Origin: Mytilus edulis
Lineage: Eukaryota
NCBI RefSeq assembly: GCF_963676685.1
Contig: NC_092346.1
Span: 102,548,001 to 102,612,000, forward strand
Direction: 5' to 3'
DNA length: 64,000 bases
Shown here: positions 1 through 64,000 of the stretch, in pieces
Position numbering within the stretch: position 1 is the first letter of the stretch
Layout: every line of letters starts with the position of its first letter
Notes under the pieces: generated by a model
Databases searched by the model: none
Told to the model about the DNA's origin: nothing
Seen by the model: the letters and a program-made list of their open reading frames with translations, nothing else
Made by a program: the position numbers and the translations under genes

Positions 1-3000
1 CATTGTTACCGTCTGAGACCTGGACATAATTGAAAATCCTTTTCTAACAGGTGAAACGTATAAAAAAATGTATTATAAGCGAATAGGTAACGAATAGGTA
101 ACGAATAGGTAACAGGGTATTAACCGAGCGCTGGAACGGGTACATGCGCGCTAATAGGGTCATTTCATCTCTAAGAACACATTCTTACCACCAGAGACCT
201 GAACACAATTAAAAAACGATTTATTTCAAGGTGCACCGTATACCCCGCGCATTAAAAGCGAATAAGTAACGAATAGGTAACAGGTTATTTACCGAGCGCT
301 GGAACGGGTACATGCGCTCTAATGGGGTCATTTCATCTCTAAGAACACATTGTTACCACCAGACATGAACACAATTAAAACACGATTTATTTCAAGTTGC
401 AGCGTATACCCCGTGCATTAAAAGCGAATAAGTAACGAATAGGTAACAGGTTATTTACCGAGCGCTGGAACGGGTACATGCGCTCTAATGGGGTCATTTC
501 ATCTCTAAGAACACATTGTTACCACCAGACATGAACACAATTAAAACACGATTTATTTCAAGTTGCAGCGTATACCCCGTGCATTAAAAGCGAATAGGTA
601 ACGAATAGGTAACAGGTTATTTACCGAGCGCTGGAACGGGTACATGCGCTCTAATTGGGTCATTTCATCTCTAAGAACACATTGTTACCGTCTGAGACCT
701 GGACATAATTGAAAATCCTTTTCTAACAGGTGAAACGTATAAAAAAATGTATTATAAGCGAATAGGTAACGAATAGGTAACGAATAGGTAACAGGGTATT
801 AACCGAGCGCTGGAACGGGTATATGCGCGCTAATAGGGTCATTTCATCTCTAAGAACACATTGTTACCACCAGACATGAACACAATTAAAAAACGATTTA
901 TTTCAAGGTGCACCGTATACCCCGCGCATTAAAAGCGAATAGGTAACGAATAGGTAACAGGTTATTTACCGAGCGCTGGAACGGGTACATGCGCTCTAAT
1001 GGGGTCATTTCATCTCTAAGAACACATTGTTACCGTCTGAGACCTGGACATAATTGAAAACCCTTTTCTAACAGGTGCAACGTATAAAACAATGTATTAT
1101 AAGCGAATAGGTAACGAATAGGTAACGAATAGGTAACAGGGTATTAACCGAGCGCTGGAACGGGTAAATGCGCGCTAATAGGGTCATTTCATCTCTAAGA
1201 ACACATTGTTACCACCAGACATGAACACAATTAAAACACGATTTATTTCAAGTTGCAGCGTATACCCCGCGCATTAAAAGCGAATAGGTAACGAATAGGT
1301 AACAGGTTATTTACCGAGCGCTGTAACGGGTACATGCACTCTAATGGGGTCATTTCATCTCTAAGAACACATTGTTACCACTGAGACCTGGATATAATTG
1401 AAAATCCTTTTCTAACAGGTGCAACGTATAAAAAAATGTATTATAAGCGAATAGGTAACGAATAGGTAACGAATAGGTAACAGGGTATTAACCGAGCGCT
1501 GGAACGGGTACATGCGCGCTAATAGGGTCATTTCATCTCTAAGAACACATTCTTACCACCAGAGACCTGAACACAATTTAAAAACGATTTATTTCAAGGT
1601 GCACCGTATACCCCGCGCATTAAAAGCGAATAAGTAACGAATAGGTAACAGGTTATTTACCGAGCACTGGAACGGGTACATGCGCTCTAGTGGGGTCATT
1701 TTATCTCTCTAAGAACACATTGTTACCACCAGACATGAACACAATTAAAACACGATTTATTTCAAGTTGCAGCGTATACCCCGCGCATTAAAAGCGAATA
1801 GGTAACGAATAGGTAACAAGATTATTTACCGAGCACTGGAACGGGTACATGAGCGCTAATAGGGTAATTTCATCTCTAAGAACACATTGTTAGCACCTGA
1901 GACATGCACATAATTGAAAATCCTTTTCTAACAGGTGAAACGTATAAAAAAATGTATTATAAGCGAATAGGTAACGAATAGGTAACAGGGTATTAACCGA
2001 GCGCTGGAACGGGTAAATGCGCGCTAATAGGGTCATTTCATCTCTAAGAACACATTGTTACCACCAGACATGAACACAATTAAAACACGATTTATTTCAA
2101 GTTGCAGCGTATACCCCGCGCATTAAAAGCGAATAGGTAACGAATAGGTAACAAGATTATTTACCGAGCACTGGAACGGGTACATGAGCGCTAATAGGGT
2201 AATTTCATCTCTAAGAACACATTGTTACCACCTGAGACATGGACATAATTGAAAATCCTTTTCTAACAGGTGAAACGTATAAAAAAAATGTATTATAAGC
2301 GAATAGGTAACGAATAGGTAACAGGGTATTAACCGAGCGCTGGAACGGGTACATGCGCGCTAATAGGGTCATTTCATCTCTAAGAACACATTCTTACCAC
2401 CAGAGACCTTAACACAATTTAAAAACGATTTATTTCAAGGTGCACCGTATACCCCGCGCATTAAAAGCGAATAAGTAACGAATAGGTAACAGGTTATTTA
2501 CCGAGCGCTGGAACGGGTACATGCGCTCTAGTGGGGTCATTTTATCTCTCTAAGAACACATTGTTACCACCAGACATGAACACAATTAAAACACGATTTA
2601 TTTCAAGTTGCAGCGTATACCCCGCGCATTAAAAGCGAATAGGTAACGAATAGGTAACAAGATTATTTACCGAGCACTGGAACGGGTACATGAGCGCTAA
2701 TAGGGTAATTTCATCTCTAAGAACACATTGTTAGCACCTGAGACATGCACATAATTGAAAATCCTTTTCTAACAGGTGAAACGTATAAAAAAATGTATTA
2801 TAAGCGAATAGGTAACGAATAGGTAACAGGGTATTAACCGAGCGCTGGAACGGGTAAATGCGCGCTAATAGGGTCATTTCATCTCTAAGAACACATTGTT
2901 ACCACCAGACATGAACACAATTAAAACACGATTTATTTCAAGTTGCAGCGTATACCCCGCGCATTAAAAGCGAATAGGTAACGAATAGGTAACAAGATTA

Positions 3001-4720
3001 TTTACCGAGCACTGGAACGGGTACATGAGCGCTAATAGGGTAATTTCATCTCTAAGAACACATTGTTACCACCTGAGACATGGACATAATTGAAAATCCT
3101 TTTCTAACAGGTGAAACGTATAAAAAAAATGTATTATAAGCGAATAGGTAACGAATAGGTAACAGGGTATTAACCGAGCGCTGGAACGGGTACATGCGCG
3201 CTAATAGGGTCATTTCATCTCTAAGAACACATTCTTACCACCAGAGACCTGAACACAATTTAAAAACGATTTATTTCAAGGTGCACCGTATACCCCGCGC
3301 ATTAAAAGCGAATAAGTAACGAATAGGTAACAGGTTATTTACCGAGCGCTGGAACGGGTACATGCGCTCTAGTGGGGTCATTTTATCTCTCTAAGAACAC
3401 ATTGTTACCACCAGACATGAACACAATTAAAACACGATTTATTTCAAGTTGCAGCGTATACCCCGCGCATTAAAAGCGAATAGGTAACGAATAGGTAACA
3501 AGATTATTTACCGAGCACTAGAACGGGTACATGAGCGCTAATAGGGTAATTTCATCTCTAAGAACACATTGTTAGCACCTGAGACATGCACATAATTGAA
3601 AATCCTTTTCTAACAGGTGAAACGTATAAAAAAATGTATTATAAGCGAATAGGTAACGAATAGGTAACAGGGTATTAACCGAGCGCTGAAACGGGTACAT
3701 GCGCGCTAATAGGGTCATTTCATCTCTAAGAACACATTCTTACCACCAGAGACCTGAACACAATTAAAAAACGATTTATTTCAAGGTGCACCGTATACCC
3801 CGCGCATTAAAAGCGAATAGGTAACGAATAGGTAACAGGTTATTTACCGAGCGCTGTAACGGGTACATGCACTCTAATGGGGTCATTTCATCTCTAAGAA
3901 CACATTGTTACCACTGAGACCTGGATATAATTGAAAATCCTTTTCTAACAGGTGCAACGTATAAAAAAATGTATTATAAGCGAATAGGTAACGAATAGGT
4001 AACGAATAGGTAACAGGGTATTAACCGAGCGCTGGAACGGGTACATGCGCGCTAATAGGGTCATTTCATCTCTAAGAACACATTCTTACCACCAGAGACC
4101 TGAACACAATTAAAAAACGATTTATTTCAAGGTGCACCGTATACCCCGCGCATTAAAAGCGAATAAGTAACGAATAGGTAACAGGTTATTTACCGAGCGC
4201 TGGAACGGGTACATGCGCTCTAATGGGGTCATTTCATCTCTAAACACACATTGTTACCACCAGAGATATGAATTTAATTGAAAATCCTTTTCTAACAGGT
4301 GCAACGTACAACAAACGTACTATAAGTGAATAGGTAACGAATAGGTAACGAATAGGTAACAGGGTATTAACCGATCGCTGGAACGAGTACATATGCGCTT
4401 ATAGGGGTATTTCATCTATAAGAACACATTATTACCACCAGAGATATGAACACAATTGGAAATCCTTTTCTAAAAGGTGCAACGTACAACAAACTTTTTA
4501 AAAGCGAATTAGTAACGAATATTTAACAGGGTATTATCCGACCGCTGGAACGGATACAAATGCACTTATAGAGTTATATCACCTCTAAGAGCCCAAATCT
4601 TCCACCAGAGACAACAAAACAATTGAAAATCATGTTTTAAAAGGTGCACGTAAGATACACGTATTATAAGGGAATTATAAGCGAGTGATGGAACGAATTA
4701 AACAAGGTAATAGCATGCTC
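1..4720. repeat. Satellite array, ~166-180 bp monomers of three variant types, each with 2-3 GAATAGGTAAC subrepeats; ~841-bp 5-mer higher-order repeat; degenerate right edge
   Basis: CTGGAACGGGTACATGCGC...CATCTCTAAGAACACATT recurs every ~170 bp (about 27 monomers). Near-identical blocks start at 1501, 2342 and 3183 (841 apart). Monomers decay from ~4260 to ~4720. The array runs off the left end of the window. Confidence 0.97.
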
Positions 4721-4859
4721 CGAAACGATGTACACCCTGCTTACATGTTTAACTCTACCACATTATGTAAGTATGTGCCTGTCCCTAGACAAGAGCCTGA
4801 AATTAAGTAGTTATCGTTTGTTTTTGTGTTACATATTTCCGTTTATTTTTTTGTATATG

Positions 4860-5050
4860 AAATACGGCCGTCAGTTTTGTTGTTTGAATTGTATGAGGTT
4901 GTCATGTCTGGGCCTTTTATAGGTGACTACACGGTTTGGGCTATGCTCATTGTTGAAGGCCGTACAGTGAACTATAGTTGATAATTTCTGTGTCATTTTG
5001 GTCTAATGTGGAGTGTTGTCTCATTGGCAATCATACCACATCTTCGTTTT
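4860..5050. repeat. Dispersed SINE-like/short interspersed repeat
   Basis: CTTTTATAG(C/G)TGACTA...CATTGTTGAAGGCCGTA...GTTGTCTCATTGGCAATCATACCACATCTT recurs at ~14130-14270, ~42000-42130 and ~54190-54310, with partial copies elsewhere. Family not identified. Confidence 0.6.
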
Positions 5051-5329
5051 TACGCAAGCGCTAACACGGTGATTTCATCACGTCGAACCAAGATCCATCT
5101 TCAAACATACGGACATAAAGCAGTTAAAAGGTAGAACGTATAAAAAAACAAGTAAGGAACAAATGCGTATCGAACATGAAGTAAAAGGATCGGTTGAGCA
5201 CAAACACATATAAATAGGTCATAAAAAGATCATTTTACCTCAACCAATTCAGAACTATTACCATATGTAAGACTATTAACAACTAGATTTGTAATTGCTA
5301 GCAATAACGGAAGGCACCCCTTCCCCCTA

Positions 5330-5900
5330 TAACCAGGTGAGCGGCAGCCATTTTGACAATTCCAAAGTCAAAGAGAGCATCTACAGATGTCTAGTAACAT
5401 TTTTGCAAAGTTTCATTAAGTTTGAACATTTTGAATTTTTGATATTTTTGCTGTTTCCATGGTAACGGCGGCCATTTTGAAAATTCTAACTTCTAAATCC
5501 AACTCTGCCTATGCCAGTTATCATTTCTGTAAAGTTTCATCCAGTTTGCGGAAAATTCTTATTTTTGAAATTTTTGACCTTTTTGCATTGTTTCCATGGT
5601 AACAAGACCTATTTTGGAAATTCCAACTCCAATGTTGCTCATCATTACTGTGAAGTTTCATGAAGTTTTGAGCATTTTTTAGAATTTTGAAAATTTTGGT
5701 GTAGTTTCCATGGCAACATAGTAGTTCCAATAATCGCCAAAATCATCCAACACCTGTATATAGTGGGCACCTACATTGTTTTAAAATATGATGATTCTGA
5801 GTTGAAGCATATCCAAACAGTTCACCAAAAACCAAAAGCTCATTTTTTTCACAATTGTGCCGTTTCCATGGTAACGGCAGCCATATTAAACTATTCCATG
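5330..5900. repeat. Degenerate internal repeats (TTTCCATGGTAACGGC.GCCATTTTG cores), possibly a Helentron-type element remnant
   Basis: TTTCCATGG(T/C)AAC occurs at ~5455, ~5592, ~5706 and ~5863, and CAGGTGAGCG at ~5334 resembles the subterminal motif of the element at 29781-31073. Confidence 0.4.
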
Positions 5901-5945
5901 CCATAATTAAAAAGGGGGAAGGATATTAAAAATCAAATAAGTAAT

Positions 5946-6186
5946 GAATAGGTAACGAATAGGGAATAGGGAATAGGTAACGAATAGGTAACGAATAGGG
6001 AATAGGGAATAGGTAACGAATAGGCAACGAATAGGGAATAGGGAATAGGTAACGAATAGGTAACGAATAGGGAATAGGGAATAGGTAACGAATAGGTAAC
6101 GAATAGGGAATAGGGAATAGGTAACGAATAGGCAACGAATAGGGAATAGGGAATAGGTAACGAATAGGGAATAGGGAATAGGTAAC
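5946..6186. repeat. Compound microsatellite of GAATAGGTAAC 11-mers and GAATAGG 7-mers (36-bp superperiod)
   Basis: Read directly from the sequence. The ORF 5926-6216 (IRYLFPIPYSLP repeats) is its translation. Confidence 0.95.
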
Positions 6187-6201
6187 CAACTTGACGCCCA
6201 T

Positions 6202-6820
6202 GGTGAATACTGACATTTTTGTGCTTTATAAAGAATATTTCTATAAAAAAAAATTATGTGAAATACCTGAACGTATAAGAAGTCTGCATGTTGAGCTATA
6301 TTTACGAATCAGATGTCCTTATACCGATGATAACATTTAGTTAATGTTTCGATTAGTTTGTGATATCGAAAACCCTGGTGTAATAATTTTTCAGTAATAC
6401 ATAAATTTCTCCCGTTAAAATCTAAAACATTGTTACATACACGAGCGAGTCGTACAAGTTGAGATATATAAACACCGTAAAATGGTGACAAGGGAACGTC
6501 ACCATCTAAAAAGGGATAATTAATAATAGGAAATGAAAAATCATCTCTTTTATCATAAATTTTAGTATTAAGCTTTCCGTTTATAATGATATAGATATCA
6601 AGATGTATGAAAGGGCAGTGGTCATTATTAATATTAGCTTTATTTAAAGTAAGTTCAACAGGATAAATTTTTAGTATACATACTGAAGTCGTCATTATTG
6701 AGAGCCAAAATATCATCCAAATATCTAAAAGTATTATTAAATTTGTGTATCATATGTTGTTTCGATGGGTCTTTGCTGATTTTTGTCATAAATTGTAACT
6801 CATAGCTATACAAAAACAGA
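6202..6820 (-). mobile_element. Penelope-like retroelement, RT C-terminal/thumb fragment (degenerate)
   Basis: ORF 6309-6716 has LDI..NGKLNTKIYDKRDDFSFPIINYPFLDG.VP.SP.YGVYISQL.R.ARVC, the typical PLE RT C-terminus. The upstream RYLDDI motif is frameshifted (~6712-6728). Confidence 0.85.
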
Positions 6821-7047
6821 TAATGTTGAAGTTCTGTCTGTATCGTTCAAAGTAATTATTGAATGTTTGTCTTATGCTTGATCGAGAACTATCCAGGACA
6901 AACCCCTTCAAAAAGTTATGAAAATAAGTAGATGGCTATAAAAGGTTCCGACATGAAAAATGTGAAACAATTTAAACGAGAAATCTAGAAGACTGTCAGA
7001 TTTATAGCAATACAGTTCACGAAAACAAATTTGGCAGTATTTTAGTC

Positions 7048-8010
7048 AAAATAAAATTGAGAATGGAAATGGGGAATGTGTCAAAGAGACAACAACCCGA
7101 CCAAATAAAAAACAACAGCAGAGGGTCACCAACAGGTCTTCAATGTAGCGATAAATTCCCGCACCCGGAGGCGTCCTTCAGCTGGCCCCTAAACAAATAT
7201 ATACTAGTCCAGTGATAATGAACGCCATACTAATTTCCAAATTGTACACAAGAAACTAAATTAAAAATAATACAAGACTAACAAAGGCCAGAGGCTCCTG
7301 ACTTGGGACAGGCGCAAAAATGCGGCGGGGTTAAACATGTTTGTGAGATCTCAACCCTCCCCCTATACCTCTAACCAATGTAGTAAAGTAAACGCATAAC
7401 AATACGCACATTAAAATTCAGTTCAAGAGAAATCCGAGTCTGATGTCAGAAGATGTAACCAAAGAAAATAAACAAAATGACAATAATACATAAATAACAA
7501 CAGACTACTAGCAGTTAACTGACATGCCAGCTCCAGACTTCAATTAAACTGACTGAAAGATTATGATTTCATCATATGAACATCAGGCACAATCCTTCCC
7601 GTTAGGGGTTTAGTATCATACCATCATAACATATATGAGAAGAACATAACCCGTGTCATGCCAACAACTGTTTTTAGAATAAATGTGGTTAGTTCCGATG
7701 CAAAGACCTTATCAGTGACTCAATATTAACGCCAAAATATGCAATCTTTAATGACTTGACAACAGTATCGTAATTATATCCCTTCTTAATAAGTCTATTC
7801 AAAGGTTTTGTAAGTTTCTGAGGTGAATACTGACACCTTTGTGCTTTATAAAGAATATTACCATAAAAAATTGGATGTGAAATACCTGAACGTATTAGAA
7901 GTCTGCATGTTGAGCTATATTTACGAATGATGTCTTTATACCGATGATAAAATTTAGTAAATGTTTTGACTAGTTTGTGATATCGAAAACCCTGGTGTAA
8001 TAATTTTTCA
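7048..8010 (-). mobile_element. Second Penelope-like copy, 5'-truncated, retaining a long 3' non-coding part
   Basis: 7821-8010 is a close copy of 6202-6392 (GGTGAATACTGACA...AAAACCCTGGTGTAATAATTTTTCA). 7048-7250 is related to the dispersed repeat at ~32075-32260. Confidence 0.7.
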
Positions 8011-8607
8011 AGACATCTTACGGATTCAGTGTAACGACGTCATAAAAAGATTGGAGAAACGCATGACCTTGTGCAATGCCAAAATGTTAGATAACAGTAT
8101 CGGCATGCTGTGAGACTATGAGTACTCATAGAGATATTTTATTTGTTTAAAAGATAAAATTAATAAAACAATAATGAAATATTTTACTACGATTCTAAAT
8201 TGAAACCTTGAGGTATAAGTTCAATCAAAGGATCAATGAGTTAACATGGATCGTATCCACGAATTTTGTAAAAGTTTTATCAATTTCTTGTAACGAAATC
8301 CCTGATTAACTGATTTACCAGTTATACATAGAGAAAAAGTTATTACTATATACAACATGAGAAGGACCAAATGAATAGCACCGTCCAAAAATATAAAAAC
8401 AATATGGGGAAGATAAATCGCCTCTTATAGTCGTACATTCTTGTAACATGAAGCTGTCATACTGTAAATCAAATTTAGAAAATGGCCCTGGTAGGGAACT
8501 TGTCTTACTATTTCATATACACATTTTAATACAGTATAAAACAAAGATTAAGAAGCAGATGTCAAGTGCGTCTAATGTATTTAATTTTGCTTTTATCTTA
8601 CACGTAG

Positions 8608-10856
8608 AAAAAAGGCAAGGTCTACATGGATTTCGACAACAAACGACGAATTGATATTGTCACAAAAACAGAGAATGGACAAAGCCAGAACATTGTAGCA
8701 TACACGGACTATAATATTGTGAGTGTTTTTCGGCACACAAAATAGTGATTTTTTAAATGTGATTTCGCGTGTATACTATTCACTTATGATTCCTCAGTAT
8801 TTTATCCAAGATTGAAATACCTCTGACTTTAGCTTTACGTTGGTTAGAAATAAATAGACATGATGTAGAAAATCTAAGATCCAAGCGACCCACCCACTTC
8901 TTGATAAACACGCATATGTGTTGCTTACGCTTATAAATCAACAACCCTGCAACATGAACTAAAACTACAAATCTTCTGTTCATCAAAGTTGCGATAAGGG
9001 TATAAATCGGAAGTATATAACAAGCTAATGGTAGGCATATGTCTTCCAACTACTACTAAATAGAGTTTAATGACGTCTACCCTTGCGGGAATTGCGCCAG
9101 ATTACATATATACTATATATTTTTTAATTTAATATAAATAAGGAATTACCCTGTATATAAGTCTTGAAAGTATTGTAACACGTTATGTTTATATGGAGCA
9201 AACCACGTGATTTTTTTGAAATATTTAAATCAACTTAATTTTGATTAGGGTAAGACGTACGAGGTTGTTGGTGGACACTGCACTATAAAAGATGCCTTGT
9301 TGGTAAATGGATCAATGCCAGCTAACTGTTTCCCAGGTAATGCCACAGAGACTCGGTTAGCAGATTAAAAGTTTGTGTATTCTTATTTTCAGTATATATA
9401 TACGAATATAGATAGTAAACTCCACATTGCTAGAAAACAATGAAATTTGATTCAACGCCAAAACGTAAATAATGGAATGCAAATAGACAGGAAATATCTG
9501 ACACTAACATTTCATTCTCCATTGAAATAGCAAAAAACACTGTGACATAAGAGATAACCACATTGATATTCATTTTATCAAGTTTCTTTATTAAGAAATG
9601 AACTTTACGATAAGCTCCCTCTTGTGGAATTTGAATCAGAAACATGCAAAGGAGTAAAATCTCACGTTTTTCCAGATACGATTTTCAGACTTACGTTTCT
9701 ATCGTGATTAATGAAGGTAATGTTCAAGGATATTTGCTGTGGCCATGTGGTTGTCTATATTTTTTTTACTTAAGTTATTTTATTATCCCCTTGTTATCTT
9801 CTTACTCATTTCTAGGTCCAAATGCTGGGAACTATTACATTGGACGTGAGACCATAGGCGATACTCTGACGGATGTTTGGAGAACGGATCTTACGCAGTC
9901 TCTTGGCTTTATGGCGGTGATGCACGTGTCTGTCAAAGACTGTTTGCTCATGACAGAAATCGATTATGGAACCATTCAAGGAGGTAAATTTACATTTACC
10001 AAACACTATTTCTTTTAAAGAGTACTATGCAGGTAATTTGTAGAATGTTAAAAAGCATGCTAGGTTCCTTTCAGTTGTCGTCGAGTTCTAAGAAGCATTT
10101 ATTTTGCAGGAAAAAAATATTTTCAGGATATTTGACAATGATGCGCACATCCATAGAAAATGAAGACACATATTCACATTAATAAATCAGCCTCTGTTTT
10201 TTTGTCAGATTGTTTTATTGTATTGGGGGATTTTTGTACTAGACAAGTCTTCAGACTAATTGCACACATTTGTAATACCAACTTGAACCTTACTAATTAG
10301 TAGAGGGCTCAGAGAACTTACCAGGGAGCCTTTATATTTTGATTTCGCTATAAATAGCACGTATTTATTTATTTTTTATTTTTCTTTAATAAAAATGCAC
10401 AAAGTTGATACAGTTTTATGAAGAAAGGATTATGATGAATAGACGATCCGAAGAACAGTCTATGTATTTCACACTAGTACAGTTTTTCAAATTCTGTAAA
10501 TAAACAGATCAATCTAATACTGTAATATAGAACTCTGATTTTGTTATTCTCATAAGAGCTTATAAAGTCGAGCACGCGTGAGTTGCGATATCACTGGATT
10601 TAAATCAAATTGATAATCAGATCTGTTGTCCAGGAAAATATTATACCAATGCACGGATAATGAATAATTGTTACACCATACCAATAAATATTTGGCAAAT
10701 TGGTGCTTTGGGTGGTTTTTAACATCACCGAAATGTGTTTTATTGTTTACTTTTTCAGTTAAAATACAGAGTACCACCGTCTTATCTGATGCAGTGCCAC
10801 GCATTGAAGACCAGAATGTCTTCCAAGTTCCCGGGGAATGTCACCATCAGTCATAA
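8608..10856 (+). CDS. Ependymin-related protein (EPDR family), 3' four exons; 5' exon(s) with signal peptide not found in the window
   Basis: Exons 8608-8718, 9249-9336, 9816-9983 and 10759-10856 are all AG/GT with phases 0,1,1. Translation: KKGKVYMDFDNKRRIDIVTKTENGQSQNIVAYTDYNI/GKTYEVVGGHCTIKDALLVNGSMPANCFP/GPNAGNYYIGRETIGDTLTDVWRT...VSVKDCLLMTE.../...RIEDQNVFQVPGECHHQS*. The YD/DY..G..Y....C, P..C.P, W, V...C and I.D..VF..P..C pattern fits ependymins. AATAAA at ~10862. Confidence 0.8.
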
Positions 10857-11149
10857 AGGAAAATAAAACAATCCTTATTGAAATGTTCCGGTTGCATTAT
10901 TGACACATTTGTTTACTTCATTATATATAAAAATCAGCAGCAAAACATGAGTTGTTTTCTTTCAGCTTAAGATTTTGTGGATTTTAATTTAAGAGATTTA
11001 GAATAATGATATTTGGAGATATATTAGAATGCTGACATAAGCTTGTTATGAAATATGAATCACGAAGTATCCTTCATTTTGTTTATGTCTTACCAGTCAT
11101 TAGCTCTTCAACGACATACAGATCTATGGTGTGGAGTCCATTCGCCAAA

Positions 11150-11341
11150 TCCTTGTGAAGTAGATTTGTTTTGCAGAGCTCCGTTATACAATTCAAAGGG
11201 ACACAATATGAAAAGAATTTGAAAATTTACCACAAATTAAAAAAAAGTACAATAAAAAAGGCATCGACAGAATAACTTTTCATATTATGTCCCTTTAAAT
11301 CGTTTAAAGGAGCTCTTCAAACAAATCTACTCCACACGGAT
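11150..11341. repeat. Imperfect ~70-bp inverted repeat with ~50-bp spacer (hairpin or collapsed MITE)
   Basis: GTAGATTTGTTTTGCAGAGCTCC...AAAGGGACACAATATGAAAAG pairs with CTTTTCATATTATGTCCCTTT...GGAGCTCTTCAAACAAATCTAC. Confidence 0.75.
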
Positions 11342-13672
11342 TTTATCTAACTAATCAGTCTTCTAGTGGCAATCTGATCTCAGGCGAATTTACCAAAGTT
11401 TTGAAATGATAAATTTCCACTATTTCGGATAATATATGACTTAGTGTTACCTTATAATTTATTTTTAAGAAACGGTTCATATAAAAAGGAAGAAGAGGTA
11501 TGACTGGCAATGAGACAACTCTTCACAAGCAGTTTTTTTTTTTTATGTTTGATCATCAGCCAAAATTCATGAAAATTTAAAAGTACAAAAAGTTCACGAA
11601 ATAACACCACCACTTACAATTAGCAAAGTCGAATATTTGCACACCCAAGGTAGGTTGGGCCTAAATAAAAAATAATTCAAGAGAATATTGCATACAGTAC
11701 TTTACAAAATTGTAATTTATATAAGGCTTTGGCATAAATAAAACCAAAAAGTACGGGTCAAGCTACAGTTGATGTAAATAGACCGAATGATGACATGATA
11801 ACATGATTTGAAATAAAGAAAGGTAGCGCTTATAAGGTGATCTCGAGAAATGAAGACAAAAAACATTAGACAAAAAACAATAGAACACAAAACACAACAT
11901 AGAAAACTAAAAACTGGGCAATACGAACCCCACCAAAAACTGGGGGTAATCTCATATGATCCGGAAGTGTAAGCAGATCTTGCTCCACATGGGGCACCCG
12001 TCGTTTTGCTCATGTTGGTACAAAACCGGGGGGAAAAATTTGTGAAAAGTCGGTTTGGGCCCATGTGTCAAACATATTCTGTGCTATTCATATTCATATC
12101 ATTAGTGTAATTTTCCTCTACTAATGCATGCCCTTGGTGTAAGTTTAGAAAAATGAAAGATCTATTTTGTCCTTTCATTGAAAAATGAACCTTGGGCAAA
12201 GCAATGCCATACGTGACAGTTGAAAAAAAAACTCAAGTAGTAAAGCAGAATAAGAGGAATTTGGTTGCAAGCAGGTCCCGCTTTTGAATGTTTGTGTCTA
12301 TCAGTTTTTCTCTGTTGAGCTACATTTTATGCTCATGCAGGGTAACATGTGTGTTGCTTATAAATATGGTCGATGCAAAAGATTTGGGTGTTGAGTTCTT
12401 ATTCAATTGTACAATTTATCGTATGATTGGACAAGTTTAATTTGCCTGGCTCAGAAAAAGTGTCACCTTCAATCCAGCTTCAGGGTTAGTTATTGTTGCA
12501 TGCTGTTAATCATAATGAAACAAAAACAAAACAGTTTATGGGCCTATGAAACAGATACACCAGAAGAAAAGCAACAAGTGGGATTATGCTGTTTTCAAGA
12601 CTAGAAAAGGACAGGTATTTGGATACAAATACTAAAGTTTTATTTTGATTCGATTTACGTCATATAACAGTACAAGCATAGGATATTGAAAGCTTTTTAC
12701 CAATTACAAATCACATAAACATAATATTAAACAGAGCATGTGGATAAGATATATTCGGAGCATATATTTCAATGCATAGATATGTTTCACAAATATATTG
12801 AAACACAAGCAAAGCACTACTGTAAACTACACCAACGTGGCTTGTTTTAACACTGACGCATAACAGTAATTAAAGCATATAACTAAAGTTGAAGTACACC
12901 TTTAAATTTTGCAAAATTAATTTAAAGCATAACTAAAAATGATTTAAAGCACTTGATCCAAAATTTAAAGGCAACTATTCTGGAACCGTGATGTCACGAG
13001 TTAACATATGAAAAAAATCTATCTTTAATTTTAAATCTGAATATAAGAACTTTTCCCCCGATTGTATGTGCTTTCTATACACATTTTCTATTTTGGAAAA
13101 ATTCAAAGAGTCGTGTCAGTTCTAACATGGATTCTAACTATACAAGGCTATACCGTGAATCCTTGTTTTAAGATATGTGAGAATATGTGATAATTTGCAT
13201 TATTTTTTTCGATTTTTTAACAGTTTAATAAGCTAAAGTTGTATGAAATTTTACCAAAATCTGCGACGTTGTCCTTTTACTGGGTTTATTAAAATTTGTG
13301 CCAATGATTGACATAAAAATAAGCATGATAAGAGATACTTGCATTACAGAGAGGTTGATGAATTGGGTGGATTTTTTTTCATCAGCCTAAATATTTTGAA
13401 TTTTCCATTGGTCACTCAGTGATTTTTATATCCACGAACATACATATTGATATACTGTTCCCCGGTACGCCGAAAAAATAAAGAGATTAAAATTCGTACA
13501 GCCAATGCACAAAACACGGAAAATATACGTTGTCGCTCGTCATATCATGTTTTATAATTTTTAAACGAAGGGGGAATAACTCAAAAAACCAAACGTTCGC
13601 AAACGACCTGCAAATTTTCAAAATCCTGTCAGTTGATTTGTCTAAAGCACTTAATAATTAAGCTTACGCAAA

Positions 13673-16600
13673 ATGGCTTCATTAGACATAAACAAGTTAG
13701 ATTTATATGCTATTCTTGACGTATCTGAAGAGGCTACAGAAAAAGAGGTAAAAGAGGGACGAAATATCAATAATCAAATATACCAGAGGGACAGTCAAAC
13801 TCATAAATCGAAAATAAACGGACAAAGCCATGGCTAAAAATGAAAAAGACAAACAGACAAACAATAGTACACATGACACAACATAGAAAAAAGAAAGAAT
13901 AATCAACACGAACCCTACAAAAAACTAGGGGTGATCTCAGGTGCTCCTGAAGGGTAATTTATACTTAAAAATTGTCTTTATTATAAGATGATTGCCAAAT
14001 TTATTAGACAACTCTCCAGAATACAGAACTCTCCGTCCAAGTCACAATTTGTGAACCATTATAGGTCAAAGTAGAGCATTCACGGCGCCTTGGCTCACAT
14101 CGAACAGCAAACTATAAATAGTGTATCTTTTTAGGCTTTTATAGCTGACTATGCCGTATGGGCTATGCCCGTTGTTGAAGGCCGTAGGGTGACCTATAGG
14201 TAATTTCTGTGTCATTTGTTTTCTTACAGAGAGTTGTCTCATTGGCAATCATAGAATTTCTTCTTTTTTATATATGTAACACTCAGAAATGTGTCCTTCC
14301 CCCAAACGTGTCCGATTTCCCCAAATGTGTCCACATAACGTCACTGAACTGCAAAACATGTCTAAATGTAAAAGGGTGCCACAGTTACTTTAGGTCAAAG
14401 CCTGGTTAAAGTGTGGGCGTCTGTTCTACTATTTTGGATGTGAATGTAAGCAGCCATGCTCAGTTAAATTATAGGTATTAAATCAGATACCTCGTGTAGA
14501 TGAATGTCTCATTCTGTGCGCCAGAAAATCCTTTGTAGTATTTTACTATTTCTGCTAAAATTGAATTCCGCCGTGCAATATTTGGATTAATATAAAAGCA
14601 TCATTGGAGTTTATTAGTATAAAATAGTTAACTTACTAGTCGTAAACATTTAATTCAACTGTACTGAAAATATGTGTATGTTCGCTCCTAATGAGCATGA
14701 AATACATACAACTGGACAAAGCATTTTCAATCAAAAGAGAATTTTATGTTACAGATTAAATTTGAAACGTAAATGTTATTGATGTCATTTAGGATGTTCG
14801 TGCATTAGCGCTAAAAGACGTGTGACGTTTTGGCTTTTAACAGTGGACACGTTAAGATAAATTACAATTATCAGACATTGTTTGTGGTTGTGAAATCGGA
14901 CATGTTTTGGCAAAATTGAATATTATGGACACGTTTAGGGGAAAAAGACATGTTTGGGAGAATGGACACGTTTGGGGGGAAGGACACTTTTGGGAGTGTT
15001 ACATATATAATGTTGTTTTGTTACGATTGTTAATTTTCATTATTTTGTTGTTTTTTTTTGTGGTGGAACTGTTCAACATACGCAAGTTTTGTTACCCTTT
15101 AAAAGTTGTAAAGATCCGGAGAAGAAGCTATAAAGACCCCCAAATATGACTGGTGTAAATCCATTCAAAAAGGGAAATTAACAGATTCAAATCTGAATCA
15201 AAAACAAGAAACACTTGTCTTATGAACCACAACAGCAAAAGACAACTACTGACCAACAGGTTCCTGACTGTCAATATCAACCAGGTTGGGAACCTTTAAA
15301 ATGAGGGATATCCCTTCAACAAGGAACTGTTCCTCAGACAAGGGGTTATTTTGCTGCTATAGAAAAAAAAATGTGACAGAGTCAAAAGAGTCAGAGAAAA
15401 ACTTAGTCTTTTTAACTTAAAAGAGTGAAAATTCATAATATAAATTTTGGAACAAGTTCGACTACCTAATAAATAATAATAAAGAAGATTGAAGTGCATG
15501 TACATTTTTATATTCCAAATTTCGTGGATATATGTTTTGTCGATATAATACCAGATAGACATATTGTTTGGGAAAAATTTTCTGAAAATAATGTAAACAT
15601 GGGATATGTGCCCTTTTGTACTAAAAATTTGTTTAAAAAAAACCTGCTTGAAATTTTCCCTTTATAAAAGGGGTACTCATTATTTTGAGGGGTCACCCAA
15701 ACCTGTTGACATGATGAGCAATATCATACACAAAGTCTAGGTATTTAAAACTTTTCCATGTACACAGATAAAATTAAAGAAACATGTATTTTTTTGCACT
15801 GATTCTTGTTCCCACCAGGTCATTTGATGATCCTCCAAAAAGTCAAAGAGGGAGTCTAAGCCCTGGTTATGGTATGAGGTAGTCAGTAAAAGTGGAATTT
15901 GCTGGGAAAATATGCATTGCTTAACCAGAAATCTTACAAATGTATTTTACAAATGATGTTCTTTTTATTCCATATTTTTCAACAAACATTAATGCACTTG
16001 CTGCAGAATGAAATGTTTTATCTCATGTCTATTAATAAAGTTTTTTGTTCTAACATCACCAATAATGATAAACATCACCAATAATGATAAACATCACCAA
16101 TAATGATAAACATCACCAATAATGATAAACATCACCAATAATGATAAATATCGCCAATAATGATAAACATCACCAATAATGATAAACATCACCAATAATG
16201 ATAAACATCACCAATAATGATAAACATCACCAATAATGATAAATATCGCCAATAATGATAAACATCACCAATAATGATAAACATCACCAATAATTATAAA
16301 TTTGAGGTTTATTGATTTGGCCTAAAATTTAATGCTAACAACATTATTATCATGCACTACAGTTTGTGTATTTCTATTTTTCCTGGTAAAAGATTCATTT
16401 ATCATGTTTATGTTGGAAACTAAAATACATTCACATCTTAGATATCTAATTTTATGTCCTTTTATTTCAGCTTGTGAAAGCATACAGAAAACGTGCATTA
16501 AAATGCCATCCTGACAAAAATCCTGATGACCCAAATGCAGGTATGGGAAAATATTGGCAGTAAATAAGACTATTTTTCATGGTTTTTGCATATTAAATTA

Positions 16601-19600
16601 ATGCTTCTTAATTAGAAATATTTGCTTTTCATATGAAGTATTTATGAATAAGTGTTGTATTTTTTTGCATGAGCCATATTTAATAATTTTGTATGATTAA
16701 TCAGACAATTATTGATATCTCGCATACGTAATGTTATATGTTACAGGTATATGATTAGCAGTATGACATTGTATGATTAAACAATGTATTACCCTATTCA
16801 CTGTAGAAAGAAAACCAACTTTCATATCCCTTGCATATAAGTTATATCATAAATTACTGCTTCAGTATTAAGTATATTACGTTGCTGGTGTGTTTTTCTC
16901 AATTAGACCTTGATTGTTGTGTTTTATACAGATTTTATACTTTCTTTTTTTCAGCTGAATTATTCCATAAGTTATCCAAGGCCTTAGAACTGTTAACAGA
17001 TCCTGCTGCACGTGTAAGATTTTCTTTAATATACAAAACAAAATAAAATAAGATAGATTTTTTTTTTAAACAAGACAAATATTTTCCTTTGGACTTGTTA
17101 AATTTTATTCTCTCATTAATAAATGACATTATTTATTACAAATTCACATTTTACAATTATGTTTTCAATACTGAAGATTAAAATTGGTTTTAAATAATTC
17201 CAAATGCAAAATAGGAATAGTTTCAAAGAACTATATTTAGTAGGAATTTGTGGGCAGTGAATTCCATTGAAAAGAGTATTTATCGTGAAAATTGCATATT
17301 TAGTCAAATTGTTTTGAATGAGAAATATATTTAATATTATTACATAGGCAGCTTATGACAAAGCTCAAAAAGCAAAGAAAGCAGCACAGAAAAGACACAG
17401 AGAACTTGACAAGAAAAGACAAAAACTAAAAGAAGGTGACAGTCATTTTTAAGTTTCTCTTTTGTATAAGTCTGTTTGTTTTCTGGGTAGTTGCTTAAAG
17501 AACCTTGTTCTGCAAAAAGTGAGAGGCATTAATAAAGAAAAGAGTTTATATTGGGGTTAATCTGATTAATATGATAATCAATGTGCTACTGTTACTATGA
17601 GTATGAATTGAAAGTTTCAATCAATATTATGATTAGGTTGGAAAAATGTCATGTAATGGGTGGCTTAGCTGAATCATTGCAGACTTCATGAAGCATAATA
17701 ATATCCGTTCTTATGAAAGCTGTAAATTTTTCTGTTTGAAGGGAATTGAAGTATAATTTCCATTATTTCTTTCAAAATTAAATAGAATTTTATCAGTTTT
17801 ATTTATAAATTGTCATTTAATTTTGATTGTAGATTTAGAATTACGTGAAGGAGAGGTTTTTAAACAAAAGGAAACTGAATTTACAGCAACAAGAAATTTA
17901 GCAGCAGAGGTTAGATATTTAAACTGTGAACACATGTTAAAATAAAAAGATGTGGTACGATTGCCAATGAGACAATTCTCAACCAGACACCAAATAACAC
18001 AGAAGTTAAAGTTCTTTTGAATCAGTCTGATGTTTACCTCAGGAAAGTAAATCAAGGATTAGGAAATTGTTAAAAACATTAAATGGTTGAAGTTATCTTT
18101 AATAATGAAGTTAGATTATGAACTTCCTTCTCATTTTTAGCGCACTTGACCTAAAGGGCCATTGATAAATTAAAACACCAAGAAAAAAGTTATCAGCAAG
18201 AAAGGATCATCAAATAACTTTTATTTTGTTGAAATCTTTGGTATACCCTTGATAAGAGCCATTACATATAAATTACAACTATTTTACAAATAAAAACCAC
18301 TTGTTTAATCGTACCACAGGAAAATGTGTCTGTTCAAAGTTATGCCTTAACTAAAGGAGGAAATAGTTTATTAATATAGTATGTTGTTTAATCTTTATAG
18401 GTTGAGAGACTGAGGAAAGAAGGCTCACGATTACTGGAGGAAGAACAAAATTTACTGAAGGAACAGATAAAGAAAGGGAATGAGAGAATAATTATAGATG
18501 ATGTAGCTGAAGAAATAAAGACACCAAAATTAAAGGTATTAGTTATTTTTGTTCTGATGTCATCAGGCGAAACTGTAAAAACAAATGACATGTTTTTTGG
18601 ATTATAAGATTTGTTTGCAGTTTATTTTTCTTAATTTGTCAAGGTTGTCATTCTAGCCTCAGACATAGAACAGTCAAACCTTCTTTTTTTTTATAAATTT
18701 TGATATACTTATATATTTTTTCAAAATCATTTACCACATTTACTTCAGTTGTTCCTTGAAGTAATTTATTGTATACAGAATTTCATTCAATTTACTCTGA
18801 TTATATACTATCACTGAGAAATAATAATGTTTACTTCTTTTGAGACTACTACATGTAGAATGTGTGAGCACTTTTTGGAAAGTTTGCTATAGCAATAAAC
18901 TTTCTTAAGGCATCAGCCTCTAACCGGAAGAGGACAGATTATCTTACTTTAGGAAGTGTGTCCTACTTCTAGATAATGTAGTACTGGTGTTTGAAAACTA
19001 ATAATAGAAAGATGCTTTTGAAATTGTGAGCTCTTCTATTTTAATAGCATACAGCTTGAATTAAAATGTACTGAATTTTCATCGATAAATCAAATAATTC
19101 AACTTCATTTTGAAAATGGCAAACAAACCCTACTTCGTGGATCTGCGCTACGCGGAAAGTAAAATCAATACACACACGAGACAGCAGTTTCTACATTATG
19201 CTTTTATCGGTATTCTCCAGACATGCGTCAGATCCATATATGTGTGCCTCCAAATGGGAGTACTATAATCCTGGTTTCACAGGTTTCCTACCTTCCTCCA
19301 GTTGAAGAGGTTATTAATACGGTGTTTAAAATACTTCATGAATGAGCATTATTCGACACTTACTACGATTTTTACAAATGTTTATTCAAAGCCCTAGAGT
19401 ATCGGAAGTGTCATAGTATCTCATGTCATTTCGGCCCACAGGCCTTTTACATATTCGGCATTAGAAATCGGACTATAACGAAATTCTATTAAGAATCCTA
19501 AACAAAGTTTTTGTTCAGTTCTTATTATTTTTCTACTTGGGGTCTATTTAGGTGTATTTTGAGGGGCCAACAGAAGGGAGGAATTAACTATAGAACCCTA

Positions 19601-22600
19601 CGGGATTTTTTATTTTTATTTTCAAATGACTATAACTTGAAAACAGTAAGTGACAGACACACATGACTTTCAGTAATGATCACAGGACCATAAAACAAAT
19701 CAAATTAAATTTAGGTTGAGTCCATGGGGTCACCCAACCCAACCCCTCATGTTTGAGAACTTAAAAACAGTCAAGATCCCCACCCCTTAACCATATATAT
19801 TCTTATACGTTTCAATTAAACAAATCAAATCAAATAAAAGGCGAGTCCCCTGGGGTCACTCTCACCCCCTGGTTGTTTGAGAACTTGTTAACAGTTGAGA
19901 TCCCCCCTGACCAGTTGAGGTCAGTCACCGCACCCCTTTCTTTTTGAAAACTTGTAAACAGTCAAGATCTCCACCCCTAAACCATATATATTTTTGTATG
20001 TGGCAACAAAACAAATCAATGATATAAAGTGGGTGTCCGTTTGGGTCAGCCCCACCCCCTCATGTTTGAGAACTTGGAAACGGTCGAGATCCCCACCCGT
20101 AAACCATATTTAATTTTGTATGGGGCAACAAAACAAATAAAATAAAGTGGGAGTCCTTTTCGGTCAGCCCCACCCCTTCATGTTTGAGAACTTGGAAACG
20201 GTCGACATCCCCACCCTTAAATCATATAAATGTATATTTTTGTATGGGGCAACAAAACAAATAAAATAAAGTGGGAGTCCTTTTCGGTCAGTCCCACCCC
20301 TTCATGTTTGAGAACTTGGAAACGGTCGAGATCCCCACCCTTAAATCATATAAATGTATATTTTTGTATGGGGCAACAAAACATATCAAATGAATAAAGT
20401 GGGAGTCCCTTTGGGTCATCCTCACCCCCTGTTGTTTGACAACTTGGAAATGGTCAAGATCCCTACCCCTTAACCATATATATTCTTGTACAGGACAATA
20501 GAACACATCAAATGAAATAGAAGGTGAGTCCCCAGGGGTCACTCCCACCCCCTTGTTGTTTGAGAACTTGTAAACAGTTGAGATTCCTACCCACAAACCA
20601 TATATATTTTTGTATGGGACTATAAATAAATCAAATGAAATATAGAAGTCCACAGGGGTGACCCCACCCCTCTTTTTTTTTAAAACTTGTAAACGGTCGA
20701 GATCCCCACCCCTAAACCATATATATTCTTTTATGGGGCAACAAAACAAATTAAACAAAATATAGTGGGAGTCCCTCTGGGTCATCTGCAACCCCTCATG
20801 TTTGAGAACTTGTAAACGGTTGAGATCCCCACCCTTCAACCATAAATATTCTTGTATTGGACAATGAAATGAATAAAATGAAATATAAGGAGAGTCCCTC
20901 GGTGTCACCCTACCCAATCCTGTTTTGAGAACTTGTAAACAGTCAAGATCCACCCCCTTCCTTTCGAAAACTTGAAAACTGTTGAGATCCCCACACTGAA
21001 ATAACATATATTCTTGTACGGAATAATAAAACAAATCAGATGAAATAAAGGCTTGTCCCCTAGGGTCACTCTTACCCCTACCTCCTGCCTGTTTGAGAAC
21101 TTGTAAACTGTCTAGATCCCCACCCCTAAATCATGAAAACTGTACATGATTTCAAGAAGATTTGTATGACATACAGGTGTAATACCTAGACGTCACTTGT
21201 GCATATCACTTTACTAGACCAGACCAATTTGTATTGTACTTTGCCTAATGTCAGGCGACTGTGGGTGACTAATTTTGAGAGCTTTGTCTGGGAGACTTCG
21301 TAGCAGCATCCTGTTACAATTATTTCTTGATAAAGTTGTTTTTTTTAAGTTAACCACATCTACACATTTACAATCTATTTGAAATATTACAATCTACCGT
21401 TGCAAACTTTCCACAGGTGCTATCCAGCACTTTGATTTAGGACATTGTGTGTGTTTATTTATTGTTTGAATTTCTATTCTTGCATAGTTAACCGAGAGGA
21501 TATATTTGATTTTAGATTAAATGGAAGGCCAAGAAGGGTGATGATAGTAATGGAGGCTACTCATCTGATGTTCTACACAATCTTTTACACAAGGTTTGTA
21601 TTATATCAAATGCTGTATTGTGATTAAGAAAAAAATAAGACTTCAATTGCTGGTGCAGGGGTTAATAGTGAACCTTTCATATAACAAAAGCCATGATTTT
21701 CATTGTAAAATCCCTCCATTGGGATACTTTAAATGTAAAAAAGTTCTTTTAAAGGTTCTGCAAATTACAACTAGTGGTTAAGAAAAGGGTTGTGGATAAC
21801 AGATGTATATCCCTTTTGCACTGGCACTTATTCCTGATTTTATAAATACCTATATACCTTTATATAACACTAAAATATGCTGTACATGTACATCTACAGT
21901 AATCATATACAAAATGATGTATAACCCACCTAAATTTACTGCCTTGTGTAATATTAAGGTGTATATGTAAAAATTCAGAGACAATTTAGATATCTTGATT
22001 ACAAAAAAAGATAATTTTCCTTGTAGTGTTATAACAATTCAGTATATTTTTAGTATGGTGATGTTCTGAACTTGATTATCTCCAGTAAAAGAAATGGTAG
22101 TGGTATTGTAGAGTTCAAGGACAGAAATGCTGCTGTAAGTCTGGATTTTATTCCCCTAAAATGTATTTGACAACTGACTATTCTAGCACATCAGTATTTT
22201 TTTAATTACACTAAATTGTATGCTACATAAGTGAGTAAAATTCATTTCACATAATATCCAAGTTCTTATTTTACATTAACCTTGGACTCCCAAGGGTGAC
22301 TGGGGAAAATTAATAATGGTCACTTTTGGTCTTCTTCCAGCTCTGTGAATTGTACAAGAACCAGTCATATACAGTAAACAAAAGTAAAACCTTAAATTTG
22401 ATGTCTCATGTAAACAGAGTGCCAAACTCTTTGTACATCAAAAAACCCTTGTGACAACTCTTTGAGGGGTCGGTTAGTGGCCTGTTCAAAGGCAAAATTT
22501 CAGTCCCTATCTAATTCACCCTCATTTTCCAATGGCAGTCTATATTTCCTAGACCTTCATTCTAAACAGCCTCTATTACAGGACCTACCTATTGTATTTG

Positions 22601-24433
22601 TTGTTGAACTCTTGTTTTCCTGAACATACATGAAATATTTGTCACTGGACATTTAATAACCTCCAATCAATGATATTCTTTGGTAGAGTTTTTTTCCACT
22701 TTTCACAATTTTGATGAGCAAAAAAAAATTCTAAGGTCATTTGTCCTTGGTTTGAAGATCTCATTTACCAGAAATTCCCCCACACTCAAATTTTAAAGTT
22801 GATCTTAAATCATTTAATAGTGTCATCGTAAAAAGAGACAATAATAAATAACTTTTTTTCAGAGCATGGCAGCTCAGTTTGAAAAGGGTCTAGTAGAAAA
22901 CCCCTTGACATTTATTTGGCTTGATGGACAAGTTGAAGCTACTACTACTACAAGTCAGGTATAAACAGATTTTTACTTACATTGTATTTACTTTTGTTTT
23001 TTGGGGGGATGAAATATAACAGTTTACTTTAGAAAATTCTATTAAAAAATGTTTTAGTAAGAGATTATACTGGTAATATGTTTAAGTATTAAAATCATTG
23101 CTTGCTTACCCTGTGTTAAAGTTTTCACTAAAGACAATATGTTTTGTTAATGTTAACCTTTATGAATAATATCAAAACTTACCACTAACGCTTTATATTG
23201 AAAATGTATATTGTTTTCCTTAGAGTTAATTTTTATGAATGATTTACATACAATCTAGTTGTTTCAATTGCAATCTTAGTAGAAATTTATATTATTAAAA
23301 AACGCATTTTGATAATATATCTCTTTAAGTATAAGCATGTTCACAAATTTTTTTCATAGGGGAAAGTCAATTTATGTATTTGTTACAGAATAAATAATGG
23401 GGAAAGATCCGTTTGCGCCAAAAATGCGTCCTTTTGCGCCACAACTTTTTTTCTCCAATGCTACATTTGCGCCACCTGTTTTAAAATTACATGGTATCAT
23501 TTGTGCCAAAAATAAAACATACGATTGCGCCAATTAGAAGAAAAATGACTTCTCCCCTCCTTTATTTGGACTTGAAACCGGTAGTTTACACGGCACATGT
23601 TTCCTTTTCTGAAGCATACTTTCTTCTTACTGCTGCTGCATGGGTACTTCCCCATTTAATGTATATAGTAGCTTGTAACTTCACTTTATTGTCCAAAAAG
23701 ACAAAAATTGAAGAATGAACTGCATGAAACAGTTCATAATAATTCCTGTTGAATGCTTCTGCTCCATTACTGGTACGTCTTGCGGTAGATATAGTTTCAG
23801 CCCATACGGATGGTTGGAACAAAGCACTGTGTCATCAACATATGTGGCTAAAACATAATCAGCAAAAGCTTCTATTTTCTTCTCTTTTTGCATATCTTGT
23901 ATTAAATATTTTATTTTATTTTCTTCTCCCTGTATACAAGGACTGACTAATGCATTTCAAGTCATTTCTCTCCAGATGTTCATCTTCATGACGAAATATC
24001 TCCGAATGTATGATACTTTTTAAGCCAAAAATAAGAATAAATATTAATCATTAATATTTATTATTATAGATATATGTACAGGTAAATTGGCGCAAATTAG
24101 TTCAGAATATTGGCGCAATTGATACGTTTGGAAAACAAAATTTGCCGCAAATAATACCCCTGAAAAACTAATTGGCGCAAAAGGACTGCTGCCAAATAAT
24201 GGTTGGTGCTTCAATAAATATTAAACTTCTTCAACTTTTTATATTTACACAAAAGGCACATAAACAAACAAAATCACAATTTATTTATAATATTTTTTAA
24301 TTTTTTTTCACAGCCCACTGTTCTTTCAAGTGATGACACTGACTTTGAGAGCATAGTCCTTCGTAAGATGAGACAAGCTGAGGAGAGAAAAAGATTGATA
24401 GAACAAATGAAAGAAGAAGACGGAAATAGCTAA
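13673..24433 (+). CDS. DNAJC17: DnaJ homolog subfamily C member 17 (J-domain + RRM-like), complete, 292 aa
   Basis: Exons 13673-13747, 16471-16540, 16955-17013, 17348-17435, 17833-17909, 18401-18535, 21516-21593, 22054-22134, 22863-22958 and 24314-24433 total 879 nt in frame. Motifs: DLYAIL...[46 protein letters not shown]; [15 protein letters not shown]; TPKLKIKWK...GGYS...[12 protein letters not shown]; [23 protein letters not shown]. All match DNAJC17 as I recall it. AATAAA at 24713. Confidence 0.96.
13752..13955. repeat. Dispersed repeat inserted a few bases after the DNAJC17 exon 1 donor
   Basis: ACAACATAGAAAA...ACGAACCC..CAAAAACT.GGGGT.ATCTCA..TG.TCC.GAAG.GTAA is also present at ~11860-12030. 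Confidence 0.6.
14275..15003. mobile_element. Non-autonomous TIR element with TGT...ACA ends and TATA flanks (Ginger-like or TA-targeting MITE)
   Basis: TGTAACACTC.AAATGTGTCCTTCCCCCAAACGTGTCC at 14275 is the reverse complement of GGACACGTTTGGGGGAAGGACACTTTTGGGAGTGTTACA ending at 15003. TATA lies on both sides. Confidence 0.8.
16052..16297. repeat. 19-bp minisatellite AACATCACCAATAATGATA, ~13 copies, DNAJC17 intron 1
   Basis: Read directly from the sequence. Confidence 0.95.
19720..21130. repeat. Degenerate ~120-bp tandem repeat, ~11 copies, DNAJC17 intron 6
   Basis: Recurrent TGTTTGAGAACTTG.AAAC.GTC.AGATCCCCACCC.TAA.CCATATATATT. The ORF 20288-21034 is its translation. Confidence 0.9.
23401..24193 (-). 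mobile_element. Mutator/MULE element, internally deleted, with transposase C-terminal remnant
   Basis: Perfect 9-bp TSD AAATAATGG at 23392-23400 and 24194-24202. Imperfect TIRs GGAAAGATCCGTTTGCGCCA / TGGCGCAAAAGGACTGCTGCC with subterminal TTTGCGCCA repeats. Frameshifted peptides [12 protein letters not shown] / FQPSVWA...[12 protein letters not shown]...HSSIFVFL resemble MULE transposase. Confidence 0.85.
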
Positions 24434-25423
24434 TGAGATTAAATATCAGATTCTAGGACTGATAAGACTGCACTGCTACTGTTTTGGATGATATACAGTT
24501 GATGGAACATGATGATGACAATTAAAACAAGTAGTCAGAAAGTCAGCAGATAATTTTTCAATTGACTTCAAACTAGAAATTAAAAGTTAATGACTTCCTG
24601 AAGAAGTTATGAGTGATAACCCAAACTGTCACCAAACATGATTGCCAGCAGTACCGAAGATAAAAAAAAATTGGAGAAAAAATAGAATGAAAAAGTTTGC
24701 TACACAAGTTTGAATAAATGATACCACTGTTATGCTTCAAGTGATTTCTATGTTTCCTTTTTTCATTGTTACATCAGACAAAGTCATTGCCCAATTGAAT
24801 TTTAAGAAATCTTTCTGCCTACTTGTGAGGAAATGACTTCTTTTTATGCCACCGTGGTAGCAGAAGGGGCATTAAGTTTTACCCTTATCCTTCCATCCTT
24901 TCCTTTGTCTGCATGTCACTCACTTTTGTTTGCCTCAAACAAATGGTATAAAACTTATACACTATGCTTATTAAAACAAAACACAGATCAAGTTAGAATT
25001 TTTGTGGTGTCACTTTTACTAGAGTTATGCCCCTGTACAGATGGAAAAATGGCTGAATTCATTTCATTCCATAATTAAAATTTGCCTCACTGAAATGATA
25101 TGAAACTTATACACAATGGTTATAACTGCAAAACTCAGATTAAGTACTTATTTTGGTAATAACTTTTCTATTTCTGAGTTATGTCCCCCTATAATGTTAT
25201 GCAAAAAGGAGGTGCATCATCTGTGTCTCATGGACACATTCCCCATTTATTTTATGCGTCATTAACATTTTTCTGTGATTAACTCGTTGATTTTAGTTCT
25301 ATTACTTATTTGCTCAGACCTAAAGGACTTTTCAGTGTGATATTTCAATACTTCAGTAACAGAGGTTGCTAATGACAAATGTATATCTTAACTGATACAT
25401 TCTAGAAATCACAGATTTATCTA

Positions 25424-28400
25424 TTAATAGTTTATTTTGAGATTTTCTTTTCCATTATCTGTTTGAGGTAGTTTCCTTCTGAGTATTTTACCACTTGGTA
25501 GTTTAGGAATTTCATCCACAATTTCCAAGCCACCTCGAAGTTTCTTATAAGGGGACACTCGTTCTACAAAAGAAACATAACATTTAATAGCATTACTTGA
25601 TATCAGCAAACAATTTTGCTGAAGATTCTGTTTTCTTTGCAAAGAACTCGGTGATACATCATTAAATTTGTTTTGAAGTACATGGAAAACAATTCAATTG
25701 TACAGTTGGAACATTCCTCTTATTTCAACTGTTTTCTCATCCTTGTGATAACATTCAAATAATTTTGTTCAAAATTTCTAACTTGCATAAGAAAATAGAG
25801 AAAGCTTTGCATTTTCTGTAATGGTTAGAAAATGTGTATTTCAATCATTAAAATATTTATCTGTAGGCAAGCTCAAAACTAGTTCCTTAGATTTTAAATA
25901 TGTAGCATTACATGTACCATTTATATATTTCTGTATTTCTGTTGCTTCAGCATGTGATTTAAGTACAACATATGCCTTTGGAACTTCACCAAAAACATCA
26001 GCTGGTACCCCAATAACTGCTGCCTCTAATATAGCTTCATGGGATAACAGTATAGACTCTAGATAGGTTGGAGATATCTGAAATGTTAATCAAAACTAAT
26101 AATCTTCACAGCTCTGGTATAATTTGTATACTGTACAGAATCAAGGATTACTATACAAATCCTTGACAGAATCTAAAGTAGATCCTCATTTTTGTTCATT
26201 TCCTTTGTTTATTGAAAAAGTAATATCTGTATCTCAATATTTTGTACTGGGGGTATTCCTTAAATTATTTTTTTCATAGGAATCTTTTCTATTTTGTAAC
26301 GGAGAAATTGATGGATAAAATAAGAAACCATCATAAATGTTACAGGCATATTCAAAACAAAATCATGATAATGTCATATGATAAAATTATTCAAACCATA
26401 ACAGTTTGCATGTCATCATAACCCCTGAACTCCAGTGTTGCTATCTGTGCTATCATGAAATAATAGAAGCAGTTTAGAAAATATAAATGTGAATTTTAAT
26501 ATATTTACAACTGCTTTAACATTTGTGTTAAGTATGGCATTTGTATATATGAATAATGCAATTTACCTGATATCCTTTGTATTTAATAATATCCTTTAAT
26601 CTGTCAACAACAAAGTAATGGCCATCGTCATCATAGTAAGCTATATCACCTGAAAAAATCTGAGACCTTGAGAATAATAAGTATGAATGAAATGTGTGAA
26701 TGTAAATAAAACAGCAACCCAACAACATTTGAAAACAACTCTAAAAGATATCTAGGTTTAAAATTCATTTCACCAAGCTCTCTTCAAAACAAAGACACTA
26801 CCAACACGGAGCCTTGGCTCACACCAAACAGAAAGCTATTAAGGGCCCCCAATATGACTAGTGTAAAACAAGGAAAATCTACACTCTAACCTATATAGAA
26901 AAAAGCAAGAAATGGAAACACTTATGAACCATATCAACCAAGACAACCACTGAACATCAGGCTCCTGACTTAGGACACGTGCACACAAATGAAGCGGGTT
27001 TAAATGTTTTAATAGGTACCAACCTTTACCCTTACCGTAAACAATAGCATAACAGTCTGATTTTGAAGTTTTTTATGACATGAATAACTTTTGTGGAAAT
27101 TTATAAAATTTGAACAGAAGCTTTTTTCTATCCAAAAGACAGTGCCCAGACCAAAGTTATTTTATTTATTTTATATTTTCTTATTTTACTGGTTATGTAA
27201 GTACTTTTTAAAATAGTAGTTGTTATCAGTTTAAATCAAGTACTGTTTATAGAGAACATAGAATAACCTGTTTTTATCCAGCCATCTTCTGTAATAGACC
27301 TCCTGGTTGCTTCTTCATTGTTTAAATATCCTTTAGTAATTTGTGGCCCACACGCCCATATTTCACCAGACTCAAATGCTTTTGTTATAGTTTCTCCATT
27401 TTCAATATCAATTAGCTAAAATAATATATAAAGATTATATCAGTCTATAACTAATTAAAATTTGTGGATGTTTGGAAATTATGGGATGATTGTCAAATTG
27501 CATATCACTAGTTCTTGATTTATCGATTGATTCCTATGATGTAGGAATATAGAAGTTAAACCTTTGAGTATTCAATTATTATAGTCATACCAAGGATTTG
27601 TATAGTAAATATACAAATCCTTGGTCATACATTGAAAAGAGTGATATGCAATTCAGACCCACTGAAGCAATGGAAACATCCATTTTGATACATTACTATA
27701 CTGAGTAAAAATTTATATAATATAATTATAAAAAGTTAAAAGATTAAAATTACACTTATCATATACATTTATCTAATACAGCTTGTTAAGTTGTTAAAAG
27801 ATCTTTATAATGTGTTCTTGCATGAGATGAGTTACCTTTGATATAGTATTGGGTACTGGCTTGCCGATAGAACCATATTTATGACATCCAACAGGATCAG
27901 TGAATATTTACCTTTGATATAGTTTTGGGTACTGGCTTGCCGATAGAACCATATTTATGACATCCAACAGGATCAGTGAATATTTACCTTTGATATGGTA
28001 TTGGGTACTGGCTTGCCGATTGAACCATATTTATAACATCCAACAGGGTCAGTGAATATTTACCTTTGATATAGTTTTGGGTACTGGCTTGCCGATTGAA
28101 CCATATTTATGACATCCAACAGGATAAGTGAGTATTTACTTTTAACAGAGACATATATTGTATTATATGTCTCTGCTTTTAATATGGTATTGGGTACTGG
28201 CTTGCCGATTGAACCATATTTATGACATCCAACAGGATCAGTGAATATTTACCTTTGATATGGTATTGGGTACTGGCTTGCCGATAGAACCATATTTATA
28301 ACACCCAACAGGGTCAGTGAATATTTACCTTTGATATAGTTTTGGGTACTGGCTTGCCGATTGAACCATATTTATGACATCCAACAGGATCAGTGAATAT

Positions 28401-31400
28401 TTACCTTTGATATAGTATTGGGTACTGGCTTGCCGATTGAACCATATTTATAACATCCAACAGGATCAGTGAATATTTACCTTTGATATGGTATTGGGTA
28501 CTTGCTTGCCGATTGAACCATATTTATAACATCCAACAGGATAAGTGAGTATTTACTTTTAATATGGTATTGGGTACTGGCTTGCCGATTGAACCATATT
28601 TATAACATCCAACAGGATCAGTGAATATTTACCTTTGATATGGTATTGGGTACTGGCTTGCCGATTGAACCATATTTATAACATCCAACAGGATCAGTGA
28701 ATATAGCGCCACTAGTTTCTGACATTCCATAGCCTGTTCAATAAATTGGTAATCACATTTTATGACATTTTACCTTATTTTAAAAACATTGATAACTGTT
28801 TCAAATACTTATTGCTTAATTTTATTTATCTGTCAGTGTGTCACATAATTCAGGATTTTTTCTCATCTTTGCGAGGCAAGGGTAACCCTTGTCTAGAGAA
28901 GATAGAGAGAAGGGAAGTGGATCGTAACCCTTGTCTAGAGAAGATAGAGAGGAGGGAAGTGGATCGTAACCCTTAGGTAGAGAAGATAGAGAGGAGGGAA
29001 GTGGATCGTAACCCTTAGGTAGCGAAGATGTGTTTGCCTTTGATGCTTGATGTATTTTCCTTCTTCTCTTTTCTTCTCCATTTTTGTCGAGCCTGCCACT
29101 TTTGTCGCAGAAAGCTCGACATAGGGATAGTGATCCGGCGGCGGCGCCTTTAGCTAACTTCTTAAAAGCTTTATATTTTAGAAGGTGGAAGACCTGAATG
29201 CCTCATACTTTGTATATGGATGCCTCATGTTACGAAGTTTCCGTCAGCCACATGTCCAATGTTCTTGACCTCATTTTCATGGTTCAGTGACTACTTGAAA
29301 AAAAGTTAAGATTTTTTTGTAATGTTAAACTCTCTCTTATTATAAGTAGTAGGATAACTATATTTGGTATGTGCATACCTTGCAAGGTCCTTATGTCGGT
29401 CAGACAGTTTTCACTTGACCTCAACCTCATTTCATGGATCAGCAAACATGGTTAAGTTTTGATGGTCAAGTCCATATCTCAGATACTATAAGCAACAGGC
29501 CTAGGTCTAGTATATTTGGTGTATGGAAGCATTGTAAGGTGTCATCTGACCTTAACCTTATTTTCATGGTTCAGTGGTTATAGTTAAGTTTTTGTGTTTT
29601 GGTCTGTTTTATAATCCTGGTACCTTTGATAACTATTTCTTATACTGTATGCAATAGGTCTACTATATTTGGTGTATGGAATGATTGTAAGGTGTACATG
29701 TCTAGCTGGCAGGTGTCATCTGACCTTGACCTCATTTTCACGGTACAGTGGTCAAAGTTAAGTTTTTTAGTTTTGGTCTTTTTTAGCTCACCTGACCTGA
29801 AAGGTCAAGTGAGCTTTTCTCATCACTTGGGGGTCCGTCCTCCGTCGTCGTCCGGCGTCACCGTCGTCTGTAAACTTTTACAAAAATCTTCTCCTCTGAA
29901 ACTACTGGGTCAAATCTAACCAAACATGGCCAAAATCATTATTAGGGTATCTAGTTTAAAACTTGTGTCCAGTGACCCGTCCAACTAACCAAGATGGCCG
30001 CCATGGCTAAAAATAGAACTTAAGGGTAAAATGCAGTTTTTTGCTTAAAACTAAAAAAACAAAGCATTTAGAGCAAATCTGACATGGTGTTAAATTGTTT
30101 ATCAAGTCAAGATCTATATGCCCTGAAATTTTCAGATGTATCGGACAACCCGTTGTTAGGTTACTGCCCCTGAATTGGTAATTTTAAAGAAATTTTGCTG
30201 TTTTTGGTTATTATCTTGAATATTATTATAGATAGAGATAAACTGTAAAACAGCAAAAATGTTCAGCAAAGTAAGATTTTCAAATAAGTCAACAGGACCA
30301 AAATGTTCAGTTGACCCCTTTAGGAGTTATTGCCCTTTATAGTAAAATTTTAACCATTTTTCGTAAATCTTAGTTATCTTTTACAAAAATCTTCTCCTCT
30401 GAAACTACTGGGCCAAATTAATCCAAACTTGGCCACAATCATCATTGGGGTATCCAGTTTAAAAATTGTGTCCGGTGACTCGGCCACCCAACCAAGATGG
30501 CCGCCATGGCTAAAAATAGAACATAGGGGTAAAATGCAGTTTTTGGCTTATAACTCAAAAACCAAAGCATTTACAGCAAATCTATCGTGAGTAAAATTGT
30601 TTGTCAAGTCAACATCTATCTATCCTGAAATTTTCAGATGAATCGGATAACCGGTTGTTAGGTTGCTGCCTTGAATTGGTAATTTTAAGGAAATTTTGCC
30701 GTTTTTTGTTATTATCTTGAATATTATTATAGATAGAGATAAACTGTAAACAGCAATAATGTACAGCAAAGTAAGACATAAAAATAAGTCAACATGACCA
30801 AAATGGTCAATTGACCCCCTAAGGAGTTATTGCCCTTTATAGTCAATTTTTAACAATTTTCATAAAATTTGTAAATTTTCGCTAACATTTTCTACTGAAA
30901 CTACTGGGCCAAGTTCATTATTGATAGAGAAAATTGTAAGCAGCAAGAATGTTTACTAAAGTATACACATCACCATCACCAAATCACAATTTTGTCATGA
31001 ATCCATCTGTGTCCTTTGTATAATATTCACATAGACCAAGGTGAGCGACACAGGCTCTTTAGAGCCTCTAGTTTCTAATACTATATGCCATAGGTCAACT
31101 ATATTTGGTGTATTTAAATATTTTATGATCTATATGTCAGTTGTGCAGGTTTTATTTGACCTTGACCTCATTTTCACAGTTCATTGATCAGTGTTAAGTT
31201 TTTGTGTTTTGGTCTGTTTTTCTAACTATAAGCAAAAGGTCAACTATATCTGTTGTTTGGGAGAATTGTTTTCTGTAAATGCCTGTCTGGCATGGTTCAT
31301 CTGACCTTGACCTCATTTTCATATTTCTAAGGTCAATGTTAAGTTTTTATGGTTAATGTTAAGTTTATGTGACAGATGTAAAAAAGCTTTATATTTAGGA

Positions 31401-34400
31401 CTATCAACATAATATCAATGATTAGTAAAGAAGGCGAGACATTTCAGTATGTGCACTCTTGTTATCTTTTGTATGAAATATATCAACATACACTTTTTTT
31501 TTAATTCTTATTACTGACTGAAAACCTTCTAACACATATGAAACTATGAAGTTGGAGTAACCTTTGCTCTAAATAATCTTGAACTCTATCTCGATTGTTA
31601 ATGGCGCTTGTGCTATTCGCATAGCAATGACTAGCATACTTTATTTACCATTCTTTACCTTGTCTTATTCCCTGTAGTTTGAGTCTATGTACCATTTGTT
31701 CAGTTAAAGTTTTACTTAAAGGGGCAGCTCCAGAGTATGGTGTATGTAAACTAGACAAGTCGTACTTGGATACCATAGGGTCTTTGGCAAAAAAGTTTAC
31801 AAGTGGTGGTGCTATTAAACTGAACGTTCCCTGAAAAGAAAAACGATTATTTCTGTTATCTTGAACATGTTCTCTTCTGGATTACAGTTTGTACAATAAA
31901 AAAATGCCATTGCATGATATAGAGCAGTTCAAAATTAAGTTTTTTTAAATTATTGTGAAAGATGAATTTTACTTTGTCCAGAATGTAAATTAGTTTTTTA
32001 AAATATAAATATTAAGGGTGGGGGTCTTTCATATTTTTTTCATATTCGAAAAGCATGATATTAAATTTAAATTGAGACTGAAAATTAGAATGTTTTAACG
32101 AGACAGCAACCCGGCCAAAGAGCAGATTACAGTCGAACACACTACCAATGGGTCATCAACACAGCGATAACTAAATCCCGCACCCGGAGTGGGGCTTCAG
32201 CTGGCTCCTAAACAAAAATGTGTTTTACTTGTTCAGTGAAAATGGACGTCATACTAAACTCAATATAAACCTACCCTAAAATTTTGAATAGCATTGAGGT
32301 AAGATTCTGCTTCAAACCTGGGTAGAACAACAGTAGCCGCTCCCTGTGACAAAGGGTTCATCATCCCTATCATAAGTCCAGCAATGTGTACCATAGGTAG
32401 ACAGGAGATTGATTTCTCTTCTCCAGACACAAATGGAATTATTGTTGGATGTCTATATTATAAAAATACGCAATTAACACTTTATATACCAGTAAAAAAA
32501 TCATTATTGCTTTATTCTTTATAAAAAAACATTTACTTTTTTCAGTTTAGTATAATTGATGAATACATGTATCATAAGTTTCTTTGCACGAGGTTGATAT
32601 TTGGATTTTGACAAATTCATGAGCTCAATCTTGATTTATATAGCATGTATACAGCTACGATACCTCATTTTAAAGATGTGCATATGGATCATCAAACTTT
32701 ACTCATCCATTGTATAATTTTTTTTCCATTTCAACTTTAAGGGTTGCATACTCCTTGGGACCTTTGAATAACGTTTCAACATATATTGAACATAAAAAGA
32801 AAAAGACTATCACCGTAATTGACAAAGTTCAGCAACTAAGTTTTTATGAGTCAGTAATACGCCTTTTGGTAACCCTGTGGTCCCACTGGAGTATGGTACC
32901 AGTGCAGTATCGGTATCAGGGTTTATGTTTACATCTGGTAATTGGTTTGCCTTTGTTTCTATGAGGTCACTAAAGTTTCGATGAAATTCTGAATAGCCTA
33001 TAACTATGATTTCCTGCAATATCATACAAATATTCAAATAAATTTTAAAGAATGTACCCTAATTATTTTTTTGTTTCATCTTGTTTTTTAAAACAAGTAA
33101 TTCAAGTTATGTTTATTAAATAGTTACTATATAGAACCAGCTTCTTAATTCCTTTCAGAATAAAAGTATGTTATGATATGAGCAAAAGGAGACGAGAAAG
33201 CAACCAAACAAAAGATACGGACCATCGTTTTATATGGTTCAAGAAAAAGGGAGATAATATTACTTTAATTGAATATTCTATTGGGTTATCTCTAATAGTT
33301 TTGTACTAAAAATTGTATACCTTTACACTCGGAACTTTGACTTTTGCATTATTCGCCTTAGTAACGCAGTCAGGTGTTGTGATAATAAATTTAGTACTAG
33401 TATCATATAGTTGTGTGGCCAGCTCATCTACAATAGTAAAAAGGACATTTGACTCACAGTTGAAATTGAGACAAATTTCAGATCTGCTTGCTAAGAATTG
33501 CACCCTGAAGACAATACTTAATCATAAATCACAATACAGCATCAACAAGAATGATTTTAATCGGATTGGAAAGATGTGATTGATATGTTCTAATCGATTT
33601 TCATAGCTAAGAAAACGATTGCTTTGGTGTTGTTTCGATTTATGTAAGATTTGCATGTCTATTCCCAATACATTAAGTAAGTTGTCTCACCAACATTAAT
33701 CAGGGCATGAAGTCACTTTATGTTCAGCATACATATAAATAGTTAAACAATATATATTTTAAATAAATATTATGATATATACATTACAAACTCACCAACC
33801 TGCAGTAAGCTGCGAGTTAGCTATTGTTAAAATGGCACCGTTGGCCGTCACACCACAAAAGACATGTGCGAACTCGGGACGATTCGTTCCATATAAACAC
33901 ACTATATCGTTCTTTTGTAAACCAATATTTTTAAATCCTGTTGCTGTAGAAACTATTTCAGACTCTAACTGATCAAAGGTTGTTTCTTGTCCAGTAATGC
34001 CATTTATCTAAAACGTAAATGAGAAGAATAAAGTGTGTTAATATGAGTGTCTTATCATACTTTGTATTGAAGCTGCCTCATCAAGATATGACTTATCAAT
34101 GTTTTATGCATGGTGACACTACGGGTGTCACATATGGAACCGGAACTGCTGACACTTCCTTTAGTTCGTCCTCTGTTAATGGTGGTGCTAGTGTTGCTCG
34201 CAATCTTTCATTTTGTATCTAATGTTTTGTTCTTAACTTTTTGTCTTTTAGTCGTTTTATTTTTGGGCATTGTGTTGTCTAGTTTTTGTCGAGCCTTCGA
34301 CTTTAGTCGAAAACGCGAGACTAAGCGATCCTACATTCCGTCGTCGTCGTCGGCGGCTGCGGCGTCCACAATGTTCACTCTGTGGTTAAAGTTGTTGAAA

Positions 34401-35110
34401 TTTTAATAACTTTCTTAAACTATACTGGATTTCTACCAAACTTGGACAGAAGCTTGATTATGATCATAAGATAGTATCCAGAAGTAAATGTTGTAAAAAA
34501 ATAAATTCATTTTTTCCATATTTTACTTTTAAATGGACTTAGTTTTTCTGCGGGGAAACATTACATTCACTCTGTGGTTAAAGTTTTAAAAATTTTAATA
34601 AATTTCTTAAACTATCCTTGGTTTGTACCAAACTTGGACAGAAGCTTAATTATGATCATAAAATAGTATCCAGAAGTAAATTTTGTAAAAATATAAATTC
34701 ATTTTTTCCGTATTTTACTTTTAAATGGACTTAGGAGATTGTATCAAGAAAAATATTGTTATTGAGTTTTTTCCTCATTTTTGTTGAGCCTGCGATTTAC
34801 AGCAAAAGTAGGCGAGACACTGGGTTCCGCGGAACCCTTACAAATTTTTTTTACATGAAATTCGATTGCTCGTAGGTATTTTTTGCCTATTCAGTAAGTA
34901 AAATGATACAAATTAGAAGATACTAGTATTACTTACAAGAGCAGTGAACTTTCTGTATTTGTGTATGTCCTTTAAAATGTATTCCGCTATAGACATGTTT
35001 GGTATGTCGACATTATATGGAGACTTATGGTACTTTTGACAATTATGACGACGTAAAATGTTGCTATAACGCCATTTCAAGAGACAACGTTTTACTATTC
35101 TTATTATCAT
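25424..35110 (-). CDS. 4-coumarate-CoA ligase-like / firefly-luciferase-like acyl-CoA synthetase (ANL superfamily), complete, 556 aa
   Basis: Exons 35110-34937, 34007-33800, 33427-33321, 33013-32814, 32452-32275, 31830-31659, 28733-28633, 27415-27268, 26649-26567, 26077-25918 and 25563-25424 total 1671 nt in frame. Motifs: [13 protein letters not shown] (AMP-binding), [67 protein letters not shown]. Confidence 0.94.
26142..26165. mobile_element. 24-bp hairpin insertion with 7-bp TSD (ACAGAAT), putative transposon footprint
   Basis: ACAGAAT|CAAGGATTACTATACAAATCCTTG|ACAGAAT. Confidence 0.75.
27591..27623. mobile_element. 33-bp hairpin insertion with 7-bp TSD (GTCATAC), putative transposon footprint
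   Basis: GTCATAC|CAAGGATTTGTATAGTAAATATACAAATCCTTG|GTCATAC; same termini as 26142-26165. Confidence 0.8.
27832..28705 (-). repeat. 76-bp tandem array made of the 3' part of 4CL-like exon 7 plus its GTAA donor, ~11-12 copies
   Basis: Minus-strand unit ATATTCACTGATCCTGTTGGATGTTATAAATATGGTTCAATCGGCAAGCCAGTACCCAATACCATATCAAAG|GTAA encodes [30 protein letters not shown] at 27911 and 27987 gives the 76-bp period. Confidence 0.95.
28146..28175. mobile_element. 30-bp hairpin insertion with 7-bp TSD (CTTTTAA) inside one 76-bp unit
   Basis: CTTTTAA|CAGAGACATATATTGTATTATATGTCTCTG|CTTTTAA. The sister unit at ~28545-28570 shows the empty site with a single CTTTTAA. Confidence 0.85.
28883..29027. repeat. 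42-bp tandem repeat, ~3.5 copies
   Basis: TAACCCTT...GAGAAGATAGAGAG.AGGGAAGTGGATCG at 28883, 28925, 28967 and 29009. Confidence 0.9.
29081..31463 (+). mobile_element. Helentron-associated non-autonomous element (HINE/DINE-like), outer element, interrupted by a nested copy
   Basis: T-run, then TGTCGAGCCT...AAGCTCGACA short inverted repeat, (CGG)n microsatellite, internal TGACCTTGACCTCATTTTCA repeats, and a 3' AGGCGAGACA subterminal motif ending in CTTGTT. Confidence 0.65.
29781..31073 (+). mobile_element. Nested HINE/DINE-like element with ~500-bp internal tandem duplication
   Basis: TTTTTAGCTCACCTG...CAAGTGAGCT 5' inverted repeat, (CGT)n/CCGT microsatellite, internal repeat starting ~29877 and ~30380, 3' CAAGGTGAGCGA plus hairpin AGGCTCT.TAGAGCCT, inserted in a T run. 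Confidence 0.75.
34283..34850 (+). mobile_element. HINE/DINE-like element in 4CL-like intron 1
   Basis: TTTTTGTCGAGCCT start, (CGT)n(CGG)n, two ~194-bp core repeats (CACTCTGTGGTTAAAGTT at ~34376 and ~34568), 3' AGGCGAGACA plus palindrome GGGTTCCGCGGAACCC, T-rich end. Confidence 0.75.
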
Positions 35111-35517
35111 TTTAGTAAAGATGTCTCATTACGACATCCTTATCATATTTAGACCTACGATAATAGGAGTCTTAAGTTTGTAAGGCACTAACTGATACTA
35201 CATGATAAGGAATTTAAATCTCTTGAAACGGACATGTGTGACCATGACTTGTCTTTCACCGGGCAGTACAACACATTGAATGTAGATCGAATGTCGACTA
35301 GAATTAAACGGTAATACTATTTGAAAGTCACGAATATAAAATTGTTTAATATCCATTCGTTTAATGTGTTTGATTTTGCTACTGATTAGGCCCTTTTTGT
35401 TTTGACTTTTCCTGGGAGATTTTGTATTTTACATTTCGTCTATACATCTTTTGCTTCCGATTTTGACATTGAAAACAAAACTATTAGTTATTGATCGAAA
35501 CAGAACAAATATGTATT

Positions 35518-35650
35518 GCTACTTTTAAGGGCGCTTGTTATTACTACTTTTAAGGGCGCTTCTTATTGCTACTTTTAAGGGCGCTTGTTACTGCTACTTT
35601 TAAGGGCGCTTGTTACTGCTACTTTTAAGGGCGCTTGTTACTGCTACGTA
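35518..35650. repeat. 25-bp minisatellite CTACTTTTAAGGGCGCTTGTTACTG, ~5 copies, upstream of the 4CL-like start
   Basis: Read directly from the sequence; ACTTTTAAGG at 35521, 35546, 35571 and onward. Confidence 0.9.
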
Positions 35651-37370
35651 TTAAGGCACTTGATATTGATACCTTTTTTACGGCGCTTATTAATTGCGCA
35701 GTTTTTTGAAATCCCTTTTTTTCTCGAAATAGAAACTTTCAATGTTTTTCTCTCGAAATAGAAAGACATTCAGAAGAGTAAAATTTTAGTTAAGTGATAG
35801 AAGTGTAACACGTAAATGCGCATTAGAAAGTTACCTGTCAGTGGTGGCTTTCGGAATATTAGTAGTAATTATTTACTACAAAGTGTGGGACAACTGTCAA
35901 TGAGACGACAAAGCATGCAACAGCAAGAGAAAGAAAAAATAAATCTAATGTTTGCTTTTTAGCCGCAACTTTCATTTTGGAGAATTATATTTAAAAAATG
36001 CTTGGAATGAAAAATATGAGGAAATAGTGGTGTAAATAAATGAATAGTATAGTAAAATTACATCCGACCTGCTCTTCATTCATCTGCATTGTGTCACTTT
36101 CAAAATCCAGTTCAAACACTCAAACGCATAATTATTTTCTCAAACATTTTGTAGGCGATTTGCAGTTAAATGTGATGCAATGTAGGTATTTATTTACTTA
36201 CATACCTGCGTTTATAACGGTTGGATACTGTTCATGTTTTTTTATTTTTTTGTTTTAGGCATATTAACTGCTTAGGACGGTAAAATGCTGCAATAAACAT
36301 AAAAAAATGTAGAAAGGGTGACGGGATTGTGGGTACGTTATATTGAACGGCCAACTAAGTCTACCTTAGTAGCAATATACCAACTTCAATTGCAAATGGA
36401 ATATTCATTTCCCGACTTATTCGGTGCTCGAGAGCTTGCAGCTGCTACTCAGACTTTATAAAACGTCACTAGTGTCTGTGCAGAACGTTGATGAACCAGG
36501 GAACGTTTCGTCCTTTTTCTAAGTTCGTCGGAAGATTCCAAGACCATGTAGATGAATATTCCGTATAAACTTCAGAAATAATACATTATAGTCTTGAAGT
36601 ATAGATACTGGGTACCCATTTGACGTGGCTCGGTACTTGTACATTCCGTCATTATGTTATAGTGCTATGGTACATTTTTTTCATTTTTGTCTTTCAGTTT
36701 TGCTTATGTGCTTTGTCTATATGCCCTTATGTGTTTCTTTATTACACATTTGTTTGTTTTTATAGTAATTAAGATTATAACATAATGTTGACTGTTGTAC
36801 TCCTATTTTGACATTTTACCTATTATTATGTCTGTTTGTTTTGTTCACACAAGTGAGAGGTTTAGCTAGCTATAAAATCAGGTTTAATTCACACTTTTCT
36901 ACATAAGAAAATGCCTGTACCTATTCAGGAATTAACAGCTGTTATCCATTCGGTTGATGTGTATGATCTTTTGATTTTGCCATAATAAGTGACTTTCCGT
37001 TTTGAATTTTCCTCCGAGTTCGGTATTTTTTTTTGTTTTTACAGTTTCGCACGACAAATTCGTCTTTTCTAGGGGTGAACTTAAATTCTGTATAATGATG
37101 TGAGAGAAACGTTCAGTTAACAGCTATACTGTTTATGACAAGACAAAGACTGGCATTGCTTTTTGATTTAATTATAATAAGGTAGACAGTTGTATGTGTA
37201 TACAATTAATAGCATCAACTTATTTTTTACATTTTTTTATATTGACACCTCAAGCTACAGGTTAAATGTATAAAATCATTGGAATGATAAACAACTTTCC
37301 TAACTATATAATATTTAAAGCTTTACTCGGCCTGGTGACAGCAACTAAATGCCATAAACCACCTATAGTT

Positions 37371-38021
37371 TACAGTGGTACATTAATTTTTACAGCAGCA
37401 CACTATATAGATTAATGTAGCTCATTGTAGGTTAAAGTAGCTCATTGTAGTTTAAAGTAGCTCATTGTAGGTTAAAGTAGCTCATTGTAGTAAGTAGCAC
37501 ATTGACTTTAAAGTAGCACATTGTAGATTAATGTAGCACATTGTAGTTTACAGTAGCACATTGACTTTACAGTAGCACATTGTAGTTTAAAGTTGCACAT
37601 TGTAGTTTACAGTAGTATATTGCAGCACATACAAAGCAGCAACATAAACAAAAACAAAAATAATCTAAGGCAAGCTTTCGCGTTCTACTCCCCGCCGTGT
37701 ACTTTAAAAAAGCTTTCGCGTAATACTCTCCACTGAACATTAAACAAACTATGTGTACAGTGGTACATTAATTTTTACAGCAGCACACTATATAGATTAA
37801 TGTAGCTCATTGTAGGTTAAAGTAGCTCATTGTAGTAAGTAGCACATTGACTTTAAAGTAGCACATTGTAGATTAATGTAGCACATTGTAGTTTAAAGTT
37901 GCACATTGTAGTTTACTGTAGTACATTGCAGCACATACATAGCAGCAACGTTCTACTCCCCGCCGTGTACTTAAAAAAAAAGCTTTCGCGTAATACTCTC
38001 CACTGAACATTAAACAAACTA
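37371..38021. repeat. Local duplication (37371-37752 / 37756-38021) containing 20-bp GTAGC(T/A)CATTGTAG minisatellite units
   Basis: TACAGTGGTACATTAATTTTTACAGCAGCACACTATATAG occurs at 37371 and 37756, and both copies end CCACTGAACATT(T)AAACAAACTAT. It lies just 3' of the Ly6-like stop. Confidence 0.85.
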
Positions 38022-38052
38022 TTGCATAAATGAAATAAACTGGTATCGTAAT

Positions 38053-41000
38053 TCATCGCAAAATATTATAAATTGTCATTATAAATCCTATCAAACTAAA
38101 AGTAGATTTCACTGATTGCTGTCCATTGCATCCGTAGTCAAAACAACTCCAGTAAGTTGCACCATAAACATCTATTTCTTCTTCGGGTTTGAATCCATCG
38201 GTATAGTAACAGCTTCGGATAATCATTGCCCCTGAAAAAGTACAAATAAAAAATCTTCATTGCTAATTTAAAAAAAACTGTAACAAAGTTGAATCATGAT
38301 AAAAGATTTAAAAATCCGTAATAATGACGTTATTTTTACCGGTCTTCAATTGGTTTCTATAATATTATTTGTAAACAATGTAATATGCAATGCAAGTGTA
38401 GAACCTCTGGTCTACGGTCCGTTTGGTTGGGGTTTTTTTTCATTTTGTTTCATTTATAAGTCTCGGAGTTTAGTGTGGTGTCCACTTTCGCTGAACCAGT
38501 ATACTTTCTTGTTTAGGGACCAGTTGAGCCTTCGGTTCGTGATTTTCTCACTGTTTTGAAGTTTCATTGGTGGCCTTGGCCTGTTTTCTGTCACTAGTAA
38601 TCAAATATCATTTGTTCTCTGCCATCTTAATTACGTTATCTGAATTATTTTGTGGATGCTGAATCATTATATTGATTGGCAGTCATTGTTTCTGTGGTAA
38701 CAATTAAATGCAATTTGGCTTATTTCATTAATACTAGTGAGGAATTAAATGAGGAAGGTTTAGCTATGTCTCAAACATTGATTATTCTTCTGACATTGTA
38801 ACTGCTCGGCATACGACCCCATCCTGTTTCTTAAACTATTTTTTTGGTTTATTTTTCTGTGTTTTACTTTTGCTTTTTATATGTCTTACCTTTATACGGT
38901 TGAACCTTGTTAACCTCTTTTCTACAGGAAACAGTCATACTTTCGTCCGACATATTGCAAGGTTTCAGGAATTTGTTGTCTTTTCCTCCAAATTCATCTG
39001 CACACAATGGCTGCATATCTGATCGACATTCATGGCAACTAAACTCATCTAAGAGAAAATATCATCAAATGTTATGAGCACAAATAAATGATAATGGTGT
39101 TTGTAGTTATTATAATATATATTGTCAAGCAATGATAATGGTGTTTGTAGTTATTATAATATCTATTATCAAGCAACAAAAAAGTGTAAACCAAGATTTA
39201 GCAAAAAAATATAATTATGGTGTTTGTTACTGGTCAGATTGTCTTAGTGTTTATCGGGGGGTATTTCTTTTGTGTTTCAAGTACATGTCTTTCTGTTATG
39301 GGTGGATGTTAGATCATGTCAAGCTATATTCCTCATTTCCATGCAAGGGCCGACATTGTCCATGGACACAACGGAGCATGAGACATGGTTATCATTTGTT
39401 CATATATGCACCTTCAAACAACAGGCTATGAATGAAAACACGATGGTGAATATTTCTATAGATTGCAATGCCAATTTAATAGTAAAAGATATACAAAATC
39501 AATTGATCAAATTGTGTTTCTATTTGATGCTGATTAATCATAAAATTGATGGTGTTTCAAATAACGAATGGAATGACTAAACGTATGACATTGGGGATTT
39601 GTTGATTGTTTATATAACAGCATTTCACATACGGCGTTGTTCTAGTATCTGCACAATACTCAATACTATTGATATATCTATATCATATTGGAATAATGTT
39701 TGTAGGCTTATACCGGTGAAACAGGTATATTTATCTATTAGTCTTTTGTGATATTCAAGTTAAGGAAATAGTAAAGAATCTGAAACCTTTGCTGAAGGTC
39801 ACTATATATATGGTGCTCTTTCTTTTAGAGTGAGCTAAAATCACTGTCATAACCCACAGACAAGTTTGACCACATAATCCGTATAAAGATGTTTTATTTT
39901 AAACATATATTCAATTTTGTCGCGAATCAGCAAACACCTACCGTCGATAATATTCTATAATTGCTCACATCCACTTCATTTGAACTTTAGTGGATAGTCT
40001 TACTGGCAATCGTACCACATCCCTTAATTTTTATTTATCAAAATATTGCATTTTTTGTTATAAAAACAAAAAAAAAGATCAGGACAGGGTATTAAAATAT
40101 GGCCATTCTGGATGTCTTCCCCCTGGAATAAATGTCATATGCTAAGCAGATGTTCACCGTATGTTGGCTACTCCGCTCAGTTGTAATGGGGACTTTAACT
40201 CCGACGCCTCGTGGTAACCTCTAAAACAACTATTTGATAGGTCCATAGGTAGCTTAAATTATTGCACGGAACAATATCTGACCTATCCAATATACACTCA
40301 GTTTACATTGGTCTTCTAAAACGTTCTATCCAGGTCAACTTACTTTTTGGTTAATTATGTCATTTTCCTAGTCCTGTGTGTTTGAAATATTTGCCACTGG
40401 TCGTTAAACAAATATATACGGTGTGACATATATTCTATGGTTCATAAATTTCGATTTAGAAGTGTACAATTTAGAAGTGTTTGATGTGAAGTATATATGC
40501 TGTCAACATGAAGTTTCGTCAGTTTTTGTAAAATGAGATTTACTGTGGAAGTTCCAAGTTAAAATATATATATGTGGAATTCACATGTTTAATTATCGTT
40601 TAAATGATGCCGATTTTAGTGTGGTTCTGGGAAACTACATTAGATTTACTCGTAACTAGTAATAACTAGAGTAATACATAGACAGACATTAAGTAGGAGT
40701 ATCATACCCAGGATCAAATCAATTCAGATCAGATTTGAAATCCAGTAATATATATTCTATAAGCTTTAAACCGCTAAGAATTATAAACATGATTAAAACC
40801 TTATGTCAAAAATATTTTACATTTATACATATCATATGTTACCATGCAAGACTTATTATTTTTCTTTCCCTTATTGCGTTTTATAGCTGTTTACTACATC
40901 GTGTGTGTATCATATAAAACTATAACTTAATTGTATTTGACCTTCATTGTTTTGTTTCAATCGATCTCAAAGACATAAAAGCAAAGACAATTTATCCATA

Positions 41001-41110
41001 ATCAGAACAGTCATTATTGGAACAAATGTTAATTTATATTTACCTGTTTTACATAAAACTGTTCCAATTGCACACAGGCAGATAAACACACACAGAATAA
41101 TTCCACCCAT
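38053..41110 (-). CDS. Ly6/uPAR three-finger protein, quiver/sleepless-like, signal peptide + probable GPI anchor, 134 aa
   Basis: Exons 41110-41044, 39048-38890 and 38231-38053 (phases 1,1; 405 nt). Translation: MGGIILCVFICLCAIGTVLCKT/DEFSCHECRSDMQPLCADEFGGKDNKFLKPCNMSDESMTVSCRKEVNKVQPYK/GAMIIRSCYYTDGFKPEEEIDVYGATYWSCFDYGCNGQQSVKSTFSLIGFIMTIYNILR*. It has CxxC, C.D.F, CRK, IRSC, C....CN and a hydrophobic tail. Confidence 0.85.
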
Positions 41111-42899
41111 TATTTTTTACTGTGCATGCGATAATGTACGTGCGCACATAACAATTCAAAGGGGCTCTTGTGGGAGAATAATAATAACTTTCAATAAGTT
41201 GTATGAAGATTGTATCCTTGTCACGTCCTTATGTTATAATGAACTCCACAGGTGTCAAATGAAAAGACATACATTTGACTTAGAATTCTGTCGTTAAAAG
41301 AACGCATTTACCAGTAAATATCGATGTAATATAATTCCTTGATTTCTAAAACAGTCGTTTTATGTATAGATATTGGAAATTATGCTATTAACAATTATAT
41401 GGAGATTACACTATCCGTTAAGAACAAGCAATGTAATATAGAGCGAGTGGCATCATGTGTATGGATTTTTGTAAATTAGATTTCCGACATGCAGACAAGT
41501 TAATGTCAGCTGCAATAGAAACTGCAATTTTCTCAGTCAGTTAGTATATCAACTATAACAATGTTTAAAACGGATAGGAGAAAATTTGTAAGAATATCAA
41601 GTGCGAACAGTATTAGTCTTATCCATGTTTACCTCATTTATATGCTCTGAACAAATAGAACTAATTCCTTTGTGCCAAGAACAAAATTTTGGCACATATT
41701 TTGATATTTTATTGTCTTTGTTGGTGCATAAACATATATACAATTTATATCTTATCGTATGTTTTTCTATGTTGTGATGTTACACTATTGTTTCAGAAAA
41801 AGGGAGAAGGTTTGGTACCATTAAAACGTTTAATCCCGATGTAAATGTTTTCACCTGTCCTAAGTCAGGAATCTTATGTACAGTAGTTGTCGTTTGTTTA
41901 TGTAATTTATACGCGCTTCTCGTTTCTCGTTTTATATATATATAAGACCGATGTTTTTTCCCGTTTGAATGGTTTTACACTTGTTATTTTAGGACCCTTT
42001 AAAGCTTGTTGTTCAGTGTGAGCCAAGGCTCCGTGTTGAAGGCCATACATTGACCTATAATGGTTTACTTTTATAAATTGTAATTTGGATGGAGAGTTGT
42101 CTCATTATCACTCACATCACATCTTCCTATATCTACATATGTCTTTGGATGGTAAAAAGTTTCGTAATTTAGTACTTCAACACGCAGGATTTAAAACTAT
42201 GTATATAAATCAAAACATGATGGTGTCTTCTTATAAACACATGTCCGATACAAAACCATCTGAAAGCAAGCTATGGTGGGTTCGTGAAAATGAGGTCAAT
42301 GACAATAGATATATGACAAATGGAAACTTCAGATAATAGATCACCTGCATACTTTATACGAAGCATCCAGTCTTGTAGTTTCTGACATATTTATCTTTAT
42401 ACACATATGTTCCAGTCATGGCCACTAGGGTAGCATATTACCTATGTGTCCCATTCTAAGATCGTCATGAAAAATGTATGAAATACTTTCCACTGGGCAT
42501 TAAGCAACGACAATCACATTTTAAGACATTTGTTGCAGTCAAAACAAAAGCCCAATTAAATCTAATGTTTCACCTGATTCAAATTTTATGGTTTCACTTG
42601 CTACATGATTACCAGTAAATTGAATACTTCAGACTTGTGTCATAGTGATCTTAAGAGGACTTCTAAATACCTTTAATTTTTTTAAACCAAACTAAGACGT
42701 AGAAAGATAACATCATCAGTAAGAAAAAGTGGATATTTACAGGCTTTTATCAGTACAGTATCACTAATTAAGAAATGCACCTAAATGCAAAACTTAACAA
42801 AAGTCAATCAAATATGGGCTTTATGAATTCTGCCTTGTAAAATACAGGAGTCCTGTATGTTGTGCATATGAAAAAAGATTCATGACAAAGGAACCTTGG

Positions 42900-45800
42900 C
42901 AAATACTAAGATAGACATGAAACAGCACCAATACCTACAGGTTTAAATATATCTTCAAACAACAAGGCAAACACCAAGATGAACACAAACCAACTCCACT
43001 ACCTACAGGTTTAAACAGATTTCCAAACAAGGCAAACACCAAGATGGGCATGAAACAACACCACACCTACAGGTTTAAATAGATTTCCAAACAAGGCAAA
43101 CACCAAGATGGACATGAAACAACACCACACCTACAGGTTTAAATAGATCTCCAAAAACAACCAGGCAAACACCAAGATGGACATGAAACAACACCACTAC
43201 CTACAGGTTTAAATAGATCTCCAAACAACAAGGCAAACACCAAGATGGACATGAAACAACACCACTACCTACAGGTTTAAATAGATCTTCAAACAACAAG
43301 GCAAACACCAAGATGGGCATGAAACAACACCACACCTACAGGTTTAAATAGATCTTCAAACAACAAGGCAAACACCAAGATGGACATGAAACAACACCAC
43401 ACCTACAGGTTTAAACATATACTCAAACAACAAGGCAAACACCAAGATGGACATGAAACAACACCACACCTACAGGTTTAAACATATCTTCAAACAACAA
43501 GGCAAACACCAAGATGAACACAAACCAACTCCACTACCTACAGGTTTAAATAGATTTCCAAACAAGGCAAACACCAAGATGGACATGAAACAACACCACA
43601 CCTACAGGTTTAAATAGATCTCCAAAAACAACAAGGCAAACACCAAGATGGACATGAAACAACACCACTACCTACAGGTTTAAATAGATCTTCAAACAAC
43701 AAGGCAAACACCAATATGGACATGAAACAACACCACACCTACAGGTTTAAACATATCTCCAAACAGCAAGGCAAACACCAAGATGGGCATGAAACAACAT
43801 CACACCTACAGGTTTAAATAGATCTTCAAACAACAAGGCAAACACCAAGATGGGCATGAAACAACACCACACCTACAGGTTTAAACATATCTTCAAACAA
43901 CAAGGCAAACACCAAGATGGACATGAAACAACACCACACCTACAGGTTTAAACATATCTTCAAACAACAAGGCAAACACCAAGATGGGCATGAAACAACA
44001 CCACACCTACAGGTTTAAATAGATCTCCAAAAACAACAAGGCAAACACCAAGATGGACATGAAACAACACCACACCTACAGGTTTAAATAGATCTCCAAA
44101 AACAACAAGGCAAACACCAAGATGGACATGAAACAACACCACTACCTACAGGTTTAAATAGATCTTCAAACAACAAGGCAAACACCAATATGGACATGAA
44201 ACAACACCACACCTACAGGTTTAAACATATCTCCAAACAGCAAGGCAAACACCAAGATGGACATGAAACAACACCACTACCTACAGGTTTAAATAGATCT
44301 TCAAACAACAAGGCAAACACCAATATGGACATGAAACAACACCACACCTACAGGTTTAAACATATCTCCAAACAGCAAGGCAAACACCAAGATGGGCATG
44401 AAACAACATCACACCTACAGGTTTAAATAGATCTTCAAACAACAAGGCAAACACCAAGATGGGCATGAAACAACACCACACCTACAGGTTTAAATAGATC
44501 TTCAAACAACAAGGCAAACACCAAGATGGACATGAAACAACACCACACCTACAGGTTTAAACATATCTTCAAACAACAAGGCAAACACCAAGATGGGCAT
44601 GAAACAACACCACACCTACAGGTTTAAATAGATCTCCAAAAACAACAAGGCAAACACCAAGATGGACATGAAACAACACCACACCTACAGGTTTAAATAG
44701 ATCTTCAAACAACAAGGCAAACACCAAGATGGACATGAAACAACACCACACCTACAGGTTTAAATAGATCTCCAAACAACAAGGCAAACACCAAGATGGA
44801 CATGAAACAACACCACTACCTACAGGTTTAAATAGATCTTCAAACAACAAGGCAAACACCAATATGGACATGAAACAACACCACACCTACAGGTTTAAAC
44901 ATATCTCCAAACAGCAAGGCAAACACCAAGATGGGCATGAAACAACACCACACCTACAGGTTTAAATAGATCTCCAAAAACAACAAGGCAAACACCAAGA
45001 TGGACATGAAACAACACCACACCTACAGGTTTAAATAGATCTTCAAACAAGAAGGCAAACACCAAGATGGACATGAAACAACACCACTACCTACAGGTTT
45101 AAACATATCTTCAAACAACAAGGCAAACACCAAGATGGACATGAAACAACACCACACCTACAGGTTTAAATAGATCTTCAAACAACAAGGCAAACACCAA
45201 GATGGGCATGAAACAACACCACACCTACAGGTTTAAATAGATCTTCAAACAACAAGGCAAACACCAAGATGGGCATGAAACAACACCACACCTACAGGTT
45301 TAAATAGATCTTCAAACAACAAGGCAAACACCAAGATGGACATGAAACAACACCACACCTACAGGTTTAAATAGATCTTCAAACAACAAGGCAAACACCA
45401 AGATGGACATGAAACAACACCACACCTACAGGTTTAAATAGATCTCCAAAAACAACAAGGCAAACACCAAGATGGACATGAAACAACACCACACCTACAG
45501 GTTTAAATAGATCTTCAAACAACAAGGCAAACACCAAGATGGACATGAAACAACACCACACCTACAGGTTTAAACATATCTTCAAACAACAAGGCAAACA
45601 CCAAGATGGACATGAAACAACACCACACCTACAGGTTTAAACATATCTTCAAACAGCAAGGCAAACACCAAGATGGGCATGAAACAACACCACACCTACA
45701 GGTTTAAACATATCTTCAAACAACAAGGCAAACACCAAGATGGACATGAAACAACACCACACCTACAGGTTTAAATAGATCTTCAAACAACAAGGCAAAC

Positions 45801-48800
45801 ACCAAGATGGGCATGAAACAACACCACACCTACAGGTTTAAACATATCTTCAAACAACAAGGCAAACACCAAGATGGACATGAAACAACACCACACCTAC
45901 AGGTTTAAATAGATCTTCAAACAACAAGGCAAACACCAAGATGGACATGAAACAACACCACACCTACAGGTTTAAACATATCTTCAAACAGCAAGGGAAA
46001 CACCAAGATGGGCATGAAACAACACCACACCTACAGGTTTAAATATATCTTCAAACAACAAGGCAAACACCAAGATGGACATGAAACAACACCACACCTA
46101 CAGGTTTAAATAGATCTCCAAAAACAACAAGGCAAACACCAAGATGGACATGAAACAACACCACACCTACAGGTTTAAATAGATCTTCAAACAACAAGGC
46201 AAACACCAAGATGGACATGAAACAACACCACACCTACAGGTTTAAACATATCTTCAAACAACAAGGCAAACACCAAGATGGACATGAAACAACACCACAC
46301 CTACAGGTTTAAACATATCTTCAAACAGCAAGGCAAACACCAAGATGGGCATGAAACAACACCACACCTACAGGTTTAAATAGATCTTCAAACAACAAGG
46401 CAAACACCAAGATGGGCATGAAACAACACCACACCTACAGGTTTAAACATATCTTCAAACAACAAGGCAAACACCAAGATGGACATGAAACAACACCACA
46501 CCTACAGGTTTAAACATATCTTCAAACAACAAGGCAAACACCAAGATGGACATGAAACAACACCACACCTACAGGTTTAAACATATCTTCAAACAGCAAG
46601 GGAAACACCAAGATGGACATGAAACAACACCACACCTACAGGTTTAAATAGATCTTCAAACAACAAGGCAAACACCAAGATGGGCATGAAACAACACCAC
46701 ACCTACAGGTTTAAATAGATCTTCAAACAACAAGGCAAACACCAAGATGGACATGAAACAACACCACACCTACAGGTTTAAATAGATCTCCAAAAACAAC
46801 AAGGCAAACACCAAGATGGACATGAAACAACACCACACCTACAGGTTTAAATAGATCTTCAAACAACAAGGCAAACACCAAGATGGACATGAAACAACAC
46901 CACACCTACAGGTTTAAATAGATCTTCAAACAACAAGGCAAACACCAAGATGGACATGAAACAACACCACACCTACAGGTTTAAATAGATCTTCAAACAA
47001 CAAGGCAAACACCAAGATGGACATGAAACAACACCACACCTACAGGTTTAAATAGATCTTCAAACAACAAGGCAAACACCAAGATGGACATGAAACAACA
47101 CCACACCTACAGGTTTAAATAGATCTCCAAAAACAACAAGGCAAACACCAAGATGGACATGAAACAACACCACACCTACAGGTTTAAATAGATCTTCAAA
47201 CAACAAGGCAAACACCAAGATGGACATGAAACAACACCACACCTACAGGTTTAAATAGATCTCCAAAAAACAACAAGGCAAACACCAAGATGGACATGAA
47301 ACAACACCACACCTACAGGTTTAAATAGATCTTCAAACAACAAGGCAAACACCAAGATGGACATGAAACAACACCACACCTACAGGTTTAAATAGATCTT
47401 CAAACAACAAGGCAAACACCAAGATGGGCATGAAACAACACCACTACCTACAGGTTTAAATAGATCTTCAAACAACAAGGCAAACACCAAGATGGACATG
47501 AAACAACACCACACCTACAGGTTTAAATAGATCTTCAAACAACAAGGCAAACACCAAGATGGGCATGAAACAACACCACACCTACAGGTTTAAACATATC
47601 TTCAAACAACAAGGCAAACACCAAGATGGACATGAAACAACACCACACCTACAGGTTTAAATAGATCTTCAAACAACAAGGCAAACACCAAGATGGACAT
47701 GAAACAACACCACACCTACAGGTTTAAACATATCTTCAAACAGCAAGGGAAACACCAAGATGGGCATGAAACAACACCACACCTACAGGTTTAAATATAT
47801 CTTCAAACAACAAGGCAAACACCAAGATGGACATGAAACAACACCACACCTACAGGTTTAAATAGATCTCCAAAAACAACAAGGCAAACACCAAGATGGA
47901 CATGAAACAACACCACACCTACAGGTTTAAATAGATCTTCAAACAACAAGGCAAACACCAAGATGGACATGAAACAACACCACACCTACAGGTTTAAACA
48001 TATCTTCAAACAACAAGGCAAACACCAAGATGGACATGAAACAACACCACACCTACAGGTTTAAACATATCTTCAAACAGCAAGGCAAACACCAAGATGG
48101 GCATGAAACAACACCACACCTACAGGTTTAAATAGATCTTCAAACAACAAGGCAAACACCAAGATGGGCATGAAACAACACCACACCTACAGGTTTAAAC
48201 ATATCTTCAAACAACAAGGCAAACACCAAGATGGACATGAAACAACACCACACCTACAGGTTTAAACATATCTTCAAACAACAAGGCAAACACCAAGATG
48301 GACATGAAACAACACCACACCTACAGGTTTAAACATATCTTCAAACAGCAAGGGAAACACCAAGATGGGCATGAAACAACACCACACCTACAGGTTTAAA
48401 TAGATCTTCAAACAACAAGGCAAACACCAAGATGGACATGAAACAACACCACACCTACAGGTTTAAATAGATCTCCAAAAACAACAAGGCAAACACCAAG
48501 ATGGACATGAAACAACACCACACCTACAGGTTTAAATAGATCTTCAAACAACAAGGCAAACACCAAGATGGACATGAAACAACACCACACCTACAGGTTT
48601 AAATAGATCTTCAAACAACAAGGCAAACACCAAGATGGACATGAAACAACACCACACCTACAGGTTTAAATAGATCTTCAAACAACAAGGCAAACACCAA
48701 GATGGACATGAAACAACACCACACCTACAGGTTTAAATAGATCTTCAAACAACAAGGCAAACACCAAGATGGGCATGAAACAACACCACTACCTACAGGT

Positions 48801-49605
48801 TTAAATAGATCTTCAAACAACAAGGCAAACACCAAGATGGACATGAAACAACACCACACCTACAGGTTTAAATAGATCTTCAAACAACAAGGCAAACACC
48901 AAGATGGACATGAAACAACACCACACCTACAGGTTTAAACATATCTTCAAACAACAAGGCAAACACCAAGATGGACATGAAACAACACCACACCTACAGG
49001 TTTAAATAGATCTCCAAAAACAACAAGGCAAACACCAAGATGGACATGAAACAACACCACACCTACAGGTTTAAATAGATCTCCAAAAACAACAAGGCAA
49101 ACACCAAGATGGACATGAAACAACACCACACCTACAGGTTTAAATAGATCTCCAAAAACAACAAGGCAAACACCAAGATGGACATGAAACAACACCACAC
49201 CTACAGATTTAAACATATCTTCAAACAACAAGGCAAACACCAAGATGGGCATGAAACAACACCACACCTACAGGTTTAAACATATCTCCAAACAGCAAGG
49301 GAAACACCAAGATGGGCATGAAACAACACCACACCTACAGGTTTAAATAGATCTTCAAACAACAAGGCAAACACCAAGATGGGCACGAAACAACACCACA
49401 CCTACAGGTTTAAATAGATCTCCAAAAACAACAAGGCAAACACCAAGATGGACATGAAACAACACCACACCTACAGGTTTAAACATATCTTCAAACAACA
49501 AGGCAAACACCAAGATGGACATGAAACAACACCACACCTACAGGTTTAAACATATCTTCAAACAGCAAGGCATGCACCAAGCAAGGCATGCACCAAGATG
49601 GACAT
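42900..49605. repeat. 67-bp (65-70) satellite, ~99 copies, strongly strand-asymmetric (CA-rich on +)
   Basis: Unit AAACAACAAGGCAAACACCAAGATGGACATGAAACAACACCACACCTACAGGTTTAAATAGATCTTC, with no unique spacers. Confidence 0.98.
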
Positions 49606-49649
49606 CCAGATGGTACTGACCAAAGAGGTTATAGAAAATAAAAACAAAT

Positions 49650-51647
49650 ATCAAAAGTGATGTAACATTTTTATTGAGCATTAGAATTTATCAGGATGCA
49701 GTACAATATCATATTTTAGTAACAGCCTTAACTTCATACCACTAGTATTACTTTTAACACATATGGGTACTATTGAAATGTTTTTGAAAACATGGATTAT
49801 AACTAAAGAATTCTACAATATACAATACTAATACAACTACTCTCCCAATATTAGGTCAAAATGCTAAATATATGGGGGCAGATTCAGTGCACATCAGATG
49901 CAAACCCCATTAAATCAGAAAAAATATTGTTGATTTGCTCGGATTTGTTTTTATACTGTTGCCTTACTTGGTAATCATAATTTTTAGGGTTCCACCTTCT
50001 AAGCATTAAATCCTAGAGGTGCTCTTGTTATAAGTTTTAAAATGAGTCCATTTGAGAAGAATAAATCAAGCTGAGCATGATGTTTTGAGTATTTTTTGGA
50101 AAACAGAATGTAAAAAAATACAAAATAATTTTATTGATATGAAATCATGCTGACACTTACATAGAAACCAGCTTTTGACATTAAACAAATGCTAAGTTTC
50201 AGAAGAGAACAAGAAAAAATTTCCAAATTGGATTTCACAAAATATAAATACCTACAACTAAATCTGAAGTTTCAAATATTACAAATGTTTTTGTAAAAGA
50301 GATTCAAACCGGTATCACTTTCTGGTATATTTTTAAAACTTTCTATCTTGCTTGCATCTCTTTTGTATGCAAGGTAACATTCTGTATATCAAGAAAGGAG
50401 ATTTCGTAAATTTCTTTTATACACCATGATTAAACTTTTCATAATTTCCTGGGTGCTACTGAGCCAATTGAAGCGAAGAATTAAGTGGAAATTTATTGTT
50501 TAAAAAATACCACCAGCTCTTGTATAAAACAAATGGTAAAATGGTTTTCTAAACTAGTATGGTTATCATTTTATAACTTGAATATCTGAGTATAAAATAT
50601 CAATAATAAAATAGCATGAGATTGGCTGATTATATTTATACTCAGATGTAAAATCATGTCATGGGGACACTAAAGTACTTTTAGTGTTAAAAAGTCTAGC
50701 TGATGATGCTAAACCTATTATTTGTTCATCATATATGTTTTCTTTAGTGCTGTGGGACAATGTTTTATTGTTTTGAAAGAAACAGGAACAACAATTTAAT
50801 GAGTAACAAAAATTCATACATAGCACACATTTGACATTACATATAAAAAAACTTAAAATATCAAATTGAGGAGTATGCAGCTACAAGTGCTTCTTTACAG
50901 ATTAATAAAAAGATGGATTTGTATATAGGTTAAAATAATATCAATAATTACATGTAAAAGAACACAAACAAAATAAAAAAGTAGGTTCTTCTTCATAGAG
51001 ATCTTAAATTTGTTCAGATATAATTCTTGATAGGGACTATATTTTGGCACTAAATTTATGCATACAAACATATATATTGAGTATTTTAATACAAATTATA
51101 CAATATGTACATCAGATCTTGTTAAAAACACCATATTGTACAACCTTAGAACATATTATCTACAAAGAATGTAAAGGAAATAAAAAATACACACACTTTT
51201 ACTGAAGTTTTTATAAGATGAGACTTTATACACAGACTTGATCCATAAAACATTTTGATCTCAAATTGTTTGATTTTCCCATGATGTTTAACAAAAATTG
51301 GTATATTTTTTCTTCTGTATGTTGCATTTAAACTTTTTCATAGGAATATTAACTGTTTTTTATAAGCCAACACAAGATAAGATTTTGGTAAAAAAAAAAA
51401 AGTCTGAAATAGTTAAATCAATATTAGAATGTAAATAGTTTTTCACTCAAAAGCTATGAGAATGACAAACAAAAAGGTTTAACTCAATATAATACTATTT
51501 AACATGTAGATAATACCTAGGAACTCTATATGAACATGATTTGTTTTGCATATAACTACTATAACTAACAATACACATCTTTGGTGTAACAATTTTGTCA
51601 TCTATTGATTTTTTTTATCATCTTATCTATGCAGTCAATGGTTAAAC
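49650..51647 (-). other. Putative non-coding last exon (3'UTR) of nidogen
   Basis: The stop TAA (52372-52370) is followed by AC|GTGAGT, a consensus donor. A matching acceptor TTTGCTTTTACAG| lies at 51648/51647. Confidence 0.55.
49670..49675 (-). terminator. Candidate poly(A) signal AATAAA of nidogen
   Basis: TTTATT on + at the end of a ~2-kb AT-rich putative 3'UTR exon, followed on - by a T/GT-rich tract. Confidence 0.45.
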
Positions 51648-52369
51648 CTGTAAAAGCAAATGAGATCAATATTACGCAACAGTTATGAATTAGGTTTTCA
51701 GATATCAAAATATATATATTTTTTATGCTGTATAATGTATGAAGTTGTTTTGAAGTAGAAAGGTGTCTTAAAACTGTTACTTACCATTACATTAGAGGAT
51801 TTTTGCATCTAAATTCAATTACTTTTCAGGTGATTTTTTTTTTCAAAGTGGCTTGCAGTGTACAGCTAGTCCAAATTGTATCATGCTTTTCTAGTAGTTA
51901 CCAGTGGCTTCAAATTCTTTACATCGATTGAGAATTTGTATTTTTGCTTTAAGGTGGTACCGGGTACATAATTCTACAGGGAGATAACTCTGCTGAACAT
52001 TTTAACCATGTTCTATTAAGACAATATTAGGCATCTCAATGATCATATTAGTGTTGGTCAAACTACTATATAACCAATAATTTTTTATTTCTGATAAAGC
52101 TTGTGGTTCAAGTTCAAGCCAGGGGGGTTCGGGGGTTCAGACGAACCCCCTCTTGAAAACAAATAAGCACTGTTAGTCAACTTTCTGTTCGAATTGTGAC
52201 TGTTAAAGTCGAGTTCGTGAGTCCAAATAACCCCCTTGAAAATTTCTGGCTACAGGAATATTTTGTAAAATTTTATGTAAAAAAATAATTTTAGTCAAGG
52301 TATTAGGTACAACCATAATTCTTCAAAAAATCAAAACACTATGCGCCTTTTTAAACTTTAAACTCACGT

Positions 52370-55300
52370 TTATCTTTTTCTAAGTAAAGCTACTTGATTA
52401 CAGCTCTCGGGATCTATATCATCAGGACAAGTACAGGTTCTACCACCATTAGGGGTGGGTAAACAAAGGAATGTACAGCCTCCATTGTTCCTGGCACAAG
52501 CATTGTTTACTGGAAAAATAAATAGTCACATAAAAACTAAACCGTGTGTAGTAAATACAACAATGGTTAGAAAAATAATTTTCTTACATATTTATGGGTT
52601 TAAGTTACAATATGTAAACAAAACCACACTGACCACACTCAATTTATTCAGTTTGCATTAATTCAGAATTTACATAACTTGGTTAAGCTCCATATATCTA
52701 CAGTGGACACTATTATAATGGTGCAAGAAAGCTTGTTTTGGGAATCTTAAATTAGCTGCTTAACAAAAAGGTTGTATTTTTTGGGTCCTTTCTTTTGTAT
52801 GTTTGCCATTCATTCTCAGAATATTGTTTAACATGCAGACATTTGCTTAAGAACCAATATCTAGACTAAAGATATATTTATTTCAAATTTGTCTGTGGTG
52901 GTTTAAAAATCTAACTTACTTCTAGGACATTGAGCTCTGACTGCTGTTATACCATACAATTTACCATTTCCTCCAATAGGTAAACTTAAAGATTCATCTG
53001 ATACTTGACCATTACGATTCACACTTGATACACCATTTGATCTGAAAAGATAAGGCTTCCTGTTAATGTCAAGTTATCTCCCTATTAAACTGAAAATATT
53101 TCAATAATGAAGGTAAAATCATATACATTGAATATATATTTATCAATAAAAAATTCTAATACAATGTATTGCCAAATCATGCATATAACATTATTTAAGT
53201 TACTGAACTCGGAAGGAGACCAAGGACAACTGCCATATGCCAGATGTATTAACACTTTCAATTTAACCCAAAAGGAACTTTGAATTTTGAGGCTTTTCTG
53301 TTTAAGCACAAAATATTAACTTACTATATTCTGTCATGGTTTAGCCATTAATTTTAAGGCCTGATTGAGGAAAACTTAACACACACAGTTAGAAAATATT
53401 CTTGTAAGGAAACAAAAGAAGGTCACAATGATTTGTTAGACCTAATATAACACTTACATAGTCCAATCTGACCAATATATGCTGCTGCCAGAAAATGTCA
53501 AACCAAATGGATAAGGTGCTTGATCTGTCAGAATAGCTCTACCTACACCATCTGTTCTAATACATTCTATTGTTCCTGTACCTACAATCAATCAATTGTC
53601 TATAAAAAGTCTAAGCATTTTATGTATTGGAAATATAAAGTGAAAAATTGTATAGATAGAGAAATTCCATGCTACATTACTAATATGTAATAAGTTGGAA
53701 TTGTGTTTTTTGGTTTTCTTTTTTTTTTAAATATGCCATGTTGTTACTCTAATGTTTCAAAATGAGACAAGGAATGCTAATTTCTGAAACTTTCTACAGC
53801 CTAAATTTAAAATGTGCAAAATTCAAATAAATATTGCTAACCAGATACCTTTTTTCTTTAACAAATTTGAAAAAATTGAAGAGCAACTATAATCTATAAA
53901 ATATTGGCAAACATGATTGTATTAACAGAAGATAAACTTAAAGAGATGAATACTGACCAGCATCACCCCAGCAAAGTTGATTGGTATAAAAGTCCAGGGT
54001 GAGTCCATTAGGTAGTCCTAGGTCTGTATCTACGAGGACTTCTCTATGTGTTCCATCCATATAGGCCTTCTCTATTTTTGGTGCCCCTCTGTTCCAATCT
54101 GTCCAGTATATCATTCTGCAAATAATAAAACAGTTCTTATCGTAAAAGCAAATGTCTAGATGAAAAGGAAAATAATGAACTTAATGGCCTTTTATAGCGG
54201 ACCATATGGTATGGGTTTTTCTCATTGTTGAAGGCTGTATATTTGCCTATAATTGCTTACATATACTTCATTTAAACTTTGGTGAACAGTTGACTTTTTG
54301 GCTATCATACTAAAATATAACAACCAATTTTATATACTAATAGTGTATTAGTGCCTATATTATAGCACTAGTTTCATTTTAATGTCAATAATAACTGCAA
54401 GTCACAACTTTCATCTTTATTTCAAGTAAAAGAACTTACCCCTGGTTAGGATCAGCAACAATGGCTCTAGGATTGACTAAATCTTCTGAAACTAAAGTTT
54501 TTCTGTATGTTCCATTGAGCATTGACACTTGAATAATATCTAAACCTGAATCCGTCCAGAACAAGTTTCTAGATAACCAGTCAACGGCAATACCCTCAGG
54601 TGAACTCTGACCTATAAAATACAAATTTAGCCTTGAACATCTACACAATCAGTTGAAAGCAATACTTTTTTAAAACAAATAAAATCACTACTCCTAGAAT
54701 ATAACGCTTGAGCATTAACCATGGTTGTCTTTTATGCAGTGTGTGCTTGTTAGTAGAAATTTAAGTGTACACTTCTGATGTATTATACAAAACTATATTC
54801 AGTGGCTACCCAACACTCAAGTAGATTTCTTAAACCTTATTATAAAACTTTTCTAGCTACTGTTGTCATTTTTGCTCTTTAAAATACAGTTATGGTTACT
54901 AACCACTAACAACGACTGTTTCGTTAGAACCATCCAGTTTTGCTCTGCTTATTTTACCACCGGACACATCGGTCCAATAAATATCTCCGTCCACACAGTC
55001 TGTATCCACATCAATAATTAACTGATCTGGAAAACAAAAAAAATACTGTTAATCTAATTATCAACACTTCTTAAAGCAAGAATGCTCAAAATCTTTTTCA
55101 TTAAATAAGTTTTCTGAAAGTTTAATTTTTACTTATATCTGCATGAATCATCTCCATTTGAAATTTTAAAACTAATAGATGTAATGCTATGCAAAGTTGC
55201 ATCATTTCTTTAAAGAAATTAAGACAGAGTGTCTGCATATTTTCCTGAAGGATGTATACAATAGTGAAAGGAAATAGGCCCAAATCTTTGCACAATAACC

Positions 55301-58300
55301 ATTTGGCTCTACTGAATCTTCTAGAAAAATTTAGGACTTTATTCTAGCTACAACATAATAAAGTTCTTAAGGGATAGGAAGTAAGCTCTACTTCATGTAA
55401 AGCACGTCTTTAGTTTTTGATACAAAGATGCTGATCTATTTTTAACAGATGCAGAAATGTAAGATATTTTTAGAATCACAAAAAAAGAAACAATTTTAAG
55501 AATTTGTACCGGTAATGCTAAAATCTCTCCTGGGAAAGTAAAAAATGCAGATGTTTCCAGGCTAATTCAAATTCTTTATGTCTTTAACAATTTTTATTTA
55601 GAAAGTTACAGTTTATAAAATTGTGTATTACCTGGTTTATAAAGTACTCTGGCCCCCGTATCATCCTCAGTCTGTATGTAAGGTACTTTGTGTATAGTGT
55701 AACCTCTACTAAACAGTAAATAGTTATCTCTGTTACTCATTGCTAAAACATAAAAATATGAGTTAATATATTGCAATCAAATCCTGTTTCTAATGATAAA
55801 TCTATTATGAAAGAAAAAAGTAACAATATCAGTGAATCTAATGTTCATACAAAAAGCTTTATTAGAGCTTTCAAAAGAGGATTTGTTTCATTTAAACAGG
55901 TTTTACTATATATGAAAATTTATTCATGAAATGAGTGAAAAAGAGAAATTGAGAAATTATCTCCCTTTGTAATAACTATCCTGTCATAAAGTTAATTGGT
56001 TACAAAACAGTTGTTGGGATCGTTTAGCTGAATATACAGTATCTTTTTTTTTTCTCATAGGTTAAAGCCGTACATTACTGCTTCAATTGAACTCTGGTGG
56101 ATAGATGTCTCATTGGCAATTATAATTCATTTCTGCATCTTGACAGTAAACTTACGTTCACATCTTCTACCATCACCTCTGTAATTATCATTACATACAC
56201 AAGAATAAATATCTACATTCAATATACAGCTGGCATGTCTGTCACACACTCTGGGGTCACGTCTACAGGAGTCCAAACCTAAATAACAATTGTACATCCA
56301 TTTCAATGTACATCATTAAGATAAAGATTTTTAACTAAGGTGTTTTATGTTCATGCATAAAAAAAGTGAATTAAAAGTTCACAAAATGAACATACAGATC
56401 CATAAAGTTGAGTTTTTTTTGAAGAAACCTTTGATCTTTTGATTTAAAACAGAAATTTATGCTGTTGCAATAAATGAGGCTGAGTAGATGTCATTTCAAG
56501 TATTTTACCTACACAATTTAAACTACAAGCTAGGAAAAATAATGTGTATTATTGCTATTTAATGAAATTTTCTTTGATCTTACTGACTGGTAAGCGTAAA
56601 TGCCTGTTGTCAATAAAATTAACAACGGCAACATAGGTAAAACAGCGATTAACAGATTATCATTGGTCATCTCAACGACTGCTTTTCTCACTTTTGCCGT
56701 ACTGGCTGAAGCGAGAAAATCAATTTTTTTTATCAAAGATAATTTATAGTTACTGTAAACAGGGAAATTTTCGCGGTAGTTTTATTTTCGATATTTTCAC
56801 GGTAAGAATAGAAACGCGAAAATATCAAAGAAACTCTTTTTATTACATTTACTTTTACAAGTTGTGACTTGGATGGAGAGTTAGCTCTTTGACACTCATA
56901 CCTCATCTTTATATATCTACGTATATGGAATAGAATATATATATATAGGACTACTGTGTTACACTGATTCTATAGATGACACACATATAACTGAAATCAT
57001 ACCTGTATCTCTTAATGAAAATCAATGTTAGGAAATTATAAATTTAATGCAAACAGTTCACCATAAACAGGAAAGCAATCATAACGGATTTTGTTATGTA
57101 AACAATACTCATTGCAATTATGTTAATGATACATGTCAATCAGTAATGAAAGTATCACCTCGTTAAATCAACTACACAGATTAATCAAATCAAAAGATCG
57201 ATTAATTAGCGTTAATCCTGAGAGCATTTGTTTTTGATTCAATCTTAATTAGGTCTACTTTTCTGTATTGTGTATGTGTTTTTACAAGCAAACATGACAA
57301 ACTTGTAATCTACTTTAACATAAATGAACCGAAAAACAAAAGATTTCTGATTGATTTTATCACATGATTTAAGATATATGTAAAGTTGATCTTTTTCCAA
57401 ATCATTTATGAAAATATTTATATGGGCCACTTGGAAATCGCGAATTCAAAACAACGCGAATTTGGATTGTGTTAGAAAATCGCGAAATAAAGACGGCGCG
57501 AAAATTTCCCGGTTTACAGTATCAAAATATCAACTATTTTAAATCTCAACACAATATATCATGTTTTTTTTTAAAACTGAGTTTATTATCAGTGAATATT
57601 GTAAAGTGTTCTGTTTACCTCTAGGTTCACATCTGTGCCCATCTCCTTGATATCCAGCGGAACATCGACATCTGTATGACGAGGAATCAGGATCATACAA
57701 ACACTGAGAATTAGGTCCACAATTGTTTACTTGGTTACATGGCACCACTGCAAACATATTTAAATATCATTTATTACACATGTTATAAGAGTATTATCTA
57801 ATTTTCTATATAAATGTCATTGACATAAGCAAGATTATTTCATGCATACCTGTCAAAGCTCAAATTCTAGTAGTGCATGAGGATCTTTTACCTTTTCAAA
57901 TTTGAAGTCTATCCTTTTAGATCTTTCATCATTCAAGGGTATGAACATCTCCCTTGTGATAAAAACACGATCTCCATCCTTTTTTTCATTTGAGTTCTTT
58001 TGAAAGTAATATACAGTGGCGGATCCAGAGGGGGGGTTCCGGGGGTCCGCACCCCCCCTTTATTTTGGCCGATCAATGCATTTGAATCGGGACATATGTT
58101 TGCACCCCCCCTGCACCCCCCCCCCCCCCTTTTGCCCTGGGCTAGCACCCCCCCCCTTTCGAAAATTCCTGCATCCGCCACTGATATATGTGCATAATTT
58201 TTACTGTATAGCAAAAACAGTGTGCATTTCATAGTAATAGACATAATAGGTCATCAAGATGTTGACCAAGTAAATCCATGTGTAAATACTTAATTTTTAT

Positions 58301-58957
58301 CTGTTTGTGCTGAAATATTACAATGCTTTTTAACTTTTATAACATTGAATGAATGTAGAACTGTCCAATAAGCTGGACTCATATCTCCTGCATCAAGGGT
58401 TGAAGTTGGAGTATGCCAGTGAATGAAACCGTGAATCAATGAAGTTGAGAAACAAAACTAGGGCATTATTTTTTTTTGGGTCTGCATCCATTCATAAGTA
58501 ATATTCCTTCTGTTCGTATGTTTGTCCGGCTTCAGATTAAAGTTTTTGGTCAAGGTAGTTTTTGATGAAAGTCCAATCAATTTGAAACTTTGTACACGTA
58601 GTCACTATAAGATCTTCTGATTTTAATATCTCAAATTCCAGTTTTTACCACAATTTCACGGTCCACTGAACATAGCAAATAGTACTTGTTGGGCATCTGT
58701 GTACTATGGACACATTCTTGTTTCTTATGATTTATTTAATTTACCTCGGTTTGTCTCTATAACCATAAAATACAATTTAACAATCTGTTAAAATCTGTCA
58801 TATTTACCTCTTGAAATACAAACTTTACCATCCCCATCATATCCAGTATTACATACACATCTATATCTATTCACTCTACTATCCACAACACATTGGGCAT
58901 TAATATCACAGTCATTGTACATGTTACAGCCCTCAGGTTCACAACGATACCCATCAC
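52370..58957 (-). CDS. NID: Nidogen/entactin, C-terminal part (EGF repeats, G3 YWTD beta-propeller, terminal EGF); 5' exons outside the window
   Basis: Exons 58957-58808, 57747-57619, 56278-56156, 55742-55632, 55026-54904, 54611-54440, 54115-53958, 53581-53458, 53041-52920 and 52509-52370 are in phase. Motifs: [63 protein letters not shown]...QLCWGDAG...ECI, YPFGL, LYGITAV...CP...[25 protein letters not shown], then a stop with no TM segment. Confidence 0.92.
56753..57519. mobile_element. MITE with TA TSD (Tc1/mariner-type non-autonomous)
   Basis: TA|CTGTAAACAGGGAAATTTTCGCG ... CGCGAAAATTTCCCGGTTTACAG|TA, with subterminal CGCGAA repeats. Confidence 0.85.
58014..58183. mobile_element. Short GC-rich MITE, TIR CAGTGGCGGAT
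   Basis: ATA|CAGTGGCGGATCCAG ... CTGCATCCGCCACTG|ATA. Confidence 0.85.
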
Positions 58958-61711
58958 CTGAAATATCAAACAGCAATTATACATGTTACAACCCTCAGGT
59001 TCACAACGACACCAATCACCTGAAATATCAAACAGTAATTATACATGTTACAACCCTCAGGTTCACAACGATACCCATCACCTGAAATATCAAACAGTAA
59101 TTATACATGTTACAACCCTCAGGTTCACAACGATACCCATCACCTGAAATATCAAACAGTAATTATACATGTTACAACCCTCAGGTTCACAACGATACCC
59201 ATCACCTGAAATATCAAACAGTAATTATACATGTTACAACCCTCAGGTTCACAACGATACCCATCACCTGAAATATCAAACAGTAATTATACATGTTACA
59301 ACCCTCAGGTTCACAACGATACCCATCACCTGAAATATCAAACAGCAATTATACATGTTACAACCCTCAGGTTCACAACGACACCCATCACCTGAAATAT
59401 CAAACAGTAATTATACATGTTACAACCCTCAGGTTCACAACGATACCCATCACCTGAAATATCAAACAGTAATTATACATGTTACAACCCTCAGGTTCAC
59501 AACGATACCCATCACCTGAAATATCAAACAGTAATTATACATGTTACAACCCTCAGGTTCACAACGATACCCATCACCTGAAATATCAAACAGTAATTAT
59601 ACATGTTACAACCCTCAGGTTCACAACGATACCCATCACCTGAAATATCAAACAGTAATTATACATGTTACAACCCTCAGGTTCACAACGATACCCATCA
59701 CCTGAAATATCAAACAGCAATTATACATGTTACAACCCTCAGGTTCACAACGATACCCATCACCTGAAATATCAAACAGCAATTATACATGTTACAACCC
59801 TCAGGTTCACAACGATACCCATCACCTGAAATATCAAACAGTAATTATACATGTTACAACCCTCAGGTTCACAACGATACCCATCACCTGAAATATCAAA
59901 CAGTAATTATACATGTTACAACCCTCAGGTTCACAACGATATCCATCACCTGAAATATCAAACAGTAATTATACATGTTACAACCCTCAGGTTCAAAACG
60001 ACACCCATCACCTGAAATATCAAACAGTAATTATACATGTTACAACCCTCAGGTTCAAAACGATACCCATCACCTGAAATATTAAACAGTAATTATACAT
60101 GTTACAACCCTCAGGTTCACAACGATACCCATCACCTGAAATATCAAACAGTAATTATACATGTTACAACCCTCAGGTTCACAACGATACCCATCACCTG
60201 AAATATCAAACAGTAATTATACATGTTACAACCCTCAGGTTCACAACGATACCCATCACCTGAAATATCAAACAGTAATTATACATGTTACAACCCTCAG
60301 GTTCAAAACGATACCCATCACCTGAAATATCAAACAGTAATTATACATGTTACAACCCTCAGGTTCACAACGATACCCATCACCTGAAATATTAAACAGT
60401 AATTATACATGTTACAACCCTCAGGTTCACAACGATACCCATCACCTGAAATATCAAACAGTAATTATACATGTTACAACCCTCAGGTTCACAACGATAC
60501 CCATCACCTGAAATATCAAACAGTAATTATACATGTTACAACCCTCAGGTTCAAAACGACACCCATCACCTGAAATATCAAACAGTAATTATACATGTTA
60601 CAACCCTCAGGTTCACAACGATACCCATCACCTGAAATATCAAACAGTAATTATACATGTTACAACCCTCAGGTTCACAACGATACCCATCACCTGAAAT
60701 ATCAAACAGTAATTATACATGTTACAACCCTCAGGTTCACAACGATACCCATCACCTGAAATATCAAACAGTAATTATACATGTTACAACCCTCAGGTTC
60801 ACAACGACACCCATCACCTGAAATATCAAACAGTAATTATACATGTTACAACCCTCAGGTTCAAAACGATACCCATCACCTGAAATATCAAACAGTAATT
60901 ATACATGTTACAACCCTTAGGTTCACAACGATACCCATCACCTGAAATATCAAACAGTAATTATACATGTTACAACCCTCAGGTTCACAACGACACCAAT
61001 CACCTGAAATATCAAACAGTAATTATACATGTTACAACCCTCAGGTTCACAACGATACCCATCACCTGAAATATTAAACAGTAATTATACATGTTACAAC
61101 CCTCAGGTTCACAACGATACCCATCACCTGAAATATCAAACAGTAATTATACATGTTACAACCCTCAGGTTCACAACGATACCCATCACCTGAAATATCA
61201 AACAGTAATTATACATGTTACAACCCTCAGGTTCAAAACGACACCCATCACCTGAAATATCAAACAGTAATTATACATGTTACAACCCTCAGGTTCACAA
61301 CGATACCCATCACCTGAAATATCAAACAGTAATTATACATGTTACAACCCTCAGGTTCACAACGATACCCATCACCTGAAATATCAAACAGTAATTATAC
61401 ATGTTACAACCCTCAGGTTCAAAACGACACCCATCACCTGAAATATCAAACAGTAATTATACATGTTACAACCCTCAGGTTCACAACGATACCCATCACC
61501 TGAAATATCAAACAGTAATTATACATGTTACAACCCTCAGGTTCAAAACGATACCCATCACCTGAAATATCAAACAGTAATTATACATGTTACAACCCTC
61601 AGGTTCAAAACGACACCCATCACCTGAAATATCAAACAGTAATTATACATGTTACAACCCTCAGGTTCAAAACGACACCCATCACCTGAAATATTAAACA
61701 GTCATTGTATA
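58918..61711 (-). repeat. 62-bp tandem array made of a nidogen 3' splice site plus exon start, ~45 copies
   Basis: Minus-strand unit GTATAATTACTGTTTGATATTTCAG|GTGATGGGTATCGTTGTGAACCTGAGGGTTGTAACAT is 25 nt of intron end plus the first 37 nt of the exon ([13 protein letters not shown]). Confidence 0.97.
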
Positions 61712-62100
61712 TGTTGTAAATACGGTGCGAACACAACACTGGAACATAACTTAATTTTCATATTATAATGTAAAGACTTTGTGAAGTGTCACTTGTATTT
61801 TTGGGCATTATATAGATCGATTACATATTAAAATATGTTTTCTTCCTTAACTCACATATTCTCAACATTTTGGTGTCGTGACCAGTATTTGAAAAAGCTG
61901 ATATTGATTAGGAAAGGGGACAGAAGTGTTGTGACAAGACATCAACGAAAAATAAATAATTTGATAACATTAGAAAGTGTAAAACAAAAGAAGAAACTTT
62001 GGACTATTTAAATCAACAGATTATAAATGCAATCAGTTCAGAGGATATTGAAGAAGAAATTCTCAATACAGATGAGTGTACTTTAGACTTAGAAACTTAA
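61712..62100 (+). mobile_element. Decayed BEL/Pao-like LTR retrotransposon 5' end (LTR + PBS + gag remnant)
   Basis: TGTTG...CAACA segment at 61712-61867, then TGGTGTCGTGACCAG at 61871, similar to a tRNA-His primer-binding site. An acidic peptide IINAISSEDIEEEILNTDECTLDLET follows, reminiscent of BEL/Pao gag N-termini. Confidence 0.55.
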
Positions 62101-64000
62101 AGGATAATTCGTGATTTTTCACTTTTCATCTTAATATGTTCATAATACCATAAAAAACATATTCACCAAGTTTTATTTCGATATGAAAAGTAATAAAGAA
62201 GAAAATTGGGAATTATTAATTTTATTTTTTCAAACTTCCTGACTTATGTGACGTAGTTTAAGTCTTTGAGCATGCCGGGAGTGAAATTAATCTCATTTAA
62301 GTCTTGTTCGTTAACCATCTAATAACGCTATTCAAAGCGCATCGACGACCTTTGGTGTAGCTATTAACCAACAAAAAGTAAGTGATAGCCATGCAACTTT
62401 TAAAATTAGATTGTAGGATTTATGTGTGGATTTTTTATATGAATTCTAGTAATTAAAGTGAATAATACATTAGAACATTTTTATGATTTTTTTCTTCAAA
62501 CACTTTAAACAAACATAATCAAGGTAATTAAAAGATTAGCATTATGTAATTCTAATCTTTTGATCTTCATTCAGTGACATCTAGGCGTCACGGTTCACTA
62601 TTTCAGGTGTGAACAACATTTCGTATGAATGATATACGGGAGTCAGTTATAGTTTTAGACACAGAAATGTAAGAAAAAGAATTAAAATGAATTTACGGGA
62701 GAAATAAGGTCGCACAATAACTGGATAGCTGTTGTAGCTGTTGTATATTTTTATATAATTCGCATAAGCTCACTTTTAAATGAATTATGACTTCTGATTA
62801 CTTTTGTAACGATAAAATACTGAATTATTTTAATTGAATAAATTTATAAATAAAAATAGCCTTCTAAACACGAGTGTATGAACTAAAAATTGTACTTTTT
62901 TAAATTAGAATCGGCAACCGTTAATATTTCAAACAGATTGCAATTATATAATTTAGTCCATCCAAAGCGATCTTTATTTACCTATTTAGGAATTAATGTT
63001 CTCATCAAAATATTTCAAATCTCGCAACGCATGAATACTTCAGCTATTTGAAAAAAAGATGTTTTAAAAAATTGAGAGGAAATTTAAGGATCCTCTTGGA
63101 ATGGAATCGAAAAATTACGAATAGATATTCTTTTCAAGTGTGAAAAACGTCAACCAAATTTATTAATTATTAAATAGTATTCTTCTCACAACGTATAATA
63201 CTTTAGCTATTTGACCAACGATGTTTAAAAAAAAAAGACAACGAATTTAATGTCGTCTTAAAGTCTGTTCAACTGGCAAGAATACCCCTAAAGCGGACAA
63301 GCAGTTTATTCTTTAAATTGCTGTCATTGAATATCAAGAAAGAAAATAAATCCCGAAATTAATTTGAAACTTAATTACTCAATAGTTTTCCTAGAACATA
63401 TTCACATCCCTTGGGGTTTGTTAGTGTACGTCCAGTTGCATATATTTTACATGAATGTCGGAACAATTGTGATGAAGTCGAATTTCTTCCTTTATTCGAG
63501 AATTATCTAATTGATATATAAATTTGTGATTTTACTATGTTCATAACTTCGATGAACCGAAGCAAGTTATATATCGACCTGTATTTAAATCAAATTGGTC
63601 CTCTTCTTCTTCTTCTTCTTTTGGTATCTAATAGTCTATCTAATATGATGATTACATACTGTTGGCATACGTGGACTAGTCTATTTACAAAACTGTTACC
63701 CCGATTTACACAAAATGTAGGTTTCTTTCTTATGTTCAATGTATACAGGCGTAGAAACGAATCATCGACAAGTGCGTACATTTTTTTTTTAATCAATATT
63801 TCTGGTATGTTCCAATCTGTCCTTTACTATTGACAACGAGTATATATTACATTTTCCCAAATTAAACCTTGGAAAAAAATGTAAATAGATTTATAATTCA
63901 TCAAATCTTTTTTTTTTTGGTATTATTTATATTTTTATAAATAATATTCTTTACACCAGTAATGTTATTTATAAACAAGCGTATGAGTTATAATGACTAG

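Follow-up and report, generated by a model that had tools for sequence, protein, structure and literature searches.

The end of exon 7 in a 4CL/luciferase-like gene of Mytilus edulis is reiterated, together with its splice donor, along the intron that follows. This locus raises the questions of which of the donors is used, how the copies arose, and whether they contribute to the expression of the gene. We consider it very probable that the array is a minisatellite of an exon-intron boundary, in which the upstream donor is used and the additional copies probably drift. All coordinates given below are positions in the window, the 64,000-nt stretch of M. edulis DNA that was analyzed (GCF_963676685.1, NC_092346.1:102,548,001-102,612,000, forward strand).

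Host gene and anatomy of the array

The host gene and the parts of it that surround the array are as follows.

25421..35110, minus strand: 4CL/luciferase-like host gene with 11 coding exons and an open frame of 556 aa (AMP-binding and AMP-binding_C)
28633..28733, minus strand: exon 7, 101 nt, of which the last 72 nt belong to repeat copy 1 (gene model and orthologous proteins)
28614..28632, minus strand: start of intron 7, where the read-through GTA AAT ATT CAC TGA gives a stop at codon 385
27416..27831, minus strand: unique 3' part of intron 7, 416 nt, or 420 nt if counted from 27835 (gene model)
27268..27415, minus strand: exon 8 with its acceptor at 27415 (gene model and RNA contig joints 27415/27836 and 26647/27266)

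The frame of the host gene is intact, with 518 of 518 residues the same as in a RefSeq model that is labelled M. edulis; identity to eight other Mytilus records is 93.8-98.8%. According to the gene model, intron 7 has a present total length of 1217 nt. A genome-wide search with the exon-7 sequence gave 11 matches, every one inside the array, and no second exon-7 copy was found at the DNA level elsewhere in the genome. Skipping of exon 7 was rejected as an escape route, since in the gene model it shifts the frame and leads to a stop at codon 349.

27832-28704, minus strand: array of 76-bp units in 11 copies, one exonic and ten intronic (TRF and copy alignment)
28629..28704, minus strand: repeat copy 1 with the working donor AAG|GTAAAT, the intron beginning at 28632 (RNA contigs X15 and X16)
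27908..28628, minus strand: copies 2-10, all intronic; donor-like sites at 28556, 28480, 28404, 28328, 28252, 28139, 28063, 27987 and 27911
27832..27907, minus strand: terminal copy 11 with the donor AAG|GTAACT at 27835, running into the unique intron; by parsimony the putative original intron start

An earlier note on this DNA, made from its letters alone, had described about 12 tandem copies at 27832..28733. The tandem array was recovered, but it holds 11 copies and ends at 28704, position 28733 being the start of exon 7. Alignment of the copies confirmed the proposed unit, namely the final 72 nt of exon 7, corresponding to 24 codons, followed by GTAA, 76 bp altogether, and the TRF scores of 956 and 554 with 94% matches show that the array is not due to chance. 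The units are of minisatellite size and stand head to tail (11 x 76 bp), the first of them spans a real exon-intron boundary, as judged from proteins and RNA contigs, and further copies of the splice site follow in the intron. Eight of the donors read AAG|GTAAAT and two, in copies 2 and 7, AAA|GTAAAT; the different continuation of the outermost copy that had been pointed out before, AAG|GTAACT with its G at 27835, is present in copy 11 only. In the computed splice routes, use of any of the ten later donors puts the first stop at codon 385 of 556, in agreement with the earlier reading of every distal donor as a premature-stop route.

Every copy retains an open frame of 24 codons, which could suggest that the copies serve as alternative or additional coding pieces (tandem exons), and on paper there are 11 in-frame routes via internal AG sites that would add 8-12 residues. 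However, the units lack an acceptor at their starts, no stop-free route connects the exon-6 donor with the array, and ten of the 11 in-frame routes need AAG acceptors without a pyrimidine tract, the eleventh relying on a CAG at the scar in copy 7 described below. In addition, the segment is present once in all nine Mytilus proteins compared, and a single copy is found in the RNA contigs. Tandem exons are thus very unlikely, as is a nascent intron formed by duplication of an AG|GT proto-splice site, an intron-gain model that has been discussed for the boundary duplications of amphioxus (PMC3087553). Mutually exclusive exons were rejected on the first two of these grounds, the missing unit-start acceptors and the zero stop-free routes from exon 6.

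Choice of the donor in RNA

Splice forms were analyzed in four RNA runs of 24 listed, as assembled contigs for X15, X16, and X18 and as raw reads for X23. In X15 (1751 nt, depth 17.4) and in X16 (1439 nt, depth 11.3), one contig joins exon 8 to the 72 nt of one copy; the match ends at 27907 in both, and no array pieces beyond this position were found in either contig. The other 1127 nt of the X15 contig can be accounted for by 29 nt from exon 7, 1039 nt from exons 1-6, and a further 59 nt. Compared with copy 11, this contig has three differences, the same number as copy 1, and the two that are listed are copy-1 letters. The spliced contigs of X15 and X16 contain exactly one copy and therefore donor 1, the most upstream one, is used in the steady-state RNA of these two runs. 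Normal mRNA from the authentic first donor, as is characteristic of boundary minisatellites, is thus seen in two of the four runs. The small-RNA library X23 contributed three mapped reads, none of them on exons.

The run X18 yielded a contig that spans a copy junction (27846-27920) at a depth of 8.3 versus 4.1 for exon 8. Its letters fit copy 2 or copy 4 with the junction preceding it. By arithmetic, the exon-8 contig of the same run ends just short of the variable site 27845, and there was no depth on the unique part of the intron in X18. The junction sequence is compatible with a low level of unspliced or genomic sequence from a multi-copy array, or with two alleles, and it may also reflect leaky use of later donors.

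If the situation in human F7 is a guide, the most upstream donor would be favoured by exon definition or by scanning in the 5'-to-3' direction. Transcripts that leaked to a later donor would carry a stop at least 61 nt before a junction and would be expected to enter nonsense-mediated decay. The earlier proposal that the gene survives through proximal-donor selection alone is not established by steady-state RNA, because decay of the stop-bearing transcripts gives the same steady-state RNA. An RNA structure that hides the later donors was rejected: the fold of exon 7 through copy 2 was no better than that of shuffles (z 0.58).

The later donors might also act as a dose control, in which array length or allele sets the rate of later-donor use, and destruction of the stop-bearing transcripts tunes the enzyme level, a role described for the ABCA7 VNTR and in part for CBS and 6-16. 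Such a role would be served by donors that are near-identical to donor 1 (eight of the ten match the U1 consensus at 7/9) and that all lead to a stop, and it could account for the junction-spanning sequence in X18. Human 6-16 and CBS use a second or third site (PMC1557585), and retention of one unit is described for the ABCA7 VNTR (PMC5954066). Nevertheless, we regard dose control as unlikely, since the X15 and X16 contigs, in which rare forms would be dropped and stop-bearing forms masked by decay, assemble unbroken through a single copy with nothing of the array past 27907. Moreover, the copies drift, an insertion has struck one of the donors, and a small leak by itself would not demonstrate regulation. 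It is likewise improbable that a length-variable bank of decoy donors sets the enzyme dose in mussel populations by allele-dependent leak into nonsense-mediated decay; if it did, the X18 contig would be its trace. A leak that scaled with the length of the array would make it a simple cis-regulatory polymorphism. The copy-specific letters turn the locus into a natural reporter of decay and of which 5' splice site is chosen.

Origin and turnover of the copies

Returning to the array as a boundary minisatellite, its unit borders are sharp, and by parsimony it is plausible that intron 7 originally started with GTAACTCATC, the GTAACT flank of copy 11, and not with GTAAATATTC. An exact 21-nt scan of metagenome contigs for orthologous intron DNA gave 0 hits. 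The array does not include the unique 416-nt part of the intron or its acceptor, suggesting that the intron predates the array, and the Mytilus proteins are colinear across the joint of exons 7 and 8. A single tandem duplication with sharp borders would have copied the exon end plus GTAA, with the original intron remaining downstream of the last copy and the working donor altered from +5 onward only. The 9-mer of the old donor differs from that of the new one in a single position, +5 (C to A), and each agrees with the U1 consensus at 7/9. Thus the claim that the donor in use is a junction created by duplication was overstated: the change at +5 is there, but the cut position was unchanged by the duplication, positions -3 to +4 are inherited from the old donor, and the U1 match is equal.

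Altogether 11 of the 76 alignment columns are variable, nine of them with variants common to at least two copies, and the mean pairwise difference between copies is 5.2%. The four-gamete test was failed by 13 of 55 column pairs, and one variant block recurs at junctions 2/3 and 7/8. Such mosaic variants among units are those expected from the turnover of a boundary minisatellite, and the patchwork suggests that the copies were expanded and mixed by unequal exchange or conversion. Seven of the ten intronic copies have amino-acid changes without a counterpart in the exon or in the orthologues.

Short tandem arrays may be mis-sized in assemblies, and the present array could in principle be an assembly artefact. 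We find this extremely unlikely given that the 11 variable columns form a structured patchwork, that one copy holds a genuine insertion with its target duplication, and that the independent run X18 has a copy-junction contig.

Known counterparts and genome-wide survey

The arrangement of reiterated donors with use of the first one is not new, being known from human F7 and other human genes and from amphioxus. Human F7 intron 7 contains a 37-bp VNTR with a unit of 4 exonic and 33 intronic bases in 5-9 copies (Borensztajn et al. 2006, PMC1557585), for which both polymorphism and scanning have been demonstrated. As in the mussel, the repeat begins with a unit that straddles the boundary of exon and intron, copies of the donor follow within the intron, and splicing uses the most upstream one alone. 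In contrast, the mussel unit has 72 exonic and 4 intronic bases in 11 copies, and all of its later donors reach a stop, whereas F7 has two stop-free pseudo-sites (PMC1557585). Other human minisatellites with reiterated donors include those of CBS intron 13, 6-16 (G1P3) intron 2, LMNB2, and PDGF (PMC1557585), and the VNTR of ABCA7 intron 18 also contains reiterated donors (PMC5954066). For LMNB2 (100 bp) and PDGF (81 bp), use of the authentic site only is reported (PMC1557585), as in the mussel contigs, whereas splicing at one or two of the downstream sites occurs in CBS, 6-16, and ABCA7 (PMC1557585, PMC5954066) and the spliced mussel contigs show donor 1.

The amphioxus ‘mirages’ in Adh3 and in the globins BflGb6 and BflGb9 affect both 5' and 3' boundaries, with units of 10-160 bp, normal splicing, and reported length and somatic instability (PMC3087553). 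They resemble the mussel array as minisatellite-like tandem duplications of an exon-intron boundary in a marine invertebrate; unlike the mirages described there, the mussel array belongs to a mollusc and holds a transposon-type scar. Our literature search found no further papers on mirages and none on such arrays in Mytilus or bivalves, the latter being weak evidence of absence. The array matters little alone; with it, the choice of the first donor among repeated 5' splice sites, known from mammals and amphioxus, is seen in a mollusc as well.

We surveyed 80 evenly placed 10-kb stretches of the genome with TRF (period 25-250, at least three copies, at least 80% matches) and obtained 50 arrays. 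Six of the 50 contained donor-like motifs, where shuffles predict 7.1 and random pieces of the genome 5.8; for acceptor-like motifs the count was 15 versus 17.8 and 16.7, respectively, so that neither was in excess. The survey speaks against a genome-wide excess of splice-site arrays, as a crude test of low power that was run without gene annotation, included transposon-derived arrays, and used consensus patterns as its motifs.

A probable transposon-type scar in copy 7

Copy 7 is 113 bp long because of a 37-bp insertion, which is absent from the earlier note; the hairpin and 7-bp duplication that it carries were missed there as well.

28146..28175, no strand assigned: 30-bp hairpin, its inverted ends 12 bp long, with a target-site duplication of 7 bp, at the copy 7 donor

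Its family occupies 1,055 genomic places versus 0 for a reversed control, and members are 24-48 bp long with variable centres. Among 16 places examined, the 7-bp duplication was exact in 11 and had at most one mismatch in 13, while an 8-bp duplication was found in none. Excision of P elements involves a 17-nt staggered cut and end-joining repair (PMC7776569, PMC10983969). Like P-element footprints, the insert keeps short bits of the two inverted ends inside a target-site duplication, though the duplication has 7 bp here and 8 bp in the fly and zebrafish P elements (PMC7776569, PMC10983969). Given these remains and the many dispersed copies, the hairpin is likely an excision scar of a P-type transposon.

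The scar is present in one of the 11 copies and absent from the sister copy 2, which has the same variant block; on these grounds a transposon was ruled out as the seed of the array. A P-type DNA transposon would have landed later at the copy 7 donor and left the scar behind. No partner end was found within 1.5 kb at 11 of 30 loci, and in a search for the parent element three loci extended to 10 kb gave no matching end with a duplication; neither a parent element nor a transposase came to light in this search. With 1,055 hairpin scars in the genome, a DNA transposon that duplicated 7 bp was probably once very active.

Array structure and host gene

The array at the end of exon 7 is a real and ordinary further case of the already known exon-intron-boundary minisatellites. 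It lies in a ligase gene with 11 coding exons, and a second small array is found in the preceding intron.

35110 to 25421, minus strand: ligase gene, all introns GT-AG (gene model)
28704-27832, minus strand: 11-copy array, unit 76 bp (repeat analysis and sequence)
28882-29016: 42 bp x 3.2 array located 150 nt 5' of exon 7, within intron 6
about 38100-39050, minus strand: small Quiver/Ly-6-like gene (exons), located 5' of the ligase gene

The 76-bp unit consists of the final 72 nt of the 101-nt exon 7 (28733-28633) followed by GTAA. The exon itself makes up copy 1, and the other ten copies are intronic. An earlier note had described about 12 tandem copies after exon 7. The tandem arrangement and the exon numbering agree with the gene model, whereas the copy count is 11. 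The array borders are sharp, as the exon flank 5' of copy 1 diverges immediately from the unit end and the flank 3' of copy 11 from the unit start. All 11 matches to the exon-7 sequence in the 1.37-Gb genome are inside the array. No splice-site role was seen for the 42-bp array in intron 6.

Use of donor 1, the splice donor of copy 1, gives an open frame of 556 amino acids in the gene model, and three of the four exons scanned match the Pfam domains AMP-binding or AMP-binding_C. The protein is identical over 518/518 residues to the RefSeq model labelled Mytilus edulis ‘probable 4-coumarate--CoA ligase 1’ (the gene name being the annotators' label), and is 93.8-98.8% identical to eight other Mytilus records. 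The exon-7 end is present once in all nine Mytilus protein records compared. The Quiver/Ly-6-like gene (Pfam QVR, E 2.2e-5, below cut-off, scored on the orthologous model P0015) is fused to the ligase in three public models (P0005, P0010, and P0013), which is probably a gene-prediction error. The ~30 N-terminal residues encoded by exon 1 (34937-35110, minus strand) form a basic stretch free of acidic residues and, on inspection, resemble a mitochondrial targeting sequence; model P0007 starts 38 residues further downstream.

Donor use in assembled RNA

Four of 24 RNA runs were compared with positions 26500-27930, a region that takes in exons 8 and 9, the unique part of the intron, copy 11, and the adjoining 23 nt of copy 10. 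In run X15, a 1751-nt contig (depth 17.4) joins exon 9, exon 8, and 72 nt of one copy, and a 1439-nt contig (depth 11.3) from X16, a run with a different organism label, has the same structure. Both contigs cease matching at 27907, the point where mRNA from a later donor (copies 2-11) would continue into the preceding copy. The length of the rest of the X15 contig, 1127 nt, fits coding sequence from upstream exons (29 + 1039 nt) plus 59 nt. This contig differs from copy 11 at three positions, the same number as copy 1, and the two listed differences are copy-1 letters. Thus the ligase gene is expressed, a point on which the earlier note had made its reading depend, and donor 1 is the donor found in assembled RNA. 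Among the small-RNA raw reads of X23, three matched the region and none fell on an exon.

Run X18 goes against this clean donor-1 picture. No joint at the exon 8 acceptor (27415) is listed for this run, and its contig for exon 8 (depth 4.1) ends, by computation, just short of the variable site 27845. A further contig of 75 nt (depth 8.3) spans a copy junction with letters fitting copy 2 or 4. The unique intron has depth only at dispersed repeats. Three readings would each fit: unspliced or genomic sequence of the ten-copy array at a low level, the presence of two alleles, or a degree of later-donor use. The contigs do not separate them. It is very improbable that the array acts as a leaky, dose-setting device for the gene.

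Predicted products of later donors

According to the gene-model translation, each of the ten later donors retains GTA AAT ATT CAC TGA and yields a stop at codon 385, which bears out for the full set the premature stops proposed previously. Depending on the donor, this stop sits 61-782 nt upstream of the new junction; skipping of exon 7 leads to a stop at codon 349. Messenger RNAs with such stops are targets of nonsense-mediated decay as a general rule, so both kinds of transcripts would be expected to fall under it. Among the enumerated splice routes, 11 two-step routes via internal AG sites are stop-free on paper (10 of them rely on an AAG lacking a pyrimidine tract), and no stop-free route leads from exon 6 into the array.

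Intron start and variation among copies

The donors comprise eight AAG|GTAAAT, two AAA|GTAAAT, and the terminal AAG|GTAACT at 27835. Assuming growth of the array from a single unit, the most parsimonious original boundary would be the exon followed by AAG|GTAACTCATC, as had been guessed from the sequence. Scanning metagenome contigs with an exact 21-nt sequence for outgroup intron DNA gave no hits. Only the flank of the terminal copy is a candidate ancestral state, since its exon part carries amino-acid changes too. The effect of such a changed intron start would be small: the cut site is unmoved, the donor 9-mer is altered only at +5 between copy 11 and donor 1, and each of the two agrees with the U1 consensus at 7/9 positions, a usual score for this gene, whose ten introns range from 4 to 8 of 9.

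Eleven of the 76 columns vary, and nine of these do so in at least two copies; pairs of copies differ by 5.2% on average. All four combinations occur at 13/55 column pairs, and a four-variant block spanning the unit border appears at junctions 2/3 and again 7/8. This patchwork is what would be expected from unequal exchange or conversion. Amino-acid changes that neither the exon nor the orthologues have occur in seven of the ten intronic copies, the terminal one included. The expressed exon of X16 bears the copy-11 letter at the synonymous site 27869; one or more of the array variants are therefore also present in a working exon of a relative.

Hairpin in copy 7

Copy 7 measures 113 bp instead of 76 bp owing to an insert overlooked at first reading.

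28146-28175: 30-bp hairpin with 12-bp inverted ends, flanked by a 7-bp target duplication, at the donor of copy 7

A pattern scan found this hairpin type at 1,055 places genome-wide and the reversed control at none. Family members are 24-48 bp long, with the same 12-bp ends and variable centres. Of 16 hairpins examined, 11 are flanked by an exact 7-bp duplication (13 allowing one mismatch) and none by an 8-bp one. P elements are described as cutting 17 nt into their ends, with the donor site closable by end joining (PMC7776569, PMC10983969); such events would leave remnants of this kind, and the family likely represents P-type excision scars. In contrast to the mostly 7-bp duplications here, those reported for P elements are 8 bp (PMC7776569, PMC10983969). 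No parent element was found in three stretches of 10 kb, and the hairpin may alternatively be a very small mobile element. It is confined to one copy and absent from the sister copy 2, and so arose after most of the array expansion.

Related arrays

Minisatellites with the first unit across an exon-intron boundary are described for human F7, CBS, 6-16, LMNB2, and PDGF (PMC1557585). The amphioxus ‘mirages’ include equivalent arrays at both boundaries with normal splicing (PMC3087553), and one-unit retention is reported for the ABCA7 VNTR (PMC5954066). In anatomy and splicing the mussel array agrees with this class; our literature search found no paper on such arrays in Mytilus or bivalves. Further arrays carry splice-like motifs.

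58908-61715, minus strand: acceptor-type array, ~45 copies of a 62-bp unit, at exon 58957-58808
42898-49581, minus strand: ~99-copy array, 67-bp unit containing CTGTAG|GT
L050:2073-3411 (stretch on contig C9 of the M. edulis genome G000), minus strand: three adjacent arrays with periods 38, 43, and 56, each unit with a donor-like CTG|GTGAGTA

The 62-bp unit combines an acceptor (TTTCAG|G) with the first part of an exon for an EGF domain (Pfam EGF_3, E 2.7e-7), and its last copy continues into the real exon, making it the acceptor-side counterpart of the ligase donor array. The L050 arrays are a possible further donor array. A crude test of low power on 50 arrays in 800 kb detected no excess of splice motifs. 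Arrays occur about once per 16 kb, and at this density coincidental overlap with exon borders, together with selection for an intact working site, may be enough to explain the recurrence of such cases.

Follow-up and report, generated by a model that had tools for sequence, protein, structure and literature searches.

Three hairpins of 24–33 bp, each bounded by an exact 7-bp target site duplication (TSD), appear from translation and from GT/AG sites to lie within the introns of one acyl-CoA synthetase gene of Mytilus edulis, and they are very probably excision scars of P-type elements. The complete explanation, in which they are the scars of two P-superfamily families (A and B) whose long parents are present in the genome, can be held with almost the same confidence. 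The hairpins were found in a window of 64,000 nucleotides (the whole stretch of DNA that was analysed) on contig C3, and the searches described below covered a genome of 1.37 Gb.

The hairpins and their alleles

The first-pass annotation had described three hairpins with perfect 7-bp TSDs, and exact repeats were confirmed at all three places (Table 1). A search of the 64-kb window for elements of 16–46 bp with arms of at least 8 bp and an exact 7-bp repeat returned just these three, and dinucleotide shuffles of the window (n = 200) contained no such element in 198 cases and one in 2. The empty-site control proposed for the third hairpin also holds: a sister unit of the surrounding tandem array carries the 7-mer in single copy and lacks the 37 bp by which the insert-bearing unit is longer, with diagnostic bases common to both units. 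The array repeats the exon end and donor site about 11 times inside the intron, its copy number appears to vary between runs, and it might affect splicing.

Table 1. Hairpins, duplications and host-gene features in the window.
Feature	Position	Strand	Remarks
TSD 1, left copy	26135..26141	.	Occurs once in the empty X6 allele
Family A scar, 24 bp	26142..26165	.	18 + 8 nt from the two ends, overlapping by 2 bases; perfect arms 8 bp
TSD 1, right copy	26166..26172	.	Exact direct repeat
TSD 2, left copy	27584..27590	.	Empty allele in X6; boundary of the 91-bp deletion in the second X2 contig
Family A scar, 33 bp	27591..27623	.	18+1+14 nt; alternatively 18+16 overlapping by one base, with a single substitution acquired later; perfect arms 14 bp
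TSD 2, right copy	27624..27630	.	Exact direct repeat
TSD 3, left copy	28139..28145	.	Exact direct repeat
Family B scar, 30 bp	28146..28175	.	Complete 18-nt tail joined bluntly to 12 nt from the opposite end; perfect arms 12 bp
TSD 3, right copy	28176..28182	.	Exact direct repeat
Empty site, sister unit of tandem array	28556..28562	.	TSD 3 in single copy
76-bp tandem array	27832..28704	-	Copies of host-gene exon 3' end and donor site; scar 3 inside
Host gene, approximate span of exons seen	25427..32998	-	AMP-binding acyl-CoA synthetase, 4-coumarate-CoA-ligase/luciferase-like; PF00501, PF13193

Insertion at both A sites is shown by the empty alleles of run X6 (another study and another species label), in which exactly 31 and 40 bp are skipped and one TSD copy is left. 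Both scars are carried by runs X1 and X2, with two substitutions inside the first scar in X1, and the scars are polymorphic between samples. In a second X2 contig, 91 bp are deleted from the left boundary of scar 2 onward, which resembles an imprecise excision; the haplotype that carries this deletion shares variants with the empty haplotype. The raw-read run X22 contributed 2 reads only. At the third site the contigs of other runs break in the tandem array. Among the 7 runs the alleles seen were empty, scarred or deleted, and in none of them did a long element occupy one of the three window sites, so that excision at these sites is inferred and not observed.

Elsewhere in the window, a 170-bp element (58014-58183) has arms of 11 bp that start with CAGTGGCGGAT, is flanked by a 5-bp repeat, and belongs to a common type of small repeat that is present at other loci too. 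Long tandem arrays occupy 91-4675 (period about 168 bp), 42898-49581 (about 67 bp) and 58908-61715 (about 62 bp).

Family sizes and junctions

A genome pattern search with the 8-bp arms of the first two elements identified 1,596 places of at most 46 bp for family A (control, 10), and a pattern derived from the third element identified 1,572 places of 24–42 bp for family B (control, 0). The first 50 A places on contig C1 provided a sample of 48 distinct contexts, and the first 50 B matches listed provided 31 distinct places. An exact 7-bp TSD was present at 28 of the 48 A sites and 19 of the 31 B sites, rising to 39 and 24 when up to one mismatch was allowed; an exact TSD of 6, 8 or 9 bp was found at none of the sampled sites in either family. 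The 7-bp duplication is thus as consistent as the first-pass annotation had supposed. The A target consensus reads as a palindrome: T occupies position 2 and A position 6 in 57 of 78 symmetrised sites.

In the scars both TSD copies are kept and solely bases of the outer terminal inverted repeat (TIR) stand between them. The junctions in the A sample (n = 48) have an overlap of 0 in 10 cases, of 1–2 bases in 17 and of 4 in 2, while the other 19 contain a fill-in or a later change. A length peak at or below 34 bp had been anticipated; instead, 30 of the 48 A scars are longer than 34 bp and the modes are 35 and 39. These counts include passenger copies, as seen from a shared flank in 6 of 30 loci and, likewise, in all 6 of the 29-mers fetched. 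Such copies inflate some of the counts, yet they are too few to remove the steps in arm length described below. The scars would be too short for most repeat libraries. A separate scar-like family with CACAGGCAC ends (L370-L377), for which a parent was not found, has junctions that often hold runs of A or T.

Long parents and their transposases

A PF21787 profile search of the genome produced 47 matches. Five long A elements were assembled around these matches, four of which (9.8, 11.8, 12.0 and 14.2 kb) have TIRs of 35–37 bp and exact 7-bp TSDs; in the fifth both ends are present and the flanks are unmatched. The genome contains 119 long A ends, and short A forms are about 13 times commoner. 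A 930-aa open reading frame (ORF) of family A has RNase H N, GTP-binding and RNase H C domains (PF21787/21788/21789), and its sole match in the PDB is the fly P transposase (6P5A, E = 3e-15). It retains D230, D303 and E531 together with all 8 GTP residues named in PMC7776569.

Long B elements (n = 5, among 20 places examined) range from 1.5 to 8.9 kb with 32-bp TIRs and exact 7-bp TSDs. An 8-kb B parent with a damaged left end carries a frameshifted transposase that is 52–62% identical to that of A. Both P-like families proposed for the window therefore have long parents with matching ends. None of the outcomes that would have told against the first-pass reading was encountered. With respect to the expectation that such relatives would encode a THAP/P transposase, the P type was found, in A and in the broken copy of B, but a THAP domain was not: none was detected in the A 930-aa ORF or in 23 other frames of at least 55 aa from one A element, a search that a short exon would escape.

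A search for long B ends by four guessed patterns produced no family, although one of its matches led to the true parent. A 424-bp element was considered as a long B parent and rejected, as it is an unrelated 391-bp MITE inserted in a B scar. This MITE (L252:185-608; L268-L297) appears young, with copies 99% alike among 2,189 first-look candidates, and is unrelated to P; almost every copy lies between AAT and ATT, and at least one is inserted in a B scar.

Families C and D extend the set. The D parent is 7,850 bp long and of P type, with a match to PF21787 only. For C, a second end or a transposase was not found within 20 kb of two long ends. TIRs of the P superfamily begin with CA in Repbase usage; those of A, B and D begin with CA and those of C with CT.

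Several features of the P elements in this genome were observed in passing. A convergent second ORF of 350–430 aa is common to the A, B and D parents (L082:795-2093, L080:1782-2834), and it has no Pfam match and only weak look-alikes in the atlas. An 8.2-kb P-superfamily element with an 8-bp TSD (C4:31888478-31896631, L117/L089; C5:65212024-65220181, L119/L090) carries a 1,091-aa Pif1-helicase/PHD protein that faces the transposase, and its 10 equal-scoring copies in the PF21787 search suggest recent activity. Pif1 ORFs adjoin further P transposases (L085, L088, L095). Two loci are candidates for transposon-made inversions: C10:60587087-60643278, where inverted A copies lie 32 kb apart and the flanks look exchanged, and C1:42980000-42989999 (L091), a large inverted duplication of another P element.

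Arm lengths within the parent TIR

When the scars are compared to the ends of their parents, the arms stop abruptly at a depth that depends on the family. Of the A arms, 165 end at nt 19, and nt 20 is reached by 574, nt 21 by 82 and nt 22 by 23 (the count at nt 22, the A join classes and the D arm counts were made by hand). In the A sample the longer arm is 20 nt in 17 of 48 scars, 18 nt in 12 and more than 20 nt in 5; arms of 17 and 18 nt make up 17 and 18 of the 96, respectively. In B, pattern searches found 474 arms that reach nt 18 and 11 that reach nt 19, and 18 of the 62 sampled arms are 18 nt with none longer. An early reading of the B tail as 20 nt was dropped, since the parent shows 18. 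Family D has 127 short sites; among the 50 listed, 21 arms stop at exactly 18 and 3 extend beyond. Family C has 2,026 end matches, and of the 46 arms in 23 short elements, 9 stop at 19, 7 at 20 and none beyond.

The tail lengths are thus 20 nt in A, 18 nt in B and D, and 19–20 nt in C, and exact joins of two full tails exist in each of the four families. A maximum of 17 nt, as in a Drosophila-type footprint, was seen in none of them. The tails are likely longer than 17 nt and family-specific, and the 17-nt cut of the first-pass annotation is not supported. Its partition of the two A scars into 17+16 and 17+7 nt likewise gives way, against the parent ends, to the partitions in Table 1.

Among 50 listed A joins in which both arms are at least 19 nt, 19+19 does not occur, 20+19 occurs 36 times, exact 20+20 occurs 8 times and 6 are longer fill-ins. 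Written as 19+x+19, x is never 0 and is a single A or T in 36. The excess of 20+19 over 20+20 joins (36 vs 8) is a point against the preferred explanation. At 11 of 30 long-end A loci the product has one long arm, of the kind that aborted gap repair would leave; the short arm is 20 nt in 7 of them (two being copies of one event) and never longer.

A minor class of arms continues for 3 nt past the main stop and ends directly behind AGG. It comprises 12 of 82 arms in A, where +2 accounts for 4 and +4 to +6 for none, as well as 2 arms in D, and possibly marks a second nick position. A scar search for the young-looking P family with the 8-bp TSD (the 8.2-kb element) returned 0 sites, and a search for two CACAG-ended families returned 36 sites vs 16 in the control, mostly of another family.

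Sequence beside the cut-off

The A and D tails end in A and are followed by AGG, and the B tail ends in A and is followed by GAG; AGG also follows the fly tail in the available text of PMC11368186. The bases after the tail repeat the TIR from nt 3 onward, for 6 nt in A, 4 nt and a wobble in B, and 5 nt in D, with words that differ per family; in D another position (25) ties on the 8-base repeat score. A prediction for C, recorded before the test, placed a repeat at the tail end and was borne out to within one base. The C long ends (two among 70 loci) have the repeat from nt 20 on, exact in one and with one change in the other, and the G at nt 20 can derive from the partner arm. Since the four families are related, these tests are not independent, and because A is the last base of every tail, the tails would also be compatible with a nick one base earlier and an added A.

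In the fly P structure, as presented in the accessible part of PMC7776569, the transferred strand loops out, doubles back and pairs with the 5' part of the other strand, while nt -14 to -18 are disordered and the HTH sits on the inner TIR. According to the same partial text, the doubled-back A-form helix is needed for P transposition, and it is not known how, or in which order, the P strands are cleaved. A doubled-back pairing of the fly type would require nt 3 onward to be repeated at the nick, and tails of 17–20 nt could be accommodated by a disordered loop. Judged from the sequences, the inner nick is probably placed by a motif or repeat and not at a fixed 17 nt. A broader proposal is favoured by a slightly smaller degree, namely that the 17-nt fly stagger may not hold throughout the superfamily: the nick would be set by the repeated bases of nt 3 onward, which would let the cut 5' end swap onto the transferred-strand tip, the depth would vary from 17 to 20 and be readable from the TIR, and the scars would map cuts, germline end joining and shared hotspots.

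Proposed origin of the scars

In the proposed mechanism, insertion of a parent with duplication of 7 bp, the step that is documented, would be followed by a cleavage modelled on the fly, with the transposase cutting at the element's tip on the transferred strand and further in on the opposite one. Each flank would keep a 3' single-stranded tail of the outer TIR. The germline might then join the tails bluntly, at overlaps of 1–2 bases or with small fill-ins, and the product would be a hairpin of at most two tails. The family-specific tail length (20 in A, 18 in B and D, 19–20 in C) enters this scheme as an observed pattern. The inner TIR motif would likely set the nick, after A, before AGG/GAG and at the start of the nt-3 repeat, and the new 5' end would pair with the transferred-strand tip as in the fly strand-transfer structure. 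The scars themselves would be immobile dead ends. Since the junction classes are as in the fly, the scars are most simply read as end-joined donor sites.

The first-pass annotation had left open that the hairpins are ultra-minimal MITEs moved by a P transposase, and this now seems very improbable. Short forms do outnumber long ends (1,596 vs 119), and a 35-mer, a 39-mer and a 36-mer recur at many unrelated sites with their own TSDs. However, these recurrent forms are the simplest two-tail joins and their recurrence is partly passenger copying. MITEs are recognised as a homogeneous family with complete TIRs and inner binding sites; here the inner TIR, which the HTH binds in the fly, is absent, the junctions are diverse, and the 31 B sites present 29 distinct sequences. 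Nicks made 18–20 nt from each end of an element of at most 36–40 bp would leave no duplex. The cut-off of the arms, which products with one long arm also obey at the same limit of 20 nt, strongly disfavours such elements.

Two other readings make different use of the same junctions. It is unlikely, though less so than the MITE reading, that the scars arose from a fixed 17-nt cut as in the fly with the extra 1–3 bases copied back from the sister chromatid before joining. Templated repair does occur, as the products with one long arm indicate, and arms of 17 and 18 nt are common in A, but copying should not halt at one base as the arms do in A (574 to 82 at nt 20) and B (474 to 11 at nt 18). Moreover, the A and B drops fall at different distances and at the same motif, and exact joins of two full tails recur in A, B, C and D. 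Least probable of all is a transposase-independent internal deletion, through slippage or recombination involving the two TIRs that a resident element carries. While the overlaps of 1–2 bases at 17 of 48 junctions would suit such an event, the TIRs are 27–37 bp long and yet the breakpoints almost never lie in the inner TIR. Intermediates are rare as well, with 68 B sites of 46–76 bp vs 1,572 of 24–42 bp, although the arm lengths of the two patterns differ. The footprint model as a whole is upheld by arms composed only of outer TIR between TSDs and by long parents with the same ends.

Comparison with known P elements

When the fly P element is excised, 3' tails of 17 nt remain, and they are joined either bluntly, through short overlaps or with inserted bases, as given in the available portions of PMC2895639 and PMC7776569. 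The mussel scars share with the P{wa} donor junctions of Drosophila melanogaster (PMC2895639, Table 1) the order TSD, outer TIR tail, outer TIR tail, TSD. The same portion of that paper reports blunt joins, overlaps of 1–3 bases, small and templated insertions and products with one long arm, all of which have mussel counterparts, and the DDE and GTP residues of the transposase are the same. In contrast, the TSD is 7 bp in the mussel and 8 bp in the fly, the tails are 18–20 nt and not 17, and the mussel scars are natural, germline and present in thousands while those of the fly are laboratory isolates. The mussel parents also differ in their size of 8–14 kb, in their second ORF and in that no THAP domain was found.

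Galileo, a Drosophila member of the P superfamily, resembles the mussel families in its 7-bp palindromic TSD (GTANTAC) and differs in its long foldback TIRs and THAP domain, as far as the available text of PMC4168063 describes it; the mussel TIRs are 27–37 bp. A literature search for excision footprints of Galileo returned a single general review. The zebrafish Pdre2/THAP9 system is likewise a P-like element outside the insects, with an excision-competent transposase, but Pdre2 has an 8-bp TSD and its excision gave larger flanking deletions, with no tail length stated, in the accessible sections of PMC10983969. A literature search that covered few subscription papers and Repbase reports returned no account of P scars in mollusc genomes or of a cut depth specific to a family. 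The P excision footprint is known, while the 7-bp TSD, the natural occurrence in thousands, the family-specific tails of more than 17 nt and the candidate nick rule appear to be new. With four natural families in which tails differ and inner repeats co-vary, the mechanism of nick placement becomes directly testable, and the scars record end-joining outcomes in an animal germline for which the substrate is known.

Clustering and nesting

The A and B scars together have a density of 2.3 per Mb, which corresponds to approximately 0.005 expected in 2 kb, and the window contains three within 2 kb. Clustering is not peculiar to this window: on contig C1, A sites lie no further than 5 kb from 5 of 30 B sites, vs 0.54 in rotations (p = 0.0007). 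P insertion hotspots are shared and comprise promoters and origins, according to the part of PMC7776569 available, whereas the mussel cluster sits in the 3' introns of a gene. Scars of different families were also observed nested within each other (B in A, C in A, B-like in C and A in B) at L035, L039, L408, C2:9665608 and C10:54940286, and such nesting is far commoner than expected for a 30-bp target.
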